Shown piece by piece: positions 1 through 64,000 of a stretch of 64,000 nt of DNA. Source of the DNA: a virus. Within the stretch, counting starts at the first letter, position 1. Each line of letters opens with the position of its first letter. The stretch covers positions 12,651-76,650 of the IMG/VR virus record IMGVR_UViG_3300045988_129366; one strand, written 5' to 3'. Under the pieces are notes generated by a model. It was not told the origin of the DNA. It did not search any database and saw only the letters and a program-made list of their open reading frames with translations. The position numbers and the translations under genes were made by a program.

Positions 1-276
1 ATGCTCAACCGAAACTGCGCGACAAGATATGTGTTTGACCAAATCTTCGACCGCGCCTACAACCTCGGCAAGCAGGAGAAGGACGCCGACACCGTGATTC
101 AAGGTTGGGTCGCGAGAGATTTGGATGGAGAAGTATTTCTCTATGAAAATAAGCCCGAAAGAGGTGATGGAGAGTGGTTAGGAAGAATATCTTCTGAATT
201 TGACTTCCAACAGCTTAAATGGGGTTCCGACCCAATCGAAGTAGAAATAATCATCAAACAAAAGAAGAATGGATAA
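1..276 (+). CDS. hypothetical protein (ORF open at the window edge, probably 5'-truncated)
   Basis: ORF begins at position 1; stop overlaps next start (ATGA-type coupling) suggesting operon. Confidence 0.4.
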   Translation: MLNRNCATRYVFDQIFDRAYNLGKQEKDADTVIQGWVARDLDGEVFLYENKPERGDGEWLGRISSEFDFQQLKWGSDPIEVEIIIKQKKNG

Positions 277-571
277 GATATATTCCCGAAAGACCTACTA
301 CAAGTCAGTCACGCAGCTAAATCCTGATGATTCTCCGTCAACAGGTAGCCTTGTCTGCTATGATGGTGACATAGAATATTCTGATGATGGAGTACAGCCT
401 TGTATGTTCGTGGAGATTGCAGACTGTCACGGTAAGGTTAGACTGCATAAAGCGCATACTGATACTAACAAAGAGTTCCTTATTAAACTCAGAACTATAA
501 TTCTCCAGCTTACAAAGTTCTGTAATCATTTGGAAGCTGAATCACCTCATAAACCAGTGAAATCATTATGA
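269..571 (+). CDS. hypothetical protein
   Basis: 100-aa ORF translationally coupled to flanking ORFs. Confidence 0.4.
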   Translation: MDKIYSRKTYYKSVTQLNPDDSPSTGSLVCYDGDIEYSDDGVQPCMFVEIADCHGKVRLHKAHTDTNKEFLIKLRTIILQLTKFCNHLEAESPHKPVKSL

Positions 572-1686
572 ATAAAAAACTACAAGACCTTGTGTGGTCT
601 ATCCTCCCGAAAGAGTTCAAGGAGGAAGTGAAGAAACTATATACAGATGCTCTTGATGCGTCAAACTCACCACATGAGCCCGATGACCGCAAATGGGGTA
701 ATTACAGAGTTACACTATTAGAGAAACTTTTCGGCTACCACAACCTCACCTCTGACGGGGAGGGAGAGGAAATGCTGACGGTGAGCCGTAAGGAAGTAAT
801 GCGTAATTTCGCAGAAAAGGTTGCATGGAAAAACCACCATCAATCATCCAAGCATGATAGAGATATGGCGGCTGGATGGTGTAATGCCCTACATTTTCTT
901 TTCGGCCCCAAGTGCCTGCCGGATGAAAACAAAGAATGTAGTAACCCATCAGTTGTGAATTGTAAACATAAACATGGTGATGGCACATGCTCACTTAGTG
1001 GTATGTGCTGCTATAAATCGCCGAAGCCAGCCGAGCCGGAAGAAAAGGATGACTGCAAGAAATTCACCAAAAGGCTTGATGATACCCTTGAAGGAGATAT
1101 CAAAGAGCCTTTTAAGGAGTGGCGTGACAAAAACTCTTCCAATGTTGAGAAATTGGAAAAGAATGGAGAAGTTGAGCCGAAGCCAGCCAAGCCGAAGTTT
1201 AAGGTGGGAGACAAGGTACGGTATAAAGAGTTTGTAGGCACTGTTTATCAGATTGAAGAAACAGACTATGTGATTCGGAAATTAGCAGGCGGAGATTTGA
1301 TTGGATGGTTGAAGGAATCCGACCTCGAACCCTACACCGAGCCGACAAATGAGGATTTCGTAACTCTTGGCGTAGAATCCGCAGAATACTTACGAAAATC
1401 GCTCGAAGAATCCGAATATCGCAATTCTTCGCAAAATACCGCAAATTGCGACAAGCACTTTGACAACATCCTCAAAGACGGCTTCTCAAAAGAGCGGAGA
1501 CTAAATATTGCAAAAGACTTTGCATCTGTTCTTTTGAGTCGACTGAACTACGACCCATTTACGGCTCAGATTAATTGCTGTTGCTCGGGTGGTGCTGCTG
1601 TTAATCCATACCTCAATATAGCAAGAATAGCGTTGAGTGTAGCCGATGCCCTCATAGCAGAATCGGAGAAAGGAGGTGAGAAATAA
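568..1686 (+). CDS. hypothetical Cys-rich protein
   Basis: 372-aa ORF, several Cys clusters (CKHKHGDGTCSLSGMCC; CCCSGG), no recognisable catalytic motif. Confidence 0.5.
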   Translation: MNKKLQDLVWSILPKEFKEEVKKLYTDALDASNSPHEPDDRKWGNYRVTLLEKLFGYHNLTSDGEGEEMLTVSRKEVMRNFAEKVAWKNHHQSSKHDRDMAAGWCNALHFLFGPKCLPDENKECSNPSVVNCKHKHGDGTCSLSGMCCYKSPKPAEPEEKDDCKKFTKRLDDTLEGDIKEPFKEWRDKNSSNVEKLEKNGEVEPKPAKPKFKVGDKVRYKEFVGTVYQIEETDYVIRKLAGGDLIGWLKESDLEPYTEPTNEDFVTLGVESAEYLRKSLEESEYRNSSQNTANCDKHFDNILKDGFSKERRLNIAKDFASVLLSRLNYDPFTAQINCCCSGGAAVNPYLNIARIALSVADALIAESEKGGEK

Positions 1687-2257
1687 AATGGATAACGAAT
1701 GGTATAATATACCGCTTTACCCAAACTATGAGATTTCAAAGAGTGGATATATCCGAAATAGATATACTCAACGGCTCTTGAAAATACATAAATACCGAGA
1801 TGGGTACACATACACTCGATTAAGAAATAGTAACAACAAGCCTAAGAATGTAAAAATACATCGGCTTGTGGCAATGACATTCATTCCAAACCCAGAGAAT
1901 AAATCATACATCGACCATATAAATAGAAAAAGAGATGACAATCGAATAGAAAATCTGCGTTGGTGTACGCCGCATGAAAATAACACATTCCCTGAAACAC
2001 TAAAAGCTCAGAGAATAGCCCATAAGGGCGTACCTCAACCATCATGGGTAGTGGTCGCTAAAACAAAACGGTTTCGCGAGCTTCAAGGGATTAAAATCAA
2101 CAGATATTCTCTCAATGGGATATTAATAAAATCATATTCCGCAATGAATGAAGCTGCGAAAGAGTTTGGCGTAAGATGTCAAGCAATAGCAAATGCTTGT
2201 AGAGGTCTTAGAAAGACTGGCCATGAATATCTCGGCTTTATATGGGAAATCGCATAA
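1676..2257 (+). CDS. HNH homing endonuclease with NUMOD4 motif
   Basis: N-terminal EWYNIPLYPNYEISKSGYIRNR (NUMOD4-like) and HINRKRDDNRIENLRWCTPHEN (HNH_3 signature). Confidence 0.8.
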   Translation: MRNKMDNEWYNIPLYPNYEISKSGYIRNRYTQRLLKIHKYRDGYTYTRLRNSNNKPKNVKIHRLVAMTFIPNPENKSYIDHINRKRDDNRIENLRWCTPHENNTFPETLKAQRIAHKGVPQPSWVVVAKTKRFRELQGIKINRYSLNGILIKSYSAMNEAAKEFGVRCQAIANACRGLRKTGHEYLGFIWEIA

Positions 2258-2279
2258 CAAATTATCAATATAAGAACAA

Positions 2280-2498
2280 ATGAACTACGACATAACATTC
2301 TGCGAGGGCGAGAACTGCACGCGCAAAGAGGAGTGCCATCGCTACCGCGAACTGCTCCGCTTCCGCGCCGACAAAGACCCGAACAAAAAGACTTACATCT
2401 CAATATGCAAGCCCGACCCGACTAAATGCACTCTGTTTTGGAGAGAAAAAGGAGATTGCCCCTCGCCCGAACTCACCGATAAACTGAAAGAAGAATGA
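2280..2498 (+). CDS. small Cys-rich protein
   Basis: 72-aa ORF with CxxxxC...C...C pattern, coupled to downstream MTase start. Confidence 0.4.
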   Translation: MNYDITFCEGENCTRKEECHRYRELLRFRADKDPNKKTYISICKPDPTKCTLFWREKGDCPSPELTDKLKEE

Positions 2499-3274
2499 AA
2501 ATAAACTACGTTTCCCTTTGCTCCGGCTATGGAGCAGAGTGCATCGCCTTTAAGCGATTAAGACGCGACTATCCGGATTTTGACTTTGATTGTCTCGCTT
2601 GGTCTGAGATTGAGCCAAACGCAATAAAAGCACACGATGCAATTCATCCAGAATATATAGACCGTAACGTACACGATTTAACAAAAGTGGATTGGAAAGT
2701 ATGGCACGAAAGCATAGGCTCACCGCACATCGACCTGCTTTTTGCCTCTACGCCTTGTCAATCCGTTTCAAATGCCGGAAAGAACGAGGGCATGAAGAAA
2801 GGCACGGACGCGGAATCAGCTCTGATATGGGCGACCGAGAGCTGCATACGCGCACTCAACCCCAACATCATAATCTACGAGAACGTGAAGGGAATGGTAA
2901 GCAAGCGCAACAAGCCGGATTTTGACGAGTGGTGTGCGACCCTTGAATCCCTCGGTTACGTTGTTCAGTGGAAGATATTGAATGCGAAAGATTATGGTTG
3001 CGCCCAAAACAGAGAACGTGTTTTTCCGATAGCGATACGCAAGGATTTGCCTATGGTGGGACATTACAATTATCCGCAAGGATTCCCTCTCACCAAATGT
3101 GTCGAGGACTACATGGAGCCTGCGGAGGAAATCGGAGAGGAGTATTTCATATCACAAGACCGCGTGACGAACAAAGTGCTGCCCGACATACTCGACCAGC
3201 CCAACGTCCGCGCAGAAATGGAGAAACTTTATCATGAGGAATGGAAGGAAGCAAATCGCAATAAACCTGCCTAA
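2495..3274 (+). CDS. DNA (cytosine-5)-methyltransferase, 5' segment (motifs I-VIII plus start of target-recognition domain, TRD)
   Basis: LCSGYGAE (motif I), FASTPCQSVS (PCQ, motif IV), IIIYENVKG (ENV, motif VI), QNRERVF (motif VIII); lacks motifs IX/X. Confidence 0.8.
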   Translation: MKINYVSLCSGYGAECIAFKRLRRDYPDFDFDCLAWSEIEPNAIKAHDAIHPEYIDRNVHDLTKVDWKVWHESIGSPHIDLLFASTPCQSVSNAGKNEGMKKGTDAESALIWATESCIRALNPNIIIYENVKGMVSKRNKPDFDEWCATLESLGYVVQWKILNAKDYGCAQNRERVFPIAIRKDLPMVGHYNYPQGFPLTKCVEDYMEPAEEIGEEYFISQDRVTNKVLPDILDQPNVRAEMEKLYHEEWKEANRNKPA

Positions 3275-4598
3275 ATCGGGTGGGGTAAAATATCCCCCAC
3301 AATTCCTGCCCACTATGGATGGGCGGGATGGACTGACTTTCTCAGGCCTCCAGTGTTGCACCTCGCGATAATGATGATAGATAAACCGACACATCCCGGT
3401 AAACCTAACCAACGGCCTTTGCCCCACGCTGATGAGCCGCGCCTTTGAGAAAGCGAGAACTTGCTATTACCTCGGTCAGGGCAAAGTGTGGGCTTATTCG
3501 GCAATACTTGTGATAGATGATACCGAAAGTGATAAAAGTCGCCGACCTTTGGCGCGGCAAAATCGTTGACTCGCCGCAAGTCGCGAGGGTCTTTTGGAGC
3601 AAGGGAATATCTCCCTCAATCCTCTCCGACCAAGGCGGCGGTGGCAGACAGATAAAGTTTTTAGTAATCAATGACAAAACAACTCGCAATCAACCTCTAT
3701 AATGGAGTGTGCTGCACGCTCCACGCACGTTCAGGAGTACATTCGCCATACAACATCATGGATTGCCCCCCCCAGATTTCGTCAGACGGCGTTTGTAATA
3801 ATCGAAAATGAAAACAAAAAGAACGAAACTCCGCTACACCCTCGGACGCACCAACCACGGCGGCGAGGACGATAAATTCGGCACGAGCAAATTCCATGTC
3901 AACCCATATTTTGCCACCGTCACCGCGATACAGATGTCAAACAGAAGACAATGGATAGTAGAAATTACCCCCGATAATAGTTGCGACTGTCAAAGACCGC
4001 AATCCAAGTTATAACACAAAGATATGCCAGACGATAAGAAGCAACTCGCACGGGGCGATACCTCATTTCATATGGATAGAGCCGAAGCGATAAAGTTCAA
4101 GCTGATGCCGGACGGACACATTCGCGGAGTGCAGACGCAACGCCCCGACCTCGCGAGTGCCGCCGAGTGGATGATTTACTTCACGAACGTGTGCGCCCCG
4201 ACAATATCGGTCGCCCACGTTCCCAAACTTCTGATAACGGATGAAGCAATTCTTGAAAGTCTTATGCGTAGCGTCAAGAGGCAGAGGTGACAACAACGCC
4301 CAGCACTTCGAGGCGCGGACAGACGGATGCACCTCGACCTTAACAAGCGTGACCAAAGACAACCTTATACTCACGATATGCCGAAAGACTACAACGCGCC
4401 ATACTCCACGCCCTACTACGATGAGTTGAAGCATAACGGCATTCGCCTGCCATGCTTCCTCACGCACATCCGCACGGATGCGGCGAGGATAGAGAGGCCC
4501 AAGGACGCGAGGATGTTCCGTATGATGTTCCTGACTCCGAGAACTGACGGCTGCTGTGGAACTTTAGACACCCGGTCAATGAGCAATCTGATAATGGA
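3275..4598 (+). other. ~1.3-kb ORF-poor insertion separating the two halves of the C5-MTase; candidate self-splicing intron or other intervening element
   Basis: No convincing ORF; GC-rich structured stretches; flanked by MTase exon-like segments in different frames. Confidence 0.35.
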
Positions 4599-5135
4599 AT
4601 GGAGAAAAGATACATAGTCGCCAAGCGCAGAAGCGAGCAGGGCAAGCTGATTCGTCGACAATATAAAAACGACATTGGAGTGCCGTATCAACTTTGCAAA
4701 GGCTACTCTCTGATGCTTGATGGCTATTCAAACACGATTACTACGTTCACAACCGATAATTGGATTTTAGAACTTAAAGACAATGACAATATGGATAACT
4801 TAGTTTACCACCCTCACCCTACAAAGGAGCAGCTGCTCGAATACTTCTCGCAAAGTATTAGGGTGCGCAAGATGACCCCACGCGAGGCGTTCAGACTTAT
4901 GGATGTTGACGACGCGGACATTGACAAGATAATGAACGCAAAGGAAACGGTGGTGCTCAAAAACGGCACCACAAAGACACATAAGGCGATAAGCAAGACT
5001 GCTTGTTATAAACTTGCAGGTAATTCTATCGTGGTAGCCTGTCTCTACCACATCTTCCGCACGATGTTTATTCCCAATCAGCCTGAGAACCAAATCACAA
5101 AACCAATCCAACAATCATTATTCGATATATTATGA
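4599..5135 (+). CDS. DNA (cytosine-5)-methyltransferase, 3' segment (TRD, motifs IX and X)
   Basis: GYSNTITTF (TRD T-L-T-A like), RKMTPREAFRLMDVDD (motif IX), YKLAGNSIVV (motif X GNS-V). Confidence 0.75.
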   Translation: MEKRYIVAKRRSEQGKLIRRQYKNDIGVPYQLCKGYSLMLDGYSNTITTFTTDNWILELKDNDNMDNLVYHPHPTKEQLLEYFSQSIRVRKMTPREAFRLMDVDDADIDKIMNAKETVVLKNGTTKTHKAISKTACYKLAGNSIVVACLYHIFRTMFIPNQPENQITKPIQQSLFDIL

Positions 5136-5476
5136 TACCACTTTCAATCTCACTTGCCGCCCTCGCGGTCTCCATATACGCATGGCGGCTCGCTGTAAAA
5201 CAAAAGAAAAAAGCCGCAGAAACCATCAAGACACTCCGGCAATCCCAAGATGAACTTTTAAAAGAGTATTCTGCCCTTAAACTGTTGTGTAACTATAAAA
5301 CCCCGTGTTTGTATAAGTACTCAATAAGGGAAGACAGGATTGGTTTTGCTGTCTGCAAGGAAAGGGATGGTCGGTGTTGTGTCATCAAATACTTTGATGA
5401 TGAGGATATGGATTTTAACCGTCTTGAGGCAGAAGACCTCATTGAAAAACTTAATGAGGTAATGCCAGATATATAA
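5132..5476 (+). CDS. small membrane protein
   Basis: N-terminal hydrophobic helix (IPLSISLAALAVSIYAW), coupled start. Confidence 0.5.
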   Translation: MIPLSISLAALAVSIYAWRLAVKQKKKAAETIKTLRQSQDELLKEYSALKLLCNYKTPCLYKYSIREDRIGFAVCKERDGRCCVIKYFDDEDMDFNRLEAEDLIEKLNEVMPDI

Positions 5477-5505
5477 ATATAGAAGCCACAGGCTTCTACA
5501 CAGAT

Positions 5506-5537
5506 ATGCGCCTGCCCGTAAGGGTGGGCGTTTTTTG
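5506..5537 (+). terminator. rho-independent terminator (bidirectional position between convergent blocks)
   Basis: CGCCTGCCCgtaaGGGTGGGCG stem followed by TTTTTTG; second hairpin GAAGCCacaGGCTTC just upstream. Confidence 0.6.
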
Positions 5538-5538
5538 T

Positions 5539-5739
5539 TTATAGTCGTTCCCGTTCTAACGCCTCGTGGAGTCCCGCCGGATTCAGCCCGAAGCACCGCA
5601 CAAAGCGGTCAAGTGCTTTGCGCCTGTCTTGCGGGATAAGGGCATAGAGGGAATTGAGCGGGGTATTACTCTCCAGGGCTCTGCGGACATCCGGAGCTTT
5701 CATGCCGGATGCACGGCGTAATTTTCTGCTTTGTGACAT
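5539..5739 (-). CDS. hypothetical protein
   Basis: 66-aa basic ORF at end of leftward operon. Confidence 0.35.
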   Translation of the reverse strand: MSQSRKLRRASGMKAPDVRRALESNTPLNSLYALIPQDRRKALDRFVRCFGLNPAGLHEALERERL

Positions 5740-5749
5740 AGTGGTGGTT

Positions 5750-6175
5750 TCAGTGTTTACGGCAGCAATCGCAGAGTAAATCTTTGGCTATCTCCCAAGT
5801 TACATCTACAATGTCATCACCGATGTATTGTATTTCTTCTCCATACGGGTCTATGCCGAATGTCTGCGCAATGTGGGTCTGCAAATGTCCCGTTTCGTGC
5901 TTATATGACTGCTGAAACTCCTTTGTGCTCGATGTTTTGGCGAATACAATAACCGTCTCGCGTGTGCTGCTATTAGAGTACGTCAGCCCCGTGTCAAGTT
6001 TACCGGATGTGAGATTATTATACGCACCCTCCAAATGCTCACCGTGACAGCCTATGCCGACAAGTGCGTCAAGTATCTCATCGGCGTTGGGCTTTGTCAC
6101 GACATAGTAAGCATAGACACACCAATCGTATTTCGGGAGCGTAAAGCGTTGGCGTATCATAAAATTTCTTCCCAA
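5750..6175 (-). CDS. hypothetical protein with HExxH motif (possible small metallopeptidase)
   Basis: YKHETGHLQTH contains HExxH. Confidence 0.4.
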   Translation of the reverse strand: MGRNFMIRQRFTLPKYDWCVYAYYVVTKPNADEILDALVGIGCHGEHLEGAYNNLTSGKLDTGLTYSNSSTRETVIVFAKTSSTKEFQQSYKHETGHLQTHIAQTFGIDPYGEEIQYIGDDIVDVTWEIAKDLLCDCCRKH

Positions 6176-6579
6176 TCAATCACAAATCCGATAGCATCGG
6201 AATCGGCAAGCCATTTTCTGAAAAGATTGCCGCCGGGATTGTCGGGGTCGTCGATAACATCCTTAATCATTTTTGCCAAATGCACCTCGTCCTCGATTGA
6301 GGATTTCCAATAGTCCGATTTTATCATATTGGCGGCATAGACAAAGTTGTGTCCCTCGTTATAGTCAAGTTTGATATTGTGCTTTTTGAGCAATTCTTCG
6401 ACAGCCTCCTTATCCATCGGCTCTATCGCCTCTTTCTTTCCCGTAGCCGGATTTAGGCGTTTCATGCGCTTTACCGCAAAGTCACAGGCTTTCTTGTTGA
6501 AGTTATAGCCATAGTTGCGAAGATACGACCGCATCTCTTTCGGCATATCAATTGCGAATATATCTAATGGTGTTGCCAT
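6157..6579 (-). CDS. hypothetical protein
   Basis: 140-aa ORF, overlapping stop/start with neighbour. Confidence 0.45.
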   Translation of the reverse strand: MATPLDIFAIDMPKEMRSYLRNYGYNFNKKACDFAVKRMKRLNPATGKKEAIEPMDKEAVEELLKKHNIKLDYNEGHNFVYAANMIKSDYWKSSIEDEVHLAKMIKDVIDDPDNPGGNLFRKWLADSDAIGFVIDWEEIL

Positions 6580-6645
6580 GTTATTTTCAGTTTAGGGATA
6601 AAGGGGCAACCATTAAGAAGTCCTTAACAGTTGCCCCGCGATTAT

Positions 6646-6984
6646 TTATCGGCGCACGTAACGCCCGGTGCTCGCAGAGCGACCCCTACGCTCACCAATA
6701 TAGGGAGGCCAATCCTCCCAACGGTCACGGGGGTAACGCTCGCCCATACGATCATCGTCCTCGGGGCGCATATCATCGTTGTGCATACCGTAGCGTCCGT
6801 AGCCGCGCTCGTCCATGCGGTCGTAGCCGTCATCGTCGTTACGGTAGCCCATGCGACCGTGCCGGTGTTCTCCCTCGCGCATCTCTTCGATACACTCCAT
6901 AGCTTTGCCTCCGTAGTGGAGCATCTTGCCTATGGTGTCCGCAAGGTGCGTTACCTTATCATCTGACACTTCAATTACATACAT
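6646..6984 (-). CDS. low-complexity R/D/G/Y-rich protein
   Basis: C-terminal two thirds composed of RxDD/GY/RM repeats. Confidence 0.35.
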   Translation of the reverse strand: MYVIEVSDDKVTHLADTIGKMLHYGGKAMECIEEMREGEHRHGRMGYRNDDDGYDRMDERGYGRYGMHNDDMRPEDDDRMGERYPRDRWEDWPPYIGERRGRSASTGRYVRR

Positions 6985-6987
6985 AGC

Positions 6988-7524
6988 TTACTTGTTTTTA
7001 GGAGATTTGTTTGAGTCACCGTCGAGTTTATCCATCAGACGAGCCATCATGCTTTCAAGGTTGGTGTTGGTCTGCGCCAACTGCGCCACTTGGCTTTTCA
7101 GAGTGGCAATCTCCTGCTCCTGCCGCTGCTTTTCGGCAAATTCCGGATTGAGCTGCATGAGAATTTCGTCGTACTTGACTATTTTCTGACGCTCCTCGTC
7201 CACACGGTTTATGATGCCTATGGACTCATTTTTGAGATTGCCTATCTCGGCGTTCATCGCGTCGCGGTTTACGGTCACAAACACGTTGCCCGTGCCGAAG
7301 TCCGCACTCTCCTTGTTTGCCGGGAGCTGCTGAAACTGACGTTGTGCGCCGCCCACGTTGGCGAAAACATCCACCACATGCTCCTGTGGCTGACCGTATT
7401 GTGGTACGGTAGGAAACTTCACCATCGGCTGTGTCACTTGCGTGATTGAGCCGATTTCAAGGCGCGGAACGGCTTCCTTGTAAAGAATATAGATTGTCTG
7501 ATTTACTCTTGCTGACTGAAACAT
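6988..7524 (-). CDS. hypothetical protein with C-terminal coiled coil
   Basis: 178-aa ORF; heptad-like Q/E/L-rich C-terminus. Confidence 0.5.
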   Translation of the reverse strand: MFQSARVNQTIYILYKEAVPRLEIGSITQVTQPMVKFPTVPQYGQPQEHVVDVFANVGGAQRQFQQLPANKESADFGTGNVFVTVNRDAMNAEIGNLKNESIGIINRVDEERQKIVKYDEILMQLNPEFAEKQRQEQEIATLKSQVAQLAQTNTNLESMMARLMDKLDGDSNKSPKNK

Positions 7525-7577
7525 ATCTGTGTTGTTAATGATTAAAATGTGAGGGGAATTTCACCCCTCACGGTTTT

Positions 7578-8015
7578 TCACTCGGTTGCTGCCGCCGCTG
7601 CGACGGGCGGGAAGAAGTTGACGACCTGAAACGTGCCTTCGCACTTGTCGAAGCGCACGAGAAGCCAGTTGCCGCTAACCACATTGTTGGAGGTCATCGG
7701 ATTGCCGACGCCATCGACAAGTGGTATCCCGGTCGAACCTTCGGGCGGATTCGCTGACGTCTGGATTGACACGGTGAAAGCTGCCGACCCTGCTCCCGCT
7801 GAAGGAATCTGTGAGATACGGAGCAACATCAACCCATCATTACATAGCTGTCTGAAACGCCAAGGGCAAACGGTATAGGTGACGATTGACCCTGTGGTCG
7901 TAACCGCTATGGTACGGAGTTCGGGGATGCCATTGCGATTCACCCGTCTGACGGGGTACTGACGCGAAAGCATCTGGTTTGACCACTGCGATTTTGGTAG
8001 ATACCAGGGATTCAT
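7578..8015 (-). CDS. hypothetical protein
   Basis: 145-aa ORF. Confidence 0.45.
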   Translation of the reverse strand: MNPWYLPKSQWSNQMLSRQYPVRRVNRNGIPELRTIAVTTTGSIVTYTVCPWRFRQLCNDGLMLLRISQIPSAGAGSAAFTVSIQTSANPPEGSTGIPLVDGVGNPMTSNNVVSGNWLLVRFDKCEGTFQVVNFFPPVAAAAATE

Positions 8016-8041
8016 AGCTTTTGATGTTTATGGGTTAATGT

Positions 8042-9003
8042 TTAGCAACCACAGCTGTTGTTGCAGCCTCCGCCGTAGGCATAGCCATAAGGATAGCCGT
8101 CGTTTATGCCGCCGTTGCAACCGAACGGATTACACGTAATGTAGGCCGGCACGGGGCAGGGGCGAATCTGATTGACGATGTTGGCGGTCTGCTGCTGCTG
8201 AGAAGCAGAAAGCTGATAAGCCTGCACTTGGTCGCGGAGATTCTGTATCTCGCGCTGGTCCTCACGCTCCTTGATTGCAGCGAACTGAGCGACCATTGCC
8301 TGCGTCTGCTTGTCGATAGCACCGAGGATGTCGCAGGTCTGACGCTGGGTTTCAAAGTTGGTTGACGAGAAACCGCGCTCTACGGAACTGTTCACGAAGT
8401 TGATTGCACCCTGCAAGGTGTTGGTCTGATTGACCGTTGCAAGCTGGTTCTCATAGCCCTGCGTGGTGATAGCATTGCGGACATCGCAGCAGCATGAGGC
8501 GAGCTGGGATGCAAGTGCGCTGTTGCCAGCCTGCACTGCATTGATAATCTGCTGACCGCTCATGCCCACCTGATTGCCTATGCTGCACAGCTGGGTCGAG
8601 AGATTCTGAATAGCACCCATCAGTGCGTTCTGGTCGCAGTGTACGGTAGAGGCAAGCTGAGAGATTGCAGTGCCATTGCCCTGAATAGCGGACATGAGAA
8701 GTTCGCGACCCGCATCACTGTTTACAAGGCTGCCGAGGTCAGCGAGACCCTGTGCGGAGCCACGACCACCGAAACCGCCGCCGAAGCCGTTTCCGAAACC
8801 ACCCCATCCGAAGATGAGAAGAATGATAATCCACCATGCGGAGTTCCCGAAACCATCACCGTAACCACGGTTGTTGTTCATCATGGCAGCCACCATATTG
8901 GGGTCAAGGCCACGGTTCTGACAGAGAGAGGCGATAAGCGGGGCCATGCCGCCACCACCAAAGCCGTTGTCTCCGAGTGAAAATATTTTAGTATCGCTCA
9001 TAT
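8042..9003 (-). CDS. Gly-rich single-pass membrane protein with C-terminal Cys cluster
   Basis: Likely start MSDTKIF at 9003; GFGGGG and GFGNGFGGGFGG tracts flank TM helix WWIIILLIFGW; C-terminus CNPFGCNGG...GGGCNNSCGC. Confidence 0.5.
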
Positions 9004-9080
9004 TGAGAAATATTTTTGATTGCAGAGCAACATCGCCCTGTACTGCAAAAATACTTTTTAAGGCTCTTTCGTTCAGCGAG

Positions 9081-9395
9081 TTACTTCGCAGTTGTTTCGC
9101 AGTTTTCTCCGATGGTTTTCGCAAGTTTGGCGTATGAATTTCGCAACGCTCTATTTGTCTGTAAGCGAGTGTCAAACGAGGTTATGACATACTGCACGGT
9201 TCGTGGCGACACCCCGAAAATCTCCGCTATGCGCGAGGGATAGATATTGCGGGTATGGAGTAATTTAGCAGCCATGTGCCGCGCATCCACTATCTCGGCC
9301 TTGCGGGATTTCGACATAATAGATTCTTTGGTGACATCAAGTTCTTCTGCTACGAGTTCAAGCACATAGTCGGCAAGTTCGGTTAATTTAGGCAT
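9081..9395 (-). CDS. DnaA C-terminal-domain-like helix-turn-helix protein (putative regulator)
   Basis: KAEIVDARHMAAKLLHTRNIYPSRIAEIFGVSPRTVQYV resembles DnaA domain IV HTH; start taken at internal ATG 9395. Confidence 0.5.
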   Translation of the reverse strand: MPKLTELADYVLELVAEELDVTKESIMSKSRKAEIVDARHMAAKLLHTRNIYPSRIAEIFGVSPRTVQYVITSFDTRLQTNRALRNSYAKLAKTIGENCETTAK

Positions 9396-9562
9396 AGTGT
9401 GGAATGAATAAATGTTTGACTTGCGGCGTGAACAAAACGGCACGCCCCGTGTTTAAGAGTTATAAAAGTCAGCAAACTCATATAGCTCTTGTAACACAGG
9501 GTATGGCTTACTCTCTGAGCCGTTTGGTTTTAGCGAGTTAAGCGGCTCAGAGGTTGCAGGGG

Positions 9563-10012
9563 CTATTTTACTGCCCGTTTTGGAGGCTCGTATTTTAGTC
9601 CTTTAAGTTTATCATTGGGTGGTATGCGGTCTTCGCACCCCGATTTGCGGCAATGCCACATCTTGTAATGCTCTTTCATGCTACGCTCATTGTCGCGCTC
9701 TTCTGTAAGTGCGATAATCCGCTCATTAAGGCGGTTCAACTCGGTTTCGCTCTTATACACGCGGTCTGACAATTCTCGGTTGCGGTCGATATGCTTGTCT
9801 ACCGTAGTATTGAGGGTGGAGAGGCGCGAAGTTAGCGAATCCACAAGTTTCAGCAGGTTATCGAAGCGGTGGTCTTCCACCTCGTTTGCCTCCGCCTCGC
9901 TTTTCTCAGCTTCCGCGTCCTTGATGCGTCGGTTGGCTTTGCCGTATAACGCAAAGCCGACGAGCGTTGAGCATCCAAGTAGTGTCGATATTAATGTCAG
10001 TACTGTTTCCAT
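9563..10012 (-). CDS. membrane-anchored coiled-coil protein (i-spanin-like or holin-associated lysis protein)
   Basis: N-terminal hydrophobic segment LISTLLGCSTLVGFALYG, long coiled coil, C-terminal Cys pair; adjacent to endolysin. Confidence 0.4.
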   Translation of the reverse strand: METVLTLISTLLGCSTLVGFALYGKANRRIKDAEAEKSEAEANEVEDHRFDNLLKLVDSLTSRLSTLNTTVDKHIDRNRELSDRVYKSETELNRLNERIIALTEERDNERSMKEHYKMWHCRKSGCEDRIPPNDKLKGLKYEPPKRAVK

Positions 10013-10014
10013 TT

Positions 10015-10458
10015 CTACTTTCTGAATTTCTTAATCAGCCATATCACGGCAACGGCAATCACCGCGCCGAGCAGCACCATCGCATAGCCGCCGTAGTCGA
10101 CCTTGGTGCGCTCCCACCGTGACAGCTTCCGCTCCACAGGATAGGGTACAGGCACGGAGTCGGTGCGCTCGACATAGAGCGTGTCATGCACCTGTGTCGT
10201 GCGGTCGCGCCACCGGTCACGCCAGTCAATCACCGTGTCGCCCTTTACATAGATGAAGCGCGTGTCGCCCTGTATCACGGTGTCGGTGCGCCACCGCGTC
10301 ACCGTCTCGGTCTCTGTCTTCACACGCTCCATCGGCACATACACCGTGCGGGTGCATCCCGCAAGACACGCCAGTATCAGCAGACCCACAGCCGCGTATG
10401 CTGCAAGACACATAATCACTGTCAACGCCGCTGCGCCGCCAATATCCTTCCGTTTCAT
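10015..10458 (-). CDS. u-spanin-like protein (lipoprotein signal plus C-terminal TM)
   Basis: From internal start MKRKDIGG: signal LLILACLAGC with lipobox LAGC, C-terminal TM YAMVLLGAVIAVAVIWLI then KKFRK; ATGA overlap with endolysin stop. Confidence 0.5.
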   Translation of the reverse strand: MKRKDIGGAAALTVIMCLAAYAAVGLLILACLAGCTRTVYVPMERVKTETETVTRWRTDTVIQGDTRFIYVKGDTVIDWRDRWRDRTTQVHDTLYVERTDSVPVPYPVERKLSRWERTKVDYGGYAMVLLGAVIAVAVIWLIKKFRK

Positions 10459-10847
10459 AGCTTCGCGGGGTCGAGAGATATATGAATCCACGAGCCGCCC
10501 TTTTCCCATAGCAGCTCCTTTACGGGCAGCCTCAGCTGTCGGGCGAGGTCATAGAGGCGGCGGTTTCCCTCACAGTCAATCTGATACTTGCCTGTGGCGC
10601 GGATGTCGGCGGCAAGACCCTTCATGTGGTTGGAGTTTGCCACGCCGCCTACAGCCGCGTTGAGCCGGGGACAGCGGTAGCCGCTCGTCACATAGATAGG
10701 CTTGCCGAAAGCCTCGCGCAGCGGGTCGAGGATATTCTGCACGAGCGCGACAATATTCTGCCGCGCCCATGCCGGGGGTGTGTTGTCGATGCTCAGCTCA
10801 CGCGCCTTGTCTGAGTCGGTCATCTCTGTAAAAGTAAAATGACTCAT
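10455..10847 (-). CDS. endolysin, peptidase M15 (DUF882/YcbK-like zinc D,D- or L-Ala-D-Glu peptidase fold)
   Basis: SGYRCPRLNAAVGGVANSNHMKGLAADI matches the SxYRxxxxNxxxGGxxxSxHxxGxAxD zinc-peptidase signature. Confidence 0.75.
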   Translation of the reverse strand: MSHFTFTEMTDSDKARELSIDNTPPAWARQNIVALVQNILDPLREAFGKPIYVTSGYRCPRLNAAVGGVANSNHMKGLAADIRATGKYQIDCEGNRRLYDLARQLRLPVKELLWEKGGSWIHISLDPAKL

Positions 10848-10881
10848 GATTATATCTGTTTGTTAATGTGTTTATGCGGGA

Positions 10882-11478
10882 TTATTCCACCATGTTAGCG
10901 GCAATCATTGACACAAGCGTCAAGCGCGGCACGTCTGCCATCCGTGGCTGCCCGTTCTCATCCACGCCTACCGCCATCTTGACCGTGCCCTCAGTGCCGA
11001 GCATACCGATGATGTCGGCAAGTTCGCGGCGGGTCAGTGCGGCGGGCGTCTTGGCTGCCGTCTTCTCGCCCTCCTTTTCGCGGGCTGTCTTGTAAAGATC
11101 CTCCAGCTCGTCAAGCTCCTTGCGGAACCCCTCAGCCGTCTCGCGGGTCTTGTCAGCCGCCGCTATCTCCTCGTCTGTGGGCATTGCGGGCTGCTCGCCC
11201 TCGCCGTCCCAGTCCTCATGCGCCTTTACGCGGATGTCGGTGCGCTCCATCTCGGCGTATGCGCGGCTGCGCTCGTCGAAACCCTCCTTCTTCATCTTCT
11301 TCAACGCTTCACCCATGCGCGATTCATATTCCTGCATCACCGCGCTCCAGCCCACCTGTGCCATTATCACGCTTGCCGCTGTGTCCTGCGGGAGTTGTCT
11401 GCCGTCGATGGCGATGGGTATCGCCGATGCCACGCGGGTTATGAACGCTGCCTCGTTGTAAGTCACTTTCTTTTCCAT
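10882..11478 (-). CDS. hypothetical protein (acidic, coiled coil)
   Basis: 198-aa ORF in late operon. Confidence 0.45.
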   Translation of the reverse strand: MEKKVTYNEAAFITRVASAIPIAIDGRQLPQDTAASVIMAQVGWSAVMQEYESRMGEALKKMKKEGFDERSRAYAEMERTDIRVKAHEDWDGEGEQPAMPTDEEIAAADKTRETAEGFRKELDELEDLYKTAREKEGEKTAAKTPAALTRRELADIIGMLGTEGTVKMAVGVDENGQPRMADVPRLTLVSMIAANMVE

Positions 11479-11503
11479 TGTCCTGTAAATTTTATATTGT
11501 TAA

Positions 11504-11827
11504 TTATTCTGTTACGTTTATATTGATTTCCGTTGTCATGGTCGCCTCGATGAACGCCTCCACCGCTTCAAGTATAGCCACCCTGTCGGTAGCCGCCCCC
11601 GAATAGGTTATCGTCAAGCCGCCCATGCCGCCGTCGTTTCTGAAATCCGCCAGATGGTTGTTTGATTCAATGTCGGTCACGATGCCCTGATGCACGTTGG
11701 TCACCACGCCCTCCTGGATGTCCACATGCGCCGTGATGCCGTATTGACGCGCCGCGTCACCGCTGTTGCTCACCTCCACCGACGCGCTCAACACGCGCCC
11801 CATTGTCACCTTGTTCTCTGTTTCCAT
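11504..11827 (-). CDS. hypothetical protein
   Basis: 107-aa ORF. Confidence 0.4.
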   Translation of the reverse strand: METENKVTMGRVLSASVEVSNSGDAARQYGITAHVDIQEGVVTNVHQGIVTDIESNNHLADFRNDGGMGGLTITYSGAATDRVAILEAVEAFIEATMTTEININVTE

Positions 11828-11867
11828 AATCTTGTTGTTTTAAGAGTTAATATGTTGTGTAAATTGT

Positions 11868-13442
11868 TTATAATACCGTGCATGAATAGGTCTTACCCGT
11901 GTCATCGGCAATGCTGACCGAGAAAGCGCCGTTCATTGTATGCCACGACTCGTACCAATAGCCGAATGAAACGCCTATCATGAATGAGTCGGCTGTCATG
12001 TCGGCTCTCGGCTTCACCTCGATATACATTCCGCTCGTCCGCGGTGATGTCGCCGACCATCCCGAAAGCATCCCCGCGCCCGTCTTGGTTGATGTCTGCG
12101 CCGTGACTATCCTTGCTCCCGATACATCGGGGTCGGTCTTGACACTGAATGAGCCGCTTTGCACGGCAGTCACGGTCATGTATTGCGATGCAGGTCCCGA
12201 CAAACCCGGTTCAAGGTTTCTCACCGATGCGAACCGTCCCTCGCCCGAAGCCATGAACGATATACTAAGTGCCGAATCGTTGGCGAGATAAAAGCGGTAT
12301 GTACCCGTTGTCTTGTTTCTTACGAGCGTGAATGCGAGCGACACATTGCGTACCTTCACCCGCATACCCGTAGACACAATGTTGCTTATCTTGTCTACCG
12401 CATAATTACGGTGTCCCGGCGCGTTTATGCCGAATATAATCCATTGGTCGCCCGCCGTGTTCAACCGGCACAGGAACGGCACTATCGCGACATATTCGTC
12501 CGTGGCGAATGTCGTTGAACTTGCCGCTGGACCCGCCGAAGCCATTGATGACAGCGACAAAGCCCGCATTGTCACCACCCCGGTGCTTGTATCGCCTCCC
12601 GTATTTGAGAGCGGCTGCCCCATAATCTGTATCTGCGTGAGCGGGGTTCTTGTCTGCGGCGTGATGCCCGTTGCTCCGCGTAGCGAGGTTATCGCGATAC
12701 CCGCGTACAGTGGTCTTGATGTGGAGGCGGTGTCAAACAAGGCGTTTAGTCCGAGGTTGCCCGAAACACCGTCATCTCCCACGGAGTCGGCACGTTGGAT
12801 GTATATCTGCGCCGCGCCGAAGGCTGCGGTATTACCTGTTATACCTACCGAGAATCCGAGGGCGCGTATCGGTGATGTGTCGTGGGTTTCGTTGTATTGC
12901 ACGACATTGTTTCGGTAATTGTCAAAATCGGTCAATCTGAAAAAACCGCCTGTTTGGGGCGCATCATACGACCAGTATTTTGCCACCGTTGTCATGTTGC
13001 CGTCGGAGTATGCCGCCGACTCGATGGCTATATCAGACAGCCCTACATTTACGAGAGCAGGCGCACCGCCGGGTCCGAACGCGGGTGCCGATGACTGCAA
13101 CTGCGACACTGGTATCCTTATATATGGTTTTCTTACTCCGTACCGTGATATTCCGTCAAACCATTCCGATGCCTCGACGGAGGAGTCGCCGTTGGATGTG
13201 TCGTTCGGTCCCGTCTGCGGATTTGACGGCATGATACCATGCTTCCTCGTTGGCTTGAATATTGACAGCATGTTTATCTTCCCGTGGCGGTTGCTGCACA
13301 TGTAGCCGATGTCGTTTGACGCGACACCGAGCACCGCACCGACATCCGCTGTCACGTCGATTCCGTGCTTGACACCGTTCTTTATCTCGCTATATATCCT
13401 GTTCCCGTCGTGTGCCATGTTATGCTGCTTTAATCCGTTCAA
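11868..13442 (-). CDS. putative tail fibre / receptor-binding structural protein
   Basis: 524-aa Ser/Thr/Gly-rich ORF immediately downstream of giant fibre gene. Confidence 0.45.
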   Translation of the reverse strand: MNGLKQHNMAHDGNRIYSEIKNGVKHGIDVTADVGAVLGVASNDIGYMCSNRHGKINMLSIFKPTRKHGIMPSNPQTGPNDTSNGDSSVEASEWFDGISRYGVRKPYIRIPVSQLQSSAPAFGPGGAPALVNVGLSDIAIESAAYSDGNMTTVAKYWSYDAPQTGGFFRLTDFDNYRNNVVQYNETHDTSPIRALGFSVGITGNTAAFGAAQIYIQRADSVGDDGVSGNLGLNALFDTASTSRPLYAGIAITSLRGATGITPQTRTPLTQIQIMGQPLSNTGGDTSTGVVTMRALSLSSMASAGPAASSTTFATDEYVAIVPFLCRLNTAGDQWIIFGINAPGHRNYAVDKISNIVSTGMRVKVRNVSLAFTLVRNKTTGTYRFYLANDSALSISFMASGEGRFASVRNLEPGLSGPASQYMTVTAVQSGSFSVKTDPDVSGARIVTAQTSTKTGAGMLSGWSATSPRTSGMYIEVKPRADMTADSFMIGVSFGYWYESWHTMNGAFSVSIADDTGKTYSCTVL

Positions 13443-16400
13443 TTTCTTGTTTCAATGCGCGGTTCTCGGCTTCAAGAGCCTTTATGCGCGCCTCGTGGTC
13501 ATCTGCCTTGCGGGCGAGGCTCACCGATGCGAGCAACGCCGTCTTGCCGTAGTCGAGCGACATCCATCCCTGTTCGTCGGTGCGGGTCAGCTCGGGCAAT
13601 ATCGCGCCCCAGTACTGCGCGGTCGAGCCTACATCCACGACCCCCGTGTCCTTGCGCCTGTACCGCCACAGCGGCGCGGCTGCTATGTCGGCTATGGGTA
13701 GGGCGATGTCCGCAATCCTCGTCTTCAGCCGTGCGTCAGAGCTTGTGGAGATGTTTGATGCCGTAACCACGCCCGCGAAAGTGACGGCGTTGGTGGCGAG
13801 GTTTATCTCCATAAGGCTGCCGCCGTGGTCTGACGTCGGGGTGTCAGGCGCGCCTTTCTTCGTGCGAATGATATTGAAATACGTGTCGCGCTTGTAGAAC
13901 ATCACCCCGTATGTGTTGGCTTTCGCCGTCGAGCCTATGTAGTCGAATATCATGCCGATGTAAGCCTTGCTACGTATCGTGTTCGCCACCGAGAAGTTCG
14001 CCCCGTTCACCTCCAGCTGACTGTTCTGGTAGGCGAGGCGCACATTGTAGTCGGCGGTCGAGTTGCTGCCCGTGAAGTCGATATAGGGGGTTCCCGCAGA
14101 GCGCAGCTCCAGCCACCCCAGCCCCACGGCGGTGCCCAGTCCCGCAGCCGTCAGCGAGTCGCTGCCACCCGTGGTCACATACAAGCGGCGGCAGAAGATT
14201 TGATTCCAGTGCGATGTCGTGCTTCCGAGGTTATATGTACCCGAAGTCTGCGGCGTGATGGCGCGAGCCGTCATTGATGCCGTGAACGTCTTAGCCCCGC
14301 TGATTTCTTGTGCCGTGTTCTTAGTCACATAGTTTGCAAGCGACTGATGCGAGGTAAGCACCTTCGCGCCTCCTGAGTAAAGACATCCGTCAGTTCCGAC
14401 ATAAGCCGTGTCGTGCGAATATGTTTGGGGGTTCGCCGCCTGCGATGTAGCCCCTATCAGGAATATCTTGCTTGCCGTGTCCGTGCTGCCCGCAGTGTTC
14501 TTTGTGTCGGTGTTCGGGTTGGCGGGCAACTTGACCGTGATATTGGTGCCCCCGACAGCCGCCACGGTCACTGCGGTGTTCCACGAAAGGGTTGCCGCCT
14601 TGTTGCTCACGGAGGTCGATGTCAGGAACTCGCTTGCGTTGTGCGTAACGATGTCGCCGAACGCCCCGTGCTTGCAATAGGCGAGTCGCGATTTTATCTC
14701 TACTGTGTCACCGCCGATTACACGAGCGGTGGCAGGTGTGGTGTATGCTCCGTTCCATAATTGCAGCGCAAACACTTCTATGATTTTGTTCTCAGTCCCG
14801 TCATTGTTTCCCATAGGGAGGGCGACACCATCTTCGCTTGAAAAACCTCTGCGCCATATCTCTCTTACGCTACCATCTGCCATCAGCACTTGCGTGTCAG
14901 TTCCGCCCCGCTTGGTGAACGATGTCGCAGTCACAGCACCCGCAGCAGTAACGCGGAACTTGTCGCCGCCGCCTCCCACCTGTAGCTCCCCGTCGGTGCG
15001 GATGATTCCCGAAGCCGCATAGAGGCTCTTGCCGCCGTGGATTCTTATCCATGTGCTGTCGGTCATACACCACCCGCCGCCGTAGGTCTCCGAGTACCAG
15101 CCCGCACTGCCGACTGTTCTCACCCATGAGTTACAGATGAACGAGGCTGCCGCGAGCTTGTAGCTGTCGTTGGTGTAGCCGACCCTGACATTGCCACCCG
15201 CTGATATGGACAGACCGTCAGCACCACCGTTGTAACACATGCTGAAATGACCGTCACCTGCCATGCCTATGCGGAAATAGTTGGTGGTCTGATTTGCACC
15301 ATAGAAGCTGATAAACGCCCCGCTTCCGGCTTCCTTGCGGTAGAGGGAGATGCCCGGTATGACCCCGCTGTAGTTCACGGTCATCGCGCCGTCAACATTT
15401 CCCGTGCCGTCGAAGGACCGCCCCCACAATGTACGCGCCGTCTGTAGCTTGGTCGCTGATGCCACGTTGTCAAAGAGGAAAGCAACGGGATTCCAACCGC
15501 TCCAACTCTCTGTATTAATGCGAGTATAAACCCTTCCGGTTGAGTATTCCAATGCAAGCTGTTTTACACGACCGGCGACATGTCCGAGCACCATCATGGA
15601 AAAGTTCCATGAATTACCCGGCGTGGGGGACTTGTCTGAGATATTGGCAGGGTTGCCGTCAAAATAATAGAATCCTGGTGTCGTGATATTAGTTGATGCA
15701 ACGGCATTAGAGCCGTTAATCAGCTTCGCTGTCACATGTCCGTTATGCACCCCGTCAAGCAAGTCGGCATCCAAGCCGCTGCCTGCACCGTCATTGCCCG
15801 CGTGCCACACGGTGTTGTTATTATACGTAATAGCAGATGATGAAAGGATAAGCCCGTTTGTGCTTCCTACCCCAAGTGTGACATTAGGACGCAGGTAGAT
15901 ACTACCAGTCGCATACATGCCTAATCCCGCGCTTGCATCTGTGCCAATACGCGCCTGCTCCGTAGTCGTACCTGTCTTAATAAAACTCAATGCGGTCTTG
16001 TTGTATGCCGCACTTGAACCCGAAGTCAATGTCAAGCACCCCGTCATGGTGTCTCCCGACACGTTCACATACCTCGGGTCGAGTGTCGCAGCGTAGTTGC
16101 CCGCATGAAGAAGCACATTGCCGTTATAGTGGGGCGTCCCGTCATCCTTTATGCCGAGATATTTCTGAGAGGGAGTGTTATAGATGGCTGTTCCGTGTGT
16201 CGAGTGGTGAGTAAAAGCTGCCTTGTAGACACCAGCCCTTTGCAGGTATATGAACGGCTCATTAGTGCCGGTTTGATTAAAAACAGCCAATGCAGAGGGT
16301 GCGTTAATCCCTATTGTCAACGTCCCCGTCATCGTGTCGCCTGCTTTCTTGACGTAAGCCGTCAGATTAGAGCCGATTACAGAGTTGAAGTTGACTGAAT

Positions 16401-19400
16401 CGAGTATGGTAGCCCATGCCGACCAGTTTGCCGAAGCCGTGTCGCGGCGGTTACGGTAGTAGAGGCTCGCATGACCCTCATTTGTGCCTGACCACCCCAT
16501 AAGCAGCTCGCCCCCGCCAATAGCAGTAGAGCCTTGCACCGCAAGCACGTTGCCGTAGGTGGTGGGGTAGCCATTGTTATAAGCCTCAAACAACCTCACA
16601 CCAACGCCGTGCGCCGTGTTGTCAGTCACGGCGGTAATTCTTCCGTATGAGCGTAATACCCTTGACTCTGCCGCAAACGGGAGCGTGATGTTATTCCCCA
16701 AGCCGTTCTTTACCCATGTCAGCGCATCGCCCGTCACCCTCAGTGCGGTGAGGTACTTTGCGTCAGCCTCTGACCCGGTGAGAAACCCCGAGTCATTCGT
16801 AAGGTGCGATGTCTTTGTCGGTATGTTCACAATGTTGCCGACCCCCGGCTCATCCTCGTCGTGCATCACGTTAAATTGCACACCGCCATCTGGGAACTTC
16901 CCAGCCATGAAAGCCACGCCTGAATTGAAACGCTCCACGGTCGGATAGTCCGCTGCATCCATCGTAGCCATCGTGCCAAACCGCCCACGGTCGCAATACA
17001 TGAGGTTTGAGCCTCCCGCCGCATATTGCCCGTTCCAATAGGCGATAGTGTTGATTGTCACAACCTGCCCCGATGTCCCGCCCCATCCGAGGTTGGTGAC
17101 GGAAGAGAGTGTATGTTTCGTAGCCACTGAACCATCCGCCATGAGGAACTGAGAGGATGTGCCGCCCGACTTGATAATCGAGGTCGCCGTGAATGAGTTG
17201 CGCGCCACGATTCTGCCCGACTTATAGAAGTCAAGCGAGTTTTTGAGCCAAGAACCGCTTGCACCGAGAATCTCGATGGCTGCAACCCTTTCGGTGTCGC
17301 TGTCGCCGAATGAGTAAAAGGTCAGACCGCAGGCTTTGTCCTGTCTTACCGCCAACGCACCGTTGTTAAACGTCTTTCCTCCGCTGATTCTTTGTGCCGT
17401 GTTGGTTGTCACATAATTGGCGAGGCTCTGATGCTGTACAAGCGGCGTGATGGATGTGCCGTTTATCGTGATTGTGCCGTTGGTTATCTTGGTGTTCTTG
17501 TCGGTCAGCACCGTGTGCCACGTGCCGCCCGTCCCCGATACCGTACGGTCATCAAACACCTTTATACCCCCGTAGGCATCCACCGCAAGCCGTGCCCTGC
17601 GTATGTCATCGCCACTATTGTAACATGTCTGCGTCAGCATCATGAAGCTGCCTGCGAACGGCGTGTTCTTCATTGTCGCCGTGTTGCCGTCGGTGTCGGA
17701 GTAATACAAATGGCTGCCCGTCAGCGCGGCGATGTCCGTGTTGTTGTCGAGTTTCACCCTCTCCACATAGTTCGCGAGGAGCAGCACGGGCGCGTATTGC
17801 GCGTGGGTGTGGCTCGTTATGTTTCCCGTCAGTACCGCCTCCACCTGTGCCTTGGTGATTGCCGTCAGATAATTGCCCTTGGGCTGGAATTTGTTGTCTG
17901 CCTCCGTCTTGGTATAAATGTTGGTAAGAGCCGTCACGGGCGCATACTGCGTGTGAACGTGACTGGAGGGCGACGCGCCGATTTTGGCGGGTGTGATGTC
18001 GATTTCCGCAGCCTCCGTCTTGGGGTTGTATGTCAGCAGCGACGTGCCGTTGCCCTTTATCGTCAGCGCGTGGATGGACTGGTGTGACGTGATGGGCGTT
18101 ATCGTCTTGCCGCCCAAGGTAATCACCCCGTTCTCAATCTTCGCGTCGGTGATGCCGTAGCCTGAGAGGGTGGTAGGCTTCCCGCTCGTTATCTTCTCCC
18201 AACTCAAATCAGGGATGTCGGTAGCACTGAGGTTCACCACCAGTGTCTCTCCACTCATCTTCAAGCCGCCGAACACGCCCACCTTGACACCACCCTTGAC
18301 CGATGCCGAGGCTGTCGGAAGGGAGTAGGGTGCATGGGTGCTGATAACACCGTTGGTGATGGTGATGTTTGCCCCTATCTTAACTCCGCCGAGTGTGTCA
18401 GCCGATGCTGTCGGCAGCGTGTAATTTTGCAGTCCCGTCAGTTTCAGTTTCAGTGCGTCGGTGAAATCGTTAGATGACAGACCCTTACCGTGTTCCTTGT
18501 CAACCTTGTTGCTCAAAAGGTTGGCGAGCGTGTCAGCCTCGGTGTACGTGTCGAGGAAAGCCACGACCTCCTCCCACTTGTTGATAATCGTGTCGGAGTC
18601 TTCTCCAAGTATGGCGTTTAGCTTCGTAGCGGTCTGATTCCATAAAAGTTTTTCCGCGCCTGCAACGTGGTTCGTTGTGTTGTTAAGGTGGTTTTCAAGC
18701 GTTGCCGCGCTCGCCACGTCCGCGATGTTGATGGTCGCGTCGGCGTTCGGCTTGTATGTGCCGACCGTTGTGCCGTTCTTCTGTATGGTGAGCGTGTGCA
18801 GGCTTGATGATGTCAGATAGCCCTTGCCTGTCACCCATGCTTGTGTGGCATAGCCGCTCAACGATGGTATGTCCGACTTCTTGGCGTAGTTGTTCGTCGT
18901 GAGATAGTCCGCAAGCTGCGACTCGTCAAGACCGCCGCCCGAAGCCATGTCGTTCAACTCATCCACCGTCACCATGTCCGAGCCATCCCAACGGTAGAAC
19001 TCCGATGCTTGTAGGTTGCAATACAGCACGTCTGAGCGCGGTGTCCATCCGCGTGTGGCTGTCAGCACCGACCCCATGCCTTCAGCACCGACCCAGTTGG
19101 TGAAGATGCCGTCGCTGTTTGTTATTGACGGGCGAATAGGATAACCTGACATGGCTACAAGCGTCTTGCTTACCGTGTCATACAGTACCGTGGGCGTACC
19201 ACTGAGTGACTGCGGCAACAGAGGCTCGTCAAAATCAAGCGTGACAAAACGGCTTATATAAACGATTATCGGCGAGTTATATATCTGCGGCTTTGTGTAG
19301 TAGTCATTGAGCGTCACATCGGTGACGTAATTTCCCTTTGGCTGGAATCTCTCGTCAGCCTGTGTCTTTGAGTAGTACCCCGACAGGCTTGCGGAGGTAA

Positions 19401-20733
19401 GGTATTGGGAATGTGTATGTGTAGTTATATTGCCCGTCAGCACACCCTCGACCATCGCCTTTGTTATTCCGCTGAGATAGCTCGCGCCATAGGTGACGGT
19501 CAGTGTCTTCTTGTCATTGGAGAGTGATACATCCGTAACCGCATTGCCTGTGCCCGCCTCTGTCAGTATTAGCTCGTCAAGGTAGTTCTTGCCTTCAAGG
19601 GCGGAAATACGGATGTGGAGCGACTTGCCGAGTACCGCACCGAGCGCGTCAGTGGTCGATGGCGTTGCCGCCCATGTGCTGTCAGTGTAAAGCCCGAACA
19701 CGGAGCCACCGCCACCCGACGAGCTGCCTATGCCCTTTGCCGACACCCCGCCGAGAGAGAAGAATGTCTTCTTCGCCATGATGGTCTGCGCCTGTGCCAC
19801 CTGATTCCACTGAAGCTCCTTGCCGTTTGCATCGGCTGGCGCAAGCAACGACGTGACAGCCGTGATAAAGTTCGCCACGTCGGTGAGTGTGCGCTTCACG
19901 CCGTCATCGCCCGTCACGTCAATGGTCACGCCCGCGCCTATCGTGAGCGCACCGAGCGGAGTCCACTTGATGCCGTTTTCGTTGCCGAGCCATCCCGAAC
20001 CGTCAGCCTTGAAGCCGATGTTGCCGTTGGCGAAATATGCAGAGCCATCCATGCGCACAAGCGATGTGGCGGCAAGGGGTGCAATTTTACCTGACTCCGT
20101 TTTCAGTTCATCATACGTCTTGCGTGTATCGTCAGTTTTGAAAAGGTCGAGCATGTCACCGCCCCACCAAGAGCCTATCGTGCGGTCTCCGAGCTTCGGC
20201 ACATAGATGCCGTTTGTCCCAGCAAGAGTATGGCGAACATTATTGTCGTCCGTGTAGCCAAGGGCGATGAGCGAGGTCAGAAGCAGACCGTGGTCTGCTA
20301 CCGTGCCCTGCTTGGCAAGTGCCTCCTTGAGATAGCTGTATGTATCAAGCTCATTGTTTACATCCGTAGCGTCTGAAAGCACAGGTACGCGCACACGGTC
20401 AATCACCTTGCTTCCGTCTTTCAGTTCAAACTCGATGCTTTCCGTTGTGGCAAGCACCGCTATGGACCCGCTTGTACCTGCGGCATGTATAAGGATTCCC
20501 CCCGCACCGTCGGGCGTACGGACATAAGACAGGGTGTGGTCTGAGGTCAACGCATACGCCGAGCTGCCCGTCACCTTATACACCGAACATGTAACCCCCG
20601 TGACCGAGAGTGTCCCGTCAAGTTTCTTCGTGATGCTGTCCACGCTCGGAATCAACACATAGGTCTTCGCCGGGTCGCCATCCTTTAACCCCGCTATCGT
20701 GATATACCCCCTGCCTATCAGCTGTCCGCTCAT
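13420..20733 (-). CDS. giant tail fibre protein (2437 aa) with C-terminal intramolecular chaperone / peptidase S74 domain
   Basis: C-terminus SDARLKTRIADI...YWGAILPEL...LDYGKTALL...coiled coil matches S74 auto-cleaving chaperone (SDxRLKxNI); internal duplicated motifs (VLTGNITxHTHxQY, QSLANYVTxNTAQxISGxKTF, LPTASA..GGVK.G). Confidence 0.8.
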   Translation of the reverse strand: MSGQLIGRGYITIAGLKDGDPAKTYVLIPSVDSITKKLDGTLSVTGVTCSVYKVTGSSAYALTSDHTLSYVRTPDGAGGILIHAAGTSGSIAVLATTESIEFELKDGSKVIDRVRVPVLSDATDVNNELDTYSYLKEALAKQGTVADHGLLLTSLIALGYTDDNNVRHTLAGTNGIYVPKLGDRTIGSWWGGDMLDLFKTDDTRKTYDELKTESGKIAPLAATSLVRMDGSAYFANGNIGFKADGSGWLGNENGIKWTPLGALTIGAGVTIDVTGDDGVKRTLTDVANFITAVTSLLAPADANGKELQWNQVAQAQTIMAKKTFFSLGGVSAKGIGSSSGGGGSVFGLYTDSTWAATPSTTDALGAVLGKSLHIRISALEGKNYLDELILTEAGTGNAVTDVSLSNDKKTLTVTYGASYLSGITKAMVEGVLTGNITTHTHSQYLTSASLSGYYSKTQADERFQPKGNYVTDVTLNDYYTKPQIYNSPIIVYISRFVTLDFDEPLLPQSLSGTPTVLYDTVSKTLVAMSGYPIRPSITNSDGIFTNWVGAEGMGSVLTATRGWTPRSDVLYCNLQASEFYRWDGSDMVTVDELNDMASGGGLDESQLADYLTTNNYAKKSDIPSLSGYATQAWVTGKGYLTSSSLHTLTIQKNGTTVGTYKPNADATINIADVASAATLENHLNNTTNHVAGAEKLLWNQTATKLNAILGEDSDTIINKWEEVVAFLDTYTEADTLANLLSNKVDKEHGKGLSSNDFTDALKLKLTGLQNYTLPTASADTLGGVKIGANITITNGVISTHAPYSLPTASASVKGGVKVGVFGGLKMSGETLVVNLSATDIPDLSWEKITSGKPTTLSGYGITDAKIENGVITLGGKTITPITSHQSIHALTIKGNGTSLLTYNPKTEAAEIDITPAKIGASPSSHVHTQYAPVTALTNIYTKTEADNKFQPKGNYLTAITKAQVEAVLTGNITSHTHAQYAPVLLLANYVERVKLDNNTDIAALTGSHLYYSDTDGNTATMKNTPFAGSFMMLTQTCYNSGDDIRRARLAVDAYGGIKVFDDRTVSGTGGTWHTVLTDKNTKITNGTITINGTSITPLVQHQSLANYVTTNTAQRISGGKTFNNGALAVRQDKACGLTFYSFGDSDTERVAAIEILGASGSWLKNSLDFYKSGRIVARNSFTATSIIKSGGTSSQFLMADGSVATKHTLSSVTNLGWGGTSGQVVTINTIAYWNGQYAAGGSNLMYCDRGRFGTMATMDAADYPTVERFNSGVAFMAGKFPDGGVQFNVMHDEDEPGVGNIVNIPTKTSHLTNDSGFLTGSEADAKYLTALRVTGDALTWVKNGLGNNITLPFAAESRVLRSYGRITAVTDNTAHGVGVRLFEAYNNGYPTTYGNVLAVQGSTAIGGGELLMGWSGTNEGHASLYYRNRRDTASANWSAWATILDSVNFNSVIGSNLTAYVKKAGDTMTGTLTIGINAPSALAVFNQTGTNEPFIYLQRAGVYKAAFTHHSTHGTAIYNTPSQKYLGIKDDGTPHYNGNVLLHAGNYAATLDPRYVNVSGDTMTGCLTLTSGSSAAYNKTALSFIKTGTTTEQARIGTDASAGLGMYATGSIYLRPNVTLGVGSTNGLILSSSAITYNNNTVWHAGNDGAGSGLDADLLDGVHNGHVTAKLINGSNAVASTNITTPGFYYFDGNPANISDKSPTPGNSWNFSMMVLGHVAGRVKQLALEYSTGRVYTRINTESWSGWNPVAFLFDNVASATKLQTARTLWGRSFDGTGNVDGAMTVNYSGVIPGISLYRKEAGSGAFISFYGANQTTNYFRIGMAGDGHFSMCYNGGADGLSISAGGNVRVGYTNDSYKLAAASFICNSWVRTVGSAGWYSETYGGGWCMTDSTWIRIHGGKSLYAASGIIRTDGELQVGGGGDKFRVTAAGAVTATSFTKRGGTDTQVLMADGSVREIWRRGFSSEDGVALPMGNNDGTENKIIEVFALQLWNGAYTTPATARVIGGDTVEIKSRLAYCKHGAFGDIVTHNASEFLTSTSVSNKAATLSWNTAVTVAAVGGTNITVKLPANPNTDTKNTAGSTDTASKIFLIGATSQAANPQTYSHDTAYVGTDGCLYSGGAKVLTSHQSLANYVTKNTAQEISGAKTFTASMTARAITPQTSGTYNLGSTTSHWNQIFCRRLYVTTGGSDSLTAAGLGTAVGLGWLELRSAGTPYIDFTGSNSTADYNVRLAYQNSQLEVNGANFSVANTIRSKAYIGMIFDYIGSTAKANTYGVMFYKRDTYFNIIRTKKGAPDTPTSDHGGSLMEINLATNAVTFAGVVTASNISTSSDARLKTRIADIALPIADIAAAPLWRYRRKDTGVVDVGSTAQYWGAILPELTRTDEQGWMSLDYGKTALLASVSLARKADDHEARIKALEAENRALKQEIERIKAA

Positions 20734-20753
20734 TTCCGTAAATCTTAATCGTG

Positions 20754-21797
20754 TTATTTCTTAGTCACCTCGCACCATATCGTCGCCCTCACATCCACGT
20801 CGGCTGCCGCTACGGTAATCGGATTACCTGTAATTGTTGTGGTTGTCTTGCCGCTCCAGTTAGTTGCGGTGCCGTTCTTGTTGTATTTTGTCCATGTGTA
20901 GACAAACTGCCGTGATGCCTCGGCGGTATTTTGGTCTTCTATCTTGTTGCCGTCAAGCCACACCTCGGCAAATACCTGTGTCGAACCCGTGCCGTTCACA
21001 ATCTTGTCGCCCGTGGTAGAGCGAACATACACCACATACGGGTCTGTGGCATCCATGATGGTCTGATAACCATAGAACACCTCCGATGTATTCTCCGTGT
21101 CGGTGAACTTGGCGCGGAACGTCTGGAAATTTAGCACGTCATCGGCATGTACCGTCAGTGTCGACACTCCGCCGGATGTGCTTACACCCGATGTGACCGC
21201 TTTCCATGTACCGTCACTAATATCAAGCCGTTCCCATGATGCCGTAACCGTCGTGTCCTGCGTCGCACCCCTGTATAGCTTTGCGACGATTGAAAGCTGC
21301 GTTAGTGCGTTACCCTTATCGAATGTATCTCCATTCGGAAGCTCGAACACGACAAGCCCCGCCGCGCCACCGCTTTGGCTCAGTGCGAGCGTCTTGTAGC
21401 CGTTGACATGAGTGACCGCCCCCGTGTCGGGGTCGTTGTAGTCGCATTCCCACTCTATGTTGAGATATTTCAGTGCGGTCGGTATATTCGCTTTTATTGT
21501 CAACACATTGGCTGATGCCGTGTAGTTGCCGGTCGTCCCGGCAGCCGTACCGTTGACTTTCCACACCCAGCCCGTACATGCCGGCGTAGGTGCCTGGTCT
21601 GTGCCCAATCCGGTCACATATACCTTTGCCGTCACGGTCTGCGGATTGCTCGCCGAGTAAGAGGGTGTATAGACCTTTGTGTCGGGGTTATATATCTGCG
21701 TCTCGCCTAATGACGTTGACGTGTATGCCTGTACCGCCTTGCCGTCGTTTAGGTCGACGATGGTTATCTGCCCGCTTGCTATTTTCTTCCCTGCCAT
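20754..21797 (-). CDS. tail protein (possible fibre anchor / Ig-like)
   Basis: 347-aa ORF 21 nt upstream of giant fibre gene. Confidence 0.5.
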   Translation of the reverse strand: MAGKKIASGQITIVDLNDGKAVQAYTSTSLGETQIYNPDTKVYTPSYSASNPQTVTAKVYVTGLGTDQAPTPACTGWVWKVNGTAAGTTGNYTASANVLTIKANIPTALKYLNIEWECDYNDPDTGAVTHVNGYKTLALSQSGGAAGLVVFELPNGDTFDKGNALTQLSIVAKLYRGATQDTTVTASWERLDISDGTWKAVTSGVSTSGGVSTLTVHADDVLNFQTFRAKFTDTENTSEVFYGYQTIMDATDPYVVYVRSTTGDKIVNGTGSTQVFAEVWLDGNKIEDQNTAEASRQFVYTWTKYNKNGTATNWSGKTTTTITGNPITVAAADVDVRATIWCEVTKK

Positions 21798-21817
21798 TGT
21801 TATTCGGTTTTTATATG

Positions 21818-24800
21818 TTATTCCTGTTCATTTTCCATCTCATTTTCAAGCCAAGTGCCGCTTATGTCAACTTCGCACAAAAACACCGCATTGCGGTCTA
21901 CATCCTCGTCAGTGACGGTGCATTGGTTGCCGATGCCCTCATGCAGCCTGTTCCATATCTTGTCGCCGGTGGTGTCGCTTGATGTACGCTTCCAAGAGAA
22001 GCGACCCTCGTAGATGCGGTCGGTCACATCCTCGTTGCGGAAATATACATGGGCCGTCATCACGCGCTGCCCCTCGCCATTGAGAAGCACGTTGCCCTTG
22101 TCGGTGAGTATCTGCACCGTCACCGCCGACTGCTCGGCATTTTCTATGATATCACCCAGTGTTATGTCTCCGATTGAAGAGCCGATGTTAAGCGAGACGT
22201 TGTGGAGGTTGAATTTCCCGTTTATATATTCAATATACGAGCCGTCTCCTGCGCCGCTGTACGGCACAAGGTCTTTGTTTCCAATAAACCATCGGCTTTC
22301 GCCCGCCTGTTTTCCGACAAAGTAATACTCAACCCCTGCGGCGTTGACGGAGTTAAGGGATTCTATATAGCGTTCATATCCCCCGCCCACGACATCGCGC
22401 ACCTTGACGTACTGACGTGTCTTGTCGGTATAGTTGCCGAAGTGGATTATATTGTCCCCCTCGGCGGGAATACCCGTGCCGTTCACATCGGTTTTGGAAA
22501 GTGTGATATTATCAATCCCGACAGCAACAACCCTACGCTTGTAGAATTTCAAGTCTGCGTTTTCCGCAGTCCACTGATTACAGAACGCCACATCATCTAC
22601 GTGGAAGAGATTCGCTACAGAGCCGTTCTTTTGGTCGAAGTAGCAGACATATCCGTTGTCTGCCTCAACCACACGTGTCACACCGTTGATATAAGCCGCA
22701 GTGTCTATCTCCATGCCTCCGCGCCCCTCGGCTTGATTGATGACAAGCGTATTCACACTCATATCCTGCCTTACGCTCAGGCGGTCGGTTTCTAATACCC
22801 AGTTCCCGTTCTCGTCCTTATAGAATCCCCATCCGGCACCACCTACAAGTCCTGCGCGGAAATCTCCGCTTGTCAGTAGAGAAAAGAATTGGGTAGGGGA
22901 GAGGCTTCGGTCTGATATGCCGTCCTTGCGCAGGTAGAGTTTGTCGCCGACAGCACGGACAATCTGCTCGATGTTGCTTATCGCACCCACCTGCCGCTGC
23001 AAGGCACTTATCTCGCCTTGCATCATTGATACAGGATTGGCAGAGGTCGTGTACTCGTTGCCAAGCACAATCTCCACATCCGGATTCAGTGCCGCATCGT
23101 CGCTTGTCGGTTCGCGGTAGGTGTAGGTGATGGATTGGAGATACAGCGTCTCGCAGGCTTTTCCAGCTTCGTTGAAGAATCGTTTGTCAAAAAGCCGCAG
23201 GGAGTTGCCGACACGGAGCTGATTGATAAGGGCGTTTGGCTTTCCCTCGTTGCTGAGCCTCACGCGGTCGGTTGTCACCACCGCCGTAGGCTTGATTTCT
23301 TTTACCTCGCCGAGCTGGTCTTTCTTCCAATCGTCAAGGCGTATCTCCGCATCGACAACGTATGGCACGTGCGTCATTTCCGTGCCGATGAACACGAATC
23401 TATCTCCGGCTTTGCCCTGTTTCTGTGTCGAGGGTACGTATAGCCCAGTTGCTTCAAGTTCGGCCTCGCTCTTGGCAAGCGTTATGCGCCAGTGACTCTG
23501 TTCTCCTTCGTATGTCTTGCTCGAATCGGGAACGGGGAAGTCAACAATCGTAAATTCGTAGTCCTCACTTATGGCAAGAGCGCCGGAAGTAAACATGATT
23601 TTTGCGGCATTGCCCTCGCGGTCGCCTAAAACAGGCTTCCACACTCTTTCGGAGTATTCCTCGTTGGTCTCCGCCGCCCCCTTGCTGCTGTCCCAAATGT
23701 TCTTTACCCAAATGTCAAAGGTCTTGCGCCACTTGCTATCCTGCAACGAAGCGGTCTGTTTCTTTGGCGATTCATAACCTACGGTAATCCAACCCTCTTT
23801 AGGAAGATGAATATTGGGGTCAAGAACAAGTTCCACCTCAAATGTCGCCCTCCATTTCCATCTACCGGCAGGAATACCACTTCCCGGATGCTCCACACCT
23901 GTAATCGCGTTTATGGCGATTATCTCGGGTGAATCCGATACCACAAGCAGGTCGGTTACATCCTTGTCGCCCCCGGTGATACCTTTGGTATAATGTGCGT
24001 TTTTTGAATATGCTCCCGTGACAATATTGGCGGTCTGACCGTCAGGGACATCAAACGGGGGAAACTCCACCATTATCGCCCTCCTTGTTGTCATCGACGT
24101 TAGTTTCACGGTCGTTGTCGCCCCCTCGATGTTGGATATTTTTGCGTCATTCTCCGTACTCTCCGCCACATCGTCGCTCTCAATTTGCTCAACATCCACC
24201 GCTATATCAAGCCCCGTACCTTGCAGGGTAGGGTAGATGTCATCATTGTTGTCGAGCGTATCGGGAAGCGGTCCGTACTTGTCGAGTGACGAGCCTTTCT
24301 TTACGTATGGCGAGTAGCCGGGAAGTATCTCCACCTGTTTGTCGCCCGTAGCCGGGCTAATGGTGATTTCATCCGCCACAAACTCCACCGGTGCAAACTT
24401 CGTGTCTGTGTAGCCTTTGTGGTAAGCCCACGGAGCGTATGCGTTGCTCTCCCCTACTGACGTGTAGCCGGGATATTTGGATATATGCGCCGCCTTCCAT
24501 CCCTGCACGTAGCTACGGAATGTCGCGGGCATAAGGTTTTTGAAAGGGATATTGGCAAGCTCCTCAATCCAGTCGGGGTCGGGTCGGAAGTCGGGGTTGT
24601 TCGGGTCGGCGTCCTTGAAGTAGCGCAGAGGGATGTTCGTATCGCCTCCGCGCCCTTTGAGCATGTTGCGTATCTCTTCGCTCTGCACCTGACGCTCAAC
24701 TTTCAGCAGTCCGCCCTCAAAGCCGTACTCAAATATATGGTCAACCTCCGTGGTCGGATAGCCTACGCGGATTACGTAACGCTCGCCATTGTTTTGTCCC

Positions 24801-25378
24801 TGCCAGGCATCTTCAGCTGCCTTGATTTCCCACCTTACGCCGTACTTGTCATGGAATGCGTCAATCAGCACATTCCATATCTTCGTGTGGCTTATGGTTA
24901 TGATTGTCGCCTCCTGCTTGTACTGCCATGCAGGGTTGAGGTCAATCGTTATGGTGTCGCCGTAATAATATTCAAGCACTTGCCTGAACAGCTCGCAGAA
25001 GTCGCCGAGATTGAGCTGCACGGTTGCCACTTCCTCGTCGGGAAGATACGTCCCTGCGGCTATCTGGTGAATGGTTACAAATGTCCAACGCTTAAGCTGA
25101 TATATAGCCCAGTGCTGAAACGTGAGGTCAATCTGCGACTTAAGGCTTTCGTTGCCCTTGCTCCCCTGCGGTATGCGCAGAGGCATTATGTATTTCTCCC
25201 CCTGAAACTCAACCGCCCAATCATAAGAGAAGTCAGGGGTAATGTCACCATCTATCTTGACTTGGGTAGATATGGTTTTCTCGCTCATGTCAACAAGAGG
25301 CACCTGTGCATGGGTGAGTGTGGCATATTGCTTCCCGTCTTTCTTCGGGAAGTTAAGCTCTTTAATATCGGGTATCAA
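21818..25378 (-). CDS. large tail tip / host-specificity-type structural protein
   Basis: 1186-aa ORF between tape measure protein (TMP)-proximal genes and fibres; size and position typical of Tal/baseplate hub. Confidence 0.55.
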   Translation of the reverse strand: MIPDIKELNFPKKDGKQYATLTHAQVPLVDMSEKTISTQVKIDGDITPDFSYDWAVEFQGEKYIMPLRIPQGSKGNESLKSQIDLTFQHWAIYQLKRWTFVTIHQIAAGTYLPDEEVATVQLNLGDFCELFRQVLEYYYGDTITIDLNPAWQYKQEATIITISHTKIWNVLIDAFHDKYGVRWEIKAAEDAWQGQNNGERYVIRVGYPTTEVDHIFEYGFEGGLLKVERQVQSEEIRNMLKGRGGDTNIPLRYFKDADPNNPDFRPDPDWIEELANIPFKNLMPATFRSYVQGWKAAHISKYPGYTSVGESNAYAPWAYHKGYTDTKFAPVEFVADEITISPATGDKQVEILPGYSPYVKKGSSLDKYGPLPDTLDNNDDIYPTLQGTGLDIAVDVEQIESDDVAESTENDAKISNIEGATTTVKLTSMTTRRAIMVEFPPFDVPDGQTANIVTGAYSKNAHYTKGITGGDKDVTDLLVVSDSPEIIAINAITGVEHPGSGIPAGRWKWRATFEVELVLDPNIHLPKEGWITVGYESPKKQTASLQDSKWRKTFDIWVKNIWDSSKGAAETNEEYSERVWKPVLGDREGNAAKIMFTSGALAISEDYEFTIVDFPVPDSSKTYEGEQSHWRITLAKSEAELEATGLYVPSTQKQGKAGDRFVFIGTEMTHVPYVVDAEIRLDDWKKDQLGEVKEIKPTAVVTTDRVRLSNEGKPNALINQLRVGNSLRLFDKRFFNEAGKACETLYLQSITYTYREPTSDDAALNPDVEIVLGNEYTTSANPVSMMQGEISALQRQVGAISNIEQIVRAVGDKLYLRKDGISDRSLSPTQFFSLLTSGDFRAGLVGGAGWGFYKDENGNWVLETDRLSVRQDMSVNTLVINQAEGRGGMEIDTAAYINGVTRVVEADNGYVCYFDQKNGSVANLFHVDDVAFCNQWTAENADLKFYKRRVVAVGIDNITLSKTDVNGTGIPAEGDNIIHFGNYTDKTRQYVKVRDVVGGGYERYIESLNSVNAAGVEYYFVGKQAGESRWFIGNKDLVPYSGAGDGSYIEYINGKFNLHNVSLNIGSSIGDITLGDIIENAEQSAVTVQILTDKGNVLLNGEGQRVMTAHVYFRNEDVTDRIYEGRFSWKRTSSDTTGDKIWNRLHEGIGNQCTVTDEDVDRNAVFLCEVDISGTWLENEMENEQE

Positions 25379-25414
25379 TCTGCTTCATAGGGCAAAGGCT
25401 CTCGGCTCAGATGG

Positions 25415-25891
25415 TTAGACTGATTTTTCAAAATTGCATTTTGTCGGGTCGCTCACGTGGATTACAAACTCCACCTGTGCGAACTCATATCCGTTCTTGC
25501 TTTTCTTGAACTCCTTGCACTCGGCGATAGGCTCGGGCAATCCGACAATCTTGCAAGGCTTGAAGTCGTTGTAGAACGTCACTTCCTTGTAGGTGCGGAT
25601 GTCGCTGTTGGTAGGCTGTGTGTAGAGTTTCTTGTTGAACGCGGCTATGATGGAATTGACGCGTTTCAGATCCTTGTCCTGCCCGTCGATGATAAACTGC
25701 ACCTTGTAGTCGAAGGCATCCTGCACCGTGCGTGGGTCGATGTTGTCTCCGGCCTGCTCGGCGTAAGTCGTGACGTCGCGCTTCTTTATAGGAGCCTCCG
25801 TGCGGTTGTCGGCATCCATATAAATCAGCTTGTGCGCGGTAAAGGTGTCCTCTATCGCGCCGTCGCCTATCTTTATGCGTACGTTTATCAT
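25415..25891 (-). CDS. putative tail component (distal tail-like)
   Basis: 158-aa ORF downstream of TMP region. Confidence 0.4.
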   Translation of the reverse strand: MINVRIKIGDGAIEDTFTAHKLIYMDADNRTEAPIKKRDVTTYAEQAGDNIDPRTVQDAFDYKVQFIIDGQDKDLKRVNSIIAAFNKKLYTQPTNSDIRTYKEVTFYNDFKPCKIVGLPEPIAECKEFKKSKNGYEFAQVEFVIHVSDPTKCNFEKSV

Positions 25892-26373
25892 CGCTCAATC
25901 AATTTTATTGTCTTGCGCTTGAACACGCAATTGTCACTCTTTGCCCCCACAACCTTGCAGTCCTCGGCGATATACAGCGGCACCGCGATTGCAGGCTCGT
26001 TCTCCTGCTCGCACTCCACGCGGATTTTACATCCGTTGGCGAAATACAGCATCGGGATAACGGCATTGTCGTAGTCCATCGCAACCTTGATTGTTCCCTT
26101 GCAGTCGTGGAAGATGTAAGCCTGCAACTTGTCGAAAACTTCACCGTCGAAAGTCCTGCCGACGAATACGCCCTTGTCTTCGATGTCTGAGAACTCACGG
26201 CGCAGAAGTTTGAGACTTGGAAAGCCGCGCTCCATGCACCAGTCCGGATTTTCTACATAGAGATTAATTAGCTCGTCTCTGTCGTAGGCCCGCATCTGGG
26301 CATAGCCATCCGCGCAGATTCCTCCGCGTCGCGCATCCTCCATAAGCGTTTCTTTCAACTGCAATTCTTCCAT
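25888..26373 (-). CDS. hypothetical tail-module protein
   Basis: 161-aa ORF; preceded by Bacteroides-type promoter. Confidence 0.4.
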   Translation of the reverse strand: MEELQLKETLMEDARRGGICADGYAQMRAYDRDELINLYVENPDWCMERGFPSLKLLRREFSDIEDKGVFVGRTFDGEVFDKLQAYIFHDCKGTIKVAMDYDNAVIPMLYFANGCKIRVECEQENEPAIAVPLYIAEDCKVVGAKSDNCVFKRKTIKLIER

Positions 26374-26377
26374 ATCG

Positions 26378-26425
26378 CAAAGTTAGCGATATATTGTCAA
26401 TTATGCAATAGAAACTATAATTCAG
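26378..26425 (-). promoter_or_regulatory. Bacteroides-type promoter with conserved 35-nt upstream motif (copy A)
   Basis: minus strand TTGcataattgacaatat-N-TAacTTTG; motif atattgtcaattatgcaa..tataattcag shared with copies at 27245..27276 and 51646..51680. Confidence 0.5.
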
Positions 26426-26427
26426 CT

Positions 26428-27117
26428 TTATATTTTATCGGGCAATAGCATAACCTTTGGGGTGTGAAGCTCGCGCCACTTTTTGCGCAGATACTCCATC
26501 GTGCCGTTAAAGTTTGTCAGAAAGCCGTCGTTGATAAGGTCGGCAACCTTGCGCTGGAAACTGAACAGCTCACGCATCTTCTTTTCATCGCCATGCTGAT
26601 TTCGTATCATCGTGGCGTGGGCGTTGAACACGCAGTAATTGATAGCCTCTGCGATTTTAGGCATTGCGGCTCTCATAAAGTCCTTGCTCACGATTTTGCT
26701 TACTGCGGCGGCAAGCTCCTTATAACTATCTCCGGCTTCATTGCGATAGGCGAGCATTTGGTCGGAAACAAATTTGAGAACGTGGTATTCAAACCGAGGG
26801 CTAAGATACATCGCGAACTTCACGAACAAAACGGGGTGAAGCCATGTCCCGCCATTCTTGCCTTTGTTGGTCTTTGAGAGCTTGTTTTTTAATTCCGTAA
26901 ATTCTACGGATTTAATTCCAAGCTCATTTTCAGCGATTTCCGACATTAGGTCGGGAAGGTTGGTGCTTTTCCAAAAGTTGTCTATCTCGCGTTTGTTGTC
27001 CGGCATTGTTTCATTCCATGCCTTTGCCAATGCTGTGGCGTTGAAATAGCCGTCGGAGGTACGTTGCGCCACGTCAAACACACCCATCTTCCGTATCATC
27101 ACTTGGTTTGTTTTCAT
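26428..27117 (-). CDS. KilA-N domain protein (moron between TMP and tail genes)
   Basis: GVFDVAQRTSDGYFNATALAKAW...GTWLHPVLFVKFAMYLSPRFEYHV is a classic KilA-N/APSES-type N-terminal domain. Confidence 0.75.
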   Translation of the reverse strand: MKTNQVMIRKMGVFDVAQRTSDGYFNATALAKAWNETMPDNKREIDNFWKSTNLPDLMSEIAENELGIKSVEFTELKNKLSKTNKGKNGGTWLHPVLFVKFAMYLSPRFEYHVLKFVSDQMLAYRNEAGDSYKELAAAVSKIVSKDFMRAAMPKIAEAINYCVFNAHATMIRNQHGDEKKMRELFSFQRKVADLINDGFLTNFNGTMEYLRKKWRELHTPKVMLLPDKI

Positions 27118-27143
27118 ATATTATAATGTATCTTTGCGTATCT

Positions 27144-27190
27144 ATAAAAAGATACCCCCAAGCGAGGCCACTACACACTCGCAAGGGGGA
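27144..27190 (-). terminator. terminator-like hairpin in leader between promoter copy C and KilA-N gene / downstream of TMP
   Basis: minus strand CCCCCTTGCGAG..CTCGCTTGGGGG stem then TATCTTTTTAT. Confidence 0.45.
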
Positions 27191-27229
27191 TTATCTCAAA
27201 TAAGGTTCTGTGAGTAGTGGTTCACGGCA

Positions 27230-27276
27230 CAAAGATAATGCTTTATTGAAAATTACGCAAACATTTCTATAATTTA
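27230..27276 (-). promoter_or_regulatory. Bacteroides-type promoter (copy C, degenerate) upstream of KilA-N gene
   Basis: minus strand TTTGcgtaattttcaataaagcat TAtcTTTG with 20-nt spacer. Confidence 0.45.
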
Positions 27277-27294
27277 TCTTTAGGTTTCGGGCTG

Positions 27295-30200
27295 CTAATT
27301 TAAGAACGTGTTGAAGCCCGTAGTCGCGCCTTTCGTCCGCAACGCCCGTCCGAGCATGGTGTGTATCTCGGCAAGGTGCTGCTCCATCCGTGGCAGACTT
27401 GAAAGGTGCTGGTTGGCGGTCGTGAACATTTCGGTGTAATCTATCGCTCCCGTAGTGATACCCGAAGCTGTAGGCAATGCCACGCCACGCCCCTCCATAA
27501 GCGCAACCACCCTCGCAAGGTTCTCGTCTATGCGCGGAATCGGAGCGGCATAGTATAATAATGTGTTCCCGATCGCCGCAGCCGTGTTTATCTCCTCGGA
27601 AGTCGCCCCGGCTATATTTTTGGCTATGCCCGTGAAGCCCTCTGCTTTCTCACGTCCGTCATATCCCCATTTCTTTGCCCACTCCATGATGACAGCCCCG
27701 GCGGCATTGGCATCCTTAGAACCTTTGTCTGCGCTTTCCATTACTTTGCGCCAAAAGTTCTCGTCGTAGAAGTCGTCCTCATCCATCTCGTCTATCATCT
27801 TGAACGTGGGTTCCAATGCCCTCTGCATGGCTTTTGCCATAAGCGACTCCACCACCATGTTTTCTATCATCTCGTGGAACTTCTCGCTCATGGCATCAGC
27901 GGTGTTCCCGAACTCCTTGTATGCGTCAAGCCATGCCTGTGCGAAATCGCGTGCTGCGGATGTTAGGTCTGTGCCGAGCATCCGCTCCGCTATCTTGCCT
28001 TGCATGTCGGCTATCTGGTCGCCGATGTCGCGGGCTTTGTTAAGGAACTCCTGCGCCTTTTCCTCGTCAGCCTTTTTCCCTTTTGACATCTCCGCCTCAT
28101 ATTGCTTCATATAGGCTTGCTGTTGCGCAAGGAGTATCTTCTGCTGCTGTTTCTGATTCGCTACATAATCAGACCCGAACACCTTGTCAGCTGCTTTCTC
28201 CAACCGCCCGTAGGTGTATTCAAGCTGATCGAGAAGATTTTGCTGACGCTCAATCTCCTTGTTGGCCTTGCGGACTTTTGAACCGCTTATCCAAGATGCA
28301 ATGGCACTTCCTACCGCCAATACTCCTGCGGCAATGGCTATATACGGATTCGATTCAGCTATTGCGTTGAATATGGCTTGTGCGGTGGCGGCGGCGTTTA
28401 TCGCCGTGCTCATAGTTTGCAGAGAGCTGATTGCTGAATCGAATACAAGTCCGGCGGCTGAATCCTCAGATATGCCGAGCAAGTCTTTTATTTCGCTAAG
28501 CTCCCCTGCGAGTTGGTCTGCGGTTGAAGCTACTTTTTGCAAGTCTTTGAAAAACTTTGTTGTGGCTTTTTTCTGCTTGTCCTGCTCGCCCGTAACTTTT
28601 TGTTCGGCTTTCTTCACCTTATCAGCGGCTTTTGCTTTTGCCTGCTCTGCTTTGGCCACATTTGCAGTGGCTGTATTTAGCCGCAACTCAGCCGCAACAA
28701 TCTGATTCTCGGTTGCAAGTTCATTGTTTTTAAGGTCGTTCAGCACTCGCTGGGCTTCTACTTTCTCATCTTCGGCTGTGGCAATATCCTCGTCAAGTTG
28801 AGGAAGCTGCGCCTGATACTCCGCCTCGGCTGCTGTTAGTTCCTGCTTGGCGATTTTGAGATTCTTGATTGCAGCGATGTAGTCGCTGACAGACTGAATC
28901 ATATCGTTGCCGAATCCTCGCCCGCTTATCTGCTCGTCTATGTCCTCCATAGCCTTGACAAGCGTTTTCATGTTCTCCGGCGAAAGATTCTGATTGGTGT
29001 CTATCAACGCTTGCATTTCAGCGCGCAAGCGTTTAAGTGAGCTTGTGGCTACATTGTCAAGATTCTCAAATATCTTGATATAGTCCTCGCTCTTGGTGAA
29101 CTCCTCGAAATTTACCTTTGCCAAATCCTCGTCTTGCTTTCTCTGACTTTGAGCCGCAAGGCGGTCTTTCTCCTCCTGCGGAAGATTCGACTTGTATATC
29201 TCGGCTCTGCGCTGTGTCTCGCGGCTGATTATGTCCGTGCGCTGCTCCTCATAGTCTTTGGCTTTTGCAAGCTCTTTCTCCCATGTGGTGATATTGGAGG
29301 CGGCGGTTTTCTGCCCCTCATTGACTATGTTTTCTGCCGTGCTGCGGTTCTTATCGATGATTTGGTCTTGATACTTGTCGTATATGTCGGCTAGAGCCTT
29401 GTAGTTGATGCGCTGATTCGTCATGTCAAATACGGGAGAAAGGTCGATTTCGACATCTTTGTTCCCGCTCTTGAACACTTCCCGAATCTGCTTAACAGCG
29501 TCCTCAAACAATTCCTCGCCCGTTGAGCCGTAGATGCTCAAAGATACGCGGGTTGCCAGTTCTATATCCCCCGTCATCCCGAGTATCTTCTCATAAAACT
29601 CCTTCGCCGTCTTGGTGCGGGAAATGCGGTCGGAAAGAGCCTTTAGTTTTTTCTCCAACGCCTTTTGTAGAGAGTTAAGGTCTACATCCTCCAACTGCGC
29701 CACAGCCTCGTCTATCTCCTTGCCGATATTGGGGAAGAGCGGTTTGCCTTTCTTGTCGCGGAGCTTCTGCAACTCTTTCATCTTGTCGATGAAGTGCTGC
29801 ATGTTTGATTTCAGATTCTCGTCGGTGAAAGGCAGTTCAAACTCAAAACCGTACTTTCCTGCGCGGTCTTGAAGCGTCTTGATTGTATTGGAGTATATTT
29901 CTTGTATCTTCTCGGCAGCCTTTGTCGCCCCAATCTGTTTCTCCAACTTGTGATACTCGTCGTAGAGCTTCTTGGTGAGCGAGATTTCCTCTTTCAGATT
30001 TTGCAGACGGGGGTCGGAGGTGCGACCGCCTTTGTTCTTTTTCTCATCAGGGTCATAGAACTCCTTGAATGTATTAAAAAGAGTTGTGAGCTGTTCAAGT
30101 TTTTTCTCGGATTCATCAATCTTTATATCTGTAAGGGGATTCATCAAACGCGCAAGCAATCCCCATTTAGCGGTTTTCTCACGCTCTTGGCGAAGTTCCT

Positions 30201-32955
30201 TTAACTTCTGCTTTTCCGATTCCATCTCATCCTTGATGCGAGTGACGTAGGTTTTCCAGTCTTCGCCAGATTGCATAAGGAATCGGCTCATTTTATTGAT
30301 ATTCCCATGAGCATCCGTTACAATCTGATAGCCTTTCTCACGAGCCAACTGAACTTTACTGTCCGCCGGAATAACATTTCCCCATTCCTTTTGCAGTGCT
30401 TTTAGTCGCATGGTAAGGTCGGGATATTTGTCGCCCACCGCTTTGATTATCGCGTCAAAATTGACCTTTGTTATATCCATAAGGTCATTAGGATTAACGC
30501 TATCTACGAGATGCAGCCATTCGGGTTGAAGCTCCACCGCCTTTTCTTGAATAGCCTTTTTCATGTCCTCATCGTTTAAGATAAGGTCGCGGACTCGTTT
30601 CATCGCAGCATTAGCCTGCATCTGCTGATAAAGGAATGTATTAGCATCTACGGCACGACCATCGGAATACCGATAAGTGGTATTTTGAAGCGACTCTTTG
30701 GTTTGTTTGATTTTCTTGTCAAATTCACCGAGCTGCCCCGTTGCCTCACGGTATTCCTCATTCATCCCCCTTATCTCATCTGCTTGGTCTGCATAGGCTT
30801 CTGTTAAAGCCGTAATGTTCGCAAAGCCGGTATTGCTGCCAAAAATATCTCGCTGAGTAAATTCAAATTCTTTTTTCCAAATCTTAGCTATCAGCTTTGT
30901 ATCATCAACTCCGGCTTCCAGCATAGCCTCCCTGAATTTCTGATAAGTACTCTTGCCCGCTTGGGGTGCCAACTTCTCAAAAGCGGAAAAAAATCTTCCC
31001 ACTTCCGTAGCAGACAATCCTTGGTCGTAGAGCCTTTCTCGCACGTCATTTTGTGCGTCTCTAATCTTCGTGCCGTAATATTCAAATATGGCACTTTCTG
31101 CTTTCTGACGTTGCTGTTCTGCAATATATTCTTTGATGGATTGTGTCAGTTCGTCATAACCGTCTTTCATCCGAGATAAATTCTCGATGGTAAGAGATTC
31201 TTGGGGAAGAATGTCTTTGTAAGTACGATTAAGCTCATCAAGCGCATCTTTTTGTTCCTTGCTTCCGTTAGCAGCTTTAACAGCTTTATCTGCAAGAAAC
31301 TCAAAATTGCGCACACTTTGGTCTTGAAGCGTGGCAGTCTCGGTGTATATGGAATCTAACTCTCTTTTGAGTTTGCGGAAGTTGGTTATCGCTTCTGAAG
31401 TTTTATATATAAAGTCTATTAAAAAGGAGACCAATATGCCCATACCAATTCCTTTCAGAGCCGACTTGCCCAAAGACATGAACCCCATTTTAAGTTTGCT
31501 CTGCGCGGTGGCGTTTTTCTGTGCGGCTATTGCGGCGGCTTCGTCCGCTTTTGCTTTTGCAAGGCTTGAACGTGCCGCGTTTTGTGCCGCAACGTCAGTG
31601 CCTTTCATAGCGGTTGCGAGTTTTGCTTCCGCGATAATGCGCTCATTTGTTGCCGCAGTAACTGTTTTGGCAAGCGAGGTTGTTGCCATCTTCATAGCTC
31701 CCATAGCAGCCACAGCGGGAAGAATAGTGGTCGCCGCTGTAAGTCCAACCGCTTTCCAGTTTCGCATCAATTCGGTGAGCATTTGGATTGCTTCTTTCAT
31801 GCCCTCATTGACAATACCCGTGTTGCCAATCTGCTCGTACATCACGGAAGCGGCATCTCCCAATTTTTGCCACAAGCCGTATAAGGTGTTACCTTGCTGT
31901 ATCTGCATATTGTAAAACATACCTCCGGCATCCGTCATGTCGTAAAGCACCTCCTTTACCAACTCCCAAGAGATAGCTCGTTTTGAAATCATATCCATGA
32001 CCTCTGCCGTAGATACCATCTCGCCGTTCATCTTGGAAAGTTTGATAGATAGTTCCTCCAACAATGGCACTCCCAATTCTGTAAATTGCTTGAGTTCACT
32101 TGCGCGCAGGTAGGTGGCTGTTCTCGTCTGACCGGCGGCAAGCACAATGCGTTGATAATCAACGCCTAATCCAACTGAAATATCGGCAAAGCGTTTTGTC
32201 ATTTCAAACAGCTCGTCATACTCAATTTTGTATGCCGCGAGTTGCTTAGTGTATCTCGTCATGTCAAGAATCGACAATGGCGAGTTAAGCGCAAATTGTT
32301 TGATTTGCGAAAATATCTGCTCTCCTTTATTCGCATCCTGCAAAATCGCGCCGAGCGACACTCTTTGCAATTCAAACTGTGCGGTTACTTCTCTTACCGA
32401 TGTAAGGAAATTGCCGACCATTGAAAATGACGCATATATAGCCATCTTCTTAATAAGTCGTTCAAGATAGCCGCTTTGGGCGCTATATGCTTTTGATGTT
32501 CTGTCAGCCTGTTGCGCCGCCCTCTGTTGCGACAATATCAGACGCCCCCCTGCTTGTCTTACACGCTCCTGCGACAGACGGAGTTTTTCATCTGCTTGCG
32601 CCACATCCTTTCGCAGTTTAGCGGCTTTAGCCATCTGCAACTCCGGCAACTCAATCCCCTTGAACTTCTGAATCTTCTCCATGATACGGGCAAGCTCTTT
32701 CAGCTCGCGCACCAAGTCCCTGATAACGGTCTTGTTCTCGGGGGTAAGTGGTGTTATCTTTAACTCCGCAAGCCGCCTCTTGACATCATCAAGATTGTCA
32801 AACGCCTTGGTGTCAAATTTCAATTTGACATTCAACGTCCGTTTCTGAATAGCTTTCTCCAACTTGTCGGCATACTTGCCGTCCCAGTCTTTAATCGCTG
32901 CCTCTACTCCTTTTTCAAGGTCGAATACTATCGGGAATCTTAAATTTTCCGCCAT
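27295..32955 (-). CDS. tail tape measure protein
   Basis: 1886 aa, strongly helical K/E/A/Q-rich, internal hydrophobic segments (ILPAVAAMGAM..., GMGILVSFLIDFIY), position between chaperone and distal tail genes. Confidence 0.85.
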   Translation of the reverse strand: MAENLRFPIVFDLEKGVEAAIKDWDGKYADKLEKAIQKRTLNVKLKFDTKAFDNLDDVKRRLAELKITPLTPENKTVIRDLVRELKELARIMEKIQKFKGIELPELQMAKAAKLRKDVAQADEKLRLSQERVRQAGGRLILSQQRAAQQADRTSKAYSAQSGYLERLIKKMAIYASFSMVGNFLTSVREVTAQFELQRVSLGAILQDANKGEQIFSQIKQFALNSPLSILDMTRYTKQLAAYKIEYDELFEMTKRFADISVGLGVDYQRIVLAAGQTRTATYLRASELKQFTELGVPLLEELSIKLSKMNGEMVSTAEVMDMISKRAISWELVKEVLYDMTDAGGMFYNMQIQQGNTLYGLWQKLGDAASVMYEQIGNTGIVNEGMKEAIQMLTELMRNWKAVGLTAATTILPAVAAMGAMKMATTSLAKTVTAATNERIIAEAKLATAMKGTDVAAQNAARSSLAKAKADEAAAIAAQKNATAQSKLKMGFMSLGKSALKGIGMGILVSFLIDFIYKTSEAITNFRKLKRELDSIYTETATLQDQSVRNFEFLADKAVKAANGSKEQKDALDELNRTYKDILPQESLTIENLSRMKDGYDELTQSIKEYIAEQQRQKAESAIFEYYGTKIRDAQNDVRERLYDQGLSATEVGRFFSAFEKLAPQAGKSTYQKFREAMLEAGVDDTKLIAKIWKKEFEFTQRDIFGSNTGFANITALTEAYADQADEIRGMNEEYREATGQLGEFDKKIKQTKESLQNTTYRYSDGRAVDANTFLYQQMQANAAMKRVRDLILNDEDMKKAIQEKAVELQPEWLHLVDSVNPNDLMDITKVNFDAIIKAVGDKYPDLTMRLKALQKEWGNVIPADSKVQLAREKGYQIVTDAHGNINKMSRFLMQSGEDWKTYVTRIKDEMESEKQKLKELRQEREKTAKWGLLARLMNPLTDIKIDESEKKLEQLTTLFNTFKEFYDPDEKKNKGGRTSDPRLQNLKEEISLTKKLYDEYHKLEKQIGATKAAEKIQEIYSNTIKTLQDRAGKYGFEFELPFTDENLKSNMQHFIDKMKELQKLRDKKGKPLFPNIGKEIDEAVAQLEDVDLNSLQKALEKKLKALSDRISRTKTAKEFYEKILGMTGDIELATRVSLSIYGSTGEELFEDAVKQIREVFKSGNKDVEIDLSPVFDMTNQRINYKALADIYDKYQDQIIDKNRSTAENIVNEGQKTAASNITTWEKELAKAKDYEEQRTDIISRETQRRAEIYKSNLPQEEKDRLAAQSQRKQDEDLAKVNFEEFTKSEDYIKIFENLDNVATSSLKRLRAEMQALIDTNQNLSPENMKTLVKAMEDIDEQISGRGFGNDMIQSVSDYIAAIKNLKIAKQELTAAEAEYQAQLPQLDEDIATAEDEKVEAQRVLNDLKNNELATENQIVAAELRLNTATANVAKAEQAKAKAADKVKKAEQKVTGEQDKQKKATTKFFKDLQKVASTADQLAGELSEIKDLLGISEDSAAGLVFDSAISSLQTMSTAINAAATAQAIFNAIAESNPYIAIAAGVLAVGSAIASWISGSKVRKANKEIERQQNLLDQLEYTYGRLEKAADKVFGSDYVANQKQQQKILLAQQQAYMKQYEAEMSKGKKADEEKAQEFLNKARDIGDQIADMQGKIAERMLGTDLTSAARDFAQAWLDAYKEFGNTADAMSEKFHEMIENMVVESLMAKAMQRALEPTFKMIDEMDEDDFYDENFWRKVMESADKGSKDANAAGAVIMEWAKKWGYDGREKAEGFTGIAKNIAGATSEEINTAAAIGNTLLYYAAPIPRIDENLARVVALMEGRGVALPTASGITTGAIDYTEMFTTANQHLSSLPRMEQHLAEIHTMLGRALRTKGATTGFNTFLN

Positions 32956-33034
32956 TGCTATAAGATTATCTTGTTATGAACAGAGTTGCATTGCTCCGCA
33001 GGAATTTGTAACTTTGCGCAAAAATCTGTGTATT

Positions 33035-33289
33035 ATGGATGAAAAGCCTAAATCGGGATATGACCGATACAACGAATTGATTGAAAAGAAAGAATCGCGA
33101 AGCGACCTTAACATCGTCCCCAAAGCCATAGGAATAATGGGCGCGATTTGCCTTATAGGGGGAGTATTGTCAATTTTTAGCAAGCTGTTTACACTCGTAG
33201 AGTCCATTGCCATTATCGAAGGGTCATTCTTCCTTTTCGGCTTCTCAATCATCGTCAAAGCCGCCTGCAAGTACCTCGACAAACAATAA
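33035..33289 (+). CDS. small membrane protein (opposite-strand island)
   Basis: 84-aa ORF from internal ATG; two hydrophobic helices (IGIMGAICLIGGVLSIF; IIEGSFFLFGFSIIV). Confidence 0.45.
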   Translation: MDEKPKSGYDRYNELIEKKESRSDLNIVPKAIGIMGAICLIGGVLSIFSKLFTLVESIAIIEGSFFLFGFSIIVKAACKYLDKQ

Positions 33290-33328
33290 GAGGGTGTTCT
33301 TTCCATATCAATTCGTATAAAAACCACA

Positions 33329-33367
33329 AGAGCCGACCACCCTTTCGGGTAATCGGCTCTTGGCTCT
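33329..33367. repeat. GC hairpin repeat element copy 1 (AGAGCCGA..TCGGCTCT + GGCTCT)
   Basis: agagccga-ccaccctttcgggtaa-tcggctct tggctct; same stem as 40279..40320 and 40420..40467. Confidence 0.6.
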
Positions 33368-33626
33368 ATGATGCAAATATAGCGTTTTATCATCAATTAC
33401 ACAATAATATCTATAATTTAACTTTATATTATAGCTAATTTGCTGTTCTAAAACATGTTAAAATTGCCGCTGTTCCTTTTGCTGCCGAAGATATTATTGC
33501 TAATTTTGTTGTTGTTAATAGTAGACTAAGTGCTGTAATTGGAACTGCGGCACGTGTTTCTATAACTACTGGAGAGCATTATGAATTTGCTCTTTGGATT
33601 AAATGTAACCCCAAGCCTCAGAGCTT

Positions 33627-34379
33627 ATGATACTTCTCGGCGTACAAGAAAAATTTTACAACTTATTGGAGAACCATTTTGGCGAAACCTTTGCCGTTTG
33701 CGTTCTTATTGTTGCAGCAATTCTTACGGGCTTAATATGGCTTTCAATATGGCTTTATAAGGTAGTCCACCTCAAAAAAGACATAGAAAAATTACCATGT
33801 GCCGAGCATAAATCCAAATTAGAACGCGTTATTGCCGTAGAGACAAAAATTGATGCACTACCATGCTCAGAACACATGGAGCAGATAAGACATCACGCAG
33901 AAGGACATAATTCTGTTTTGACGCGTCTTGGATCAATTGACACGACATTGTTGTTTTTACAAAAAGGAATTGACGGACTTAATCAATCTTTGCAAAAAGG
34001 CAATCAGATTATAACTGATAGTTTCACTCAATCCCATAGTCCATTGTCAATAACCCCAAAAGGATATGAAATGGTCAACCGAATGGGTATTTCGGAAATG
34101 TTTGATAGTAATTGGAAGCGAATAAAAGCGTTGATAGATGCGGAAAACGAAAGCCGCAATCCATACGACATTCAGCAATTTTGCATACAGCAAGCCGTTG
34201 TATTCCCCGAAAAATTTCTATCGGAAGCTGAATTGGATAAAATAAAGATAGACGCATACAACACAGGCAACCCTTTGCTTTCATATATGAGGGTGATTGC
34301 GGTTATGGCTCGTGACCGATATTTTGAAGAAAACGACATTGATGTTTCAGAGGTTGACGCAAACGACCCAACAAAATAA
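33627..34379 (+). CDS. membrane-anchored protein of unknown function (opposite-strand island)
   Basis: 250-aa ORF, N-terminal TM FAVCVLIVAAILTGLIWLSIWLY, AT-rich promoter region upstream, own terminator. Confidence 0.55.
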   Translation: MILLGVQEKFYNLLENHFGETFAVCVLIVAAILTGLIWLSIWLYKVVHLKKDIEKLPCAEHKSKLERVIAVETKIDALPCSEHMEQIRHHAEGHNSVLTRLGSIDTTLLFLQKGIDGLNQSLQKGNQIITDSFTQSHSPLSITPKGYEMVNRMGISEMFDSNWKRIKALIDAENESRNPYDIQQFCIQQAVVFPEKFLSEAELDKIKIDAYNTGNPLLSYMRVIAVMARDRYFEENDIDVSEVDANDPTK

Positions 34380-34396
34380 ATAACTTACTCATAATA

Positions 34397-34430
34397 GGGG
34401 CGACGCATCACCGTGTCGCCCTTTTCTTTT
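34397..34430 (+). terminator. rho-independent terminator
   Basis: GGGGCGACgcatcaccGTGTCGCCC followed by TTTTCTTTT. Confidence 0.65.
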
Positions 34431-34878
34431 CCTCCGCCATCACCTCGGCTTGAAGCTCCTCCGGCGAGAGCGTTTTCTTCACGCTCTTGACCCGACCGAA
34501 ACCGAATCTGTCCATCATCCCCTGTGTGCGCTTCTCCTTCTGCTCCTGCGTCTCGTTGCGCCGTGCGGTCTCTTTCACCGCCTCGTAGTCGTAATCGTAA
34601 TAACCCTTGTCGAGCAGCATAAACGTGATGTAATTCTCGGTATCTAAATACCAATACCGCAGCCACGACCAAAAGCCGTAATTGCCGTAGACCGCCTTTA
34701 TCTTCTCGTTATCGGTCGCCTCGGCGAAAAGACTCCCTACTTGCTGTCCTCCCCCTTTTTCTTCGTAGCGTCCTGAGCCGCTTGCGCCTCCGCCGCCCTC
34801 CATCTTTTCAGCGTCTCTCTTACGCCGTCGCCAATTGGTTTCATAGAGAGCGCGAGTTGATGCTTTGTATTTTCCCAA
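34408..34878 (-). CDS. tail assembly chaperone frameshift extension (GT-like, -1 frame)
   Basis: ORF lies in -1 frame relative to 34737..35309 (computed from coordinates); no independent ATG (TTG only); slippery-looking GAAGAAAAAGGGGGAG at 34748..34764 on mRNA. Confidence 0.45.
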   Translation of the reverse strand: MGKYKASTRALYETNWRRRKRDAEKMEGGGGASGSGRYEEKGGGQQVGSLFAEATDNEKIKAVYGNYGFWSWLRYWYLDTENYITFMLLDKGYYDYDYEAVKETARRNETQEQKEKRTQGMMDRFGFGRVKSVKKTLSPEELQAEVMAEEKKRATR

Positions 34879-35309
34879 TTGGCTAAAGAAAAACCCACTT
34901 CTTCATCGTTGAGGGCGGCATTGTTGATTGTGGCAGTGTGTTCTTCGTAGCGGAGCATAAGCCTCCGCCATGTCAGGGCGAAAAGGAACGGGACAAACAG
35001 TGCCCGGTTGCCTAACAGATAGTAGGCGGCTGTCTTTGCGTGGAGCGTGTCGAGCTTGCGCTGTATCTTCTTTGCCTTGCGAAGCGGCATTGCTTCTTTC
35101 TGCTTGCCCGATAGCGCGTAAGCTTCAAGCTCGAGAGTATGGATGCGCTCTCTCACTTTCTTGCTCACCTGCCTCACGGTATAGGTCTTGCCCCCGACGG
35201 CTATCACCCTCGGAAAGCCGTGCTTGATATGCTCCCTCGCCGCCACCATTCTGTCAAGCTCCTCGTCGGTAAGCTCCCGCGGCCTCTCCTTATCCTCTGC
35301 CATTGTCAT
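34737..35309 (-). CDS. tail assembly chaperone (G-like)
   Basis: 190-aa ORF immediately after major tail protein; 142-nt overlap with -1 frame ORF. Confidence 0.5.
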   Translation of the reverse strand: MTMAEDKERPRELTDEELDRMVAAREHIKHGFPRVIAVGGKTYTVRQVSKKVRERIHTLELEAYALSGKQKEAMPLRKAKKIQRKLDTLHAKTAAYYLLGNRALFVPFLFALTWRRLMLRYEEHTATINNAALNDEEVGFSLANWENTKHQLALSMKPIGDGVRETLKRWRAAEAQAAQDATKKKGEDSK

Positions 35310-35400
35310 TCTGTTTGTTTTCTGCCCCGAGCTTCAGCTCGGAAATCATTAAAAGGGGCGGCAAAAAGCTACCGCCCCTCGATGAAAAGACCGTTATGGG

Positions 35401-35985
35401 TTACGCGCCGGTTTCCGCCTTGGGTTTGCCCTTGCCCATCATGAACGTACCGCAAGTCTCCGTGTCGATATACTCCGCGGTGGCGGTGATGTGCAGTCGC
35501 CACAGCTTGCTGTCGAGCGAGAGATTGCCGACAATCTTCGCTTTCGGAAAAAGAATCCACTTGTTTGCCTCGTCGTTGAAAATCGCGATAGGCGCGGTAG
35601 TAACGGGAAGTTCCACAAACTTCATCACGTTTGCGAGCGATTCGATTGATGCCGAAGTGCCGGGAGTGGCAACCTTGGTCGCCTTCATGATTGCCTCCGC
35701 CATCTCCTCCGAAAGGTCGGCGATGTCGCAAGAGAACGCGTAAGTGCCCGCGGTCACGGTCGATACAATCGGATCGCCCTGCTCGTCCTTGATTACGTCG
35801 ATGGTTGGCTCGTCGCCGTCCCACGATGTCGAATCCTCCACCACCTGACCGAGCGACATCCCGCTCGCGGTCACGTCGGCAAAGGAGGTGCTTTCGGTGT
35901 AGCCGCCGGTAGGCGCGTCGAAAAGCACGATGTCACTCTGTCCGTTGAAAACCTCGGTGACTTTTCTTGGTTTGATTCCTGCCAT
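35401..35985 (-). CDS. putative major tail protein
   Basis: 194-aa ORF directly upstream of chaperone pair. Confidence 0.45.
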   Translation of the reverse strand: MAGIKPRKVTEVFNGQSDIVLFDAPTGGYTESTSFADVTASGMSLGQVVEDSTSWDGDEPTIDVIKDEQGDPIVSTVTAGTYAFSCDIADLSEEMAEAIMKATKVATPGTSASIESLANVMKFVELPVTTAPIAIFNDEANKWILFPKAKIVGNLSLDSKLWRLHITATAEYIDTETCGTFMMGKGKPKAETGA

Positions 35986-35997
35986 TGTTATATGGTT

Positions 35998-36465
35998 TTA
36001 ATTGTTGATAAATTCGTCTGTCACATGCCACTCCACGTTGAGTATCGTAGTGGAGTAGCCGGTAGTGAGATTTGTCGTTGTCGGGGTAATCACGTTTGTG
36101 GGGTCGAAAGTGAACACGAAGCCCTGCGACACCTTGCGGTGAACGAGCGGAGCGACCTGCGAGAGTATCCTGCGGACTCTTGCCGTATTCACAGTCTGCC
36201 CGTCGCGTGTGCTGTTAAGCAACTTACAGCTAACTATCAGCATCAAGTTCCCCTTGAATAGCGCAGGGTCTTCGGTAAGTGACTGCGCCCCACCGTTCCA
36301 TGTTACACTTAGGAAAGCATCATCCAATCCCTTGCTCGGCTGTTTGCCATCTGCATACGCTTTTAAGGCAAGGACGGCTACATCTCCCACGTGTTCCAAA
36401 GTCACCTTGCCGTCAAGCAAGGCGGCGAGTGCCACGTCGGGATTGAGGTCTGCGATTGTGCTCAT
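35998..36465 (-). CDS. head-tail joining / tail completion protein (hypothetical)
   Basis: 155-aa ORF in structural operon. Confidence 0.4.
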   Translation of the reverse strand: MSTIADLNPDVALAALLDGKVTLEHVGDVAVLALKAYADGKQPSKGLDDAFLSVTWNGGAQSLTEDPALFKGNLMLIVSCKLLNSTRDGQTVNTARVRRILSQVAPLVHRKVSQGFVFTFDPTNVITPTTTNLTTGYSTTILNVEWHVTDEFINN

Positions 36466-36965
36466 GCCGTTATCGGTTGAAGTCCTGAAATCACATCGTT
36501 AAGCAAAGTCTGTTTCAACGTCTCAAAGAAGTTTACGCCTCGCCCTATCTTGGAGCCTTGCGTATTTATCTTGTAGGCGTATGGCACAGTAGAGAAAAGC
36601 ACTATCCATATCCCCTTGGAGAACTGCGTCGCCCCGTCGGAAATAGCCGCTTGCAGCAGAGGTGAGCCGAATATACCTTTCACACCGCCGTCCGATTGCG
36701 CCTTTGTCGCTCTTGCCGTCGGTATAAAGTGCTGGATTGCTCCGTCGGCATACACGCCCACACCCGTAGCATCGTGTAAGTTGGCGGTATCTACCGGAAA
36801 CTGCGTCGTACCGTCGGGCATTACGAAACTTCCGTCTATTACACCTACAAGCGTCTGAGCCACACTTTTCAGCATAGCCACAAGTTTAGCCTTGATAACA
36901 CGCTCTGCGTATTGCTCAACGCCAACCTTGAAAACCTTGCTGTTATGTGCCGTGTAACCGCTCAT
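36462..36965 (-). CDS. structural-module protein (hypothetical)
   Basis: 167-aa ORF, overlapping stop/start. Confidence 0.4.
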   Translation of the reverse strand: MSGYTAHNSKVFKVGVEQYAERVIKAKLVAMLKSVAQTLVGVIDGSFVMPDGTTQFPVDTANLHDATGVGVYADGAIQHFIPTARATKAQSDGGVKGIFGSPLLQAAISDGATQFSKGIWIVLFSTVPYAYKINTQGSKIGRGVNFFETLKQTLLNDVISGLQPITA

Positions 36966-37288
36966 TTCTCTACGCTCTGCTTTATCTCAACCTCCGTCAC
37001 ATAGTCGCCCGTGAGGTCAAGGGGCAAGTCATTTACAGACTTTACAACTCCCTTGCGGATGCGCCCTGCCTCGGTGGTTACGACTATATCGTCATTGGAT
37101 TCCACCGCCACGAAACGAGGAAGATACACTTTGTCGTTGTATGTCATTATCTTGTTGAAGGATTGCCCTCCGCCTTGAAAATCACACTTATCATTGTATA
37201 TCTCCTCGCAGATGGGGTTGTCCCATTCGTCCGTAGCTTCGGAAGCTCGGGTGATTATGCAATGGTCGTTGTAGCTCAGTTCGCTCAT
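36962..37288 (-). CDS. head-tail connector-like small protein (hypothetical)
   Basis: 108-aa ORF. Confidence 0.4.
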   Translation of the reverse strand: MSELSYNDHCIITRASEATDEWDNPICEEIYNDKCDFQGGGQSFNKIMTYNDKVYLPRFVAVESNDDIVVTTEAGRIRKGVVKSVNDLPLDLTGDYVTEVEIKQSVEK

Positions 37289-37725
37289 CGCCAGCCTCCT
37301 TTCGTGCGTAGGTTCGTAGCGTCAAACATACCTCCGCTGTCGGTCACTTCCTCGTCCACCTCCGCGCCAAGCTCCCTGCGCAACTTGTCGCCAAGTGCGC
37401 GGAAAGCCTCGCGGTCTTTGGTGGTGAGGGGGTAGCCTCCGATGGAGATTTGTCTGTTGCCGCGCTTCTCACTTTTCGTGCCGCCTGTGATTGCCGCCGA
37501 CATCGAGTAGTAGAGGGTAGAGAGTGCGTAGTTTAGCGACTTGGCAAACGTCTCGTCCATCACGCCATCCACGATGTAGCTTTCCACCTCGTCGGTCAGC
37601 GTAACGGGAGCGATAGCCGTCGGTTTTGCCATAATCGGGGACAAAGCAGCCGATTCAAGCACACTGCGCTCAATCTGCGTGCCTATTCCCTGAAACTGTC
37701 CTCTTAGCCAATTCTCTACCGTCAT
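37285..37725 (-). CDS. structural-module protein (hypothetical)
   Basis: 146-aa ORF downstream of capsid gene. Confidence 0.4.
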   Translation of the reverse strand: MTVENWLRGQFQGIGTQIERSVLESAALSPIMAKPTAIAPVTLTDEVESYIVDGVMDETFAKSLNYALSTLYYSMSAAITGGTKSEKRGNRQISIGGYPLTTKDREAFRALGDKLRRELGAEVDEEVTDSGGMFDATNLRTKGGWR

Positions 37726-37738
37726 ACTCTTCTCTCAC

Positions 37739-39109
37739 TTAGGATTTGGTGTAGTAGGTCTTGCCCGACTGCACGGTGGTGTCCTCGGTCAGCACATAGC
37801 TGTCGCCTACTTTCTCATAGTAACCCTGCGTCTTGGGGTTGCCGGTGGGAGAAGTCACTGCGGTGTAGGTGACGGTAGTGCCACTCACCTCGTAGTAGAA
37901 CATCTTCTTCGGCACGGTAGGCACGGCAAGGCAAGTCAGCTCGGACTTCCACTTCTGAGTGCGGTTATCCTTGTCGTAGATATACTCGATGATACCCTTG
38001 CCGTCGAAAATGTCGCCGAAGATGGCGGATTTGTCGGGGCGCACGGGTGCCACGTTGTAAATCTGTCCGATGATGCCCGAGGGACGCACGAGAATCACAT
38101 CTTCGTCGTAGGGCGAAATCGGTGCGACATCGTAGTTCTTGTTTGTGGAGTTGAATGTCTCCTGACCTACCACATTGGTATGCACAATCAGCGCGTCAGC
38201 ACCGATGGCAGTCTGAATGAATGTCTTGGCGTAGTCGATGCCGTTCGTGAGAATCTTTTCCCATCCTGCGGTCTGTGCTGCTGCCTGGTCTTTCTGATTG
38301 GAAAGCGAAAGCGTGCGTTCTCCGGCGAAGCCGATACGCTGCAACACTTTGGGGTGCTTCATCAGACGGAGATAGGTGGCGTTATCCATCTCAACGACCA
38401 CGTTGGTGTAACCGCGATATTTGTCGGTCTTGAGGTCGTAGATTTTCTCCATCAGCACCTGAATGGGGTCGATGGTAGTGACGTAGGTAACATTACCCGA
38501 TGCGTCCACGCTATACCAGCTCTCTTTCTTGATGTTGGCTTCGGGGATGTGCGACTTATAAGTCACGCCCTGCAAGCCTCCGGGGTTGTTTGCCGCGGTC
38601 AGCGTAAGTTCGCGCTTGAACTTCATCTGACCTACCTGATAGGTAACTGAGTTGCGGTGACGGTCGGGGAACTGCTTCATGCGGTCGAAAAGACGGTTCC
38701 ACAGATACTCCTTGATGGAGTTTTCGGGGATTTCGCCTCTGAGTGCGCCGAGTGTCGCGGCTTTGTTCGCCTCTATGAGTTCCTTGCGGTAGTCCTCCTC
38801 GCCATACACCTCTAACCATTTCTGACGTGGAATCGAGCCGGTGTATTTCTTAAGCGTGGTCTTGCGCCCACGGGGAGTCGGGTCTGAGTAGAGGTCTACA
38901 TAAGTAGCCATTGCGCTCAGTATGCCCTCACCCTCTAAAAACTCATAGTCGAAGTCAATCTGAGGGTCAGCCCACTCAAAGCCTTCGATGTCCAGCCCCT
39001 CTGTTTCGCGGTCTTTCAGCGCGGACTCGTAGTAGGTCTGGAATGTCTTGTGTGACGCGAGGCCGAGAGTTCCAGCCAAGTCGTCAAGTCCTAAAAATCT
39101 TGTGTCCAT
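37739..39109 (-). CDS. putative major capsid protein
   Basis: 456-aa ORF following scaffold-like gene; size/position typical. Confidence 0.55.
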   Translation of the reverse strand: MDTRFLGLDDLAGTLGLASHKTFQTYYESALKDRETEGLDIEGFEWADPQIDFDYEFLEGEGILSAMATYVDLYSDPTPRGRKTTLKKYTGSIPRQKWLEVYGEEDYRKELIEANKAATLGALRGEIPENSIKEYLWNRLFDRMKQFPDRHRNSVTYQVGQMKFKRELTLTAANNPGGLQGVTYKSHIPEANIKKESWYSVDASGNVTYVTTIDPIQVLMEKIYDLKTDKYRGYTNVVVEMDNATYLRLMKHPKVLQRIGFAGERTLSLSNQKDQAAAQTAGWEKILTNGIDYAKTFIQTAIGADALIVHTNVVGQETFNSTNKNYDVAPISPYDEDVILVRPSGIIGQIYNVAPVRPDKSAIFGDIFDGKGIIEYIYDKDNRTQKWKSELTCLAVPTVPKKMFYYEVSGTTVTYTAVTSPTGNPKTQGYYEKVGDSYVLTEDTTVQSGKTYYTKS

Positions 39110-39112
39110 TGC

Positions 39113-39487
39113 TTACGATTCTTTGATGAAAGTGATTGCGCCTTTGAGGGCGGTTTTCTGTGCGGTTGTATAAGCTGTGCCTGAATAGCGGTCTTCAAGG
39201 ATGCGGCCGCGAGTTACGATGGTGAGGGTGCAGAAGTCTGCGCCCATCGTTACATCGTCAAGGGTCAGACCGATAGGGGCCGAGCCGTTGAGTGTGGCTT
39301 CGCCGCCGGGCTTGCTTACCGAAATCGGGGTGCCAGCAGGGATAACCTTGCCCTCGGGATAGCTGTCCGATTTTTTCAGCACCGCGCCTGAGGGGTAGCG
39401 TTCGTACACGTCAAGCCAAAGCACCACTCTTTCGACCTCTACGGGTCCGGCAGATGTATTCCCGAAGGAATGTCCGTAATTTGCCAT
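39113..39487 (-). CDS. small head protein (hypothetical)
   Basis: 124-aa ORF between scaffold and capsid. Confidence 0.4.
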   Translation of the reverse strand: MANYGHSFGNTSAGPVEVERVVLWLDVYERYPSGAVLKKSDSYPEGKVIPAGTPISVSKPGGEATLNGSAPIGLTLDDVTMGADFCTLTIVTRGRILEDRYSGTAYTTAQKTALKGAITFIKES

Positions 39488-39532
39488 GATTTGTCGGTGT
39501 TAAGTTAAACTTGGGTTAATTCTCGGCAATCG

Positions 39533-40276
39533 TCACTCCTTGCCCTGCACTCGCCCTGACTTCTGATAGATTTTCATTACCTCGGTCATGTCGAGTTCTG
39601 CTTCGCCTCCCGCGCCGCCGTCGCTCTGGAACGGCTTGGTGGTGTCAATGCCTTTCTTGCTCACGCGCTCGTTGAAAGTTTCCTTGTATTTCGCTGTGAG
39701 CTGTTCGGCTGTCCACGTCTTGCCGATGCCGTTGTAGATACCCATTGCCATGTTGTAGGCATACTCGCTTTCGTCGGGATAGCCTTTCGCATAGTCCCAT
39801 GTGGCTTTCAGCTCTTCAAGAGCGGCTACTGCCGATTTCTGCGACTGTGCTGTCTCAAAGTTGTTCAGACGCTCGGTTATCGGATTCAGCTTCTTGTCAA
39901 GAGCCGCCTCGATAAGAGCCGCGATGTCGGGAGTGTCCTGCGGTTTCGGTTCGGGATTGGATTCGGGTGGTTGGTTGCCGGTGTCAGAGGGTTTCGGAGT
40001 AGGCTCGGGCTTCGGTTTGTTCTCGAAAGCACGGAGCTTGTCGTTCACGCTCTGATACGATTTGAGCAGATTGAGTGTGTTTTCGCTGTTGACGAAGCCC
40101 TCAATCGCGCTCTCGTCTGTGATGAAAGTTTCTACGGAAGCGGCTACCCTTTCAAATACCTCGTCACCAATACCCAGCTGTAACTGCCCGAGTTCCTTGT
40201 TTGCCCTCGTTCCGTACTTCTGTTTAAGTGCTTCCTTGATTTTTTGCTTCATTATCAATGAATTGTGGTTAAACAA
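39533..40276 (-). CDS. putative scaffolding protein
   Basis: 247 aa, coiled-coil rich with Pro/Glu linker (KPKPEPTPKPSD...EPKPQD), first gene of leftward head operon. Confidence 0.5.
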   Translation of the reverse strand: MFNHNSLIMKQKIKEALKQKYGTRANKELGQLQLGIGDEVFERVAASVETFITDESAIEGFVNSENTLNLLKSYQSVNDKLRAFENKPKPEPTPKPSDTGNQPPESNPEPKPQDTPDIAALIEAALDKKLNPITERLNNFETAQSQKSAVAALEELKATWDYAKGYPDESEYAYNMAMGIYNGIGKTWTAEQLTAKYKETFNERVSKKGIDTTKPFQSDGGAGGEAELDMTEVMKIYQKSGRVQGKE

Positions 40277-40278
40277 AA

Positions 40279-40320
40279 AGAGCCGACTATCCCGTGAAGG
40301 ACAATCGGCTCTGTGGCTCT
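40279..40320 (-). terminator. GC hairpin repeat copy 2 acting as tRNA terminator
   Basis: minus strand AGAGCCAC AGAGCCGA-loop-TCGGCTCT followed by TTTTGTTT; 12 nt downstream of tRNA 3' end. Confidence 0.55.
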
Positions 40321-40331
40321 AATTCTATTTG

Positions 40332-40403
40332 TGGCGCGGGACGGACTCGAACCGCCGACCTTTGGGATATGAACCCAACGAGCTACCGCTGCTCTACCGC
40401 GCT
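40332..40403 (-). tRNA. tRNA-Met (anticodon CAT), initiator-like
   Basis: Hand-folded cloverleaf: D-arm GAGC/AGCGGTA/GCTC, anticodon arm TTGGG-TTCATAT-CCCAA (three G-C pairs next to loop), T-arm GGCGG-TTCGAGT-CCGTC, acceptor with 1:72 A-C mismatch, A73, no encoded CCA. Confidence 0.7.
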
Positions 40404-40419
40404 ATGCCTAAAAACCAAC

Positions 40420-40467
40420 AGAGCCGACAAATGCATCGCTGCATCCATCGGCTCTGTGGCTCTGTGG
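40420..40467. repeat. GC hairpin repeat copy 3 (upstream of tRNA)
   Basis: agagccgac-aaatgcatcgctgcatccat-tcggctct gtggctct gtgg. Confidence 0.55.
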
Positions 40468-40480
40468 TTAACAATCTTTT

Positions 40481-40666
40481 TTACCTGTCGAGGCTGTACT
40501 TCCGTAGGTCTATCGGTATCTCTTTACCGCATTTCTTACAGAATAGATAGACCGTGCCGCGCCCTACCAAATCCTCGTACTTGGCAAGCAATTTCGGCTT
40601 GCGACCTAATTCCGCACATCGCGGGCAATATATTCCTGCCTTCATACAATTTTCTTCTGCGTGCAA
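40481..40666 (-). CDS. small zinc-ribbon protein (hypothetical)
   Basis: 61 aa with CPRC...CKKC. Confidence 0.3.
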   Translation of the reverse strand: MHAEENCMKAGIYCPRCAELGRKPKLLAKYEDLVGRGTVYLFCKKCGKEIPIDLRKYSLDR

Positions 40667-40840
40667 ATATAATATTATTTAGTAGATTATACAAGAAAAA
40701 CTATAAAATAACTTTAGATTTTATTATCTTTGCACCATAATCAGAGCCGCAGAGCCACTTGACCCCATCGGGACAGGTGGCTTTCGCGGTTTTTAAGCAT
40801 CCGTGAGTATGAAAATCAATTACAGCGATACAGAGATATA

Positions 40841-42607
40841 ATGTTCAGACTGCTCAATTCTGACATACAATTTCCGGCACTCTATCCCCGCGTAGAGCGC
40901 AAACTTGCCACGGTCAAAAGCAAGAGCAAAACGATTGTGGGAGGGTTTGAGTTGCGCCATAAAATAGACTACATTCCGCAGGTGGGGCTTCAGGAGAATG
41001 TATGCGCCTCGGAGTGTAATCTTGTGTTTATGTGCGGACAAGGCACGTCGGGCAAGACTTTCTCCATGTACCTTAAAGCACTTTCAGGCGTAGACAAGCA
41101 GGATTTCAAGGCTCGTCTTATCTCCGTCCGTGCATTGGACTCCAAAAAAGGTTCGTCAATTTTCACGGACGGTGTAAAGGTCTGCGGAGGCTTTGCTGGA
41201 TGTCAAGCAAGTTCATCAGATATTCCCTCGTTTGTATGGCCGCAATGGAACTCAAACCTCCAGCTCATACACTCAAATTTCAACTACGCCAATCCCGACG
41301 AAAAAAAGCTGTTTGAGGACTACGCCAAGAAAAATCAAGCTTCGCTGATAATGATTGACGAGGCGACCGAAATGAATCACTTCGGCATGTTCTCGTTTTG
41401 GTTCATGCGTAACCGCGATGATTCGGGTATGATTCCGCAGATGATTCTCTCGTTCAACCCTCTACATGAGCATTGGACTACGGAAATGTTACGTGACGCA
41501 GGCTATCTCGGAGCGGACTGGTATCTGCGCAGGGATATGATCGGCAAGATACGCTATTTCTATGTTAAGGGTGACACTCCGGCTGAAATTATTTGGGGCG
41601 ACACGCGCGAGGAAGTTGTAGAGAAAGCCAATCCCCGAATATCGCAGGAGGACAGAGAGGCGGGACTTACCGAAGCCGATATGGTGAAATCGTTTACCGT
41701 GTTTACCGGCACTGCCGCAGATAACCGCGAGCTTGTAAACGCCACAGGTGGTCAGTCAGTCGCCAACCTCCACGCTGTCGGCGGAACACAACGCGCCATT
41801 GTCGGAGAGGCATACTTCGGTCCGGTGGAAAACGAAGAAATCAACGTAAGCCGCTCAATGATCCATTCGTTGTGGGAAAACCCGATTGGCAGCAAGGATG
41901 CTAACGTATATGCCACAATGGATATTTCCAAAGGAGGCGTTGATTCCGACGGCTGCCCCTGCATCATTTGGAAAGGCTTGCAGATAATAGCCATTGAGTT
42001 TTTCCGAAAAGACACCGAATCCGAGGAAACACATCAGTTGGAGAATTTCATAAACGGCATACTCTTTCGCTACAACATACCAATCTCAAACTTCGCCTAC
42101 GATGCAAACGGCATTGGCGGTCTGATTGAGGACTTCCTAAAAAAGGGGGCGAGAGGCATTAGCGGTCAAGGACGGGTAGAACAGGAGTATGACGAGAATG
42201 GTAATCAGGTAACGGTAGCGAGATATTTCAACCTCCGCTCGCAACTTCTCGGTAAGACAGAGATAATGCTGAAAAAGGGAGAAATCTCCGCTGGCGTAAG
42301 CAAAGACCTTGTAATCCCCTACGGCAAGAAAGGACAACGCCGCCGTCTAATCGACGTGCTTTTCGATGAAATCAACGTGTTCATCACAACCGACCGCAAC
42401 GGCAAAATCTACTACCGCAAGAAAGAGGAATACAAGGACAAATTCAAGTCCTCGCCCGACCTAATGGACGCTATTTCCTACCGGGCAATCTTTGAACTCG
42501 ACACACGCGAGAGGAAACAACCCACTCCACAAGTCGCCTCGGACGCATACGACGCGCTCTATCAAAATATAAACTACGGATGGGGAAGCCGACGGATTCA
42601 TAGATAA
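40841..42607 (+). CDS. terL: terminase large subunit
   Basis: Walker A CGQGTSGKT, Walker B LIMIDEATE, 588 aa, followed by portal-sized ORF. Confidence 0.8.
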   Translation: MFRLLNSDIQFPALYPRVERKLATVKSKSKTIVGGFELRHKIDYIPQVGLQENVCASECNLVFMCGQGTSGKTFSMYLKALSGVDKQDFKARLISVRALDSKKGSSIFTDGVKVCGGFAGCQASSSDIPSFVWPQWNSNLQLIHSNFNYANPDEKKLFEDYAKKNQASLIMIDEATEMNHFGMFSFWFMRNRDDSGMIPQMILSFNPLHEHWTTEMLRDAGYLGADWYLRRDMIGKIRYFYVKGDTPAEIIWGDTREEVVEKANPRISQEDREAGLTEADMVKSFTVFTGTAADNRELVNATGGQSVANLHAVGGTQRAIVGEAYFGPVENEEINVSRSMIHSLWENPIGSKDANVYATMDISKGGVDSDGCPCIIWKGLQIIAIEFFRKDTESEETHQLENFINGILFRYNIPISNFAYDANGIGGLIEDFLKKGARGISGQGRVEQEYDENGNQVTVARYFNLRSQLLGKTEIMLKKGEISAGVSKDLVIPYGKKGQRRRLIDVLFDEINVFITTDRNGKIYYRKKEEYKDKFKSSPDLMDAISYRAIFELDTRERKQPTPQVASDAYDALYQNINYGWGSRRIHR

Positions 42608-42624
42608 TTCAAAATTCAACAAAT

Positions 42625-44340
42625 ATGAACAAACTCGATGTAAACATTAGCCAACATCTTAAAAAGCAATACTGGAAACGCCGCGTGGTAGGCGATTTGC
42701 CCGTGCCACCACCGACCGACAACGGACACTATGAATTTCCAGTCAACGAGCCAGCGGGTGTAAATTTCCGCTATCTCTCGCAGGAGGACTTTATGAGGGA
42801 AATAGAGCCATCGGCTCACGACATAAATTCAAAATACCAAAGCACTCGCCCTATCCGAGAGTTATTCGATGTCAAAGACGCAGAGGGGCAACCGATACTT
42901 GATAAAGACGGCAACCCCAAAAAGGAGTGGCGCATTGTAGGATTCGACGATTTGGAAACCACTCGCTACGGCTTGCAGAAACGAATTGCCCTCACCAAAG
43001 CCGCACATTTCGCCGGAGAGGGATGGGGAATCTACAATGAGCAATCCGATACATCAAAAGAAGCTCACGAACGTTTCGACCGCCTGAACTCATGGAAAGA
43101 TGTTGCGGGATATGACAATCTGTTTATGGAAGCGGCTCTTTCCTGCTTTCAGACCGGCGACTTCGGGTGCTACCCCTATGTTACCCCCGACGGCTCTATC
43201 GAATATATGTCATATTCCTACCTCGACGGCTACGAGATATTCCCGGACATTGACGAGAACCGCAATGAAGCTTTCTATGTATCGTATTCCCTCAAAGGTC
43301 GCCCGGCGGTTGATGTATTTAAGGTTGACGCAATCGAGACATGGGTTCAGGCAGATTTGACAAACACCGAAAACAGCGGAGTGCAGTCATGGTTCAGCAA
43401 GGTAAAAAATTGGTTCAAGAGTCGCGACTTCGCCGTGAGCGAGGACGGTTGGCATCGAGTAGCCCGGCGTGAGACGCAGACGCCCGCCGGATTGGGGCAA
43501 TTTATTTATTGGCGCATACCCGATATTCCCAGCGGTGTGGCTCAGGAAGATATATCGGCGTTGGAACGTACTGCGTCTTACGTTGCCGAGGGTGTCAAGG
43601 CTACGACATTCGACACACTATTCATTAAGGCAACAAAAATAAAGAACTTGCCCGGCATAGGCGGCGCAGGAAATGTGATTGGCGTGGAGGGCGATGTGGA
43701 TTCCGTCAAAGCCGCCGACGCCAAACGCATCGCTCCGAGCGATGTTTCCAACGTCGCTACAATCGACATCAAAGAGAAAAAGGATAGCATACTTCACTCA
43801 ACACTCTCCGTCATCGTTGATCCAGAAGTGCTTCGCAGTGGAGCCGATTCGGGGGCAGCCATGAAACTCTGTTTCAACGATGAAGTGAAGTGGTGTATGA
43901 CAATGCAGCCTCACTTCTACAAGCCGCTCAAAAAACTTGTCGCAATTCACAAGGCGCTCGTAGCTAAAATCGAGGGCGACGGCGAGTATATGAAAATACG
44001 TTGTTCTGTCGGTATGAACATTTGGATTCCCCAGAACTTCAGTGAAAATGTCGAAAATGTCTGCAAGCTCAAATACGCGGCTATTCTCTCCGCTGAAAAT
44101 TCACGCCATGAACTCGACATCAACTACCCAGACGATATGAATATTATCCGTAAGGAAGTTGAGGAAGATTTATACCAAAAGACTTTCGTGCCACTTAAAG
44201 CCAAGTATGAGGCAGAAAAAAAGTATGGCATTGCAGATGTGGCTGACGATGTGATTGTCAGTGAAAAGGACGATGCAAACCCCGATAAACCGCAAGACCA
44301 ATCAAGGCAAGGCGTGACGAACCAAGCTACGAGACGTTAG
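42625..44340 (+). CDS. putative portal protein
   Basis: 571-aa ORF directly downstream of terL. Confidence 0.55.
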   Translation: MNKLDVNISQHLKKQYWKRRVVGDLPVPPPTDNGHYEFPVNEPAGVNFRYLSQEDFMREIEPSAHDINSKYQSTRPIRELFDVKDAEGQPILDKDGNPKKEWRIVGFDDLETTRYGLQKRIALTKAAHFAGEGWGIYNEQSDTSKEAHERFDRLNSWKDVAGYDNLFMEAALSCFQTGDFGCYPYVTPDGSIEYMSYSYLDGYEIFPDIDENRNEAFYVSYSLKGRPAVDVFKVDAIETWVQADLTNTENSGVQSWFSKVKNWFKSRDFAVSEDGWHRVARRETQTPAGLGQFIYWRIPDIPSGVAQEDISALERTASYVAEGVKATTFDTLFIKATKIKNLPGIGGAGNVIGVEGDVDSVKAADAKRIAPSDVSNVATIDIKEKKDSILHSTLSVIVDPEVLRSGADSGAAMKLCFNDEVKWCMTMQPHFYKPLKKLVAIHKALVAKIEGDGEYMKIRCSVGMNIWIPQNFSENVENVCKLKYAAILSAENSRHELDINYPDDMNIIRKEVEEDLYQKTFVPLKAKYEAEKKYGIADVADDVIVSEKDDANPDKPQDQSRQGVTNQATRR

Positions 44341-44363
44341 AAAGGACATGGCCGAATAAGCAA

Positions 44364-44390
44364 AGGGCGCAAGGTCAATCCCTGCGCCCT
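44364..44390. terminator. bidirectional terminator hairpin between convergent portal and DUF3127 genes
   Basis: AGGGCGCAaggtcaatcccTGCGCCCT. Confidence 0.5.
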
Positions 44391-44415
44391 CGTTTCTGTT
44401 CCTACGCTTGGCAGA

Positions 44416-44760
44416 TCAGAACGGTAATGGGCCTCCCATGCTGTCCGTCGGTGCTTGTGCCTGCTGATAGACGGGCTGCTGAGGCACAGGTTGCGCACCT
44501 TGACGCTCCACTTTCCATGCGTTCAGCTGGGTGAACCACCTGCCGTTCCATTCGCGGCTTTCCGCGTCGAAAGACACTTTCACTTCCTCGCCGACATTCG
44601 GGCACTCGTTCACCTTGTCGCCGAAAAGCTGCATACACACTTTCTTCGGGTATTGCCCTGCGGTTTCGATTACGAACTCCCTTTTCTGAAAGGCTTTGCC
44701 CGATTTGCTTGTGCCGCTTACCAAATCTAAGACAGCAACTGTTTTTCCTTGTAATTCCAT
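44416..44760 (-). CDS. DUF3127 family protein
   Basis: MELQGK...FQKREFVIETAGQYPKKVCMQLFGDKV...VKVSFDAESREWNGRWFTQLNAWKVER matches DUF3127 pattern. Confidence 0.7.
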   Translation of the reverse strand: MELQGKTVAVLDLVSGTSKSGKAFQKREFVIETAGQYPKKVCMQLFGDKVNECPNVGEEVKVSFDAESREWNGRWFTQLNAWKVERQGAQPVPQQPVYQQAQAPTDSMGGPLPF

Positions 44761-44771
44761 ATATTTGTTGA

Positions 44772-45479
44772 TTAATTCTCAATTTTATTATTCAGAATAT
44801 CCTCCATGCGAACATCATTCTTGCTATCAAGTTCCTCTATCACGTTTTGCGGTATATCGAGCAACTTGCAGGGGTCGTATTTGAAGCCTCGTTCCTCCGC
44901 ATAAGCCTTTGCCCGACAATAGGAACAATCATCAAACACGCGCCCCTCCAATATCTGCGTTTCTACAAACGCACGATACCGACATTCTGACTTACAACGA
45001 GCCATAAGTACCCTTACGGGCTTTATCTGCTGTTCCTCGTCCTCCTTAATCAGTTTCAGCTTAACAGCAATATCCGCAATCAGCTTAATCGTTTCGGGGT
45101 CTAAATCCTCGCCCTTTTCCATAAGCGAAAGCGCACGATTCACAAGCACTTTGAGAGCGTTATCCTTGCGGGAGTCATTGATAACATCGCTTGTTGCAAT
45201 CTTTACCGTCCCCTTTGTCAATGCCTCCAAATGCGCCCTCATAGCATCCATATATGCTATGTTGTTCGGGTGCGAGAAAAACATCCGGCACTCACTTTGT
45301 CCCGCCTTATTCAGTTTTCCGTTCTTATCAAGCAAGTGGCGATTGAACAAAGCATAAGCCGCCGAATTGGAGCAACCGTAGAGAACTACATACGACATCA
45401 TATCCTTTTCCGCCTTAGTTTGCTTGAAATCGTCGTTGTTAGCCGGACGGTGGAACTGTATCTTTTCTGTTTCTGCCAT
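44772..45479 (-). CDS. hypothetical protein with Cys pairs
   Basis: 235-aa ORF. Confidence 0.45.
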   Translation of the reverse strand: MAETEKIQFHRPANNDDFKQTKAEKDMMSYVVLYGCSNSAAYALFNRHLLDKNGKLNKAGQSECRMFFSHPNNIAYMDAMRAHLEALTKGTVKIATSDVINDSRKDNALKVLVNRALSLMEKGEDLDPETIKLIADIAVKLKLIKEDEEQQIKPVRVLMARCKSECRYRAFVETQILEGRVFDDCSYCRAKAYAEERGFKYDPCKLLDIPQNVIEELDSKNDVRMEDILNNKIEN

Positions 45480-45480
45480 A

Positions 45481-45756
45481 TCACTTCATTTTACGTAACT
45501 GATAAATCGACGCATCGAGAACGCGCCCGATAACATAAGGCGACGGCATGGTGATATTCGCCCCTCTGCGCCACTTCTGAATGTAGTGCAACGCCTTGGC
45601 AATCTCGCTCGGCTTTAATTTTGTGTGGTCTAACTCGCATTGGTCGCCGCAATACGTACTGTGTCCGACAAGCTCGCAATATCCGAAGCCGTCCGAACAT
45701 TCAGGGTCGCGGAAACAACAACCGTTACCACAGCACGGTATTCTACAATCGCTCAT
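45481..45756 (-). CDS. small Cys-rich protein
   Basis: MSDCRIPCCGNGCC... Confidence 0.4.
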   Translation of the reverse strand: MSDCRIPCCGNGCCFRDPECSDGFGYCELVGHSTYCGDQCELDHTKLKPSEIAKALHYIQKWRRGANITMPSPYVIGRVLDASIYQLRKMK

Positions 45757-46157
45757 ATCGCTTCACTTGCTTTATATACACATCTTACTTTTATCCCATA
45801 GATAGCCCTCATCATCTTGACCTTTAAGACAAATTCTTTCGGCAGCATTTTCGGGCTTATCTTCACATCTTCAATAATACGCTCGCCGTCTTTCGTGTAG
45901 GCAAAATCGGCGGTGTAGGTGATCGGGAGCTGTGCCGTCCGCTCGCAAATCTTGTCCTTTGTCTTTAAGTGTTTGACGTAGGTCTCTGTGATTTTAGGGA
46001 TAAGCTCCCATTTCGGCTGCAATTCCAAATCGGAAATGATGCCCTTTTCTTGCGCCTCTTTCAGCACAATATATCGGTCCTTTTCACGCTTGCTGTCAAA
46101 CGTGTGGCCATTGAAAGACACCTTGCTATTGCCGTATTTCGGTCTGTTCACTCTCAT
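45753..46157 (-). CDS. DUF1064 family protein (phage nuclease-like)
   Basis: KYGNSKVSFNGHTFDSKREKDRYIVLKEAQEKGIISDLELQPKWEL resembles DUF1064. Confidence 0.6.
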   Translation of the reverse strand: MRVNRPKYGNSKVSFNGHTFDSKREKDRYIVLKEAQEKGIISDLELQPKWELIPKITETYVKHLKTKDKICERTAQLPITYTADFAYTKDGERIIEDVKISPKMLPKEFVLKVKMMRAIYGIKVRCVYKASEAI

Positions 46158-46531
46158 TCCTTTTCGTAGTCCATTATGTTATCGCAGTCAATTTCATCAG
46201 TAGAGTTATATTTCACACTGTCCTCACCGACGGCTATTGTTGTTGTGTATATCTCATCGCTTTGGTTGAAATCTACATAGATGCTTGCGTTATATTTCTC
46301 CAACAGCCCTTTCAGTTCCGATAGAAAAGCGGTCTTGGGGTCGTATGGAGGTTCGTCGCTATGCACGACCATATCAGCACATATCCACGTTTCTTCGCCA
46401 TCATCGAAAAGCACCGTATAGCCATCGCAAACACCTATCGGGTCAATATCAATACTTGTTATAACCCCGAGCGCACCGTTATCGGTACACATCACACGGT
46501 CGCCTACATTGAACTTCTTCTCCATACTCAT
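46154..46531 (-). CDS. hypothetical protein
   Basis: 125-aa ORF. Confidence 0.4.
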   Translation of the reverse strand: MSMEKKFNVGDRVMCTDNGALGVITSIDIDPIGVCDGYTVLFDDGEETWICADMVVHSDEPPYDPKTAFLSELKGLLEKYNASIYVDFNQSDEIYTTTIAVGEDSVKYNSTDEIDCDNIMDYEKE

Positions 46532-46881
46532 TCTTCTATCGGTTTTACTTCTAATAAAAGTGCTTCCTCTCTACTGAAACCATCTTTCCCTATCCCCTCA
46601 ACTATCGCCCACGCCTCCCAACGCTCCATCAGCTTGGAAATTGTCATATTCTCGCCATAGATACTGCGGAGCATAAAGGTAAATTCCGGCGAGTTGATGC
46701 GGAAACGGCAGATCTGCACAATCCGCATATCAGTCCGCTTCCATGTACTCTCGAACAAAACCCAATCTCCCGGCTTTGCTTTCTGTAATGCTTGGTTGCA
46801 GTACATTCCAATCGGGAGAATTGCTTGCGCCACACTTCTCGTCTGAGGGGTCGGGTGCTGTATCTTTATCGGTCGGGGCAT
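46528..46881 (-). CDS. hypothetical protein
   Basis: 117-aa ORF. Confidence 0.4.
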   Translation of the reverse strand: MPRPIKIQHPTPQTRSVAQAILPIGMYCNQALQKAKPGDWVLFESTWKRTDMRIVQICRFRINSPEFTFMLRSIYGENMTISKLMERWEAWAIVEGIGKDGFSREEALLLEVKPIEE

Positions 46882-47114
46882 GGTATTTCGGTTTGTTGGT
46901 TCTCAATTACAGTACCGCAAGTAGGGCATCTTACGGTACAATCAACTCGCGTTATTGTGTTACGCAAGCCTCCCCACGCTCCATCATTTTGCACTTCATT
47001 CAGGTGCCAATTCGCATCCGTAGTGTCAAACTCAAATTCGCACTCGCAGATGGGGCATTTAGCCTTGTACCGCTTGATGTTCGGCTCTCTTGTTATCTTC
47101 TTTGCCATACTCAA
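46866..47114 (-). CDS. zinc-ribbon protein
   Basis: CPICEC...CPTCG. Confidence 0.45.
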   Translation of the reverse strand: MSMAKKITREPNIKRYKAKCPICECEFEFDTTDANWHLNEVQNDGAWGGLRNTITRVDCTVRCPTCGTVIENQQTEIPCPDR

Positions 47115-47797
47115 TTCCTATTAGCATTCACAACCGCCACGGCTCTGCGGAAGTGCAGCCACCATTTTTCTTTCAATACCCGCTTGCGCAAATCGTGTTC
47201 GCCGATGCGCTGATACTTGCTCGTCCGTGTTTCCACAAGACCCTCCAACGCCGCCGCCTCACTACGCATACGCTTTCCGCAGAAGCCTTGTATCTTCTCC
47301 ACATAGCCATAGGTATCAACCCGCTTGCCGCCCCACCATATACGCCGTTCCTCCATGAATGTGGTGATTGTGTCGGCGTTTGGATCGGCAAGAAAATCCT
47401 CCACTCCCATATTGTAGAAATCCTGCGCCACGGGAAGTATGCAAGAATAGAAATTGCTTCGCGCCCACGCACCCATGCGGATGAACATTTTGCGGATAGG
47501 CTCGTAAATCTTCATAGCCTTTGCCTCTCGCTGGAGAGTTAATTGCCAATCAATCTCATCGAATATGAAGCCATCGCGTATCAGCCCGAAGTTACCGGGA
47601 TAGTTGGTCGTTTCGATATGCTCACGACACAACCCCTCGTCGTGAGAGTGTTGATAGCCGTCCTCTACGCCGAGTTTGTAAACCCGGTCAAAGAGCGTTA
47701 TTAGCTTAGACACATCCTTAGCCTCTATGATAGGTTGCGTAGCCATATCAGTAAATCCTTTCCGCCAGCCACCCTTGCAGATAAGCCGACGCTTCAA
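47111..47797 (-). CDS. hypothetical protein
   Basis: 228-aa ORF. Confidence 0.45.
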   Translation of the reverse strand: MKRRLICKGGWRKGFTDMATQPIIEAKDVSKLITLFDRVYKLGVEDGYQHSHDEGLCREHIETTNYPGNFGLIRDGFIFDEIDWQLTLQREAKAMKIYEPIRKMFIRMGAWARSNFYSCILPVAQDFYNMGVEDFLADPNADTITTFMEERRIWWGGKRVDTYGYVEKIQGFCGKRMRSEAAALEGLVETRTSKYQRIGEHDLRKRVLKEKWWLHFRRAVAVVNANRN

Positions 47798-48113
47798 TAT
47801 CGTTTACGTTAATCCACTCCATAATGCGGTCAACGACGTGCCGCGTTTCGTGAGCTAATATATTGCGGCGCATTGCCTCAGTCTTGCAGGGATAGAGGAT
47901 AACGAGCAACTTCTTCATACGCAGATTGCGGTATGTGTCGCCGCCATTGGTCGCCTCGGTCTTGATAGCGTTGATAACGTCGGCGTAATTATCGCCGTCG
48001 ATATTCAGCTCTTTCAACACCTTTGCCATAGGCTCATCATCCTGCTTGCCCTCAATGTCGGCAAACAGCACCGTATAGTCGTAGATAGGTATTTTAATCC
48101 GTTTCAGCTTCAT
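47748..48113 (-). CDS. hypothetical protein with HExxH motif
   Basis: ILAHETRHVV. Confidence 0.4.
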   Translation of the reverse strand: MKLKRIKIPIYDYTVLFADIEGKQDDEPMAKVLKELNIDGDNYADVINAIKTEATNGGDTYRNLRMKKLLVILYPCKTEAMRRNILAHETRHVVDRIMEWINVNDIEASAYLQGWLAERIY

Positions 48114-48610
48114 TCGCCCTCCTTGTCCTCGTTCAGAATCTCGCGCATCATTTGTTTATCCGCCTCCAAAGCCGCCTTAGCCTCTTTCTTGTTCATCTGC
48201 GACCGCTCTACGACGGATTCCATAAACGCCTGACTCGCCATTTCCTCAGAATCGGTAACGGCTTTTGCCTTTTCTGCGCCCTGCTTCATCAGTCGCTCAT
48301 CACGGGCATTAAAGCACGTCACAAGGTCTTTGGCAAGCGTTTCGTCCTGATAGCACTCCTGCGTCATGCGCCAAAGGAGTATGCAGAACGCCTCCAATTC
48401 GCGCGTGTTGCCTTGATTGATTGCCGCCATGAGGTAGCCGTAGGTATGACACGCGCCTATTTTGTAATCGAACGCTCCATTGTGGGCGTACATCCGCATA
48501 TAGCACTTCTTGATGTCCTTCTCGTTGACGTAGAAGTCAACAATCACTGCTCCGTTGGCAATCTCAATGTGATGCTTCGGGGCGTTTTTTAGTTTAAGTC
48601 TGTTGCTCAT
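48110..48610 (-). CDS. hypothetical protein
   Basis: 166-aa ORF. Confidence 0.45.
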   Translation of the reverse strand: MSNRLKLKNAPKHHIEIANGAVIVDFYVNEKDIKKCYMRMYAHNGAFDYKIGACHTYGYLMAAINQGNTRELEAFCILLWRMTQECYQDETLAKDLVTCFNARDERLMKQGAEKAKAVTDSEEMASQAFMESVVERSQMNKKEAKAALEADKQMMREILNEDKEGE

Positions 48611-50052
48611 TTCAATCTTTCTTTATTTGATTAGGGCGAGAAAACCCACTGTTTCAACCGTGGAATGATAGCCCGTTTTGTTGATATTTTCCTTACTAAT
48701 TGATTGCATATTTGATAATTAATTAGTATCTTTGTGTATGATTTCGTACAAATACAAACTTTATAACTCCAAGCGAAACAAACATCTTTCGGCTTTGCTG
48801 AGAGATGCTTCCTTTGTATGGAATCATTGCCTTGCGTTGCAAAAGCGTTACTATCGGATGTTTGGTAAGTTCATCAACGCTAACCGTCTTAAAACGTATT
48901 TTGCAAAGCGATACAAGATGTGTCGTCTTCACTCGCAGACCGTACAGGAGGTGATTGAACGTCTTGATACCGCCTACAAGCGGTTCTTTGACCATATCGC
49001 CAAGCGACCGCCAAAGTTTAAGCGAGCGAAAGACTTTGCATCCATCGTATTTAAGCAGGGCGGTTACAAGATAGAAGACAACCGTCTTACGGTGAATAAA
49101 ATCGAGAAGACATTCAAGTTCTTTCTCAGCCGACCCTATGACGGAGCGATAAAGCGACTTGTCATCAAGCGAGACACTATCGGAGATTTCTATATCGTGT
49201 TGGTTCTCGACCGCCCCGTGAACACTATCGGAAAGACACATGAAGGTGCATCCGTTGGTGTGGATTTCGGTCTTAAGACCTACATGACGCTCTCCGATGG
49301 CTCTTGTGTTGATAATCCGCGATTCCTCCGCAACGACCTCAGAAGACTCCGCAAGGCATCCCGCAGGCTTTCTCTCGCGAAGAAAGGAAGCCACAACCGT
49401 GAGCGCAGACGCAAGGAATTTGACCGTATTCACCGCGCAATCAGAAACAGGCGTTCCGACTATCAGTGGAAGCTCGCTCACGAACTTTGTAAAAGGTACG
49501 ATACTATCTGCCTTGAAGACCTCAATCTTTCGGGTATGACTCGGATGTGGGGTCAGAAGATGAATGACCTCGCCCATGCGGAGTTTGTCACCAAATTGGA
49601 GTATGTCGCCACCAAATATGGCGTTATCATCCATAAGATTGGCAGATATTTTCCGAGTTCCAAATTGTGTTCTTGCGGTCATGTCAATAAATTGTTAAAG
49701 TTGTCCGACAGGTCTTGGGTGTGTCCTTGCTGTGGTGAGGTTCACGACCGCGACCTTTGGGCATCTCAGAATATTCTTCGGCAGGGCATTGCCGAGTTGG
49801 AGAGCGGTAGTAAGACTTCCAAAGCCAAGCGAGGGAGCAGTCGCGTTCGCATCCAAGAATCCCATTGTCTTTAGACGTGGGAGTATGTCAACATATCTTC
49901 TCATTCTCGCGCAGTCGCAGTCGGGAGTGCAGAGAATATCATAGGCAATCGTCAGTGCGCCTTTGCTATAATAAAGCGACTTTTTACAGCACAAGCCGCT
50001 CAATACACCATAATGCTTACACGCTTTTCTGTACGCCTCGCGCTCCTTGCTC
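48611..50052 (+). mobile_element. IS200/IS605-family tnpB-only insertion (IS1341-like); ends approximate
   Basis: + strand tnpB inside - strand block, flanked by ~120 nt (left) and ~180 nt (right) non-genic DNA with hairpins. Confidence 0.55.
48732..49874 (+). CDS. tnpB: TnpB (OrfB) RNA-guided endonuclease of IS605 family
   Basis: RuvC-I GVDFGLKTYMTLSDG, RuvC-II ICLEDLNLSGM, Zn finger CSCGH...CPCCG, RuvC-III HDRDLWASQNI. Confidence 0.85.
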   Translation: MCMISYKYKLYNSKRNKHLSALLRDASFVWNHCLALQKRYYRMFGKFINANRLKTYFAKRYKMCRLHSQTVQEVIERLDTAYKRFFDHIAKRPPKFKRAKDFASIVFKQGGYKIEDNRLTVNKIEKTFKFFLSRPYDGAIKRLVIKRDTIGDFYIVLVLDRPVNTIGKTHEGASVGVDFGLKTYMTLSDGSCVDNPRFLRNDLRRLRKASRRLSLAKKGSHNRERRRKEFDRIHRAIRNRRSDYQWKLAHELCKRYDTICLEDLNLSGMTRMWGQKMNDLAHAEFVTKLEYVATKYGVIIHKIGRYFPSSKLCSCGHVNKLLKLSDRSWVCPCCGEVHDRDLWASQNILRQGIAELESGSKTSKAKRGSSRVRIQESHCL

Positions 50053-50295
50053 TCAATCATTCTCGCAAAGTTTTTCTACATACAATCCGTTGTCCTCCCG
50101 ATATTTCTTGATTTTCTCAAACATCGTTGAAAACAAATCATCGTCTTGCATAGAATGGGTAGGCATCCATATCGGCATTTTGCCGCACATCATAAAGCCG
50201 TACAGACCGCGCAACTGCATCTTGTATTTCGACAATTCCTCCTGTTGCATCGCGATTGTGTCCGCAAGTTGCTTGATTTTCTCGTCTTGTGTCAT
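50053..50295 (-). CDS. hypothetical protein
   Basis: 80-aa ORF. Confidence 0.4.
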   Translation of the reverse strand: MTQDEKIKQLADTIAMQQEELSKYKMQLRGLYGFMMCGKMPIWMPTHSMQDDDLFSTMFEKIKKYREDNGLYVEKLCEND

Positions 50296-50296
50296 A

Positions 50297-51232
50297 TCAC
50301 TTCCTTTTCAACCCCTCCACAACCGCTTTGGCAACCGAAACGGCATACGCACCAATATCCTTGGGGCGATTATCCATCTTTTTGTTTACTATTTTCAACG
50401 CCACCTCTTTGGCGAGGTCGGCGGCGTATGCGTCCCAATAGCTGTCCGTGAGGTCAACTTCTACGGGGATTTTGATAGTGTGGTTGGGCTTCTCCGACTC
50501 CGTCTGCTCCGTTGGCTCTATCTTGCGCTCAATCATATCGTCATTGATGCCGCCTATGCTTGGGTCTATATCTACTCTGTAAAAGCCGTTATCCTCGACC
50601 GCTGTTATGGTTGCTTCCTTGCTCGCAAACATCACCAGCATCCATCGAAAACTTTTATCCTTTACCTTTTGGAGTTCGTAGATGTTTTTGAACCTTACTC
50701 GGTCTCCAGCCTTAAACTTTGCCTCTTTCGCCTCCGCATCGACCTTGACGAGATACTTGGTCGGGATAGCGATTGGCGCAGAGTAAATAGGGCTATCTTC
50801 TATATCCAACCCTATTATTGCTGCATCGCCATCTACCTCGTGTACGGTGCTTTGATGTTCGGTATAATCAAAAATAGAACCTTTTTGATATACTCTCGGC
50901 GCGTCCTTTGACACCCTCACTGTGTCGCCTTGCTTGATTTCGTTACGGTTCATCTTCAATGCCTCTTTTCTTCGTTCTTCTAATTCTCTTTCCAATTTTT
51001 CAGAGTAAGATTCAACATATATTTCGGGGATTTCGTCAAGCATTACATTCGGGCAATCTACCGCCACTAACCGATATTTACGGTTTCGGTCGGGAGTTGG
51101 CGGGTCATTTTCGGTAATCGCATCAACTCTCCACAGTCTACCATCGGGTACGATATACTTTCCGATAACCTCAAACGCTCTGTTGCCTGTCTTAAACACG
51201 ACAATATCGCCTAACTTGATTTCGTTGCTCAT
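50297..51232 (-). CDS. hypothetical protein with three tandem GD-V-FK-like repeats
   Basis: IKLGDIVVFKTGNRAFEV / IKQGDTVRVSKDAPRVYQ / FKAGDRVRFKNIYELQ. Confidence 0.45.
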   Translation of the reverse strand: MSNEIKLGDIVVFKTGNRAFEVIGKYIVPDGRLWRVDAITENDPPTPDRNRKYRLVAVDCPNVMLDEIPEIYVESYSEKLERELEERRKEALKMNRNEIKQGDTVRVSKDAPRVYQKGSIFDYTEHQSTVHEVDGDAAIIGLDIEDSPIYSAPIAIPTKYLVKVDAEAKEAKFKAGDRVRFKNIYELQKVKDKSFRWMLVMFASKEATITAVEDNGFYRVDIDPSIGGINDDMIERKIEPTEQTESEKPNHTIKIPVEVDLTDSYWDAYAADLAKEVALKIVNKKMDNRPKDIGAYAVSVAKAVVEGLKRK

Positions 51233-51531
51233 ATTGTTCTGTAAATAAGTTTAATCTCGTTTATGTTATAGTTTTCCGTATCATCAACAGCATCGGAAAA
51301 TCTAATCGTGACATTAGGCACGGTATCGCCCCCATAATAGGTGTCTATAATCTTACCATAAGACCCTTTGAGGTGATTTCTCGACATTGTTGTGCATACA
51401 ATATCGCCATTTTGATACTTATTGGCTTTAAGTATCTTCCCAATAACCGCTTGCAATAGAGGCTTGTATCGGAGCGACCCGTATTCGCTTTTCAGTATCT
51501 CTATTTCTGCTTGCGTTAGTTCACTATTCAT
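51229..51531 (-). CDS. hypothetical protein
   Basis: 100-aa ORF. Confidence 0.4.
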   Translation of the reverse strand: MNSELTQAEIEILKSEYGSLRYKPLLQAVIGKILKANKYQNGDIVCTTMSRNHLKGSYGKIIDTYYGGDTVPNVTIRFSDAVDDTENYNINEIKLIYRTI

Positions 51532-51632
51532 TTTTCAAAAAAGGCTCAAACTTTCGCCCGGCTGTGCGAGAACCGGGGTACTTGTCTGAGCTGTTAATAT
51601 CCTTTTCCGAAGCCTCGCACGATTCGTAAGTG

Positions 51633-51680
51633 CAAATATAGTGTAATATTGTCAATTATGCAAGTAATTCTATAATTCAG
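51633..51680 (-). promoter_or_regulatory. Bacteroides-type promoter with conserved upstream motif (copy B)
   Basis: minus strand ctgaattatagaattacTTGcataattgacaatat tacac TAtaTTTG. Confidence 0.5.
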
Positions 51681-53172
51681 ATTTAGATTTTTGCAGACAA
51701 AAACCATAGCCAGTCCCTTGTCTGTGCTTGAAGCAACCCTTTTGCGAAAGCATAGCGGATAAGTCCGTGGGATATTTGCGTTTACTTCCCTCCATTTCAC
51801 AATATGCCGAGTATTCAGCATACAAGTCTTTAAGGCTTCGCCAACAATCCAAATCCTTTTCCCCGACCGCCTCATACTCGTTCTCAGCCCACCATCGGCG
51901 CATATTGTTGCTCCCTGCCATAATTATCTCCTGCGACTTCTTCATATCCTCTCCCATCACAATATCCCCCTTGTTCTTGGCGAAGATGCGGTAGCCCTCC
52001 ACAATCCAATGAAAGATATACATAAGAGCTTCGGGGCGAGTCAGCTTGTAGGTAAGGCTCGTGTCTCTGTCCTCGCCCGTAAACGCCCGTGTGGTCGTAT
52101 GCACCACAAGCCGTCTGCGCTGTCCGCCGTAACTATCATCGTCAGTCTCGGGCATAGTGTTGGCACAGCATAGCAACGGAGGAGCGATCACCTTCACGGG
52201 CTTCTTGTCGTAAGGCACACGCCCCTGGAACTCCCCACCGCTCGCAAACCGCTTAAAGTCACCGCCCGAAAGCTCCTTGCCGTCCATATCGTCTATGAAG
52301 TTGGCTACCTTATTGGCGAGAGCCGCGATATTCACGTTGCGGTCGCTGTCCTTGAACAACTGACGGAACGAAAAGCACGAAAAATACTCCTTGCCAAACA
52401 CCGAGGCTATAACATTCGATACAACGCTCTTGCCGTTTGCTCCGGGGCCAAGCAAAAAGAGCACATAATCAAGTGTAAATTGACTTTTATCGGCGATAAG
52501 TGCGCCACACCATTGCTGAAACACACTCCGGGCGTCCTTATTCGGGATAATCTCGGCGATTTTCTCGTCCCACAGCTTGCAGGGATTACCGAAAGTGCCG
52601 TATTTCTCCGCGCACTCGCGGTAAAGCTCGTCCTTATCCTTATATTCGAGGTCAAGCACGATAGCCGGGCATTGCTCCACAGCGGGCTTCACCGCCTTGC
52701 GCTTCTCCACGTCATACACGAGGTTTCTGAACGCCACATAACGCCGATTCGGGCGATAGAGATATTTGTCGCTGCTCGAAATGGTGTCAAGGCAGCTCAT
52801 CGCGATAGCCTTTGCAGGGTACTCGTCATTGTATTTCTCGCCCAAATCAAGCTCGATAAACGCCCGCTTGAGCAATTCCTTTAAGAAGATCTCTCTGTCC
52901 TCCACACGCACGAAACAAACGCCGTTAAACGCATATATCGCGCTCTTGCTCCCGTCCGAGAGAAAGCGCTTCATCTTGTCCTCGCAAATAAGGTTACGGA
53001 CAATCGCCCTCAATCGGTCAACGCGACCCTGATACACGTTCTTGTCGTATTTGCCGAGACCTCTCAGCTTCCCTCCGTCCTTGCCCTTTGAATAAAGCCG
53101 CTTATACTCCGCCTCCATCGCAGGGCAGAGCCAATCCAAGAGATAGCGATAGATTTGTTCTGAAACTAACAT
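51670..53172 (-). CDS. DNA primase/helicase (D5 / P4-family SF3 helicase)
   Basis: Walker A LLGPGANGKS, 500 aa, phage replication context. Confidence 0.7.
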   Translation of the reverse strand: MLVSEQIYRYLLDWLCPAMEAEYKRLYSKGKDGGKLRGLGKYDKNVYQGRVDRLRAIVRNLICEDKMKRFLSDGSKSAIYAFNGVCFVRVEDREIFLKELLKRAFIELDLGEKYNDEYPAKAIAMSCLDTISSSDKYLYRPNRRYVAFRNLVYDVEKRKAVKPAVEQCPAIVLDLEYKDKDELYRECAEKYGTFGNPCKLWDEKIAEIIPNKDARSVFQQWCGALIADKSQFTLDYVLFLLGPGANGKSVVSNVIASVFGKEYFSCFSFRQLFKDSDRNVNIAALANKVANFIDDMDGKELSGGDFKRFASGGEFQGRVPYDKKPVKVIAPPLLCCANTMPETDDDSYGGQRRRLVVHTTTRAFTGEDRDTSLTYKLTRPEALMYIFHWIVEGYRIFAKNKGDIVMGEDMKKSQEIIMAGSNNMRRWWAENEYEAVGEKDLDCWRSLKDLYAEYSAYCEMEGSKRKYPTDLSAMLSQKGCFKHRQGTGYGFCLQKSKSEL

Positions 53173-53588
53173 AGATTTTCGTAATCGTTAATACAAAGTG
53201 TGCCGTTCACCATATCCTCGGCTATTTCATCACACACGGCATCGTGCATGGCATCTGCCTCCATTTCCATATCGGGTTTATCCAACTCCCAATTTGAGGA
53301 AAATCCAATCCTTTTGGTTACGTCCACATCGTGATATTGGCTATCGTCTGCGAGAAACGCCATTGTTTCAAAATAGCGATTATGTCCGACAGTATCAAAA
53401 GCTACTTTGCCGTGTTTCCAATATTCTTGACGTTGGGCTATCGGCATATAACGTCCAACAGTAGATACTACCACCTTTTGCTCTCCGTATTTCAGCAAGG
53501 TGTTTCTATGATACAGACAGTCAGTGCTGCCAATGAAATGACCGCACCAACCGCGTTCTGTCCGTTTTACTTTTTCGCTCATATTCAC
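53166..53588 (-). CDS. hypothetical protein
   Basis: 140-aa ORF. Confidence 0.4.
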   Translation of the reverse strand: MNMSEKVKRTERGWCGHFIGSTDCLYHRNTLLKYGEQKVVVSTVGRYMPIAQRQEYWKHGKVAFDTVGHNRYFETMAFLADDSQYHDVDVTKRIGFSSNWELDKPDMEMEADAMHDAVCDEIAEDMVNGTLCINDYENLC

Positions 53589-53989
53589 TCCTTTATCAGT
53601 TCAACTCCGCATAGCATATAGTAGAGGCTTTCAAGCTCATGCAGGTATCTCAGTTTTAGTTGATTATAAAACCACCACGGATGTGCCTGCATTACGTTAT
53701 TGTCAATGCGCATCATGTCGCAATACCAGCTATCAAAACCGATAGCCGAACTCATGCCTTTCCTAAACCCCAACTCTTTCAGCAATTCGGGCGTTATCGG
53801 GATAGGCTCAATCGCATTAGATGTAGAAGGCACGTACCCCAAAGACGAGAAGATTTTTGCCTCGTGTTGAATTATTACCTGAAAGACGTTAAACGGCGAC
53901 CTGACGGGTCTTATTCCTACAACGCGCTCACGTTTGCCGTTGACAAGGATGTGTGAGCCAATTGTCAAAGTTTTTACATCTACTGCCAT
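53585..53989 (-). CDS. hypothetical protein
   Basis: 134-aa ORF. Confidence 0.4.
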   Translation of the reverse strand: MAVDVKTLTIGSHILVNGKRERVVGIRPVRSPFNVFQVIIQHEAKIFSSLGYVPSTSNAIEPIPITPELLKELGFRKGMSSAIGFDSWYCDMMRIDNNVMQAHPWWFYNQLKLRYLHELESLYYMLCGVELIKE

Positions 53990-53990
53990 A

Positions 53991-54365
53991 TCACAATATT
54001 GAATATAAATAAGACACTAATGCGCTACCCGCTTCAAACAATATGGGTATGCCAATCAGCAATGCGCCTATCCATGAGAGAGTAGCACTCCAAATCTTGT
54101 TGCTATATGGATTGTTGTGCCCCTCTATTCGGCGAGCGATTAAACCCACTGCAAGCATGAGCAATCCTATCAAGGCAATTACAATGGAAAACGCCAGCGT
54201 TACTTTTGTATTGTGCGCATTTACTACTGCCCCGCAGTCAAGTTGCCATGCTATATATTTATCAACTATACTCATATCATTCCCCCTCCTTGAAAAAATC
54301 CGCGCCGAAGATGCGCTCCATCCATATCCTTGCGGCATAGTTGGCGCATGAGGCACACTCAACAC
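53991..54365 (-). CDS. small two-TM membrane protein
   Basis: TLAFSIVIALIGLLMLAVGLI and WIGALLIGIPILF helices. Confidence 0.4.
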   Translation of the reverse strand: MLSVPHAPTMPQGYGWSASSARIFSRRGNDMSIVDKYIAWQLDCGAVVNAHNTKVTLAFSIVIALIGLLMLAVGLIARRIEGHNNPYSNKIWSATLSWIGALLIGIPILFEAGSALVSYLYSIL

Positions 54366-54579
54366 CTTTGTTCTTGCCGTAGTCCGACATGGCTTGATAG
54401 GCTTTCCTCACCCTCTCTTTCTCTTTGGGGGTGAGACGCGAGGCGAGAGGTAACTGCATAAGTGCCTCCGCTCCGCTGACAAAACAGTCCGTCCAACCGT
54501 CCTTATCATCGCAGGTGTCGCCGTTTATTACCTCGTTGAGATAATATTCGCTCGCTAATTCTTCTATTGTCTTGGTCAT
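54277..54579 (-). CDS. hypothetical protein
   Basis: 100-aa ORF overlapping previous. Confidence 0.35.
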   Translation of the reverse strand: MTKTIEELASEYYLNEVINGDTCDDKDGWTDCFVSGAEALMQLPLASRLTPKEKERVRKAYQAMSDYGKNKGVECASCANYAARIWMERIFGADFFKEGE

Positions 54580-54674
54580 TGTTAATATTATTTAAAGTTT
54601 AATGGTGTTTTATATCGTCTCATTTCCTTAATTGTTATCTTTGCATAGCAAATTATTTCAAAACATCTACCGGC

Positions 54675-55184
54675 ATGAAAGACAACGCTTTGGCTGTTGC
54701 TAATTATTTTGTGGATTTGGCCAAGAGAGACAGAAAGCCAATAACCCTTCTTGGTCTTGTCAAGCGTGTATATATTGCTCACGGCTTCTCTTTGGCGATA
54801 TTCCATAAATCCTTGCTTGACCCTCGCTTTGACAAGGTTGAGGCTTGGAGATATGGCCCGGTTATTCCTTGTGTCTATCATTCTTTCAAACAGTTTCGCG
54901 CCAATCCAATAACTGAAAAGACAGATGTGATGGAGTGGAATGATAGTGATTGTACGCTAACATTCCATGCCCCAGAACTAAAGGATGGGGAAGCGAAGAA
55001 GATAGTCGAAATGGTTTGGAAGCGTTATTCGGGAATGTCCGACAGTCAGCTTGTGACACTAACACATAAGAAAGGAAGCCCATGGGATGTTTGTTATATC
55101 GAAGGGCGAAATAACGAGATTCCTGACGGTGTAACGGAATTGTATTATCGTAAAGTTGTTGAAGCGACCACCACCACCTGCTGA
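54675..55184 (+). CDS. Panacea-domain (DUF4065, SocA/PanA-like) antitoxin-type protein
   Basis: ALAVANYFVDLAK...LGLVKRVYIAHGFSLA...VEAWRYGPVIPCVYHSF matches Panacea hallmarks (ANYF..; KL.K.LY.A; W..GPV.P.VY). Confidence 0.75.
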   Translation: MKDNALAVANYFVDLAKRDRKPITLLGLVKRVYIAHGFSLAIFHKSLLDPRFDKVEAWRYGPVIPCVYHSFKQFRANPITEKTDVMEWNDSDCTLTFHAPELKDGEAKKIVEMVWKRYSGMSDSQLVTLTHKKGSPWDVCYIEGRNNEIPDGVTELYYRKVVEATTTTC

Positions 55185-55185
55185 T

Positions 55186-55545
55186 ATGTCTGACCAGGAA
55201 GATATTCTCAACTGCCTTACAGAGGACACTGCGTCCGAAACGACCGTCAGTGTCGATGGTGAGATTCAGGAAACACAGCTTGAATTTCTGAAAGCAAAAG
55301 TCGAGCGTCTTAAATCCGAAATTAAGGATATTGAGCAAGACCGTCCCGAGCGCAAACGATTCAGCAATTACATATTCGCTTTTATGTGCATTTATGTGCT
55401 TGCGACTATTGTACTGGTTATACTTACTGGTTGCGGCGTACTGACACTCTCTGATACAATTTTGGTTACTCTTCTCACGACCGCACTTGCAGATGTGATT
55501 GGGGTGTTTACATTTGTCGCCAAATACCTTTTTCATCGGAGCTAA
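55186..55545 (+). CDS. small two-TM membrane protein, candidate cognate toxin/effector of Panacea module
   Basis: Starts 1 nt after PanA-like stop; acidic N-terminus, coiled coil, C-terminal helices IFAFMCIYVLATIVLVILTGCGVL and ILVTLLTTALADVIGVFTFVA. Confidence 0.45.
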   Translation: MSDQEDILNCLTEDTASETTVSVDGEIQETQLEFLKAKVERLKSEIKDIEQDRPERKRFSNYIFAFMCIYVLATIVLVILTGCGVLTLSDTILVTLLTTALADVIGVFTFVAKYLFHRS

Positions 55546-55555
55546 CACATTACAT

Positions 55556-55762
55556 TCATATCTTCTCAAATTTCAGCCCGAAACACCAACGGAGCATAAG
55601 CCGCTTGAATCGGGAGATGGGTTTATAGACTGATATTCTGCTCATGGTCGGTTCGTGAACGAGCTGACCTATCGGGTCGGGAAATTTAATTGTATTATAC
55701 CCTGCCGCTTTCCAACCCGCTATGTTTCTTTCTCTTTCTTTGATTTTACTTTGTCCTATCAT
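55556..55762 (-). CDS. hypothetical small protein
   Basis: 68-aa ORF. Confidence 0.3.
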   Translation of the reverse strand: MIGQSKIKERERNIAGWKAAGYNTIKFPDPIGQLVHEPTMSRISVYKPISRFKRLMLRWCFGLKFEKI

Positions 55763-55763
55763 C

Positions 55764-56384
55764 TCACTCTCCTTTCTTTATCAGTTCCAGCGCGGATGCT
55801 ATGCCCTCGCTCAACGCTTGATTATAGTTTGAGTAACGCTTGTTGAGCCTACGCGCTTCTTTGTGTAGATAGACCACATTACAATCATAGACTACCTCAT
55901 TGACTGATTCCAACGTAGGGTAAACGTGTATGTTCCATTTCTCCCGCAGCCACTTCTGGGCGTGATAGAGTAACGGCGCATTGGCAATAACCTTGCCATC
56001 GGGATTGGTGAAACCATTTTGCGATTGGGTCGGGTGGAATACCAATATCTTTAAATCAGGATATTGCCTTTTTGTATCTTCGAGGCATTTGCGTTCCCAT
56101 TCACGGTAAGACGTTGATAACCCCGTTGCGGCAATAAAGCCTGTCGCAACGAGGCTTCCCGGCAATAAAAAAGCATCTTTTGTATTAGGTAATACCTTTA
56201 TCAGTTCGATGAACTTCGCAGCGTCGGGGTAGGCTTTCGCAAACATCCGCTGGAACGCGTCGGGGGCTACGCCGAGCGTTCCTTCCATCGAGGAATCCCC
56301 TACGGTGAACACTGTTCTGCGATTCGTCTTGCGGAACAATTTTCTGTATGCCTTTTTGAAAAGGTCTTTGATTTCCTGTTTCAT
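55764..56384 (-). CDS. hypothetical protein co-transcribed with MTase
   Basis: 206-aa ORF, 4-nt overlap with upstream MTase. Confidence 0.45.
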   Translation of the reverse strand: MKQEIKDLFKKAYRKLFRKTNRRTVFTVGDSSMEGTLGVAPDAFQRMFAKAYPDAAKFIELIKVLPNTKDAFLLPGSLVATGFIAATGLSTSYREWERKCLEDTKRQYPDLKILVFHPTQSQNGFTNPDGKVIANAPLLYHAQKWLREKWNIHVYPTLESVNEVVYDCNVVYLHKEARRLNKRYSNYNQALSEGIASALELIKKGE

Positions 56385-57115
56385 ATCTCTTGTTTTTGAG
56401 ATAGGTTATAATCCAATTTAAGTTGCGCCTGAGCGTCCTTTACTCGCTTCACGGCAATGTCGTAATACTCCTGCATCAGCTCTATCCCGATACCTCTGCG
56501 TCCCGTGTTGGCGCAAGCGACCATTGTAGAGCCGCTTCCCATGAACGGGTCGAGAACAACACTATTCTTATCAGTTGAGTTACATACAAATCTCTCCATG
56601 AGGGTTATCGGTTTCTCTGACGGGTGTACTTTGGTTCCATATACACCCTTACACCCTCGAATGAGAGCCGTATCTCCCATGTGTCTTATATACTCCGCTT
56701 TGCCTTTACACATAAACAGAATAAACTCTATATCCTTTCTGTAATATTGTATCGGGGTAGCCATTCCTTTATCCCACACAAGGATGTTTAGCAAATGGAA
56801 TCGAGCGCTTTTAGCAGATGATAAATAATCGCACAAATTCTTGTCATTAGTCATACAATAAAATTGTCCGCCATTGCGTAGTACTCGGTACAATTCCTGC
56901 ATCCAAATAGATGTTTCGGGAATTTCAAAGAACTTGCCCTTGCCAACCTCTGCCGATGACAGCTTGGAAAACCTCACAATCTTCTTGTTATGTCCTCCGC
57001 CCACTAATTTATAGGGAGGGTCTGTAACGACGCAATCCACACTGCTGTCAGGTATTCCTTTCAGCAGTTCAAGGCAGTCGCCGCGCAGGAGGGTGATGTT
57101 GTCTGTTTTATTCAT
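56381..57115 (-). CDS. DNA methyltransferase (N6-adenine/N4-cytosine, DPPY family)
   Basis: VVTDPPY (motif IV) and LDPFMGSGST (motif I) in beta-class order; start at internal ATG 57115 overlapping upstream stop. Confidence 0.8.
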   Translation of the reverse strand: MNKTDNITLLRGDCLELLKGIPDSSVDCVVTDPPYKLVGGGHNKKIVRFSKLSSAEVGKGKFFEIPETSIWMQELYRVLRNGGQFYCMTNDKNLCDYLSSAKSARFHLLNILVWDKGMATPIQYYRKDIEFILFMCKGKAEYIRHMGDTALIRGCKGVYGTKVHPSEKPITLMERFVCNSTDKNSVVLDPFMGSGSTMVACANTGRRGIGIELMQEYYDIAVKRVKDAQAQLKLDYNLSQKQEI

Positions 57116-57399
57116 TCTGAATCCTTTTGAGTACAACTTTGCGCCTTTTGCCACCACATATCGAAAACAACATCGCCATCAACACCCTCTATGTGTGTCG
57201 CCACATATTTTGCCAAATCTGTAAGGCGGATTGTTTCTATCATTCTCAAAACGATATTGATTTCCAATAACCGTTCTTCCTTGCCTCCCACATTTGAGGA
57301 CATACAAGACGCAATTACAGAAACGATAGCTGTCTTATAATCCAAGTCCTTTTCCATGTAGGCTCGGATGTCTCGTTCTTTATGCTCGTTATTTTTCAT
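57112..57399 (-). CDS. hypothetical protein
   Basis: 95-aa ORF. Confidence 0.4.
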   Translation of the reverse strand: MKNNEHKERDIRAYMEKDLDYKTAIVSVIASCMSSNVGGKEERLLEINIVLRMIETIRLTDLAKYVATHIEGVDGDVVFDMWWQKAQSCTQKDSE

Positions 57400-57429
57400 A
57401 TCGGCTCTTTTGGCTCTTGGTTGTTATTA

Positions 57430-58338
57430 TCAGTTGTTGAAATATTCAGCACAGCGGAATCCGCGCCTCGGCTCATAATCCATAAAATCCATACCTTTGA
57501 AAAGCCATGCGCGGTTAGCCCATCGCGCCAAATCCTTTTCGTATGCGGTCGGCACACGCTTGTTCTCAAAGTCGCGGTAAGGCTGCACAAACGGTAATAT
57601 TTTCAATTCTTTCAGTCTGCGAAGCCTATACAAGTCCTGCTCGGGTGTGGAGTTGAACCCGACAAGCACATAGCAATAAATCTTGTACGGCTTGATGTGT
57701 TTCGTCACCTCGCGCAGTTTGTCCGTCAAGTCTATCTGCGGCAGATCCCACGCGATATGGATAGGTTTGAGCAGCGGCAGCTTATTCAGCCAATATGCCT
57801 GTTCCTCATTCATGATCCGCACGTCAACGCCATGCAGATTGACTTTCTGTTTCGCTTTCAGAAGATAATCCACGGCAGACTTCCATTCCGGATTAGCGAA
57901 GAAGTTGTTGTCAAGGACTTCTATATGCTTGCTGCGAGGATTGAGTCCTACGGGTTCCACAGGGTGTATGCCTCCCTCCTTGTCATGCACGAGACAGAAC
58001 GGGCAATGACGAATGCAACCGCGCGAGAAGAACTGAATTGAAAAGTCGTATTGAGGATATAGCGAATAATCCATAAGCGTTGACTGCTCGACTTCCTCCG
58101 GCAATCGACTCTTGATGTCATAGCCACTCCCTCCACAAACGACCTCACAATTCCACGGAGTATTGTCATCGGGCGAGAATGTGAATATCTTTGATTTGTA
58201 GACCCTATCGTAGTCTGAGCCAAACATTGCGTCAGCCCATTCTACGCTGTCCCCGTGAGCCTTGTGCCACGCGGATAACCGCATCAGCGCAAAGTTCGGG
58301 AAGTTGTGTCCGTCTATGTCTATCAGTCCGATGTTCAT
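57430..58338 (-). CDS. radical SAM domain protein (phage Gp37/Gp68-like)
   Basis: FSRGCIRHCPFCLVH = CX3CX2C radical-SAM cluster motif; 302 aa. Confidence 0.65.
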   Translation of the reverse strand: MNIGLIDIDGHNFPNFALMRLSAWHKAHGDSVEWADAMFGSDYDRVYKSKIFTFSPDDNTPWNCEVVCGGSGYDIKSRLPEEVEQSTLMDYSLYPQYDFSIQFFSRGCIRHCPFCLVHDKEGGIHPVEPVGLNPRSKHIEVLDNNFFANPEWKSAVDYLLKAKQKVNLHGVDVRIMNEEQAYWLNKLPLLKPIHIAWDLPQIDLTDKLREVTKHIKPYKIYCYVLVGFNSTPEQDLYRLRRLKELKILPFVQPYRDFENKRVPTAYEKDLARWANRAWLFKGMDFMDYEPRRGFRCAEYFNN

Positions 58339-59698
58339 ACCGCGAAGTTAAAGATATATTGTGGATTATCCTAATAAACCCATAATACGGCTTTAGATTT
58401 TGCCAAAAACAGTCTGAAAACAGCCTAATTTGCCCGAAATGTAGGGATTTGGTTCAGAAGTGCATTTTTAACCCTCTGTATATCAATCCACTGCACTTAA
58501 TGAAGTGAATTTCGCATTAAAATATTTTTCTTTATTATATATACCCTATATAATATACTATCTATCAATTACTTATATAGCCTATTTTTCTCCCCTATAT
58601 ATTTATATTTGCAAAAAGTTTTTCGTTTTTCGGTTCACAGCTACACAACGAGATATAAATATATAATAATCAATAATATATCCGTGTAGTTGCAAGTTCA
58701 GTCCGCTGCATTGAGGTGCATGAATGTTAAAAATATATAAAAGTTTGATTTTGGGGTTTGATGAGGATTTTCAGCAAAAAAATTTTTCAGAGTCGCACCC
58801 GCCCGTTTTGGTTCGGTCGACTCTCTACCCCTGGCACCCCTCTGCGGAGGTTAATGTCCCATGTATTCAGATGGTTACAACATAGATACGGTCATAACTA
58901 TGACGCAACTCTTAATTTTGACCCCAATTTTTGACTTTCAAATTGTTCCACGGTTGCAACTGTCTTAAAATCAAGAAGTTGGGCGCGAATTTCCAATGTT
59001 CCACGCAATTAACATTCAAGTCTTTCAATCGTTAAAATATCTTTCATAATTTTCTGCATTTTCGCTGTCACTCTTGACGCCTGCAAATATGCTGAAAATA
59101 AACCATGTTTCAGCGTTCCTGTTGCGATTAAATTATTTTTATGCCTCCCCACGTATCTAAAAATCGAAACTCTGACAGCGTTAAAATATGGAGGTCGATT
59201 TTGAGTATTAAATATCTAACCACCTCATTTTTAACATAATATCTATTGACAAGTCGGAAATTATTCGTAACTTTATAGTGCGAAAGGGAAAGAGACCCCA
59301 AGCGATAGAACATTGAAAAGAAAACCCCGAACCGTTGCAGCGGTCAGGGGTTGAGGGTTCAAGACAAAAGGCACTCAATCTTGAGTAAAACCCATAGTGT
59401 TGTGCCAAATGCCTTTGCTTATGATAGTTCTTGAAATTGCTATCAAAGTGGGACGGTTTAAGGTTGTGAAATTCACAATAACATTGCTTTAAACCTTACC
59501 AGGAAAGTTGCTAAAGGGCTAAGCGGTCGGATCCGCAAACTTTCCCAAGGGCTTTTTAATTCACCCACAAAGATAATCAAACTTTGCGAATTACCAAAAG
59601 ACAGGACAAACAAAAGCCCCTGCGGTTTGTCCGTCACGGATTAGGCAGGGGCACGATTAAAATTCAGATACAAAGTTAACGATTAAAATTCAAAGATT
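58339..59698. other. 1.35-kb AT-rich non-coding region with promoter and multiple stem-loops
   Basis: No ORF >=60 aa; + strand TAtaTTTG at 58604..58611; hairpins e.g. GGACAAAC..GTTTGTCC, AACCCCGAACC..GGTCAGGGGTT. Confidence 0.35.
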
Positions 59699-60292
59699 AT
59701 GAACACAACAGCAAACAAAGTTAACACCGGTGTTAACACCCCCGCCACCATGAGCGCAAACGAGATTAACGCCCGCCGCGCCGCTAACGAATTTGTCAAC
59801 GCTCCCACGCACCGCGTTAACACTGTTGACAACCACGGTAATGAAATGAGCTGCCCCGCCTGGGGACTTGATATGGCGGAAGCCGTTGCCGCCGATCGTC
59901 GCGCCGAATTTCCAAACGACACAACGGAAATCGTTGCAACAGGTGCAATGGAATACGCAAACGAAACAACCGCAATTTGCCCGCTTGACTTTGATACAGT
60001 TTTCGACGCATATAACTACGCAATGGCACACCGCCACGATGAAAACCCGTTAGCTGTCGCAATACCGACAGACGCACACGGCACGGACTACGGGCGCAGC
60101 CTCGCACTAAATGGCGTTAAGTTGTTCGCCGTATGGTCTGACGAACTGGAAGAAACAGCAAACGGCTATGTCTATACCACTGAGACCGGAGCGCGTGAAG
60201 CTATGGCACAAGTGGAAGCCAATGACCGGGAGGCCGGAGTATATGAGCCAGACTATTACAAAGTAGTTGACATGTCAAGATATTTCGCATGA
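59699..60292 (+). CDS. hypothetical protein
   Basis: 197-aa acidic ORF. Confidence 0.45.
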   Translation: MNTTANKVNTGVNTPATMSANEINARRAANEFVNAPTHRVNTVDNHGNEMSCPAWGLDMAEAVAADRRAEFPNDTTEIVATGAMEYANETTAICPLDFDTVFDAYNYAMAHRHDENPLAVAIPTDAHGTDYGRSLALNGVKLFAVWSDELEETANGYVYTTETGAREAMAQVEANDREAGVYEPDYYKVVDMSRYFA

Positions 60293-60586
60293 AACACACC
60301 CTCAAAGCCACGGCGGCGGTTATCGGCATACTTGCCGCCGGGCTGCTCTTTTGGTATGCCATAATTGAATTTATGTGGGCATGTCATTATGCCGGGATAA
60401 GAATGTAAAACAACCCCACAAAACACAAGAATATGAAAGCTAAATTTACCGAATGGTGCGAGTATCACTATAACAGCGTTACTGACTTTATCGCCCGCGT
60501 ATTGTTCAGCGCCTCCGCGATTATCGCATTAATCACAGTGGCAAATATTATTTGCCCGATTTTCTAACCTTCAAACATCAACAATC

Positions 60587-60829
60587 ATGCAGACAATCAA
60601 AGTAAACACAAGCAAAACAGAATACGGCGTTGCATTCAGCGTTGACGGCGGAAGCTTCTTAGCAGCCGTCGGGAATGACTTCTATAATAAAGGGCGTTAC
60701 GCCGGACAATTCAGCCCCTTTGCATCATGCAATAACAAAGGCTTTGCGGATGCCGTGGAATTCATCAGCGACGCGATAGAGAGCCATTTCGCGGCCTTTG
60801 GTCTGAACGTGGAATTTGTCAACGCATAA
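60587..60829 (+). CDS. hypothetical protein
   Basis: 80-aa ORF. Confidence 0.35.
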   Translation: MQTIKVNTSKTEYGVAFSVDGGSFLAAVGNDFYNKGRYAGQFSPFASCNNKGFADAVEFISDAIESHFAAFGLNVEFVNA

Positions 60830-60840
60830 ACCGGAAGAAG

Positions 60841-61062
60841 ATGAGAACAAAGACACCTAAACAGATACACGAACAGTGGGTGCGAATTGCGAACTTTGCG
60901 GAGCGTCGCATAATATACAGCCAGTGCAAGGATATAGTTTGCAGATACCTGCGCAACATGGCTAATTACAACGGTGCAGCTCCTTATTGGTCTAACGGCT
61001 ATCACTACAACGAACGCAATAACGCGCCCGTCCCCGCCTCAGTCTACGCAAAGCAAGTCTAA
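60841..61062 (+). CDS. hypothetical protein
   Basis: 73-aa ORF. Confidence 0.35.
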   Translation: MRTKTPKQIHEQWVRIANFAERRIIYSQCKDIVCRYLRNMANYNGAAPYWSNGYHYNERNNAPVPASVYAKQV

Positions 61063-61393
61063 CCCCTAAACAGATAAAGACATGATACTAATTGCCCTAA
61101 TATGCGTTATCGCATGGCTCGGCCCTGCATTACGCGACGGAAGCAATACAAAGTAAATAACCCCTAAAACGAAAAGAGATGAACGATAAAAAGAAAGAAT
61201 CAGACACACGGAGTTATTATATAACATACTCCCCGGAAGTGATTAAGCAGGCAGAAAATTACGCGCTTGCAATGAACGAAGCGAGAATTAAACAATAACC
61301 GCTCCTCCCGGCTCGGCTAACCGATACAGGCGGAGCGACACCGCCTATTGGCAGACCTCAACGAATTTTATTAACTTAGCAGACAAAAAGATT

Positions 61394-62188
61394 ATGGTAC
61401 AGAATAACAGACCTTACGTTTTATGGCGGCGCGTATCTACAAAGGAACAGGGCGAGTCTAAGCTCGGGCTTGAAGCGCAAGTGGCAATCGCCGAAGATGA
61501 AATGGGATGCCCCGCAGTAAAGATTTTTACTGATGTCTATTCCGGCACAAAATTAGCCGGCTGTCAGCAGCTATGGCAAGCAATCAGATATTGCAAGAAA
61601 AACAATCTTCTGCTTGTGGTTGCCAATACAGACCGTTTTCGCGATGTCAAATATGCGCTTACAGTGCTTGATGAAGTAGGCGAGGGGAACATTGTATTTT
61701 GCGACCTTCCTACGTCAGACAGACAAGTTCTCACTATTTATATCTCTATTTGGGAAAAACAGGCGAGACAGGGGCGAATCAAAACGCAGGTGGCACTCAA
61801 CGAGCTAAAAAAGAAATCAGATCGCGGCGAGAAGTGGATAAGTAAGAACGGGAATTTATGCGACCGCCTCGGCAGACCGGCCGATGGCATCGACGAGAAT
61901 GGTAAGCCATATTGGGACGTGTCGGCGATGGTAACAGCAGCTTCAGCGGCAAGAAGCGATGCGGCGATTTTGTGGATGGAGCACTCGAAGGCTGTAGAAC
62001 GCGCACGAGCCAAACGCGCCGAAGGCTGGAGAATCGACGATATTGTGCGCGACCTCGGCGAACTCTACGACCAAAATATTCCCGACGACCCAAAGGACAA
62101 GAACCCATACGGCACGCCAACGGGCTGCAAGCCGAGCAAAGGCACAGTTTCCAAATGGTGCCGCGAAATGAATCCTTTGGCGGTCTAA
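61394..62188 (+). CDS. serine recombinase (resolvase/invertase catalytic domain)
   Basis: WRRVSTKEQ (catalytic Ser), ANTDRFRD; 264 aa. Confidence 0.7.
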   Translation: MVQNNRPYVLWRRVSTKEQGESKLGLEAQVAIAEDEMGCPAVKIFTDVYSGTKLAGCQQLWQAIRYCKKNNLLLVVANTDRFRDVKYALTVLDEVGEGNIVFCDLPTSDRQVLTIYISIWEKQARQGRIKTQVALNELKKKSDRGEKWISKNGNLCDRLGRPADGIDENGKPYWDVSAMVTAASAARSDAAILWMEHSKAVERARAKRAEGWRIDDIVRDLGELYDQNIPDDPKDKNPYGTPTGCKPSKGTVSKWCREMNPLAV

Positions 62189-62532
62189 TCAAAACAAATT
62201 ATTATCTTTGTGTTTTAAAAACTCCGGCGCAGGAGGGTAAAGTCTGCAAAACACCATGGCTCTTTACAATGTTCTTTACACAAACCGAGCAGAAATGTCG
62301 ATTATCAATGAAGTTCCTTTCACAGAACTTGACAAGGCGATCGCTTTTGCTGACAGTCAGGTAGAAGGAATGGAAAAATGTACCGGCGACCCTGAAACTG
62401 ATTCGCATCCGTCTTGCTGCTACACCGTGACGACCGCGCCGGAGAAAGATGTCATCTCGACGAATGGGAACCCGAAGACGTATATCAGACAGATTGGTAT
62501 TGGGAGTAGGTGGAATAACACTTCTTCGCACC

Positions 62533-63768
62533 TCATTTCGCCCACTCGGGTATCGGCATATCGGCTTCGGGTGCATCATCAAGCGAGAAGTCTATAATCT
62601 TGCGTATCGCCAAATCCGCCTGGAAGCGCATAACTTTCAGGTAGTCGAATATCGGGCGACTATTGGCATCTTTGATGCTCTGCCCGATGGCATATTCAAG
62701 CACATATAGCGGAATGCCGAGCTGCTGCCCGAACTGCACAAATGTTTTACGTGCCGAATAGAACATCAGTTTCTTTTCAAAGCCCAAATCCTCGCCGATT
62801 TTATTTAGTCCTTTGGTTACGAATGACCGGAATTGCTCATAATCGCGGTAATGATAGCCGAAATCAAGCGTACCGTCTGCGGTGATGTATTTGTCGATGA
62901 TTACCCTCGCTTCGGGTTGTATCGTCAGAGAAACACCTTTTTCGCCCGTCTTTTTCGTCGCTGTCTTCTTGCGCACGAAGTTTATGGTATCACCGTCGAG
63001 CTTCGCGTCAATAAGGTCAGTGAGATTTATCCCGGCAAAGTAGAACGATAGCATGAACAAATCCCTCGCCACAGTGTGCCGCCGTTCGGATATGCCGCTA
63101 AATTCAGCCTCGCGCAGCTTCTTCAGCTCTTCTTTGGTTATCCAAATCTCGCGCACGTTCTTAGCGGGCATACGATAATTTGCGAAAGGCGGTATCTTAT
63201 ATTCAACAGCGCCGGTTTTTACTGCGTAATTTAGCAATGCTTTAAGGTGCGTCATGCGAATGTTGATTGTAGTGTCTGACTGACCGTTTCCCCTTAGATG
63301 GTTTTCAAACAACCCAAGAGCAATATATGTGAAATCTTTTAGCCGCACACTCCCGCCGAAGCAGTCTACTATTGCCCTTAAGGTATAGCCCATATTTTGA
63401 GCATAGGACTTCTGATTGTTTTCATTGAGGCGTTCTATATATCGTTCTGCGAATGCAGTGAAACTTTCTTTGTTAGGAGTTGCGTCGCTTTCGAGCCATT
63501 CTCTTATCTTGGATGCCGGAACACTCTTTGGCGAGTCGAGTTCATCGAGTTTCGTTTGATAAGCGCACAGCATCTGCGACAACTTGGCGTTAATCATTGC
63601 GGCCTGAGGGTGTCGAACGACCTGACCGCCGTTCCATTGCTTCTTCTCTACGTAATATTGAGTGGAAATATATGTCACACTCGTTCCATTGGTAATTTTA
63701 AACCGAATGGCGAATGTCCCGTCTTGCCTGGGGCGAGAAGTGACGATACAAAGAGATATGGTAGCCAT
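62533..63768 (-). CDS. tyrosine-type site-specific integrase (Bacteroides phage-type with N-terminal arm-binding domain)
   Basis: N-terminus ISLCIVTSRPRQDGTFAIRFKI; C-terminal catalytic region; adjacent to tRNA. Confidence 0.75.
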   Translation of the reverse strand: MATISLCIVTSRPRQDGTFAIRFKITNGTSVTYISTQYYVEKKQWNGGQVVRHPQAAMINAKLSQMLCAYQTKLDELDSPKSVPASKIREWLESDATPNKESFTAFAERYIERLNENNQKSYAQNMGYTLRAIVDCFGGSVRLKDFTYIALGLFENHLRGNGQSDTTINIRMTHLKALLNYAVKTGAVEYKIPPFANYRMPAKNVREIWITKEELKKLREAEFSGISERRHTVARDLFMLSFYFAGINLTDLIDAKLDGDTINFVRKKTATKKTGEKGVSLTIQPEARVIIDKYITADGTLDFGYHYRDYEQFRSFVTKGLNKIGEDLGFEKKLMFYSARKTFVQFGQQLGIPLYVLEYAIGQSIKDANSRPIFDYLKVMRFQADLAIRKIIDFSLDDAPEADMPIPEWAK

Positions 63769-63950
63769 AAGCCTTAAATGTTACAAACTTGTTAAAAATT
63801 CCTGCGTCAAAAAAGCGTCAAAAGATTTCTCCTCAAAAGTGAGGATATTTATTGGAATAAGCCTAATTTTTAGCTTCAATTTAACTATGTTTAACAAAAC
63901 AAGAAGCTCAACCAAGTATGTAACTGGCTGAGCTTCTTGATTTTAGGCTT

Positions 63951-64000
63951 TGAGCCACAAAGGGGGCTCGAACCCCTGACCTTTTCGTTACGAATGAAAT
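63951..64000 (-). tRNA. partial tRNA gene (3' half only; anticodon arm suggests CGT/Thr, uncertain), probable prophage attachment site
   Basis: minus strand AGGGG-TTCGAGC-CCCCT T-arm and acceptor 3' strand; truncated by window end. Confidence 0.5.

What the first reader, a model, noticed from the sequence alone, without database searches (positions are those of the whole stretch)
2495..5135. C5 cytosine methyltransferase split by ~1.3 kb of ORF-less DNA: candidate self-splicing intron
Motifs I, IV (PCQ), VI (ENV) and VIII (QNRERVF) sit in ORF 2495..3274. The TRD signature (GYSNTITTF), motif IX (RKMTPREAFRLM) and motif X (YKLAGNSIVV) sit in ORF 4599..5135. The TRD spans the junction. The two halves are in different reading frames, which argues against an intein. 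The intervening 3275..4598 has no convincing ORF and contains GC-rich structured stretches. The possibilities are a group I or II intron, a split two-subunit MTase with an unusually long spacer, or a gene killed by insertion. Some introns are known in phage genes but the intron type cannot be assigned here.
Basis: partly seen in the sequence, partly recalled or inferred. Interest (0 to 1): 0.6.

Follow-up and report, generated by a model that had tools for sequence, protein, structure and literature searches.

The report
Split methyltransferase with recognition-module gene array
The 1.3 kb between the two halves of this phage DNA-methylase gene is not an intron but a row of about eight tiny overlapping genes, each encoding one DNA-recognition module, which suggests an enzyme built from one catalytic part plus interchangeable recognition parts that could shield the phage from many restriction enzymes.

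Summary
The two methyltransferase halves are real: ORF 2495..3274 carries motifs I-VIII and ORF 4599..5135 carries one recognition domain (TRD) plus motifs IX-X. The DNA between them is not ORF-less and not an intron. There is no Rfam intron match and no excess RNA structure. The stretch holds eight further TRD-like modules on the + strand, in shifting frames, most starting at their own ATG at the end of the preceding module. Homologous arrays occur in many Bacteroidales-associated phage contigs. Their modules are under purifying selection in their own frames (dN/dS 0.09-0.28), as strong as in the catalytic and C-terminal ORFs. Two modules have database relatives that are almost all stand-alone proteins of 50-104 aa. 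In a 93%-identical relative (L127) all nine modules are intact separate ORFs. The window copy has three switched off: T1 by a frameshift in a G run, T2 by ATG>ATA, and T4 by poly-C C8 instead of C7. Other phages encode motifs IX-X, motifs I-VIII and TRD-only proteins as three separate genes. Best reading (confidence 0.55): a split, multispecific C5 methyltransferase whose TRDs are separately translated specificity subunits. Trans-assembly is inferred, not shown.

The parts
2495..3274 (+). alpha: catalytic subunit with motifs I-VIII and no TRD. It ends 9 residues after the conserved KLYHEEW.
   Evidence: PF00145 positions 2-216, E=4e-47. Residues 76-223 align to M.HhaI 69-212. The ORF ends at the same point in all relatives examined.
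3092..3247 (+). alpha C-terminal tail LTKCVEDY..YHEEW (52 aa), the most constrained piece of the locus. Proposed docking surface for the modules (inference).
   Evidence: The tail is 81-98% aa identical to relatives whose catalytic part is only 40-48% identical. pN is 0.008-0.13 against pS 0.36-0.80.
3234..3385 (+). T1 module, inactivated. The start ATG 3234 (MRNGRKQIAINLPKSGG, frame 0) overlaps the end of alpha. The body GKISPTIPAHYGW..AIMMID continues in frame 2 after a 1-nt frameshift in the G run 3282-3285.
   Evidence: Three-frame translation. The intact one-frame counterpart is L127 3219-3425, MRNGKKQIGFNK..GILVIDE.
3381..3569 (+). T2 module (..HIPVNLTNGLCPTLMSRAFEKAR..AILVIDD), with its start codon lost (ATA at 3381 where relatives have ATG).
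   Evidence: L127 and L128 have ATG at the homologous position. dN/dS is 0.21 against L092.
3517..3702 (+). T3 mini-ORF, 61 aa, intact (MIPKVIKVADL..ARVFWSKGISPSILSDQGGGGRQIKFLVIND).
   Evidence: All five database relatives are stand-alone ORFs of 58-92 aa starting at the same Met. The same TRD type lies between motifs VIII and IX in the single-chain MTase P0040. dN/dS is 0.28 against L092.
3671..3875 (+). T4 module, frameshifted. ATG 3671 opens frame 2, which ends at 3811. The closing half PPRFRQTAFVIIENE is in frame 0 and runs to 3875.
   Evidence: It is intact as one 67-aa ORF in L127.
3766..3773 (+). Poly-C tract C8 inside T4, the longest homopolymer in the 64-kb window. Candidate on/off switch for T4.
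   Evidence: L127 has C7 (T4 in frame). The window, L128 and L129 have C8 (out of frame). The flanks are identical. The tract is C6 (out of frame) in L002, C7 in L001, and C8 and C9 (in frame) in L125 and L115.
3808..4014 (+). T5 mini-ORF, 68 aa, intact (MKTKRTKLRYTLGRTNH..TAIQMSNRRQWIVEIT). Its ATG overlaps the stop of truncated T4 (ATGA).
   Evidence: dN/dS is 0.14 against L001.
3951..3965 (+). Remnant (MDSRN) of the start of a further module (MDSRNKVIKLGNL.. type) that is present in L001, L002, L093 and L089 but deleted here.
4024..4290 (+). T6 mini-ORF, 88 aa, intact (..MDRAEAIKFKLMPDGHIRG..NVCAPTISVAHVPKLLITDE).
   Evidence: There are 53 clusters of relatives. All but one are proteins of 50-104 aa (one is 149 aa), and none has a precomputed PF00145 or other Pfam hit. 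JGI called it as a gene. dN/dS is 0.18 against L002.
4241..4429 (+). T7 mini-ORF, 62 aa, intact (MKQFLKVLCVASRGRGDNNAQHFEARTDGCTSTLTSVTKDNLIL).
   Evidence: The same module is fused in frame to motifs IX-X in P0001, L002 and L115.
4378..4617 (+). T8 mini-ORF, 79 aa from ATG 4378 (MPKDYNAPYSTPYY..TPRTDGCCGTLDTRSMSNLIME). The longest ORF begins at 4327.
   Evidence: dN/dS is 0.10 against L002. It is fused in frame to the next module in P0001, L089 and L093.
4599..5135 (+). beta: T9 (..LMLDGYSNTITTFTTDNWILE) plus motif IX (RKMTPREAFRLM, from 4866) and motif X (YKLAGNSIVV). A conserved Met at 4791 precedes the constant part.

Best explanation
This is a split, multispecific phage C5 cytosine methyltransferase. 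It is encoded by about ten consecutive, overlapping + strand genes.

The parts:
- alpha (2495..3274) supplies the AdoMet-binding and catalytic core, motifs I-VIII.
- The last ORF (4599..5135) supplies one recognition domain plus motifs IX-X.
- The eight modules in between each encode one target-recognition domain of 45-90 aa.

How it would work: each module is translated from its own ATG. That ATG usually lies in the +1 frame inside the N/D/Y-D/E codon pair (NAT GAN) that ends the previous module, so the frames step along the array. The free TRD polypeptides are proposed to dock between alpha and the IX-X part. That is the gap occupied by residues ~213-270 in M.HhaI. The hyper-conserved alpha tail is the likely docking site. 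Each TRD would add one methylation specificity, so the phage DNA is protected against several host restriction systems.

Because the modules are independent genes, single modules can be lost, swapped or switched off without killing the enzyme. In this window T1, T2 and T4 are off. T4 is off through a C7/C8 tract that looks like a contingency switch.

Shown: the anatomy, the homology to TRDs, purifying selection on the modules, conserved mini-ORF boundaries, and the existence of TRD-only, alpha-only and IX-X-only genes in other phages.

Inferred: translation of each mini-ORF, assembly in trans, and the specificities.
For: 1. The modules are TRDs. A conceptual in-frame translation of 3246-4790 hits the region between motifs VIII and IX of single-chain multispecific MTases (P0002-P0028, 431-507 aa). 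It also hits beta-type proteins with 3 or ~9 in-frame TRDs (P0001, P0029). A T3 profile finds the same TRD type between QNRERVF and RKLTPKE in P0040.

2. Purifying selection acts in the module frames. Array dN/dS is 0.09-0.28 in 10 locus pairs with unsaturated synonymous divergence; synonymous sites were saturated in the other 7 of 17 pairs. The nonsynonymous/synonymous contrast is significant in all 17 pairs (Fisher p 6e-6 to 4e-46). This is the same range as alpha (0.05-0.18) and beta (0.10-0.17). Off-frame readings of the same DNA mostly give about 1 or more (about 0.7 to 7). Against the 93%-identical L127, pN/pS is 0.31 (p=8e-7).

3. The mini-ORF boundaries are conserved. T3 relatives are stand-alone proteins of 58, 59, 59, 61 and 92 aa. 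The T6 search returned 53 clusters; all but one are 50-104 aa (one is 149 aa) and none has a precomputed Pfam hit. Further stand-alone TRD proteins of 53-58 aa and two-TRD proteins of 104-130 aa appear among the 50%-identity representatives.

4. The intact state is separate ORFs, not one ORF. In L127 all nine modules are complete ATG ORFs in frames 0,1,2,0,1,2,0,2,1. In L099 about a dozen mini-ORFs follow alpha. Seven junctions overlap by exactly 14 nt (ATGAAAC...stop), and stops fall 1-3 codons after the closing YE(T/S).

5. Some loci cannot work without a trans TRD. In L102 and L107, a 72-aa ORF equals PF00145 positions 271-322, a 247-aa ORF equals positions 6-219, and a 127-aa ORF holds two TRDs only. 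In L106 the TRD-only ORF is separated from alpha by an unrelated gene, and its dN/dS is 0.11. The last ORF of L099 has motifs IX-X but no recognisable TRD.

6. Sizes fit. Alpha aligns to M.HhaI 69-212 and beta to 270-314. The gap is ~57 aa.

7. The alpha tail is more conserved than the catalytic core.

8. There is precedent. M.AquI and M.EcoHK31I work as two polypeptides, and fragments of monomeric C5 MTases complement each other (PMC3404938). Bacillus phages array several TRDs in one polypeptide (PMC12707154).
Against: - No experiment or expression data shows that the mini-ORFs are translated or that a free TRD can assemble. Three-piece C5 MTases were not found in the literature searched.
- Beta carries its own covalently linked TRD, which should out-compete free TRDs.
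- AlphaFold2 gives no confident fold for isolated T3: pLDDT 48 with a 14-row alignment.
- One module type (..GCLTSHYHKIS..AFIVI, in L090-L094 and L124) is under selection but has no ATG in any locus. Some recoding or another route of expression must therefore exist.
- Several modules carry internal frameshifts, mostly at G or C runs: window T1 and T4, L002 T4, L001 T8, L115 T3. Part of every array is decaying or switching.
- Choosing blastp-matched frames biases dN/dS downward.
- T6 shows pN/pS of about 1-2 over the short distance to L127 and L128.
- This phage shows no Shine-Dalgarno sites, so start sites cannot be checked by motif.
Confidence: 0.55

Rival explanations
1. Reservoir of mostly silent TRD cassettes. 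Only alpha and the last ORF make the enzyme, as an M.AquI-like two-subunit MTase with one specificity. The upstream modules are brought into the expressed ORF now and then by 1-nt slips, deletions or recombination between phages. Selection then acts on them intermittently.
For: - Relatives differ in which modules are fused in frame to motifs IX-X: T8+T9 in L089 and L093, T7+T9 in L002, T8+T9+T7 in P0001, T7 in L115.
- One added base in the A run at 4612-4615 would fuse T8 to beta.
- The poly-C tract differs as C7 or C8 among near-identical relatives, and a poly-G tract as G8 or G9.
- Module content and order vary by indels.
Against: - Selection on mid-array modules is as strong as on alpha and beta. 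One example is dN/dS 0.02 over 54 codons for L001 7661 against L002 4000.
- The conserved ATGs and close-set stops, and the exact 14-nt overlaps in L099, are not needed by silent cassettes.
- L099 and L102 have no TRD at the supposed expression site.
- Reaching an upstream module would need several successive slips.
Confidence: 0.17
2. One long multi-TRD polypeptide, or a nested set of them, is made by programmed recoding at the junctions. The mechanisms would be ribosomal frameshifting, transcriptional slippage or stop-adjacent slips.
For: - Some junctions would join seamlessly after a slip. ATA AAG TGA with a -1 slip gives ..WIAEIK-VIKLGNL (L001, L002, L093). TTT TGA or TTT TAA with a +1 slip works in two L099 junctions.
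- One module type has no ATG but is under selection. It follows a CCC-rich site.
- C and G runs occur inside modules.
Against: - No common slippery motif exists. Most junctions (AAT GAC, GAT GAA, TAT GAA ACG) allow no tRNA re-pairing.
- Eight to thirteen successive shifts would leave almost no full-length product.
- The conserved ATG at module starts is unexplained by this model.
- The upstream frames usually run 8-20 codons past the next ATG in the window family.
Confidence: 0.1
3. Decaying pseudogene. A once single-chain multispecific MTase is broken by many frameshifts, and the locus is non-functional junk between two remnants.
For: - In-frame multi-TRD relatives exist.
- Three window modules are clearly damaged.
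- L094 even has a frameshift in alpha before the PCQ motif.
Against: - The modules are under strong purifying selection.
- Shared frame relations are old. The T2 to T3 relation is shared by the window and L092. The T5 to next-module relation is shared by L001, L002, L093 and L089.
- Only one in-frame nonsense codon was seen inside a module (a TAG in L115 T5), despite synonymous divergence of 0.5-0.8.
- The same architecture occurs in at least four divergent phage lineages.
Confidence: 0.05
4. Self-splicing intron (group I or II), or an intein, interrupting a single MTase gene.
For: - Mobile elements do target this gene family. There is an HNH homing endonuclease next to alpha (1676..2257) and another inside the array of L092.
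- There is an intein at PC|Q of alpha in L125.
Against: - No Rfam intron match, even at E<=10.
- No excess RNA folding.
- The interval is coding DNA homologous to TRDs.
- Alpha ends at a conserved stop in all relatives examined.
- The window has no Hint/intein match in these ORFs.
Confidence: 0.02

Closest known systems
Multispecific C5 methyltransferases of Bacillus temperate phages (M.SPRI, M.Phi3TI, M.Rho11sI, M.H2I)
   Same: They are phage-encoded. Several short TRDs lie in tandem between motifs VIII and IX, and each gives one specificity. The purpose is protection against many host restriction systems (PMC12707154; the Trautner 1996 reference is cited there). Gut-phage relatives with 3-5 in-frame TRDs share module types with this window.
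   Different: In those enzymes all TRDs and both conserved halves are one polypeptide. Here the catalytic half, most TRDs and the IX-X part are separate, overlapping ORFs in shifting frames.
M.AquI (two-subunit C5 MTase)
   Same: The larger subunit carries motifs I-VIII. The smaller one carries the distal variable region plus motifs IX-X (PMC3404938). This equals alpha plus the last ORF here.
   Different: M.AquI has one specificity and no extra TRD genes. Its break lies inside the single variable region.
M.EcoHK31I (alpha/beta C5 MTase)
   Same: A small polypeptide supplies a missing piece of the small domain (motif IX) in trans (PMC3404938). From my own recollection, not checked here, its beta gene overlaps alpha in another reading frame.
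   Different: The trans-acting piece is motif IX, not a TRD. There are two components only, and one specificity.
Specificity (S) subunits of Type I restriction-modification systems
   Same: In logic only: a constant catalytic methylase plus exchangeable specificity polypeptides, with families defined by compatible docking surfaces (PMC12707154).
   Different: The fold and chemistry are unrelated (N6-adenine; TRD-CR-TRD-CR architecture). One S subunit is used per complex. These are not arrays of 50-aa proteins.
Phase-variable methyltransferases with simple-sequence tracts (phasevarions)
   Same: A homopolymer inside the coding sequence has a length that sets the frame. It is C7 or C8 between near-identical relatives.
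   Different: Here the tract would switch one recognition module of a phage enzyme, not the whole enzyme of a bacterium. Reversible switching within a population has not been shown.

Membership tests
C5 cytosine DNA methyltransferase (PF00145) | Motifs I (FxGxG-like), IV (PCQ), VI (ENV) and VIII (QxRxR) in the N-terminal part | tested here: met
   Alpha matches PF00145 at E=4e-47, profile positions 2-216. LCSGYG, PCQ, ENV and QNRERVF are visible. It aligns to M.HhaI 69-212.
C5 cytosine DNA methyltransferase (PF00145) | Motifs IX (RxxTxRE) and X (GNS) in the C-terminal part | tested here: met
   RKMTPREAFRLM and YKLAGNSIVV are in ORF 4599..5135. The Pfam match is 18.9 bits at profile positions 269-322, below the 22-bit cut-off. 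PHROG 116 matches at E=5e-11, and the ORF aligns to M.HhaI 270-314.
C5 cytosine DNA methyltransferase (PF00145) | Methyl transfer to cytosine C5 at defined sites | not testable with these tools
   It needs expression plus bisulfite, EM-seq or RIMS-seq.
Multispecific phage C5 MTase (SPR type) | Several non-overlapping TRDs in tandem between motifs VIII and IX | tested here: met
   There are nine TRD-like modules between QNRERVF and RKMTPRE. They are homologous to the variable regions of P0002-P0029 and P0040.
Multispecific phage C5 MTase (SPR type) | All TRDs and motifs I-X in one polypeptide | tested here: not met
   There are ten separate ORFs or frames here, and nine intact separate module ORFs plus alpha in L127.
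Two-subunit C5 MTase (M.AquI type) | Separate genes for motifs I-VIII and for TRD+IX-X | tested here: met
   Alpha is 2495..3274 and beta is 4599..5135. The alpha stop is conserved in all relatives examined.
Two-subunit C5 MTase (M.AquI type) | Activity requires both polypeptides and only those | not testable with these tools
   Biochemistry is needed. The extra TRD genes are not part of the M.AquI scheme.
Group I / group II self-splicing intron | Conserved ribozyme core detectable by covariance models | tested here: not met
   Rfam 15 gave only a tRNA at gathering thresholds over the whole window. At E<=10 over 3000-4900 it gave only two chance-level hits, both to unrelated families.
Group I / group II self-splicing intron | The intervening sequence is non-coding for the host protein, and the exons join in frame | tested here: not met
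   The interval encodes TRD modules with dN/dS 0.09-0.28. RNA folding is ordinary.
Intein | In-frame Hint domain within the host ORF | tested here: not met
   No Hint or intein hit occurs in the window ORFs, and the halves are in different frames. A relative (L125) does have one, but in alpha at PC|Q.
Phase-variable (contingency) locus | A simple-sequence tract in the coding region whose length differs between close relatives and sets the frame | tested here: met
   C8 at 3766-3773 is out of frame. L127 has C7 in frame with identical flanks. The tract ranges from C6 to C9 in other relatives.
Phase-variable (contingency) locus | Reversible length variation within one population | not testable with these tools
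   It needs read-level data. Two records with the exact window sequence both show C8.

The most novel reading that the evidence does not exclude
A C5 cytosine methyltransferase that works like a Type I system in miniature. One catalytic subunit and one IX-X subunit are programmed by a battery of free-standing 45-90-aa TRD proteins. These are encoded as a cassette array with built-in +1 overlapping starts. Some cassettes are switched by homopolymer tracts. The design recurs in Bacteroidales phages and, as three dispersed genes, in jumbo phages.
Probability: 0.5. Interest if true: 0.85.

Novelty: new variant of a known kind. Interest (0 to 1): 0.72.

Why it matters
Split C5 methyltransferases and multispecific phage methyltransferases are each textbook cases. 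A C5 enzyme whose recognition domains are separate, exchangeable mini-proteins did not turn up in the literature I could search.

If this holds, three things follow:
- It would show that the TRD is an autonomous, trans-acting specificity unit.
- It would explain how gut phages retune anti-restriction protection module by module, through loss, gain, a poly-C switch or cassette exchange.
- It would offer a natural plug-in scaffold for designing methyltransferases with chosen specificities.

It also matters for annotation. Gene callers report these loci as a truncated methylase plus hypothetical proteins, or skip the mini-ORFs altogether.

Tried and rejected
- **Intron.** Rfam gave nothing at gathering thresholds or at E<=10. 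MFE z-scores were ordinary.
- **Stop-codon recoding.** The window's only tRNA is tRNA-Met. Long ORFs use all three stop codons. The frame changes cannot be explained by readthrough. One of the two in-frame TAGs in L115 follows a G-run frameshift. The other is a true nonsense codon.
- **Sequencing error.** The region is identical in two public records. The same architecture appears in many independent assemblies. Long genes elsewhere in the window are intact.
- **Recombination repeats.** There are no long direct or inverted repeats at the module borders. Only 17-20-nt similarity exists between KQIAINL-type starts, and in the wrong register to fuse with alpha.
- **A neighbouring recombinase.** A serine recombinase lies next to the L002 locus only, not in the window.
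- **Known phages.** The only hit is a 69%-identity match to the N-terminal half of a Dulem virus 40 methylase.
- **Structure of isolated T3.** AlphaFold2 gave pLDDT 48, which is uninformative. I did not submit a chimeric alpha-TRD-IX/X construct, because the tool states that it accepts only window or search-returned sequences.
- **Automatic scoring of 'Met at module start'.** The conserved blocks run into the overlapping upstream module, so the automatic scoring was unreliable. I used explicit ORF tables instead.
- **P0035 and P0037.** These 1866-2762-aa proteins with many 'TRD' matches are low-complexity repeat artefacts.
- **Relatives of L099.** A scan for close relatives returned only L099 itself.


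Full report
**1. What is there**

The + strand ORF 2495..3274 (259 aa) is the N-terminal two thirds of a C5 cytosine methyltransferase. It matches PF00145 positions 2-216 of 324 at E=4e-47. Its residues 76-223 align to M.HhaI 69-212.

ORF 4599..5135 (178 aa) carries one recognition domain (LMLDGYSNTITTFTTDNWILE). It also carries motif IX (RKMTPREAFRLM) and motif X (YKLAGNSIVV). These align to M.HhaI 270-314 and to PF00145 positions 269-322.

The two ORFs are in different frames.

**2. The interval is not an intron and not ORF-less**

- Rfam 15 finds only a tRNA in the whole window. Nothing intron-like appears at E<=10 in 3000-4900.
- MFE z-scores of 150-nt windows are the same in the interval (mean -0.33) as in the two flanking ORFs (-0.20).
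- A three-frame translation shows eight further modules with the hallmarks of C5-methyltransferase target-recognition domains. Each has an opening strand (KQIAINL or KVIKVADL), a loop with C/S-P/T-T-L/I and often GGG, and a closing hydrophobic strand ending in D, E or N.

I call them T1-T8. T9 is the module in the last ORF. They lie head to tail on the + strand in frames 0/2, 0, 1, 2/0, 1, 1, 2 and 1, followed by T9 in frame 0.

**3. The modules are TRDs**

A conceptual in-frame translation of the array hits two kinds of protein:
- The region between motifs VIII and IX of single-chain multispecific methyltransferases of 431-507 aa (P0002-P0028). These differ from one another by whole-module indels.
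- C-terminal subunits with 3 or ~9 in-frame TRDs followed by motifs IX-X (P0001 and P0029).

A profile of T3 finds the same TRD type between QNRERVF and RKLTPKE in P0040. The piece of M.HhaI not covered by the two window ORFs is ~57 residues, about the size of one module.

**4. The architecture is conserved, not an accident of this contig**

The 2641-nt region is identical in two public records. Other long genes in the window are intact.

Arrays of the same kind follow a truncated alpha gene in many phage or Bacteroidales/Muribaculaceae-binned contigs:
- L001, L002, L089-L094, L115-L117, L124, L125 and L127-L129.
- More distant lineages L043, L074, L080, L059 and L099.

Most other relatives of alpha are compact single-ORF enzymes of 305-314 aa. 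In every array locus examined, alpha stops just after the motif KLYHEEW.

**5. The modules are under purifying selection in their own frames**

| Comparison | Result |
|---|---|
| Array modules, 10 pairs with unsaturated synonymous divergence | dN/dS 0.09-0.28 |
| Nonsynonymous vs synonymous contrast, all 17 pairs | Fisher p 6e-6 to 4e-46 |
| alpha, same pairs | dN/dS 0.05-0.18 |
| Last ORF (beta), same pairs | dN/dS 0.10-0.17 |
| Mid-array module, L001 7661 vs L002 4000 (54 codons) | pN 0.016, pS 0.47 |
| Off-frame readings of the same DNA | mostly about 1 or more (about 0.7 to 7) |
| Window vs L127 (93% identical), module bodies | pN/pS 0.31, p=8e-7 |

Frame relations are old. The overlapping T2 to T3 step is shared by the window and L092. 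The ..ETWIAEIK*/MDSRNKVIK overlap is shared by L001, L002, L093 and L089.

Choosing the best-matching frame biases these ratios downward, but not by an order of magnitude.

**6. The modules look like separate genes**

- In L127 all nine modules are complete ATG ORFs of 56-88 aa, and the last is the 188-aa ORF with motifs IX-X. Their frames are 0,1,2,0,1,2,0,2,1.
- The next ATG typically sits in the +1 frame within the N/D/Y-D/E codon pair (NAT GAN) that ends the previous module. This explains the stepwise frames.
- In L099 about a dozen mini-ORFs follow alpha. Seven junctions overlap by exactly 14 nt (ATGAAAC...stop). Stops fall 1-3 codons after the closing YE(T/S). The last ORF has motifs IX-X but no recognisable TRD.
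- All five relatives of T3 are stand-alone proteins of 58-92 aa beginning at the same Met.
- The T6 search returned 53 clusters. All but one are proteins of 50-104 aa (one is 149 aa). None has a precomputed Pfam hit, so none looks like a full methyltransferase.
- Further TRD-only proteins of 53-58 aa and two-TRD proteins of 104-130 aa turn up among the 50%-identity representatives.

**7. An independent case for trans-acting TRDs**

In jumbo-phage contigs L102 and L107, three adjacent, overlapping genes encode the parts separately:
- Motifs IX-X only: 72 aa, PF00145 positions 271-322.
- Motifs I-VIII only: 247 aa, positions 6-219.
- Two TRDs only: 127 aa, no Pfam hit.

In L106 the TRD-only gene is separated from alpha by an unrelated ORF. 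All three parts are under selection, with dN/dS of 0.22, 0.13 and 0.11. Such a locus can only make an enzyme if the TRD protein joins in trans. The alternative is that it uses one of the extra TRD+IX-X genes found nearby.

**8. The alpha tail**

The last 52 residues of alpha before the stop (LTKCVEDY..YHEEW, 3092-3247) are 81-98% identical to relatives whose catalytic part is only 40-48% identical. Synonymous divergence there is 0.36-0.80. This is the most constrained element of the locus. I infer that it is the surface many different modules must fit.

**9. State of this particular copy**

Compared with L127, three window modules are off.
- T1 has a 1-nt frameshift in the G run at 3282-3285.
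- T2 has ATA in place of its ATG at 3381.
- T4 is frameshifted at a poly-C tract (3766-3773, C8). This is the longest homopolymer in the window.

L127 has C7 at that tract with identical flanks. L128 and L129 have C8. More distant relatives have C6 (out of frame) and C7-C9 (in frame). L043 and L080 differ from L074 by G8 against G9 at the head of their arrays.

T3, T5, T6, T7, T8 and T9 look intact.

**10. Mechanism proposed**

Alpha provides catalysis. The last ORF provides motifs IX-X and one TRD. The mini-ORFs provide further TRDs as separate polypeptides that dock between them. Each adds a specificity, as the tandem TRDs of Bacillus phage enzymes do within one chain (PMC12707154).

Natural two-polypeptide C5 enzymes (M.AquI and M.EcoHK31I) and fragment complementation show that the fold tolerates being split (PMC3404938).

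Translation of each mini-ORF, assembly and the specificities are all inferred.

**11. Points against, or unexplained**

- No expression or biochemical evidence exists.
- The covalent TRD in the last ORF should compete with free TRDs.
- AlphaFold2 gives no confident fold for isolated T3 (pLDDT 48).
- One module type (..GCLTSHYHKIS..AFIVI) has no ATG in any locus, yet dN/dS is ~0.2.
- Internal frameshifts are frequent.
- T6 shows no constraint over the short distance to L127.

The rivals are silent cassettes reactivated by slips or recombination, programmed recoding, and plain decay. They are weighed in the rival section. None explains the conserved starts and stops together with the strong selection as well as independent translation does.

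**12. Literature**

Searches found the classical multispecific and two-subunit enzymes, but nothing describing TRD-only genes or shifted-frame TRD arrays. The library is incomplete, so this is absence of evidence only.

Noticed in passing
window 1676..2257 (+); L124 2241-2837; L092 5256-5532: An HNH/NUMOD homing-endonuclease gene sits directly upstream of alpha in the window and in L124. A similar one lies inside the TRD array of L092. Free-standing homing endonucleases seem to travel with this locus.
   Followed up: partly
L125 1558-3423: A close relative of the window's alpha (Logan SRR31563410) is 621 aa long because an intein (Hint domain) is inserted exactly at the catalytic PC|Q motif.
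   Followed up: partly
L090 4517-4660, L091 3099-3278, L092 4927-5061, L093 4574-4693, L094 4859-5020, L124 4309-4506: A module (..G(C/V)(L/K)T(S/I)(H/T)(Y/A)H(K/Y)KIS.RNIF.GF.E.A.IVI) always follows the T4-type module in another frame. It has no ATG in any locus, yet shows dN/dS of ~0.2. It might be reached by a frameshift at the CCC-rich PP(P) site of T4.
   Followed up: partly
L043 ~5718-5725, L080 ~5715-5722, L074 ~5715-5723: A poly-G tract at the head of the array is G8 in L043 and L080 and G9 in L074. This changes which of two overlapping TRD readings is in frame. Alpha ends with a conserved TGA immediately before it.
   Followed up: partly
L115 4671 and 4821: This Muribaculaceae-binned relative has two in-frame TAG codons inside modules. 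One is a by-product of a G-run frameshift. The other is a true nonsense codon in T5. If read through, it would give a T5-T7-IX-X fusion that otherwise lacks a start codon.
   Followed up: partly
L094 3420-4189: The alpha gene itself is frameshifted just before the PCQ motif, so this copy looks dead or mis-assembled.
   Followed up: no
L002 5400-6185 (-): A serine recombinase (resolvase/invertase-like) gene lies immediately downstream of the MTase locus in this relative only.
   Followed up: no
L102/L107 2117-2701 and 3533-3871; L106, L108, L110: Jumbo-phage contigs (155-411 kb) carry two further TRD+IX-X genes a few kb from the IX-X / alpha / TRD-only trio. These are interspersed with unrelated genes, so there are several alternative C-terminal subunits for one catalytic subunit.
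   Followed up: partly
window 40331..40403 (-): A single tRNA-Met (CAT) gene is the only Rfam or ARAGORN hit in the window.
   Followed up: no
window, all long ORFs: No Shine-Dalgarno-like motif lies upstream of genes, and the leaders are A-rich. Related loci sit in Muribaculaceae/Bacteroidales MAGs, and one close relative lies on a 636-kb scaffold. This suggests a Bacteroidales host and possibly a prophage state.
   Followed up: partly
window 3697..3897 (-) and 4063..4467 (-): Minus-strand ORFs of 66 and 134 aa overlap the array. JGI called the first as a gene. They are antisense to modules under selection in + frames and are probably spurious.
   Followed up: no
P0035, P0037: Database 'proteins' of 2762 and 1866 aa match the T3 profile 27 and 13 times. 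They are translations of a simple tandem repeat (..ISPSTLYGEEGGARHSYQFF..), not TRD arrays.
   Followed up: yes

Follow-up and report, generated by a model that had tools for sequence, protein, structure and literature searches.

A tnpB-only element, very probably a non-autonomous member of the IS200/IS605 family, with its predicted omega-RNA at the end of a small gene in a Bacteroidales phage

The window, i.e., the whole 64-kb stretch of phage DNA analyzed here, encodes a terminase, a portal protein, a primase, two DNA methyltransferases (C-5 cytosine methyltransferase, 2495-3274; N6/N4 DNA methyltransferase, 56381-57157) and a Bacteroidetes-type tyrosine integrase. The latter (Phage_int_SAM_5 and Arm-DNA-bind_5 domains; 62533-63768) adjoins a protein with a resolvase N-terminal domain (61394-62188), and the region 61394-63768 is compatible with a temperate or integrative element. 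A tRNA-Met gene is located at 40331-40403, and three huge minus-strand ORFs at 13420-20733 (2,437 aa), 27295-32955 (1,886 aa) and 21818-25378 (1,186 aa) gave no Pfam match at E<=0.001. The closest genomic relatives were found in Bacteroidales MAGs (Porphyromonadaceae with 86 %, then Prevotella, Paludibacteraceae and Sangeribacter); a megablast search of 47000-52000 against GenBank phages yielded no match. A tnpB gene (48738-49874, plus strand) lies antisense to its neighbours, all of which are encoded on the minus strand and include a primase/helicase (51670-53172). The first-pass annotation of this DNA had fairly placed it inside a minus-strand operon of the phage early region.

The tnpB reading frame starts with ATG at 48738 and encodes 378 amino acids, or 380, the length reported in the first pass, in case the alternative TTG start at 48732 is used. 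Its product is matched by the Pfam profiles OrfB_IS605 (PF01385; 1.4e-23, 83.8 versus a cut-off of 30.5) and Cas12f1-like_TNB (PF07282; 4e-17, 62.5 versus 26.3), by the NCBIfam profile guided_TnpB (NF040570; 259 bits, cut-off 100) and by the structures of ISDra2 TnpB (PDB 8bf8, 8exa, 8h1j; residues 7-352, E=6e-43). Alignment to ISDra2 TnpB, the residues of which have had their roles named (PMC10097598), places D176 (49263-49265), E260 (49515-49517) and D339 (49752-49754) on D191, E278 and D361 of the RuvC site, and C311, C313, C329 and C332 on the zinc-binding C331, C334, C351 and C354, the first zinc knuckle being CxC instead of CxxC. The RuvC D-E-D triad and the CCCC zinc finger typical of the TnpB family are thereby both present; the first-pass annotation had described RuvC-I/II/III and the zinc finger as intact and had named mutated catalytic residues as grounds for abandoning its reading, and the triad was found unaltered on this alignment. 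With dN/dS values of 0.07-0.13 against four sister copies (L071, L073, L001 and L194), TnpB is under purifying selection. The profile of IS607-type TnpB (NF038280) reached 144 bits, below its cut-off of 350, and the partners of tnpB in relatives are Y1 transposases, with no serine-recombinase TnpA of the IS607 type. As for a type V CRISPR-Cas system, no repeat array was detected in 48500-50300, and the Cas12f2 and C2c8 profiles scored far under their cut-offs. A 319-aa antisense ORF (48723-49682) was treated as a by-product of the tnpB frame.

Only 3 nt before the tnpB ATG, the motif TATCTTTG (48727-48734, plus strand) matches TAnnTTTG, the Bacteroidetes -7 promoter consensus. Several relatives have similar motifs shortly before the ATG, suggesting that the tnpB mRNA may be leaderless or carry a very short leader. 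Across the window, TAnnTTTG is not enriched (46 found versus 35 expected), and when 48300-50300 was scanned for consensus sites, sequences resembling sigma-70 promoters or terminators were no commoner than in shuffled sequence.

The element spans 48627-49891 (1,265 bp), and the same length was obtained for the sister copy in L071. It begins with a left end (LE) of 111 nt (48627-48737, plus strand) containing nested stems (48634-48637/48671-48674 and 48646-48649/48660-48663), which abuts on its 5' side the TAM TTTAT (48622-48626, plus strand). The right end (RE; 49860-49891, plus strand) comprises a subterminal hairpin with the tnpB stop codon, followed by GAGTATGTCAA up to the right cleavage site behind TCAA, and finishes 17 nt past the stop codon at 49891 (...GTATGTCAA). 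The arrangement ...CCAAGAAT-hairpin-GAGTATGTCAA is kept in about 50 related IMG/VR loci, with flanks wholly divergent straight after it. A copy in L073/L074, which adjoins a portal gene in an unrelated phage context, shares 90.7 % nucleotide identity with the window over 48631-49891, and the similarity stops exactly at 49891. On the other side it starts at 48631, inside LE; the start at 48627 was set by the TAM and by empty-site comparisons. TTAY stands at the TAM position, 8-11 nt ahead of the LE stem base, in every one of the 14 independent left ends compared across the family. In the pairs L014/L015, window/L073 and L001/L194, similarity is lost right after this position: L014 and L015 part immediately after TTTAC, while L001 and L194, a sister-type pair of 98 % identity in different contexts, have only TTAT in common upstream. 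All five empty sites found read TTTAT/CATATC (the slash marking the insertion point), with nothing duplicated. Insertion 3' of a short motif, with neither target duplication nor terminal inverted repeats, agrees with the IS200/IS605 family, as do the subterminal hairpins at LE and RE, weaker here than in sister copies; the LE hairpin is kept in relatives with compensatory changes.

The motif TTGAT at 48627-48631, identical to that of ISDra2, was considered as an alternative TAM with the boundary TTGAT/TAGGG and was rejected, the true boundary lying 5 nt leftward. In sister copies this stretch reads GAGAT and GTGTT, TTAY is present a few bases further 5' in all left ends, and the relatives' ..TATGATAAA.. 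together with the gene end is recreated only by the TTTAT/CATATC junction; for these reasons the boundary was set at 48627 and the TAM at 48622-48626. Scanning IMG/VR with a 14-base left-end pattern gave at least 119 matches, nearly all of them by chance, the real ones being L158 and L192. The first-pass annotation had delimited the element as 48611-50060: an element is indeed present there, and its ends had to be corrected. The left end estimated at about 120 nt was close, whereas the right end of about 180 nt did not hold, since only 17 nt follow the stop codon and 49892-50060 is native phage coding sequence.

This native sequence represents the first 56 codons of a small Cys-rich phage gene (49892-50060, minus strand) with homologues in relatives. 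From here the frame reads through into the element for 65 foreign codons (49695-49891, minus strand), yielding a chimeric ORF of 121 aa (49695-50060). The displaced original 3' end of the gene, six codons ending in ..DKERLK before the stop, is located on the other side of the element (48607-48626, minus strand), where its TGA overlaps the ATG of a 166-aa gene (48110-48610) in the form ATGA. When the flanks are rejoined, a 62-aa minus-strand ORF (MIESKEREAY...CTPDCDCARMRRYDKERLK, then stop) results, parallel to its counterparts in relatives. Homologues of about 62-64 aa are present in L001, L058, L060, L062 and L209-L213, and in L058, L060/L061 and L062 the small gene directly abuts the 166-aa gene with no TnpB between them. 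Because relatives without TnpB have the small gene directly before the 166-aa gene, the 121-aa ORF is the native gene running into the element; the insertion has severed the final six codons of this gene, which originally encoded 62 aa. The disruption of ORF 49695..50060 suspected in the first pass is thereby upheld; the overlap with its N-terminus is not, as the element covers the C-terminal part.

The 3' end of tnpB also carries the scaffold of an omega-RNA of about 115 nt (49777-49891, plus strand), recognized by covariation and by a covariance model. For an alignment of 18 diverse copies, each represented by its final 170 nt (A2), RNAalifold predicted 30 pairs, 16 of which show compensatory changes. 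The cells of paired columns can pair in 97 % versus 37-46 % when the partners are slid by 1-3 columns, and the covariation score of 0.51 (versus about 0.1 in the slid controls) was reached by none of 500 shuffles. A covariance model from which the window copy and the two copies nearest to it in this alignment (L001 and L071) had been left out gave a single match in the window (49770-49891; 115.7 bits, E=1.4e-36) and also detects the same RNA in Bacteroidales MAG loci. The first-pass annotation had expected a guide scaffold across the tnpB 3' end and the right end and had proposed such a search around 49750..50050, which returned the predicted RNA. Over the last 43 tnpB codons, dS between copies collapses, e.g., to 0.12 versus 0.96 for the window and L001, as is characteristic of coding sequence overlapped by a functional RNA.

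The scaffold contains four stems on the plus strand, i.e., stem 1 (49777-49783/49790-49796), stem 2 (49797-49801/49852-49856), stem 3 (49804-49808/49840-49844) and stem 4 (49860-49869/49874-49882), the last with a UUUA loop and holding the tnpB stop codon. The TnpB of the window ends with ..QESHCL at a TAG in the stem-4 loop (49860-49874), and the sister TnpBs stop two residues earlier (..QESR) at a TGA within the stem. Stem 1 covaries through amino-acid changes of TnpB (LRQGIAEL, LRRGISEL, LRKGISEL, LRQGIASL, LRRGIYEL), and the protein sequence appears to yield here in order to preserve stem 1 of the omega-RNA (49777-49796). In a candidate pseudoknot, GGCAU in the stem-1 loop (49785-49789) can pair with AUGUC at positions -7 to -3 (49885-49889, plus strand), these pairs being invariant and thus devoid of covariation. 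A long-range GAC:GUC helix returned by RNAalifold (49752-49754/49887-49889) was set aside, being invariant and using the codon of the catalytic D339; pairing of the stem-1 loop with AUGUC would fit the pseudoknot of ISDra2 better, though it is equally invariant. A search of Rfam gave no match at E<=1 in 48400-50400, no curated family reaching that threshold. The covariance model also matches L001 weakly at 546-680 (17 bits, E=0.004), in a stretch that begins shortly before the left end of the L001 copy and extends into it; this may reflect mere similarity of the LE and RE hairpins or a remnant of an older right end.

The guide is predicted to lie outside RE and to begin with the first flank base, reading CATATCTTCTCATTCT (49892-49907, plus strand), with its length of 16 nt and the 5' end of the omega-RNA assumed from ISDra2. 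This sequence occurs once in the window, at the junction, where it is preceded by GTCAA and not by the TAM.

No tnpA was detected by tblastn in the 64-kb window, i.e., the element itself lacks the Y1 (HUH) TnpA of IS200/IS605 elements. A Y1_Tnp gene (PF01797, E about 1e-39) stands beside tnpB in many relatives located on phage contigs, among them L024-L034, L014-L016, L042, L049 and L200; it is divergent from tnpB in L024-L034 and L014-L016 and co-directional in L042. Since relatives carry a Y1 tnpA beside tnpB, the family is bona fide IS200/IS605, in agreement with the IS605-family, tnpB-only assignment of the first pass. The absence of tnpA from the window copy and its presence in relatives therefore mark the former as a non-autonomous IS1341-type derivative that would need TnpA in trans.

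Taken together, we consider it very likely that the locus harbours a non-autonomous, tnpB-only IS200/IS605-family insertion sequence of a Bacteroidales phage, with cleavage and site retention via the omega-RNA ascribed to it from the biology of its family. The steps of TnpB action outlined here are drawn from Karvelis (2021), Meers (2023), Nety (2023) and Mears (2025). Here, the tnpB transcript would be processed to an omega-RNA with the flank from 49892 as 3' guide, and the TnpB-omega-RNA complex would cut DNA reading TTTAT and then CATATCTTCTCATTCT..., i.e., the empty site, arising from excision or residing in a related phage devoid of the insertion. Repair of the break from an occupied copy would keep or copy the element. 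The occupied copy itself should be protected, because GTCAA stands in place of the TAM before its guide match. For moves to new TTAY sites, an autonomous relative would have to provide Y1 TnpA in trans. This scheme follows the published biology of the family (PMC10055086, PMC11870625).

Relatives lacking the insertion, the comparison of which had been proposed in the first pass for defining the empty site, were retrieved from IMG/VR by an exact search with TTAY+CATATCTTCTCATTC. In five phage contigs (L209-L213), TTTAT is followed by at least 17 nt that match the guide perfectly. Each of them reads TTTAT/CATATCTTCTCATTCTCG...; three of the five match the flank of the window over at least 36 nt, and their left flanks are wholly different from that of the window. 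The same gene at the same place with no insertion scar in relatives, which would have spoken against an insertion, was not observed; relatives show empty sites (TTTAT/CATATC) and clean junctions.

Sister copies occur in the same short interval. The copy in L071/L072 (L071 3890-5154) has a TnpB 95 % identical to that of the window and sits in the same gene tail 9 nt away, behind the TAM CTTAT; the gene end reconstructed from L071 (..RYDKMNKK) matches that of the empty L062 (..RYDKMSKK), each followed by the stop. Descent of the L071 and window copies from one insertion event was rejected, in view of the 9-nt offset of the right junction and the TAM of its own. In L001, the copy (639-1890; 86 % identical) is likewise inserted between the small gene and the 166-aa gene, at a distance of about 100 nt; it is inverted relative to the window copy and follows ATTAT. 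The tnpB-only elements of the window, L071 and L001 are close relatives but, judged by their junctions, go back to three separate transposition events in one short interval, which suggests that the gene junction they share is an insertion hotspot or a site at which insertions are particularly well tolerated. At about 1.1 kb from its TnpB element, L071 also contains a homing-endonuclease-like gene with NUMOD4 and HNH_3 domains (1873-2751); the region in L071-related phages gathers several kinds of selfish nuclease genes.

In view of these target sites, one may speculate that the element mainly serves one Bacteroidales phage against another in mixed infections, either as an RNA-guided gene drive or as a weapon of exclusion. 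When two phages infect together, or when a lysogen is superinfected, related phages with the empty site would be cut and either converted to the occupied allele or eliminated, a reading that overlaps with the preferred one and adds a benefit to the carrier phage. We regard this as possible, though somewhat doubtful. In its favour, the five natural contigs combine TTTAT with a perfect guide match, the guide is directed at ..CTPDCDCARMRRYDK, the conserved coding end in a gene that otherwise divergent phages have in common, and related phages show three independent insertions no more than about 100 bp from this gene junction. Moreover, a TnpB gene drive has been demonstrated for plasmids (PMC11870625), and the phage case has been named as theoretically possible (PMC13565253). 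However, the occupied junction was not found in IMG/VR, where the empty site was found five times, and a successful drive predicts otherwise; likewise, the differing junctions of the neighbouring insertions indicate transposition, not homing. If true, the element would be to phages what the TnpB gene drive is to plasmids, and would resemble an RNA-guided version of the free-standing homing endonucleases known from T-even phages, with its guide tied to the 3' end, itself conserved, of a small Cys-rich early gene and with the exact TAM and target present in natural competitor phages.

A non-autonomous element with a presumably functional nuclease, as preferred here, also has to be weighed against a stranded, decaying relic that is immobile and in which both nuclease and RNA are inactive. 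Apart from the missing tnpA, the terminal hairpins are weakened: folded as ssDNA, the LE hairpin reaches -4.9 kcal/mol (z = -1.0) versus -6.4 to -13.3 in sister copies, having two stem mismatches absent from the latter (48646-48664; 4+2 bp remain), and the RE hairpin reaches -3.8 kcal/mol versus -7.0 in L071. In many relatives, e.g., L019, left ends are truncated. Against a relic stand, however, the full-length ORF with all catalytic and zinc residues, the dN/dS of 0.07-0.13, the intactness of every omega-RNA helix (115.7 bits on the covariance model) and the presence of both termini and the TAM, rendering overall decay improbable. The window copy may rather be losing its TnpA-dependent mobility with nuclease and RNA still intact. 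The L073 copy in an unrelated context and the L001/L194 pair in two contexts suggest recent mobility of the element and of its sister type.

A domesticated, nuclease-dead TnpB acting as RNA-guided repressor of a phage or host gene (TldR-like) is hardly credible, for although prophage-borne TldR proteins are known (PMC10705468) and the gene is located among phage early genes, all three RuvC residues are in place, the protein retains its full C-terminus, the transposon ends and the TAM are preserved, and within the window the guide matches its own flank only.

TnpB, omega-RNA, TAM and peel-and-paste ends are established biology, and the family to which the element belongs as a typical member is well known. 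In all sequence-level features tested, with the exception of the missing tnpA, it conforms to the TnpB and IS200/IS605 families. In gut phages, too, TnpB genes have been noted before, their sporadic occurrence having been reported for some crAss-like phages (PMC11054128), and homing between phages has been raised as a theoretical case (PMC13565253). The report on crAss-like phages comes without ends, TAM, guide RNA or empty sites, and the window is not crAss-like as far as tested, having an integrase and other gene content. The value of the present locus lies in an unusually complete natural example, with exact ends, a TTAY TAM derived from 14 copies and covariation of a guide RNA within coding sequence, and with related gut phages that supply occupied as well as empty sites and independent insertions nearby. 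It offers a test case for homing or exclusion by TnpB between phages, a process demonstrated for plasmids and, in the case of phages, no more than a proposal, as well as a compact predicted nuclease of 378 aa with a TTTAT TAM and a defined scaffold from Bacteroidales.

Among known systems, IS608 of Helicobacter pylori is the model of the IS200/IS605 family: it inserts 3' of a TTAC-like tetranucleotide, its RE ends in TCAA, subterminal hairpins are present at both ends, the target is not duplicated, and both tnpA and tnpB are carried. The window copy shares the TTAY-side insertion, the TCAA right end, the subterminal hairpins and the absence of target duplication, but possesses tnpB only (IS1341-like organization). 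ISGst2 TnpB2 of Geobacillus stearothermophilus, likened here by description only, has the same TAM, 5'-TTTAT-3', determined experimentally, and its proposed role is cutting of the vacated site such that the transposon is retained (Meers et al., PMC10055086); in contrast to the present element, it is chromosomal, with tnpA available in the genome. A detailed likeness exists to ISDra2 of Deinococcus radiodurans, the TnpB of which aligns end to end (E=6e-43). In the ISDra2 omega-RNA, a 116-nt scaffold folds into stems 1-4, with a UUUA tetraloop and a pseudoknot that involves positions -5 to -3 (PMC10097598); correspondingly, the scaffold predicted here is about 115 nt long and has four stems, the last of them capped by a UUUA tetraloop, and its 3' segment at -7 to -3 could pair with the loop of stem 1. 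The element of the Bacteroidales phage differs from ISDra2 in its TAM (TTTAT/TTAY versus TTGAT), the CxC form of the first zinc knuckle, a stem-1 loop of just 6 nt, the lack of tnpA and the phage host itself.

Follow-up and report, generated by a model that had tools for sequence, protein, structure and literature searches.

What is a pair of small + strand genes doing inside a block of phage replication genes that otherwise runs on the - strand? The pair lies in a 64,000-nucleotide stretch of viral DNA (IMG/VR record IMGVR_UViG_3300045988_129366, positions 12,651 to 76,650), here called the window. The original prediction, made from the sequence before any database search, described a Panacea-domain protein followed by a two-TM membrane protein. 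It proposed a PanA-type toxin-antitoxin (TA) or defence module, with the second gene perhaps a novel toxin or abortive-infection effector carried as a prophage moron. Our analysis makes it likely that the unit is a type II PanA-PanT TA cassette that a temperate tailed phage with a Bacteroidales-type host carries as a moron. The pair is a real but ordinary member of the known PanAT system. The features of the locus, in window coordinates, are as follows.

54277..54579, - strand: left flank, a 100-aa phage gene bordering the variable cargo site, with homologues in the related loci L057-L059.
54636..54643, + strand: candidate Bacteroides-type -7 element TATCTTTG (TAnnTTTG), from a motif search; putative promoter function.
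54675..55184, + strand: panA (gene 1), predicted antitoxin with a stand-alone Panacea domain, from PF13274, phrog_1281 and homology to a validated PanA.
55186..55545, + strand: panT (gene 2), predicted depolarising or pore-forming toxin of a T3-like PanT superfamily, from profile homology and linkage to panA.
55186..55263, + strand: PanT residues 1-26, predicted acidic disordered tail (pLDDT <50, identity 0.18).
55264..55371, + strand: PanT residues 27-62, predicted long cytoplasmic helix (AlphaFold2), ending in QDRxxRKxFS.
55372..55437, + strand: PanT residues 63-84, predicted TM helix 1 (Kyte-Doolittle), continuing the helix of residues 27-82.
55453..55533, + strand: PanT residues 90-116, predicted TM helix 2 with the VAKYLF motif (Kyte-Doolittle, AlphaFold2).
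55556..55762, - strand: right flank, a 68-aa phage gene bordering the other side of the cargo site, with a homologue in L059.

Gene 1 encodes 169 aa and contains all three peptides that had been quoted for it. Its TGA ends at 55184 and the ATG of gene 2 (119 aa) stands at 55186, leaving the single intervening nucleotide that the original prediction described. An alternative TTG start for gene 2 appears upstream at 55156 in the ORF listing; we took the ATG at 55186 because the conserved protein of the homologues starts at an ATG abutting or overlapping the panA stop. Since gene 2 starts one base past the gene 1 stop, translation of the two genes may be coupled. All flanking genes lie on the - strand, as had been noted, and include a DUF5906 primase/helicase-like gene, an N6_N4 DNA methylase and a radical-SAM protein. 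The 95-nt intergenic gap (54580..54674) holds TATCTTTG 31 nt 5′ of the panA ATG; the promoter motif TAtcTTTG had thus been recognised correctly, with coordinates (54637..54644) that need moving one base to the left. TAnnTTTG occurs 46 times in the window against 35.4 ± 5.5 expected, which is not a significant enrichment, so a single copy proves little. The motif is also found 28–58 nt 5′ of panA in six of ten homologous loci checked, and TATCTTTG may be the promoter element of panAT. A scan for sigma-70 promoters and intrinsic terminators around the module gave nothing beyond chance, and the gap upstream of panA holds no operator-like inverted repeat.

Gene 1 is a Panacea-domain protein, as originally proposed. 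The PF13274 (SocA_Panacea) search that had been suggested as a check scored 61.4 bits (E 1.9e-16) against a gathering cut-off of 25.7 bits and covered profile positions 1-112 of 113. The protein also matches phrog_1281 (E 1.2e-33) and shares 32% identity with the validated PanA WP_000287252.1 (E 4e-28). It has no N-terminal HTH, PAD1 or ZBD domain, and no DNA-binding domain. Y60, in a YGP motif, and H131, in a THxxGxPW motif, are invariant among the PanAs of its clade. A phmmer search of PDB sequences with PanA found no significant relative of solved structure, and PADLOC-DB v2 defence models gave no match for PanA.

SocA was the first protein in which a Panacea domain was characterised, and gene 1 matches the NCBIfam model NF047745 (SocA_antitoxin) with an E-value of 1e-28. 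A type VI system similar to SocAB, in which PanA would be a proteolytic adaptor handing PanT over to ClpXP or a different protease, is nevertheless very unlikely. The NF047745 score of 100.2 bits falls far under the equivalog cut-off of 190 bits, and the partner is a membrane protein unrelated to SocB; SocA equivalog identity was rejected on these grounds. A membrane-embedded substrate would also be an improbable ClpXP client. PanAT pull-downs gave direct complexes, although with no membrane PanT among the pairs (Kurata et al., PMC8832971), and a related stand-alone PanA neutralises a membrane PanT directly, through an interface confirmed by mutagenesis (PMC10440598).

The acidic N-terminus ascribed to gene 2 is evident, with 14 D/E against 5 K/R in residues 1-50 and a whole-protein pI of 4.6. 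Kyte-Doolittle 19-residue windows exceed 1.6 at about residues 59-97 and 83-112; the 19-mer maximum is 2.78, at residues 63-81, and values above 1.7 are reached at residues 90-112. The AlphaFold2 model (mean pLDDT 65, about 77–84 in the TM part) has a disordered segment at residues 1-26, a long helix at 27-82, a turn and a helix at 90-116. From hydropathy and model together, we read TM1 as residues ~63-84 and TM2 as ~90-112/116. The hydropathy peaks and the modelled hairpin thus agree on the two C-terminal TM helices that had been predicted. Where the original prediction saw a short coiled coil, the AlphaFold2 model has only a long helix beyond the tail. A Foldseek search of the model against the PDB returned nothing at E ≤ 0.001, an unsurprising outcome for a helical hairpin modelled at pLDDT 65. 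Conservation within the family (alignment A1) is uneven: mean pairwise identity is 0.18 for residues 1-26, 0.34 for 27-50, 0.65 for 51-62 and 0.84 for 90-116, and TM helix 2 with its VAKYLF motif is the best-conserved part. The juxtamembrane motif QDRxxRKxFS occupies residues 51-60, where Q51, D52, R53, R56 and S60 are invariant.

The statement that the partner has no recognisable family did not survive. Gene 2 belongs to a large, Panacea-linked family (2,903 clusters at 50% identity) for which Pfam, NCBIfam and PADLOC hold no model; sub-threshold matches there to DUF6584, DUF2207_C, RexB and MAG1210 were treated as noise. Its best PHROG match is phrog_5346 (E 4.9e-7), of no known function, and the weak matches in PADLOC-DB v2 are to RexB (E 1.4e-3, 16.9 bits) and PDC-M46B (E 1.3e-3). 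Judged by these searches, neither protein appears to be a member of a defence system known to PADLOC-DB v2. Database labels such as ‘fatty acid desaturase’ and ‘cation transport ATPase’ on members of the PanT family are misleading.

A stand-alone Panacea gene lies directly 5′ of the gene-2 homologue in every examined locus with an intact upstream gene (51/51), 41 of them confirmed by tblastn with gene 1 and the other 10 by a PF13274-labelled upstream gene. Gene-2 identity falls to 31% across these loci, and in the ten where it was measured the panA-panT spacing lay between -35 and +16 nt. The predicted PanA|PanT architecture is therefore a property of the family: the two genes sit on the same strand, abutting or overlapping, across lineages, the arrangement used as the FlaGs criterion for PanA. 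Contigs carrying the family are labelled Prevotella, Duncaniella, Bacteroides fragilis, Pseudomonadota or viral. A tblastn search of INPHARED phages with gene 2 found no match, nor did one of PLSDB plasmids with its Pseudomonadota homologue. Members also occur outside an evident phage context, and one distant member is located directly upstream of a BREX pglZ gene. The genes 3′ of PanA in Halomonas, Pseudomonas and Helicobacter cinaedi phages fall outside the gene 2 toxin family by profile; the one in the H. cinaedi prophage encodes 93 aa, with no TM segment and no match to the family profile.

Gene 2 is homologous to the validated PanT of E. coli STEC O31, and the suggestion of a novel toxin is not borne out. 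The family profile A3 scored 35.0 bits against this protein (WP_000019185.1) and 32.9 bits against a second E. coli Stx-phage PanT (WP_001292087.1). Among the controls, 500 hydropathy-preserving block shuffles reached at most 15 bits, reversed sequences scored -1, and unrelated Panacea-adjacent membrane proteins from Halomonas and Pseudomonas phages gave about -1 to -2 bits. Alignment of the PanT family with the E. coli PanT by hhalign had a probability of 95.4% (E 1.8e-8) over 94 columns that take in the helix and both TM helices, and BLASTP with gene 2 found 25% identity over 100 aa (E 2e-8). Both methods align PanT residues 90-116 with LLGTSTISIVGLVGFVVSGLFK of the E. coli protein. The identity to the validated toxin falls mostly in the membrane helices, and the homology is distant.

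The E. coli accessions (WP_000287252.1/WP_000019185.1, our locus L055) are those given in Table 1 and Dataset S1 of Kurata et al. 2022, where the STEC O31 pair is placed in cluster T3, classed as ‘TA’, with a 22-nt spacer and a ‘NotPhage’ flag (PMC8832971). The link to the T-clusters was made via Escherichia phage 1720a-02 and the RefSeq E. coli annotation. The E. coli toxin caused strong depolarisation and SYTOX Green uptake and was neutralised by its PanA (PMC8832971). HMM, hhalign and BLASTP homology to WP_000019185.1, together with charge, hydropathy and the AlphaFold2 model, support placing gene 2 in a T3-like PanT superfamily; this T3-like label denotes sequence homology to a T3 toxin, not the authors’ FlaGs/jackhmmer clustering. 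Bacteroidetes members are listed in T1, T3 and T5 (Dataset S1, PMC8832971), and such clustering may put the present pair in T3 or in a neighbouring cluster such as T1 or T5. Family membership is no guarantee of TA behaviour, since of 25 PanTs tested in E. coli, 8 showed no toxicity and 5 were toxic yet not rescued by their PanA (PMC8832971).

The E. coli pair is the closest known system. It shares the antitoxin-to-toxin order and the stand-alone Panacea, both partners are detectably homologous to those described here, and its PanT likewise combines a charged N-terminal part with a long helix and a C-terminal pair of TM helices. In contrast, gene 2 is shorter (119 versus 182 aa), with a shorter N-terminal tail, and the spacer here is 1 nt rather than 22 nt. 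The present pair has a Bacteroidales-type host and a TAnnTTTG promoter motif and is known from sequence alone. The E. coli locus adjoins a truncated tRNA-dihydrouridine synthase pseudogene and phage-like genes, and its pair is also present in Escherichia phage 1720a-02.

Other comparisons are looser. The PanT(D11)-PanA pair (T12) of Bartonella choladocola/apis, compared here by description, also combines a stand-alone Panacea with a small membrane toxin whose N-terminus is charged and whose TM helices are C-terminal, and T12 is possibly homologous to T3 according to the authors (Kurata 2022/Ernits 2023). In that pair the Panacea domain neutralises the toxin directly, and mutagenesis places the contact on the segment just before the toxin TM region (Ernits et al. 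2023, PMC10440598). The correspondence of Y60 and H131 with interface residues Y56 and H120 is by motif position only. By description, the PanT of Helicobacter sp. 13S00482-2 (T4) is similar in its coiled-coil N-terminal part, C-terminal TM helices and neutralisation by PanA; it depolarises membranes without SYTOX permeabilisation. HokB, RmrT (RosmerTA) and RexB are likewise small, membrane-depolarising and restrained by a partner, some of them with a role in phage defence, but none has a significant sequence relation to gene 2, the RexB match noted above included. Their partners and regulation also differ, involving a type I antisense RNA, the RmrA zinc peptidase/HTH protein and RexA, respectively.

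The module is accessory. Three syntenic relatives (L057-L059), with primases 79–86% identical, carry other cargo at the site and no PanAT: their homologues of the left flank are followed by the same primase block with no adjoining pair, and in L059 homologues of both flanks bracket an opposite-strand HTH+P63C gene in its place. Elsewhere, identical or near-identical modules are flanked by different neighbours. The GC content of the module is 41.6–43.7% compared with 49.2% for the window. Related phages without the module, its low GC and the upstream TAnnTTTG together argue for a moron cassette, and the comparative genomics bears out the reading as a prophage moron and not a core phage gene pair. 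In a blastn search against phages, 53000..57500 matched only Dulem virus 40, with 3% coverage that lay outside the module. Purifying selection acts on both genes, with dN/dS of ~0.04–0.07 against close relatives (~0.05 for panA), rough values since dS is saturated. PanT residues 1-50 are relaxed (~0.13–0.19). An ω in this range gives no support for positive selection on the N-terminal tail.

These data also bear on a lysis-timing pair, in which gene 2 would be a class II-like two-TM holin and the Panacea protein a cytoplasmic antiholin or regulator. Gene 2 is indeed small, two-TM and phage-encoded, its validated E. coli homologue makes large pores, and there are very weak PHROG holin matches (E 0.23–0.39). 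We regard this explanation as extremely unlikely. The holin matches are not significant, and the pair stands on the opposite strand in a replication/methylase block with no endolysin nearby, so that gene 2 has neither a significant holin-family match nor a lysis cassette around it. Close relatives lack the pair, an absence that an essential lysis gene could not tolerate. The occurrence of the family beside BREX pglZ, and the ‘NotPhage’ status of the E. coli pair, do not suit a lysis gene either.

A non-toxic pair deserves somewhat more weight, although it too is improbable. The pair would then serve in superinfection exclusion or membrane sensing, with no TA relationship: gene 2 would be a harmless inner-membrane anchor, barring DNA entry or transmitting a signal, and PanA a soluble sensor docked on it. 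Moron status, a putative promoter of its own and prophage carriage would suit such a role, as would the variable N-terminal tail of gene 2 and the existence of PanTs that are non-toxic in E. coli (8/25, PMC8832971); a sensory Panacea role has been proposed by Ernits et al. (PMC10440598). Against this, the best-conserved part of gene 2 is the TM hairpin that it has in common with a depolarising, pore-forming toxin, and strict linkage with overlapping start and stop is a classic signature of TA stoichiometry control.

For the TA cassette that we favour, the following mechanism can be proposed. The two genes would be co-transcribed, opposite to the replication genes around them and probably from a TAnnTTTG promoter of their own. 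PanT would insert into the cytoplasmic membrane through its C-terminal helical hairpin and, when free, oligomerise and dissipate the membrane potential, probably by forming pores like its distant E. coli homologue. PanA would hold PanT inactive by direct binding. The contact is most likely made with the cytoplasmic helix and with QDRxxRKxFS, the stretch that immediately precedes TM1, and we infer that residues 27-62 form the PanA-binding region. PanA is highly conserved while the N-terminal tail of PanT is its least-conserved part; in the Bartonella system, Panacea contacts that tail. A conserved PanA with a variable tail fits binding to the conserved juxtamembrane helix, which falls short of proof. 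Were PanA lost or inactivated, the freed toxin would arrest or kill the cell. Possible triggers are loss of the prophage, a shut-off of host gene expression or a signal from an infecting phage, and the outcome may be stabilisation of the prophage, abortion of a competing infection, or both.

A more specific version, judged rather unlikely, makes the cassette an abortive-infection or superinfection-exclusion device. The highly conserved stand-alone Panacea domain would respond to some product of a competing phage by freeing the pore-former, and the fast-diverging acidic tail would set how specific the trigger is or help to evade inhibitors encoded by phages. The BREX pglZ neighbour of one distant family member hints at such a role and is the sole pointer to it.

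The current view of how PanAT systems work is unchanged by these findings. They extend the experimentally founded PanAT membrane-toxin class to temperate phages of gut Bacteroidales, in which TA and defence biology is thinly characterised, and a profile based on A3 would permit routine annotation of a PanT family that Pfam, NCBIfam and PADLOC do not yet cover. Should the cassette prove to be a defence device, a biological trigger would be known for the first time for a Panacea system, and the Bacteroidales would gain a new defence family.

The original prediction described a two-gene unit on the + strand, and this layout was accurate: 169-aa and 119-aa ORFs are separated by 1 nt, and all genes flanking the module lie on the - strand. 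Gene 1 (panA) encodes a predicted Panacea antitoxin, PanA, and gene 2 (panT) a predicted membrane toxin, PanT. The module and other features of the window are listed below.

13420..20733 and 21818..25378, - strand: tail-fibre-like giant proteins of 2437 and 1186 aa (partial PHROGs identification)
27295..32955, - strand: tape-measure protein, 1886 aa (partial PHROGs identification)
40331..40403, - strand: phage-encoded tRNA-Met (CAT), just upstream of the terminase gene
40841..42607: large terminase
42625..44340: portal
51670..53172, - strand: DUF5906 primase/helicase-like protein, neighbour of the module
54675..55184, + strand: gene 1, 169-aa ORF ending in TGA
55186..55545, + strand: gene 2, 119-aa ORF with its ATG start 1 nt past the gene 1 TGA
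56381..57157, - strand: N6_N4 DNA methylase, neighbour of the module
57430..58338, - strand: radical-SAM protein, 302 aa (phrog_9298 'radical SAM domain protein', E 2e-126)
62533..63768: integrase

The whole window is a temperate tailed phage or prophage. Identical copies of both module proteins are also encoded by a 430-kb contig from public assemblies, suggesting integration as a prophage. Pfam gave no match for the three giant ORFs (2437, 1186 and 1886 aa). The sole deposited phage with DNA similarity to the radical-SAM region was Dulem virus 40 from lemur gut, limited to three short patches (94% identical) in a region annotated as Fe-S oxidoreductase / molybdenum cofactor enzyme. To the left of the module, a 124-aa ORF with a GTG start (53991-54365, - strand) and a weak Neurensin match overlaps the 100-aa flanking gene (54277..54579) by 89 nt. 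Use of its internal ATG at 54275 (MSIVDKY...) would yield a 94-aa product containing two hydrophobic stretches, beginning 1 nt past the upstream stop and adjoining the module: another small membrane protein near PanAT.

PanA matched Pfam PF13274 (SocA_Panacea) over the entire profile with E 1.9e-16 and 61.4 bits (cut-off 25.7 bits), bearing out its assignment as a Panacea protein, and matched phrog_1281 with E 1.2e-33. It is a stand-alone Panacea without an additional N-terminal domain. PADLOC holds no model for it, and no solved-structure relatives were detectable by sequence. A role as a SocA-like protease adaptor is disfavoured: PanA scored 100 bits against the NCBIfam SocA equivalog, far under the cut-off of 190 bits, indicating a Panacea protein rather than SocA proper, and direct neutralisation has been shown for related pairs.

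Acidic residues outnumber basic ones by 14 to 5 in the first 50 positions of PanT. On the Kyte-Doolittle scale, 19-residue windows scoring above 1.6 span residues ~59-97 and ~83-112, two hydrophobic stretches from which we read putative transmembrane helices TM1 (~63-84) and TM2 (~90-112). The AlphaFold2 model (mean pLDDT 65, ~77-84 in the membrane part) has a disordered tail (1-26), a helix (27-82) running into TM1, a turn and a second helix (90-116). No significant model was found for PanT in Pfam, NCBIfam or PADLOC, and a Foldseek scan of the PDB with the predicted structure gave no match.

PanT had been thought to lack a recognisable family, which proved not to be so. A word-indexed search returned 26 homologues at 43-95% identity. 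When a profile built from them was run against 1.84 billion representative proteins, 2,903 clusters matched at E <= 1e-3, of which 939 reached E <= 1e-10; among the best matches listed, most were 100-180 aa. Fetched members share a variable charged/coiled N-terminus followed by a QDRxQRKxF motif, TM1, an LSD-containing loop and TM2 with TTTANVIGIFxFVxKYLF. Mean pairwise identity climbs from N- to C-terminus: 0.18 in the tail, 0.34 in the helix, 0.65 in the juxtamembrane motif, 0.57 in TM1 and 0.84 in TM2 with the C-terminal motif. Two 120-133-aa family members from JGI/IMG (P0013 and P0077) carry the source labels 'fatty acid desaturase' and 'cation transport ATPase', spurious names that stem from the lack of a curated model for the family.

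Every examined locus with an intact upstream gene had a same-strand gene 1 homologue directly 5′ of the gene 2 homologue; across these loci, the PanT family is always coupled to Panacea. The set comprised 20 loci from encoding-contig look-ups and a species-genome scan (L001-L020) and 21 IMG/VR viral contigs (L021-L041), both examined by tblastn with gene 1, together with four Bacteroides fragilis members at 31% identity (L042-L045), a distant 170-aa member (L046), four close relatives at 76% and 87% identity (L060-L063) and a 160-aa member (L064). Among the ten loci measured, the junction of panA and panT varied between an overlap of 35 nt and a gap of 16 nt. Of the two proteins, PanA is the better conserved (for example, 83% versus 43% identity in L001 and 36% versus 31% in a Pseudomonadota MAG). 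Purifying selection acts on both genes, with dN/dS ~0.04-0.07, and ~0.13-0.19 for the first 50 codons of panT, values that are rough because dS is saturated.

In L041 (2413-3093), PanA is 61% identical to that of the window and the downstream protein matches only PanT residues 88-118, corresponding to TM2 and the C-terminal motif; the N-terminal half of this toxin may have been swapped, or the gene degraded. PanA proteins 72% and 51% identical to the Bacteroidales-type module occur in MAGs labelled Clostridium sp. (L016) and Treponema sp. (L018), respectively, and L016 also carries TAAATTTG, a Bacteroides-type promoter motif. Both contigs are probably phage sequences mis-binned into those MAGs.

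Searching phage genomes with PanA by tblastn identified 135 phages with Panacea genes. Among these are Escherichia phage 1720a-02 and Stx2-converting phages, whose genes 3′ of PanA scored 35.0 and 32.9 bits, respectively, on the PanT-family HMM. Reversed sequences scored about -1 bit, shuffling 10-residue blocks 500 times, so that the hydropathy profile was preserved, gave a mean of 2.8 (sd 3.9, maximum 15.0 bits), TM-containing genes 3′ of PanA in Halomonas/Pseudomonas phages scored -1 to -2 bits, and all other open frames in the window scored <= 3.2 bits. These controls argue against a hydrophobicity artefact. Alignment of the PanT family with the E. coli protein by hhalign gave a probability of 95.4% (E 1.8e-8, 94 columns), and BLASTP of the window PanT gave 25% identity over 100 residues (E 2e-8). 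By megablast against RefSeq E. coli genomes and the annotation of the best match, the 1720a-02 pair is WP_000287252.1 ('Panacea domain-containing protein') and WP_000019185.1, identical to the Table 1 accessions for 'PanA Esc. col.-PanT Esc. col.' (PMC8832971). The window PanA and WP_000287252.1 share 32% identity (E 4e-28).

Dataset S1 of Kurata et al. 2022 places this E. coli pair in cluster T3, with gene order A|T, a 22-nt spacer and the verdict 'TA', alongside Bacteroidetes members including those from Parabacteroides merdae, Chitinophaga, Dyadobacter and Tenacibaculum (PMC8832971); the window spacer, in contrast, is 1 nt. PanT Esc. col. stops transcription, translation and replication indiscriminately, causes strong depolarisation and SYTOX Green uptake, read as large pores, and is neutralised by its cognate PanA (PMC8832971). 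By homology, the window PanT is a distant member of this experimentally validated T3-type membrane PanT superfamily, and this relationship, with Panacea upstream in all loci with an intact upstream gene, supports the PanAT reading. A non-toxic exclusion or sensor pair may nevertheless apply, as 8/25 PanTs were without toxicity in E. coli (Kurata et al., PMC8832971).

E. coli also has another, distinct PanA-PanT pair (WP_000331648.1 / WP_001292087.1; 126-aa toxin, 32.9 bits on the PanT-family profile). It lies at 501-1351 of L054 from E. coli E2863 and in Stx2-converting phage F004 (L052). In Stx2 prophages it directly follows a BsuBI/PstI-type restriction-modification system, and it occurs in 22/5426 complete E. 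coli genomes.

Several observations uphold the view of the pair as a moron. The 121-aa homologue P0015 is identical in six contigs, where it and its PanA have differing neighbours. Pairs closely related to that of the window, with toxins 76% and 87% identical, adjoin a Dam methylase in one phage and lie 1.8 kb from a portal gene, then terminase, in another. The left-flank gene is retained in three syntenic viral contigs (L057-L059), with the primase also present in two (79-86% identical) and the right-flank genes in one; 0/3 carry PanAT at this position. The site holds an HNH endonuclease in L058 and, in L059 (primase 86% identical), an opposite-strand 356-aa HTH_3 + P63C gene (2868-3938, - strand of the locus), pointing to a hot spot for variable cargo, bounded by the 100-aa and 68-aa (55556..55762) flank genes. 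GC content is 41.6-43.7% in the module versus 49.2% in the window. A holin/antiholin pair is unlikely, given the wrong genomic position, no significant holin matches, syntenic relatives without the pair and its occurrence outside evident phage contexts.

The panA ATG is preceded, at a distance of 31 nt, by a TAnnTTTG motif that recurs 28-58 nt upstream in 6/10 homologous loci checked; we infer a promoter role only, because TAnnTTTG by itself shows no enrichment across the window. Neither an intrinsic terminator nor an operator-like inverted repeat was found around the module.

By homology, free PanT would insert into the membrane via its helical hairpin and oligomerise, collapsing the membrane potential, and PanA would most likely neutralise it through direct binding. 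Pull-downs of PanAT pairs, all with PanTs of the non-membrane kind, revealed direct complexes (PMC8832971). Mutagenesis of the related Bartonella PanT(D11):PanA pair showed that Panacea touches the unstructured N-terminus and the short helix before the TM region (Ernits et al. 2023, PMC10440598). Whereas the N-terminus is contacted there, the tail is poorly conserved in the window clade, in which the juxtamembrane QDRxxRKxFS helix of PanT and the YGP and THxxGxPW motifs of PanA (Y60, H131) are invariant; from this pattern we infer an interface centred on the juxtamembrane helix.

The module could act in prophage addiction, abortive infection or exclusion. A distant pair (172 aa + 170 aa; L046:193-3943, also L047 and L048) has a 904-aa PglZ (BREX) gene 28 nt downstream on the same strand, suggesting that a PanAT cassette can sit inside a defence island or operon; apart from this adjacency, genomic context gives no hint of a defence role. 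On sequence grounds, the window pair appears to be a new representative, from a Bacteroidales phage, of an already known type of system. The practical value of the finding is mainly annotation, because this very large PanT family is still without a curated model, and the pair would offer a convenient starting point for studying how PanAT works in gut phages.
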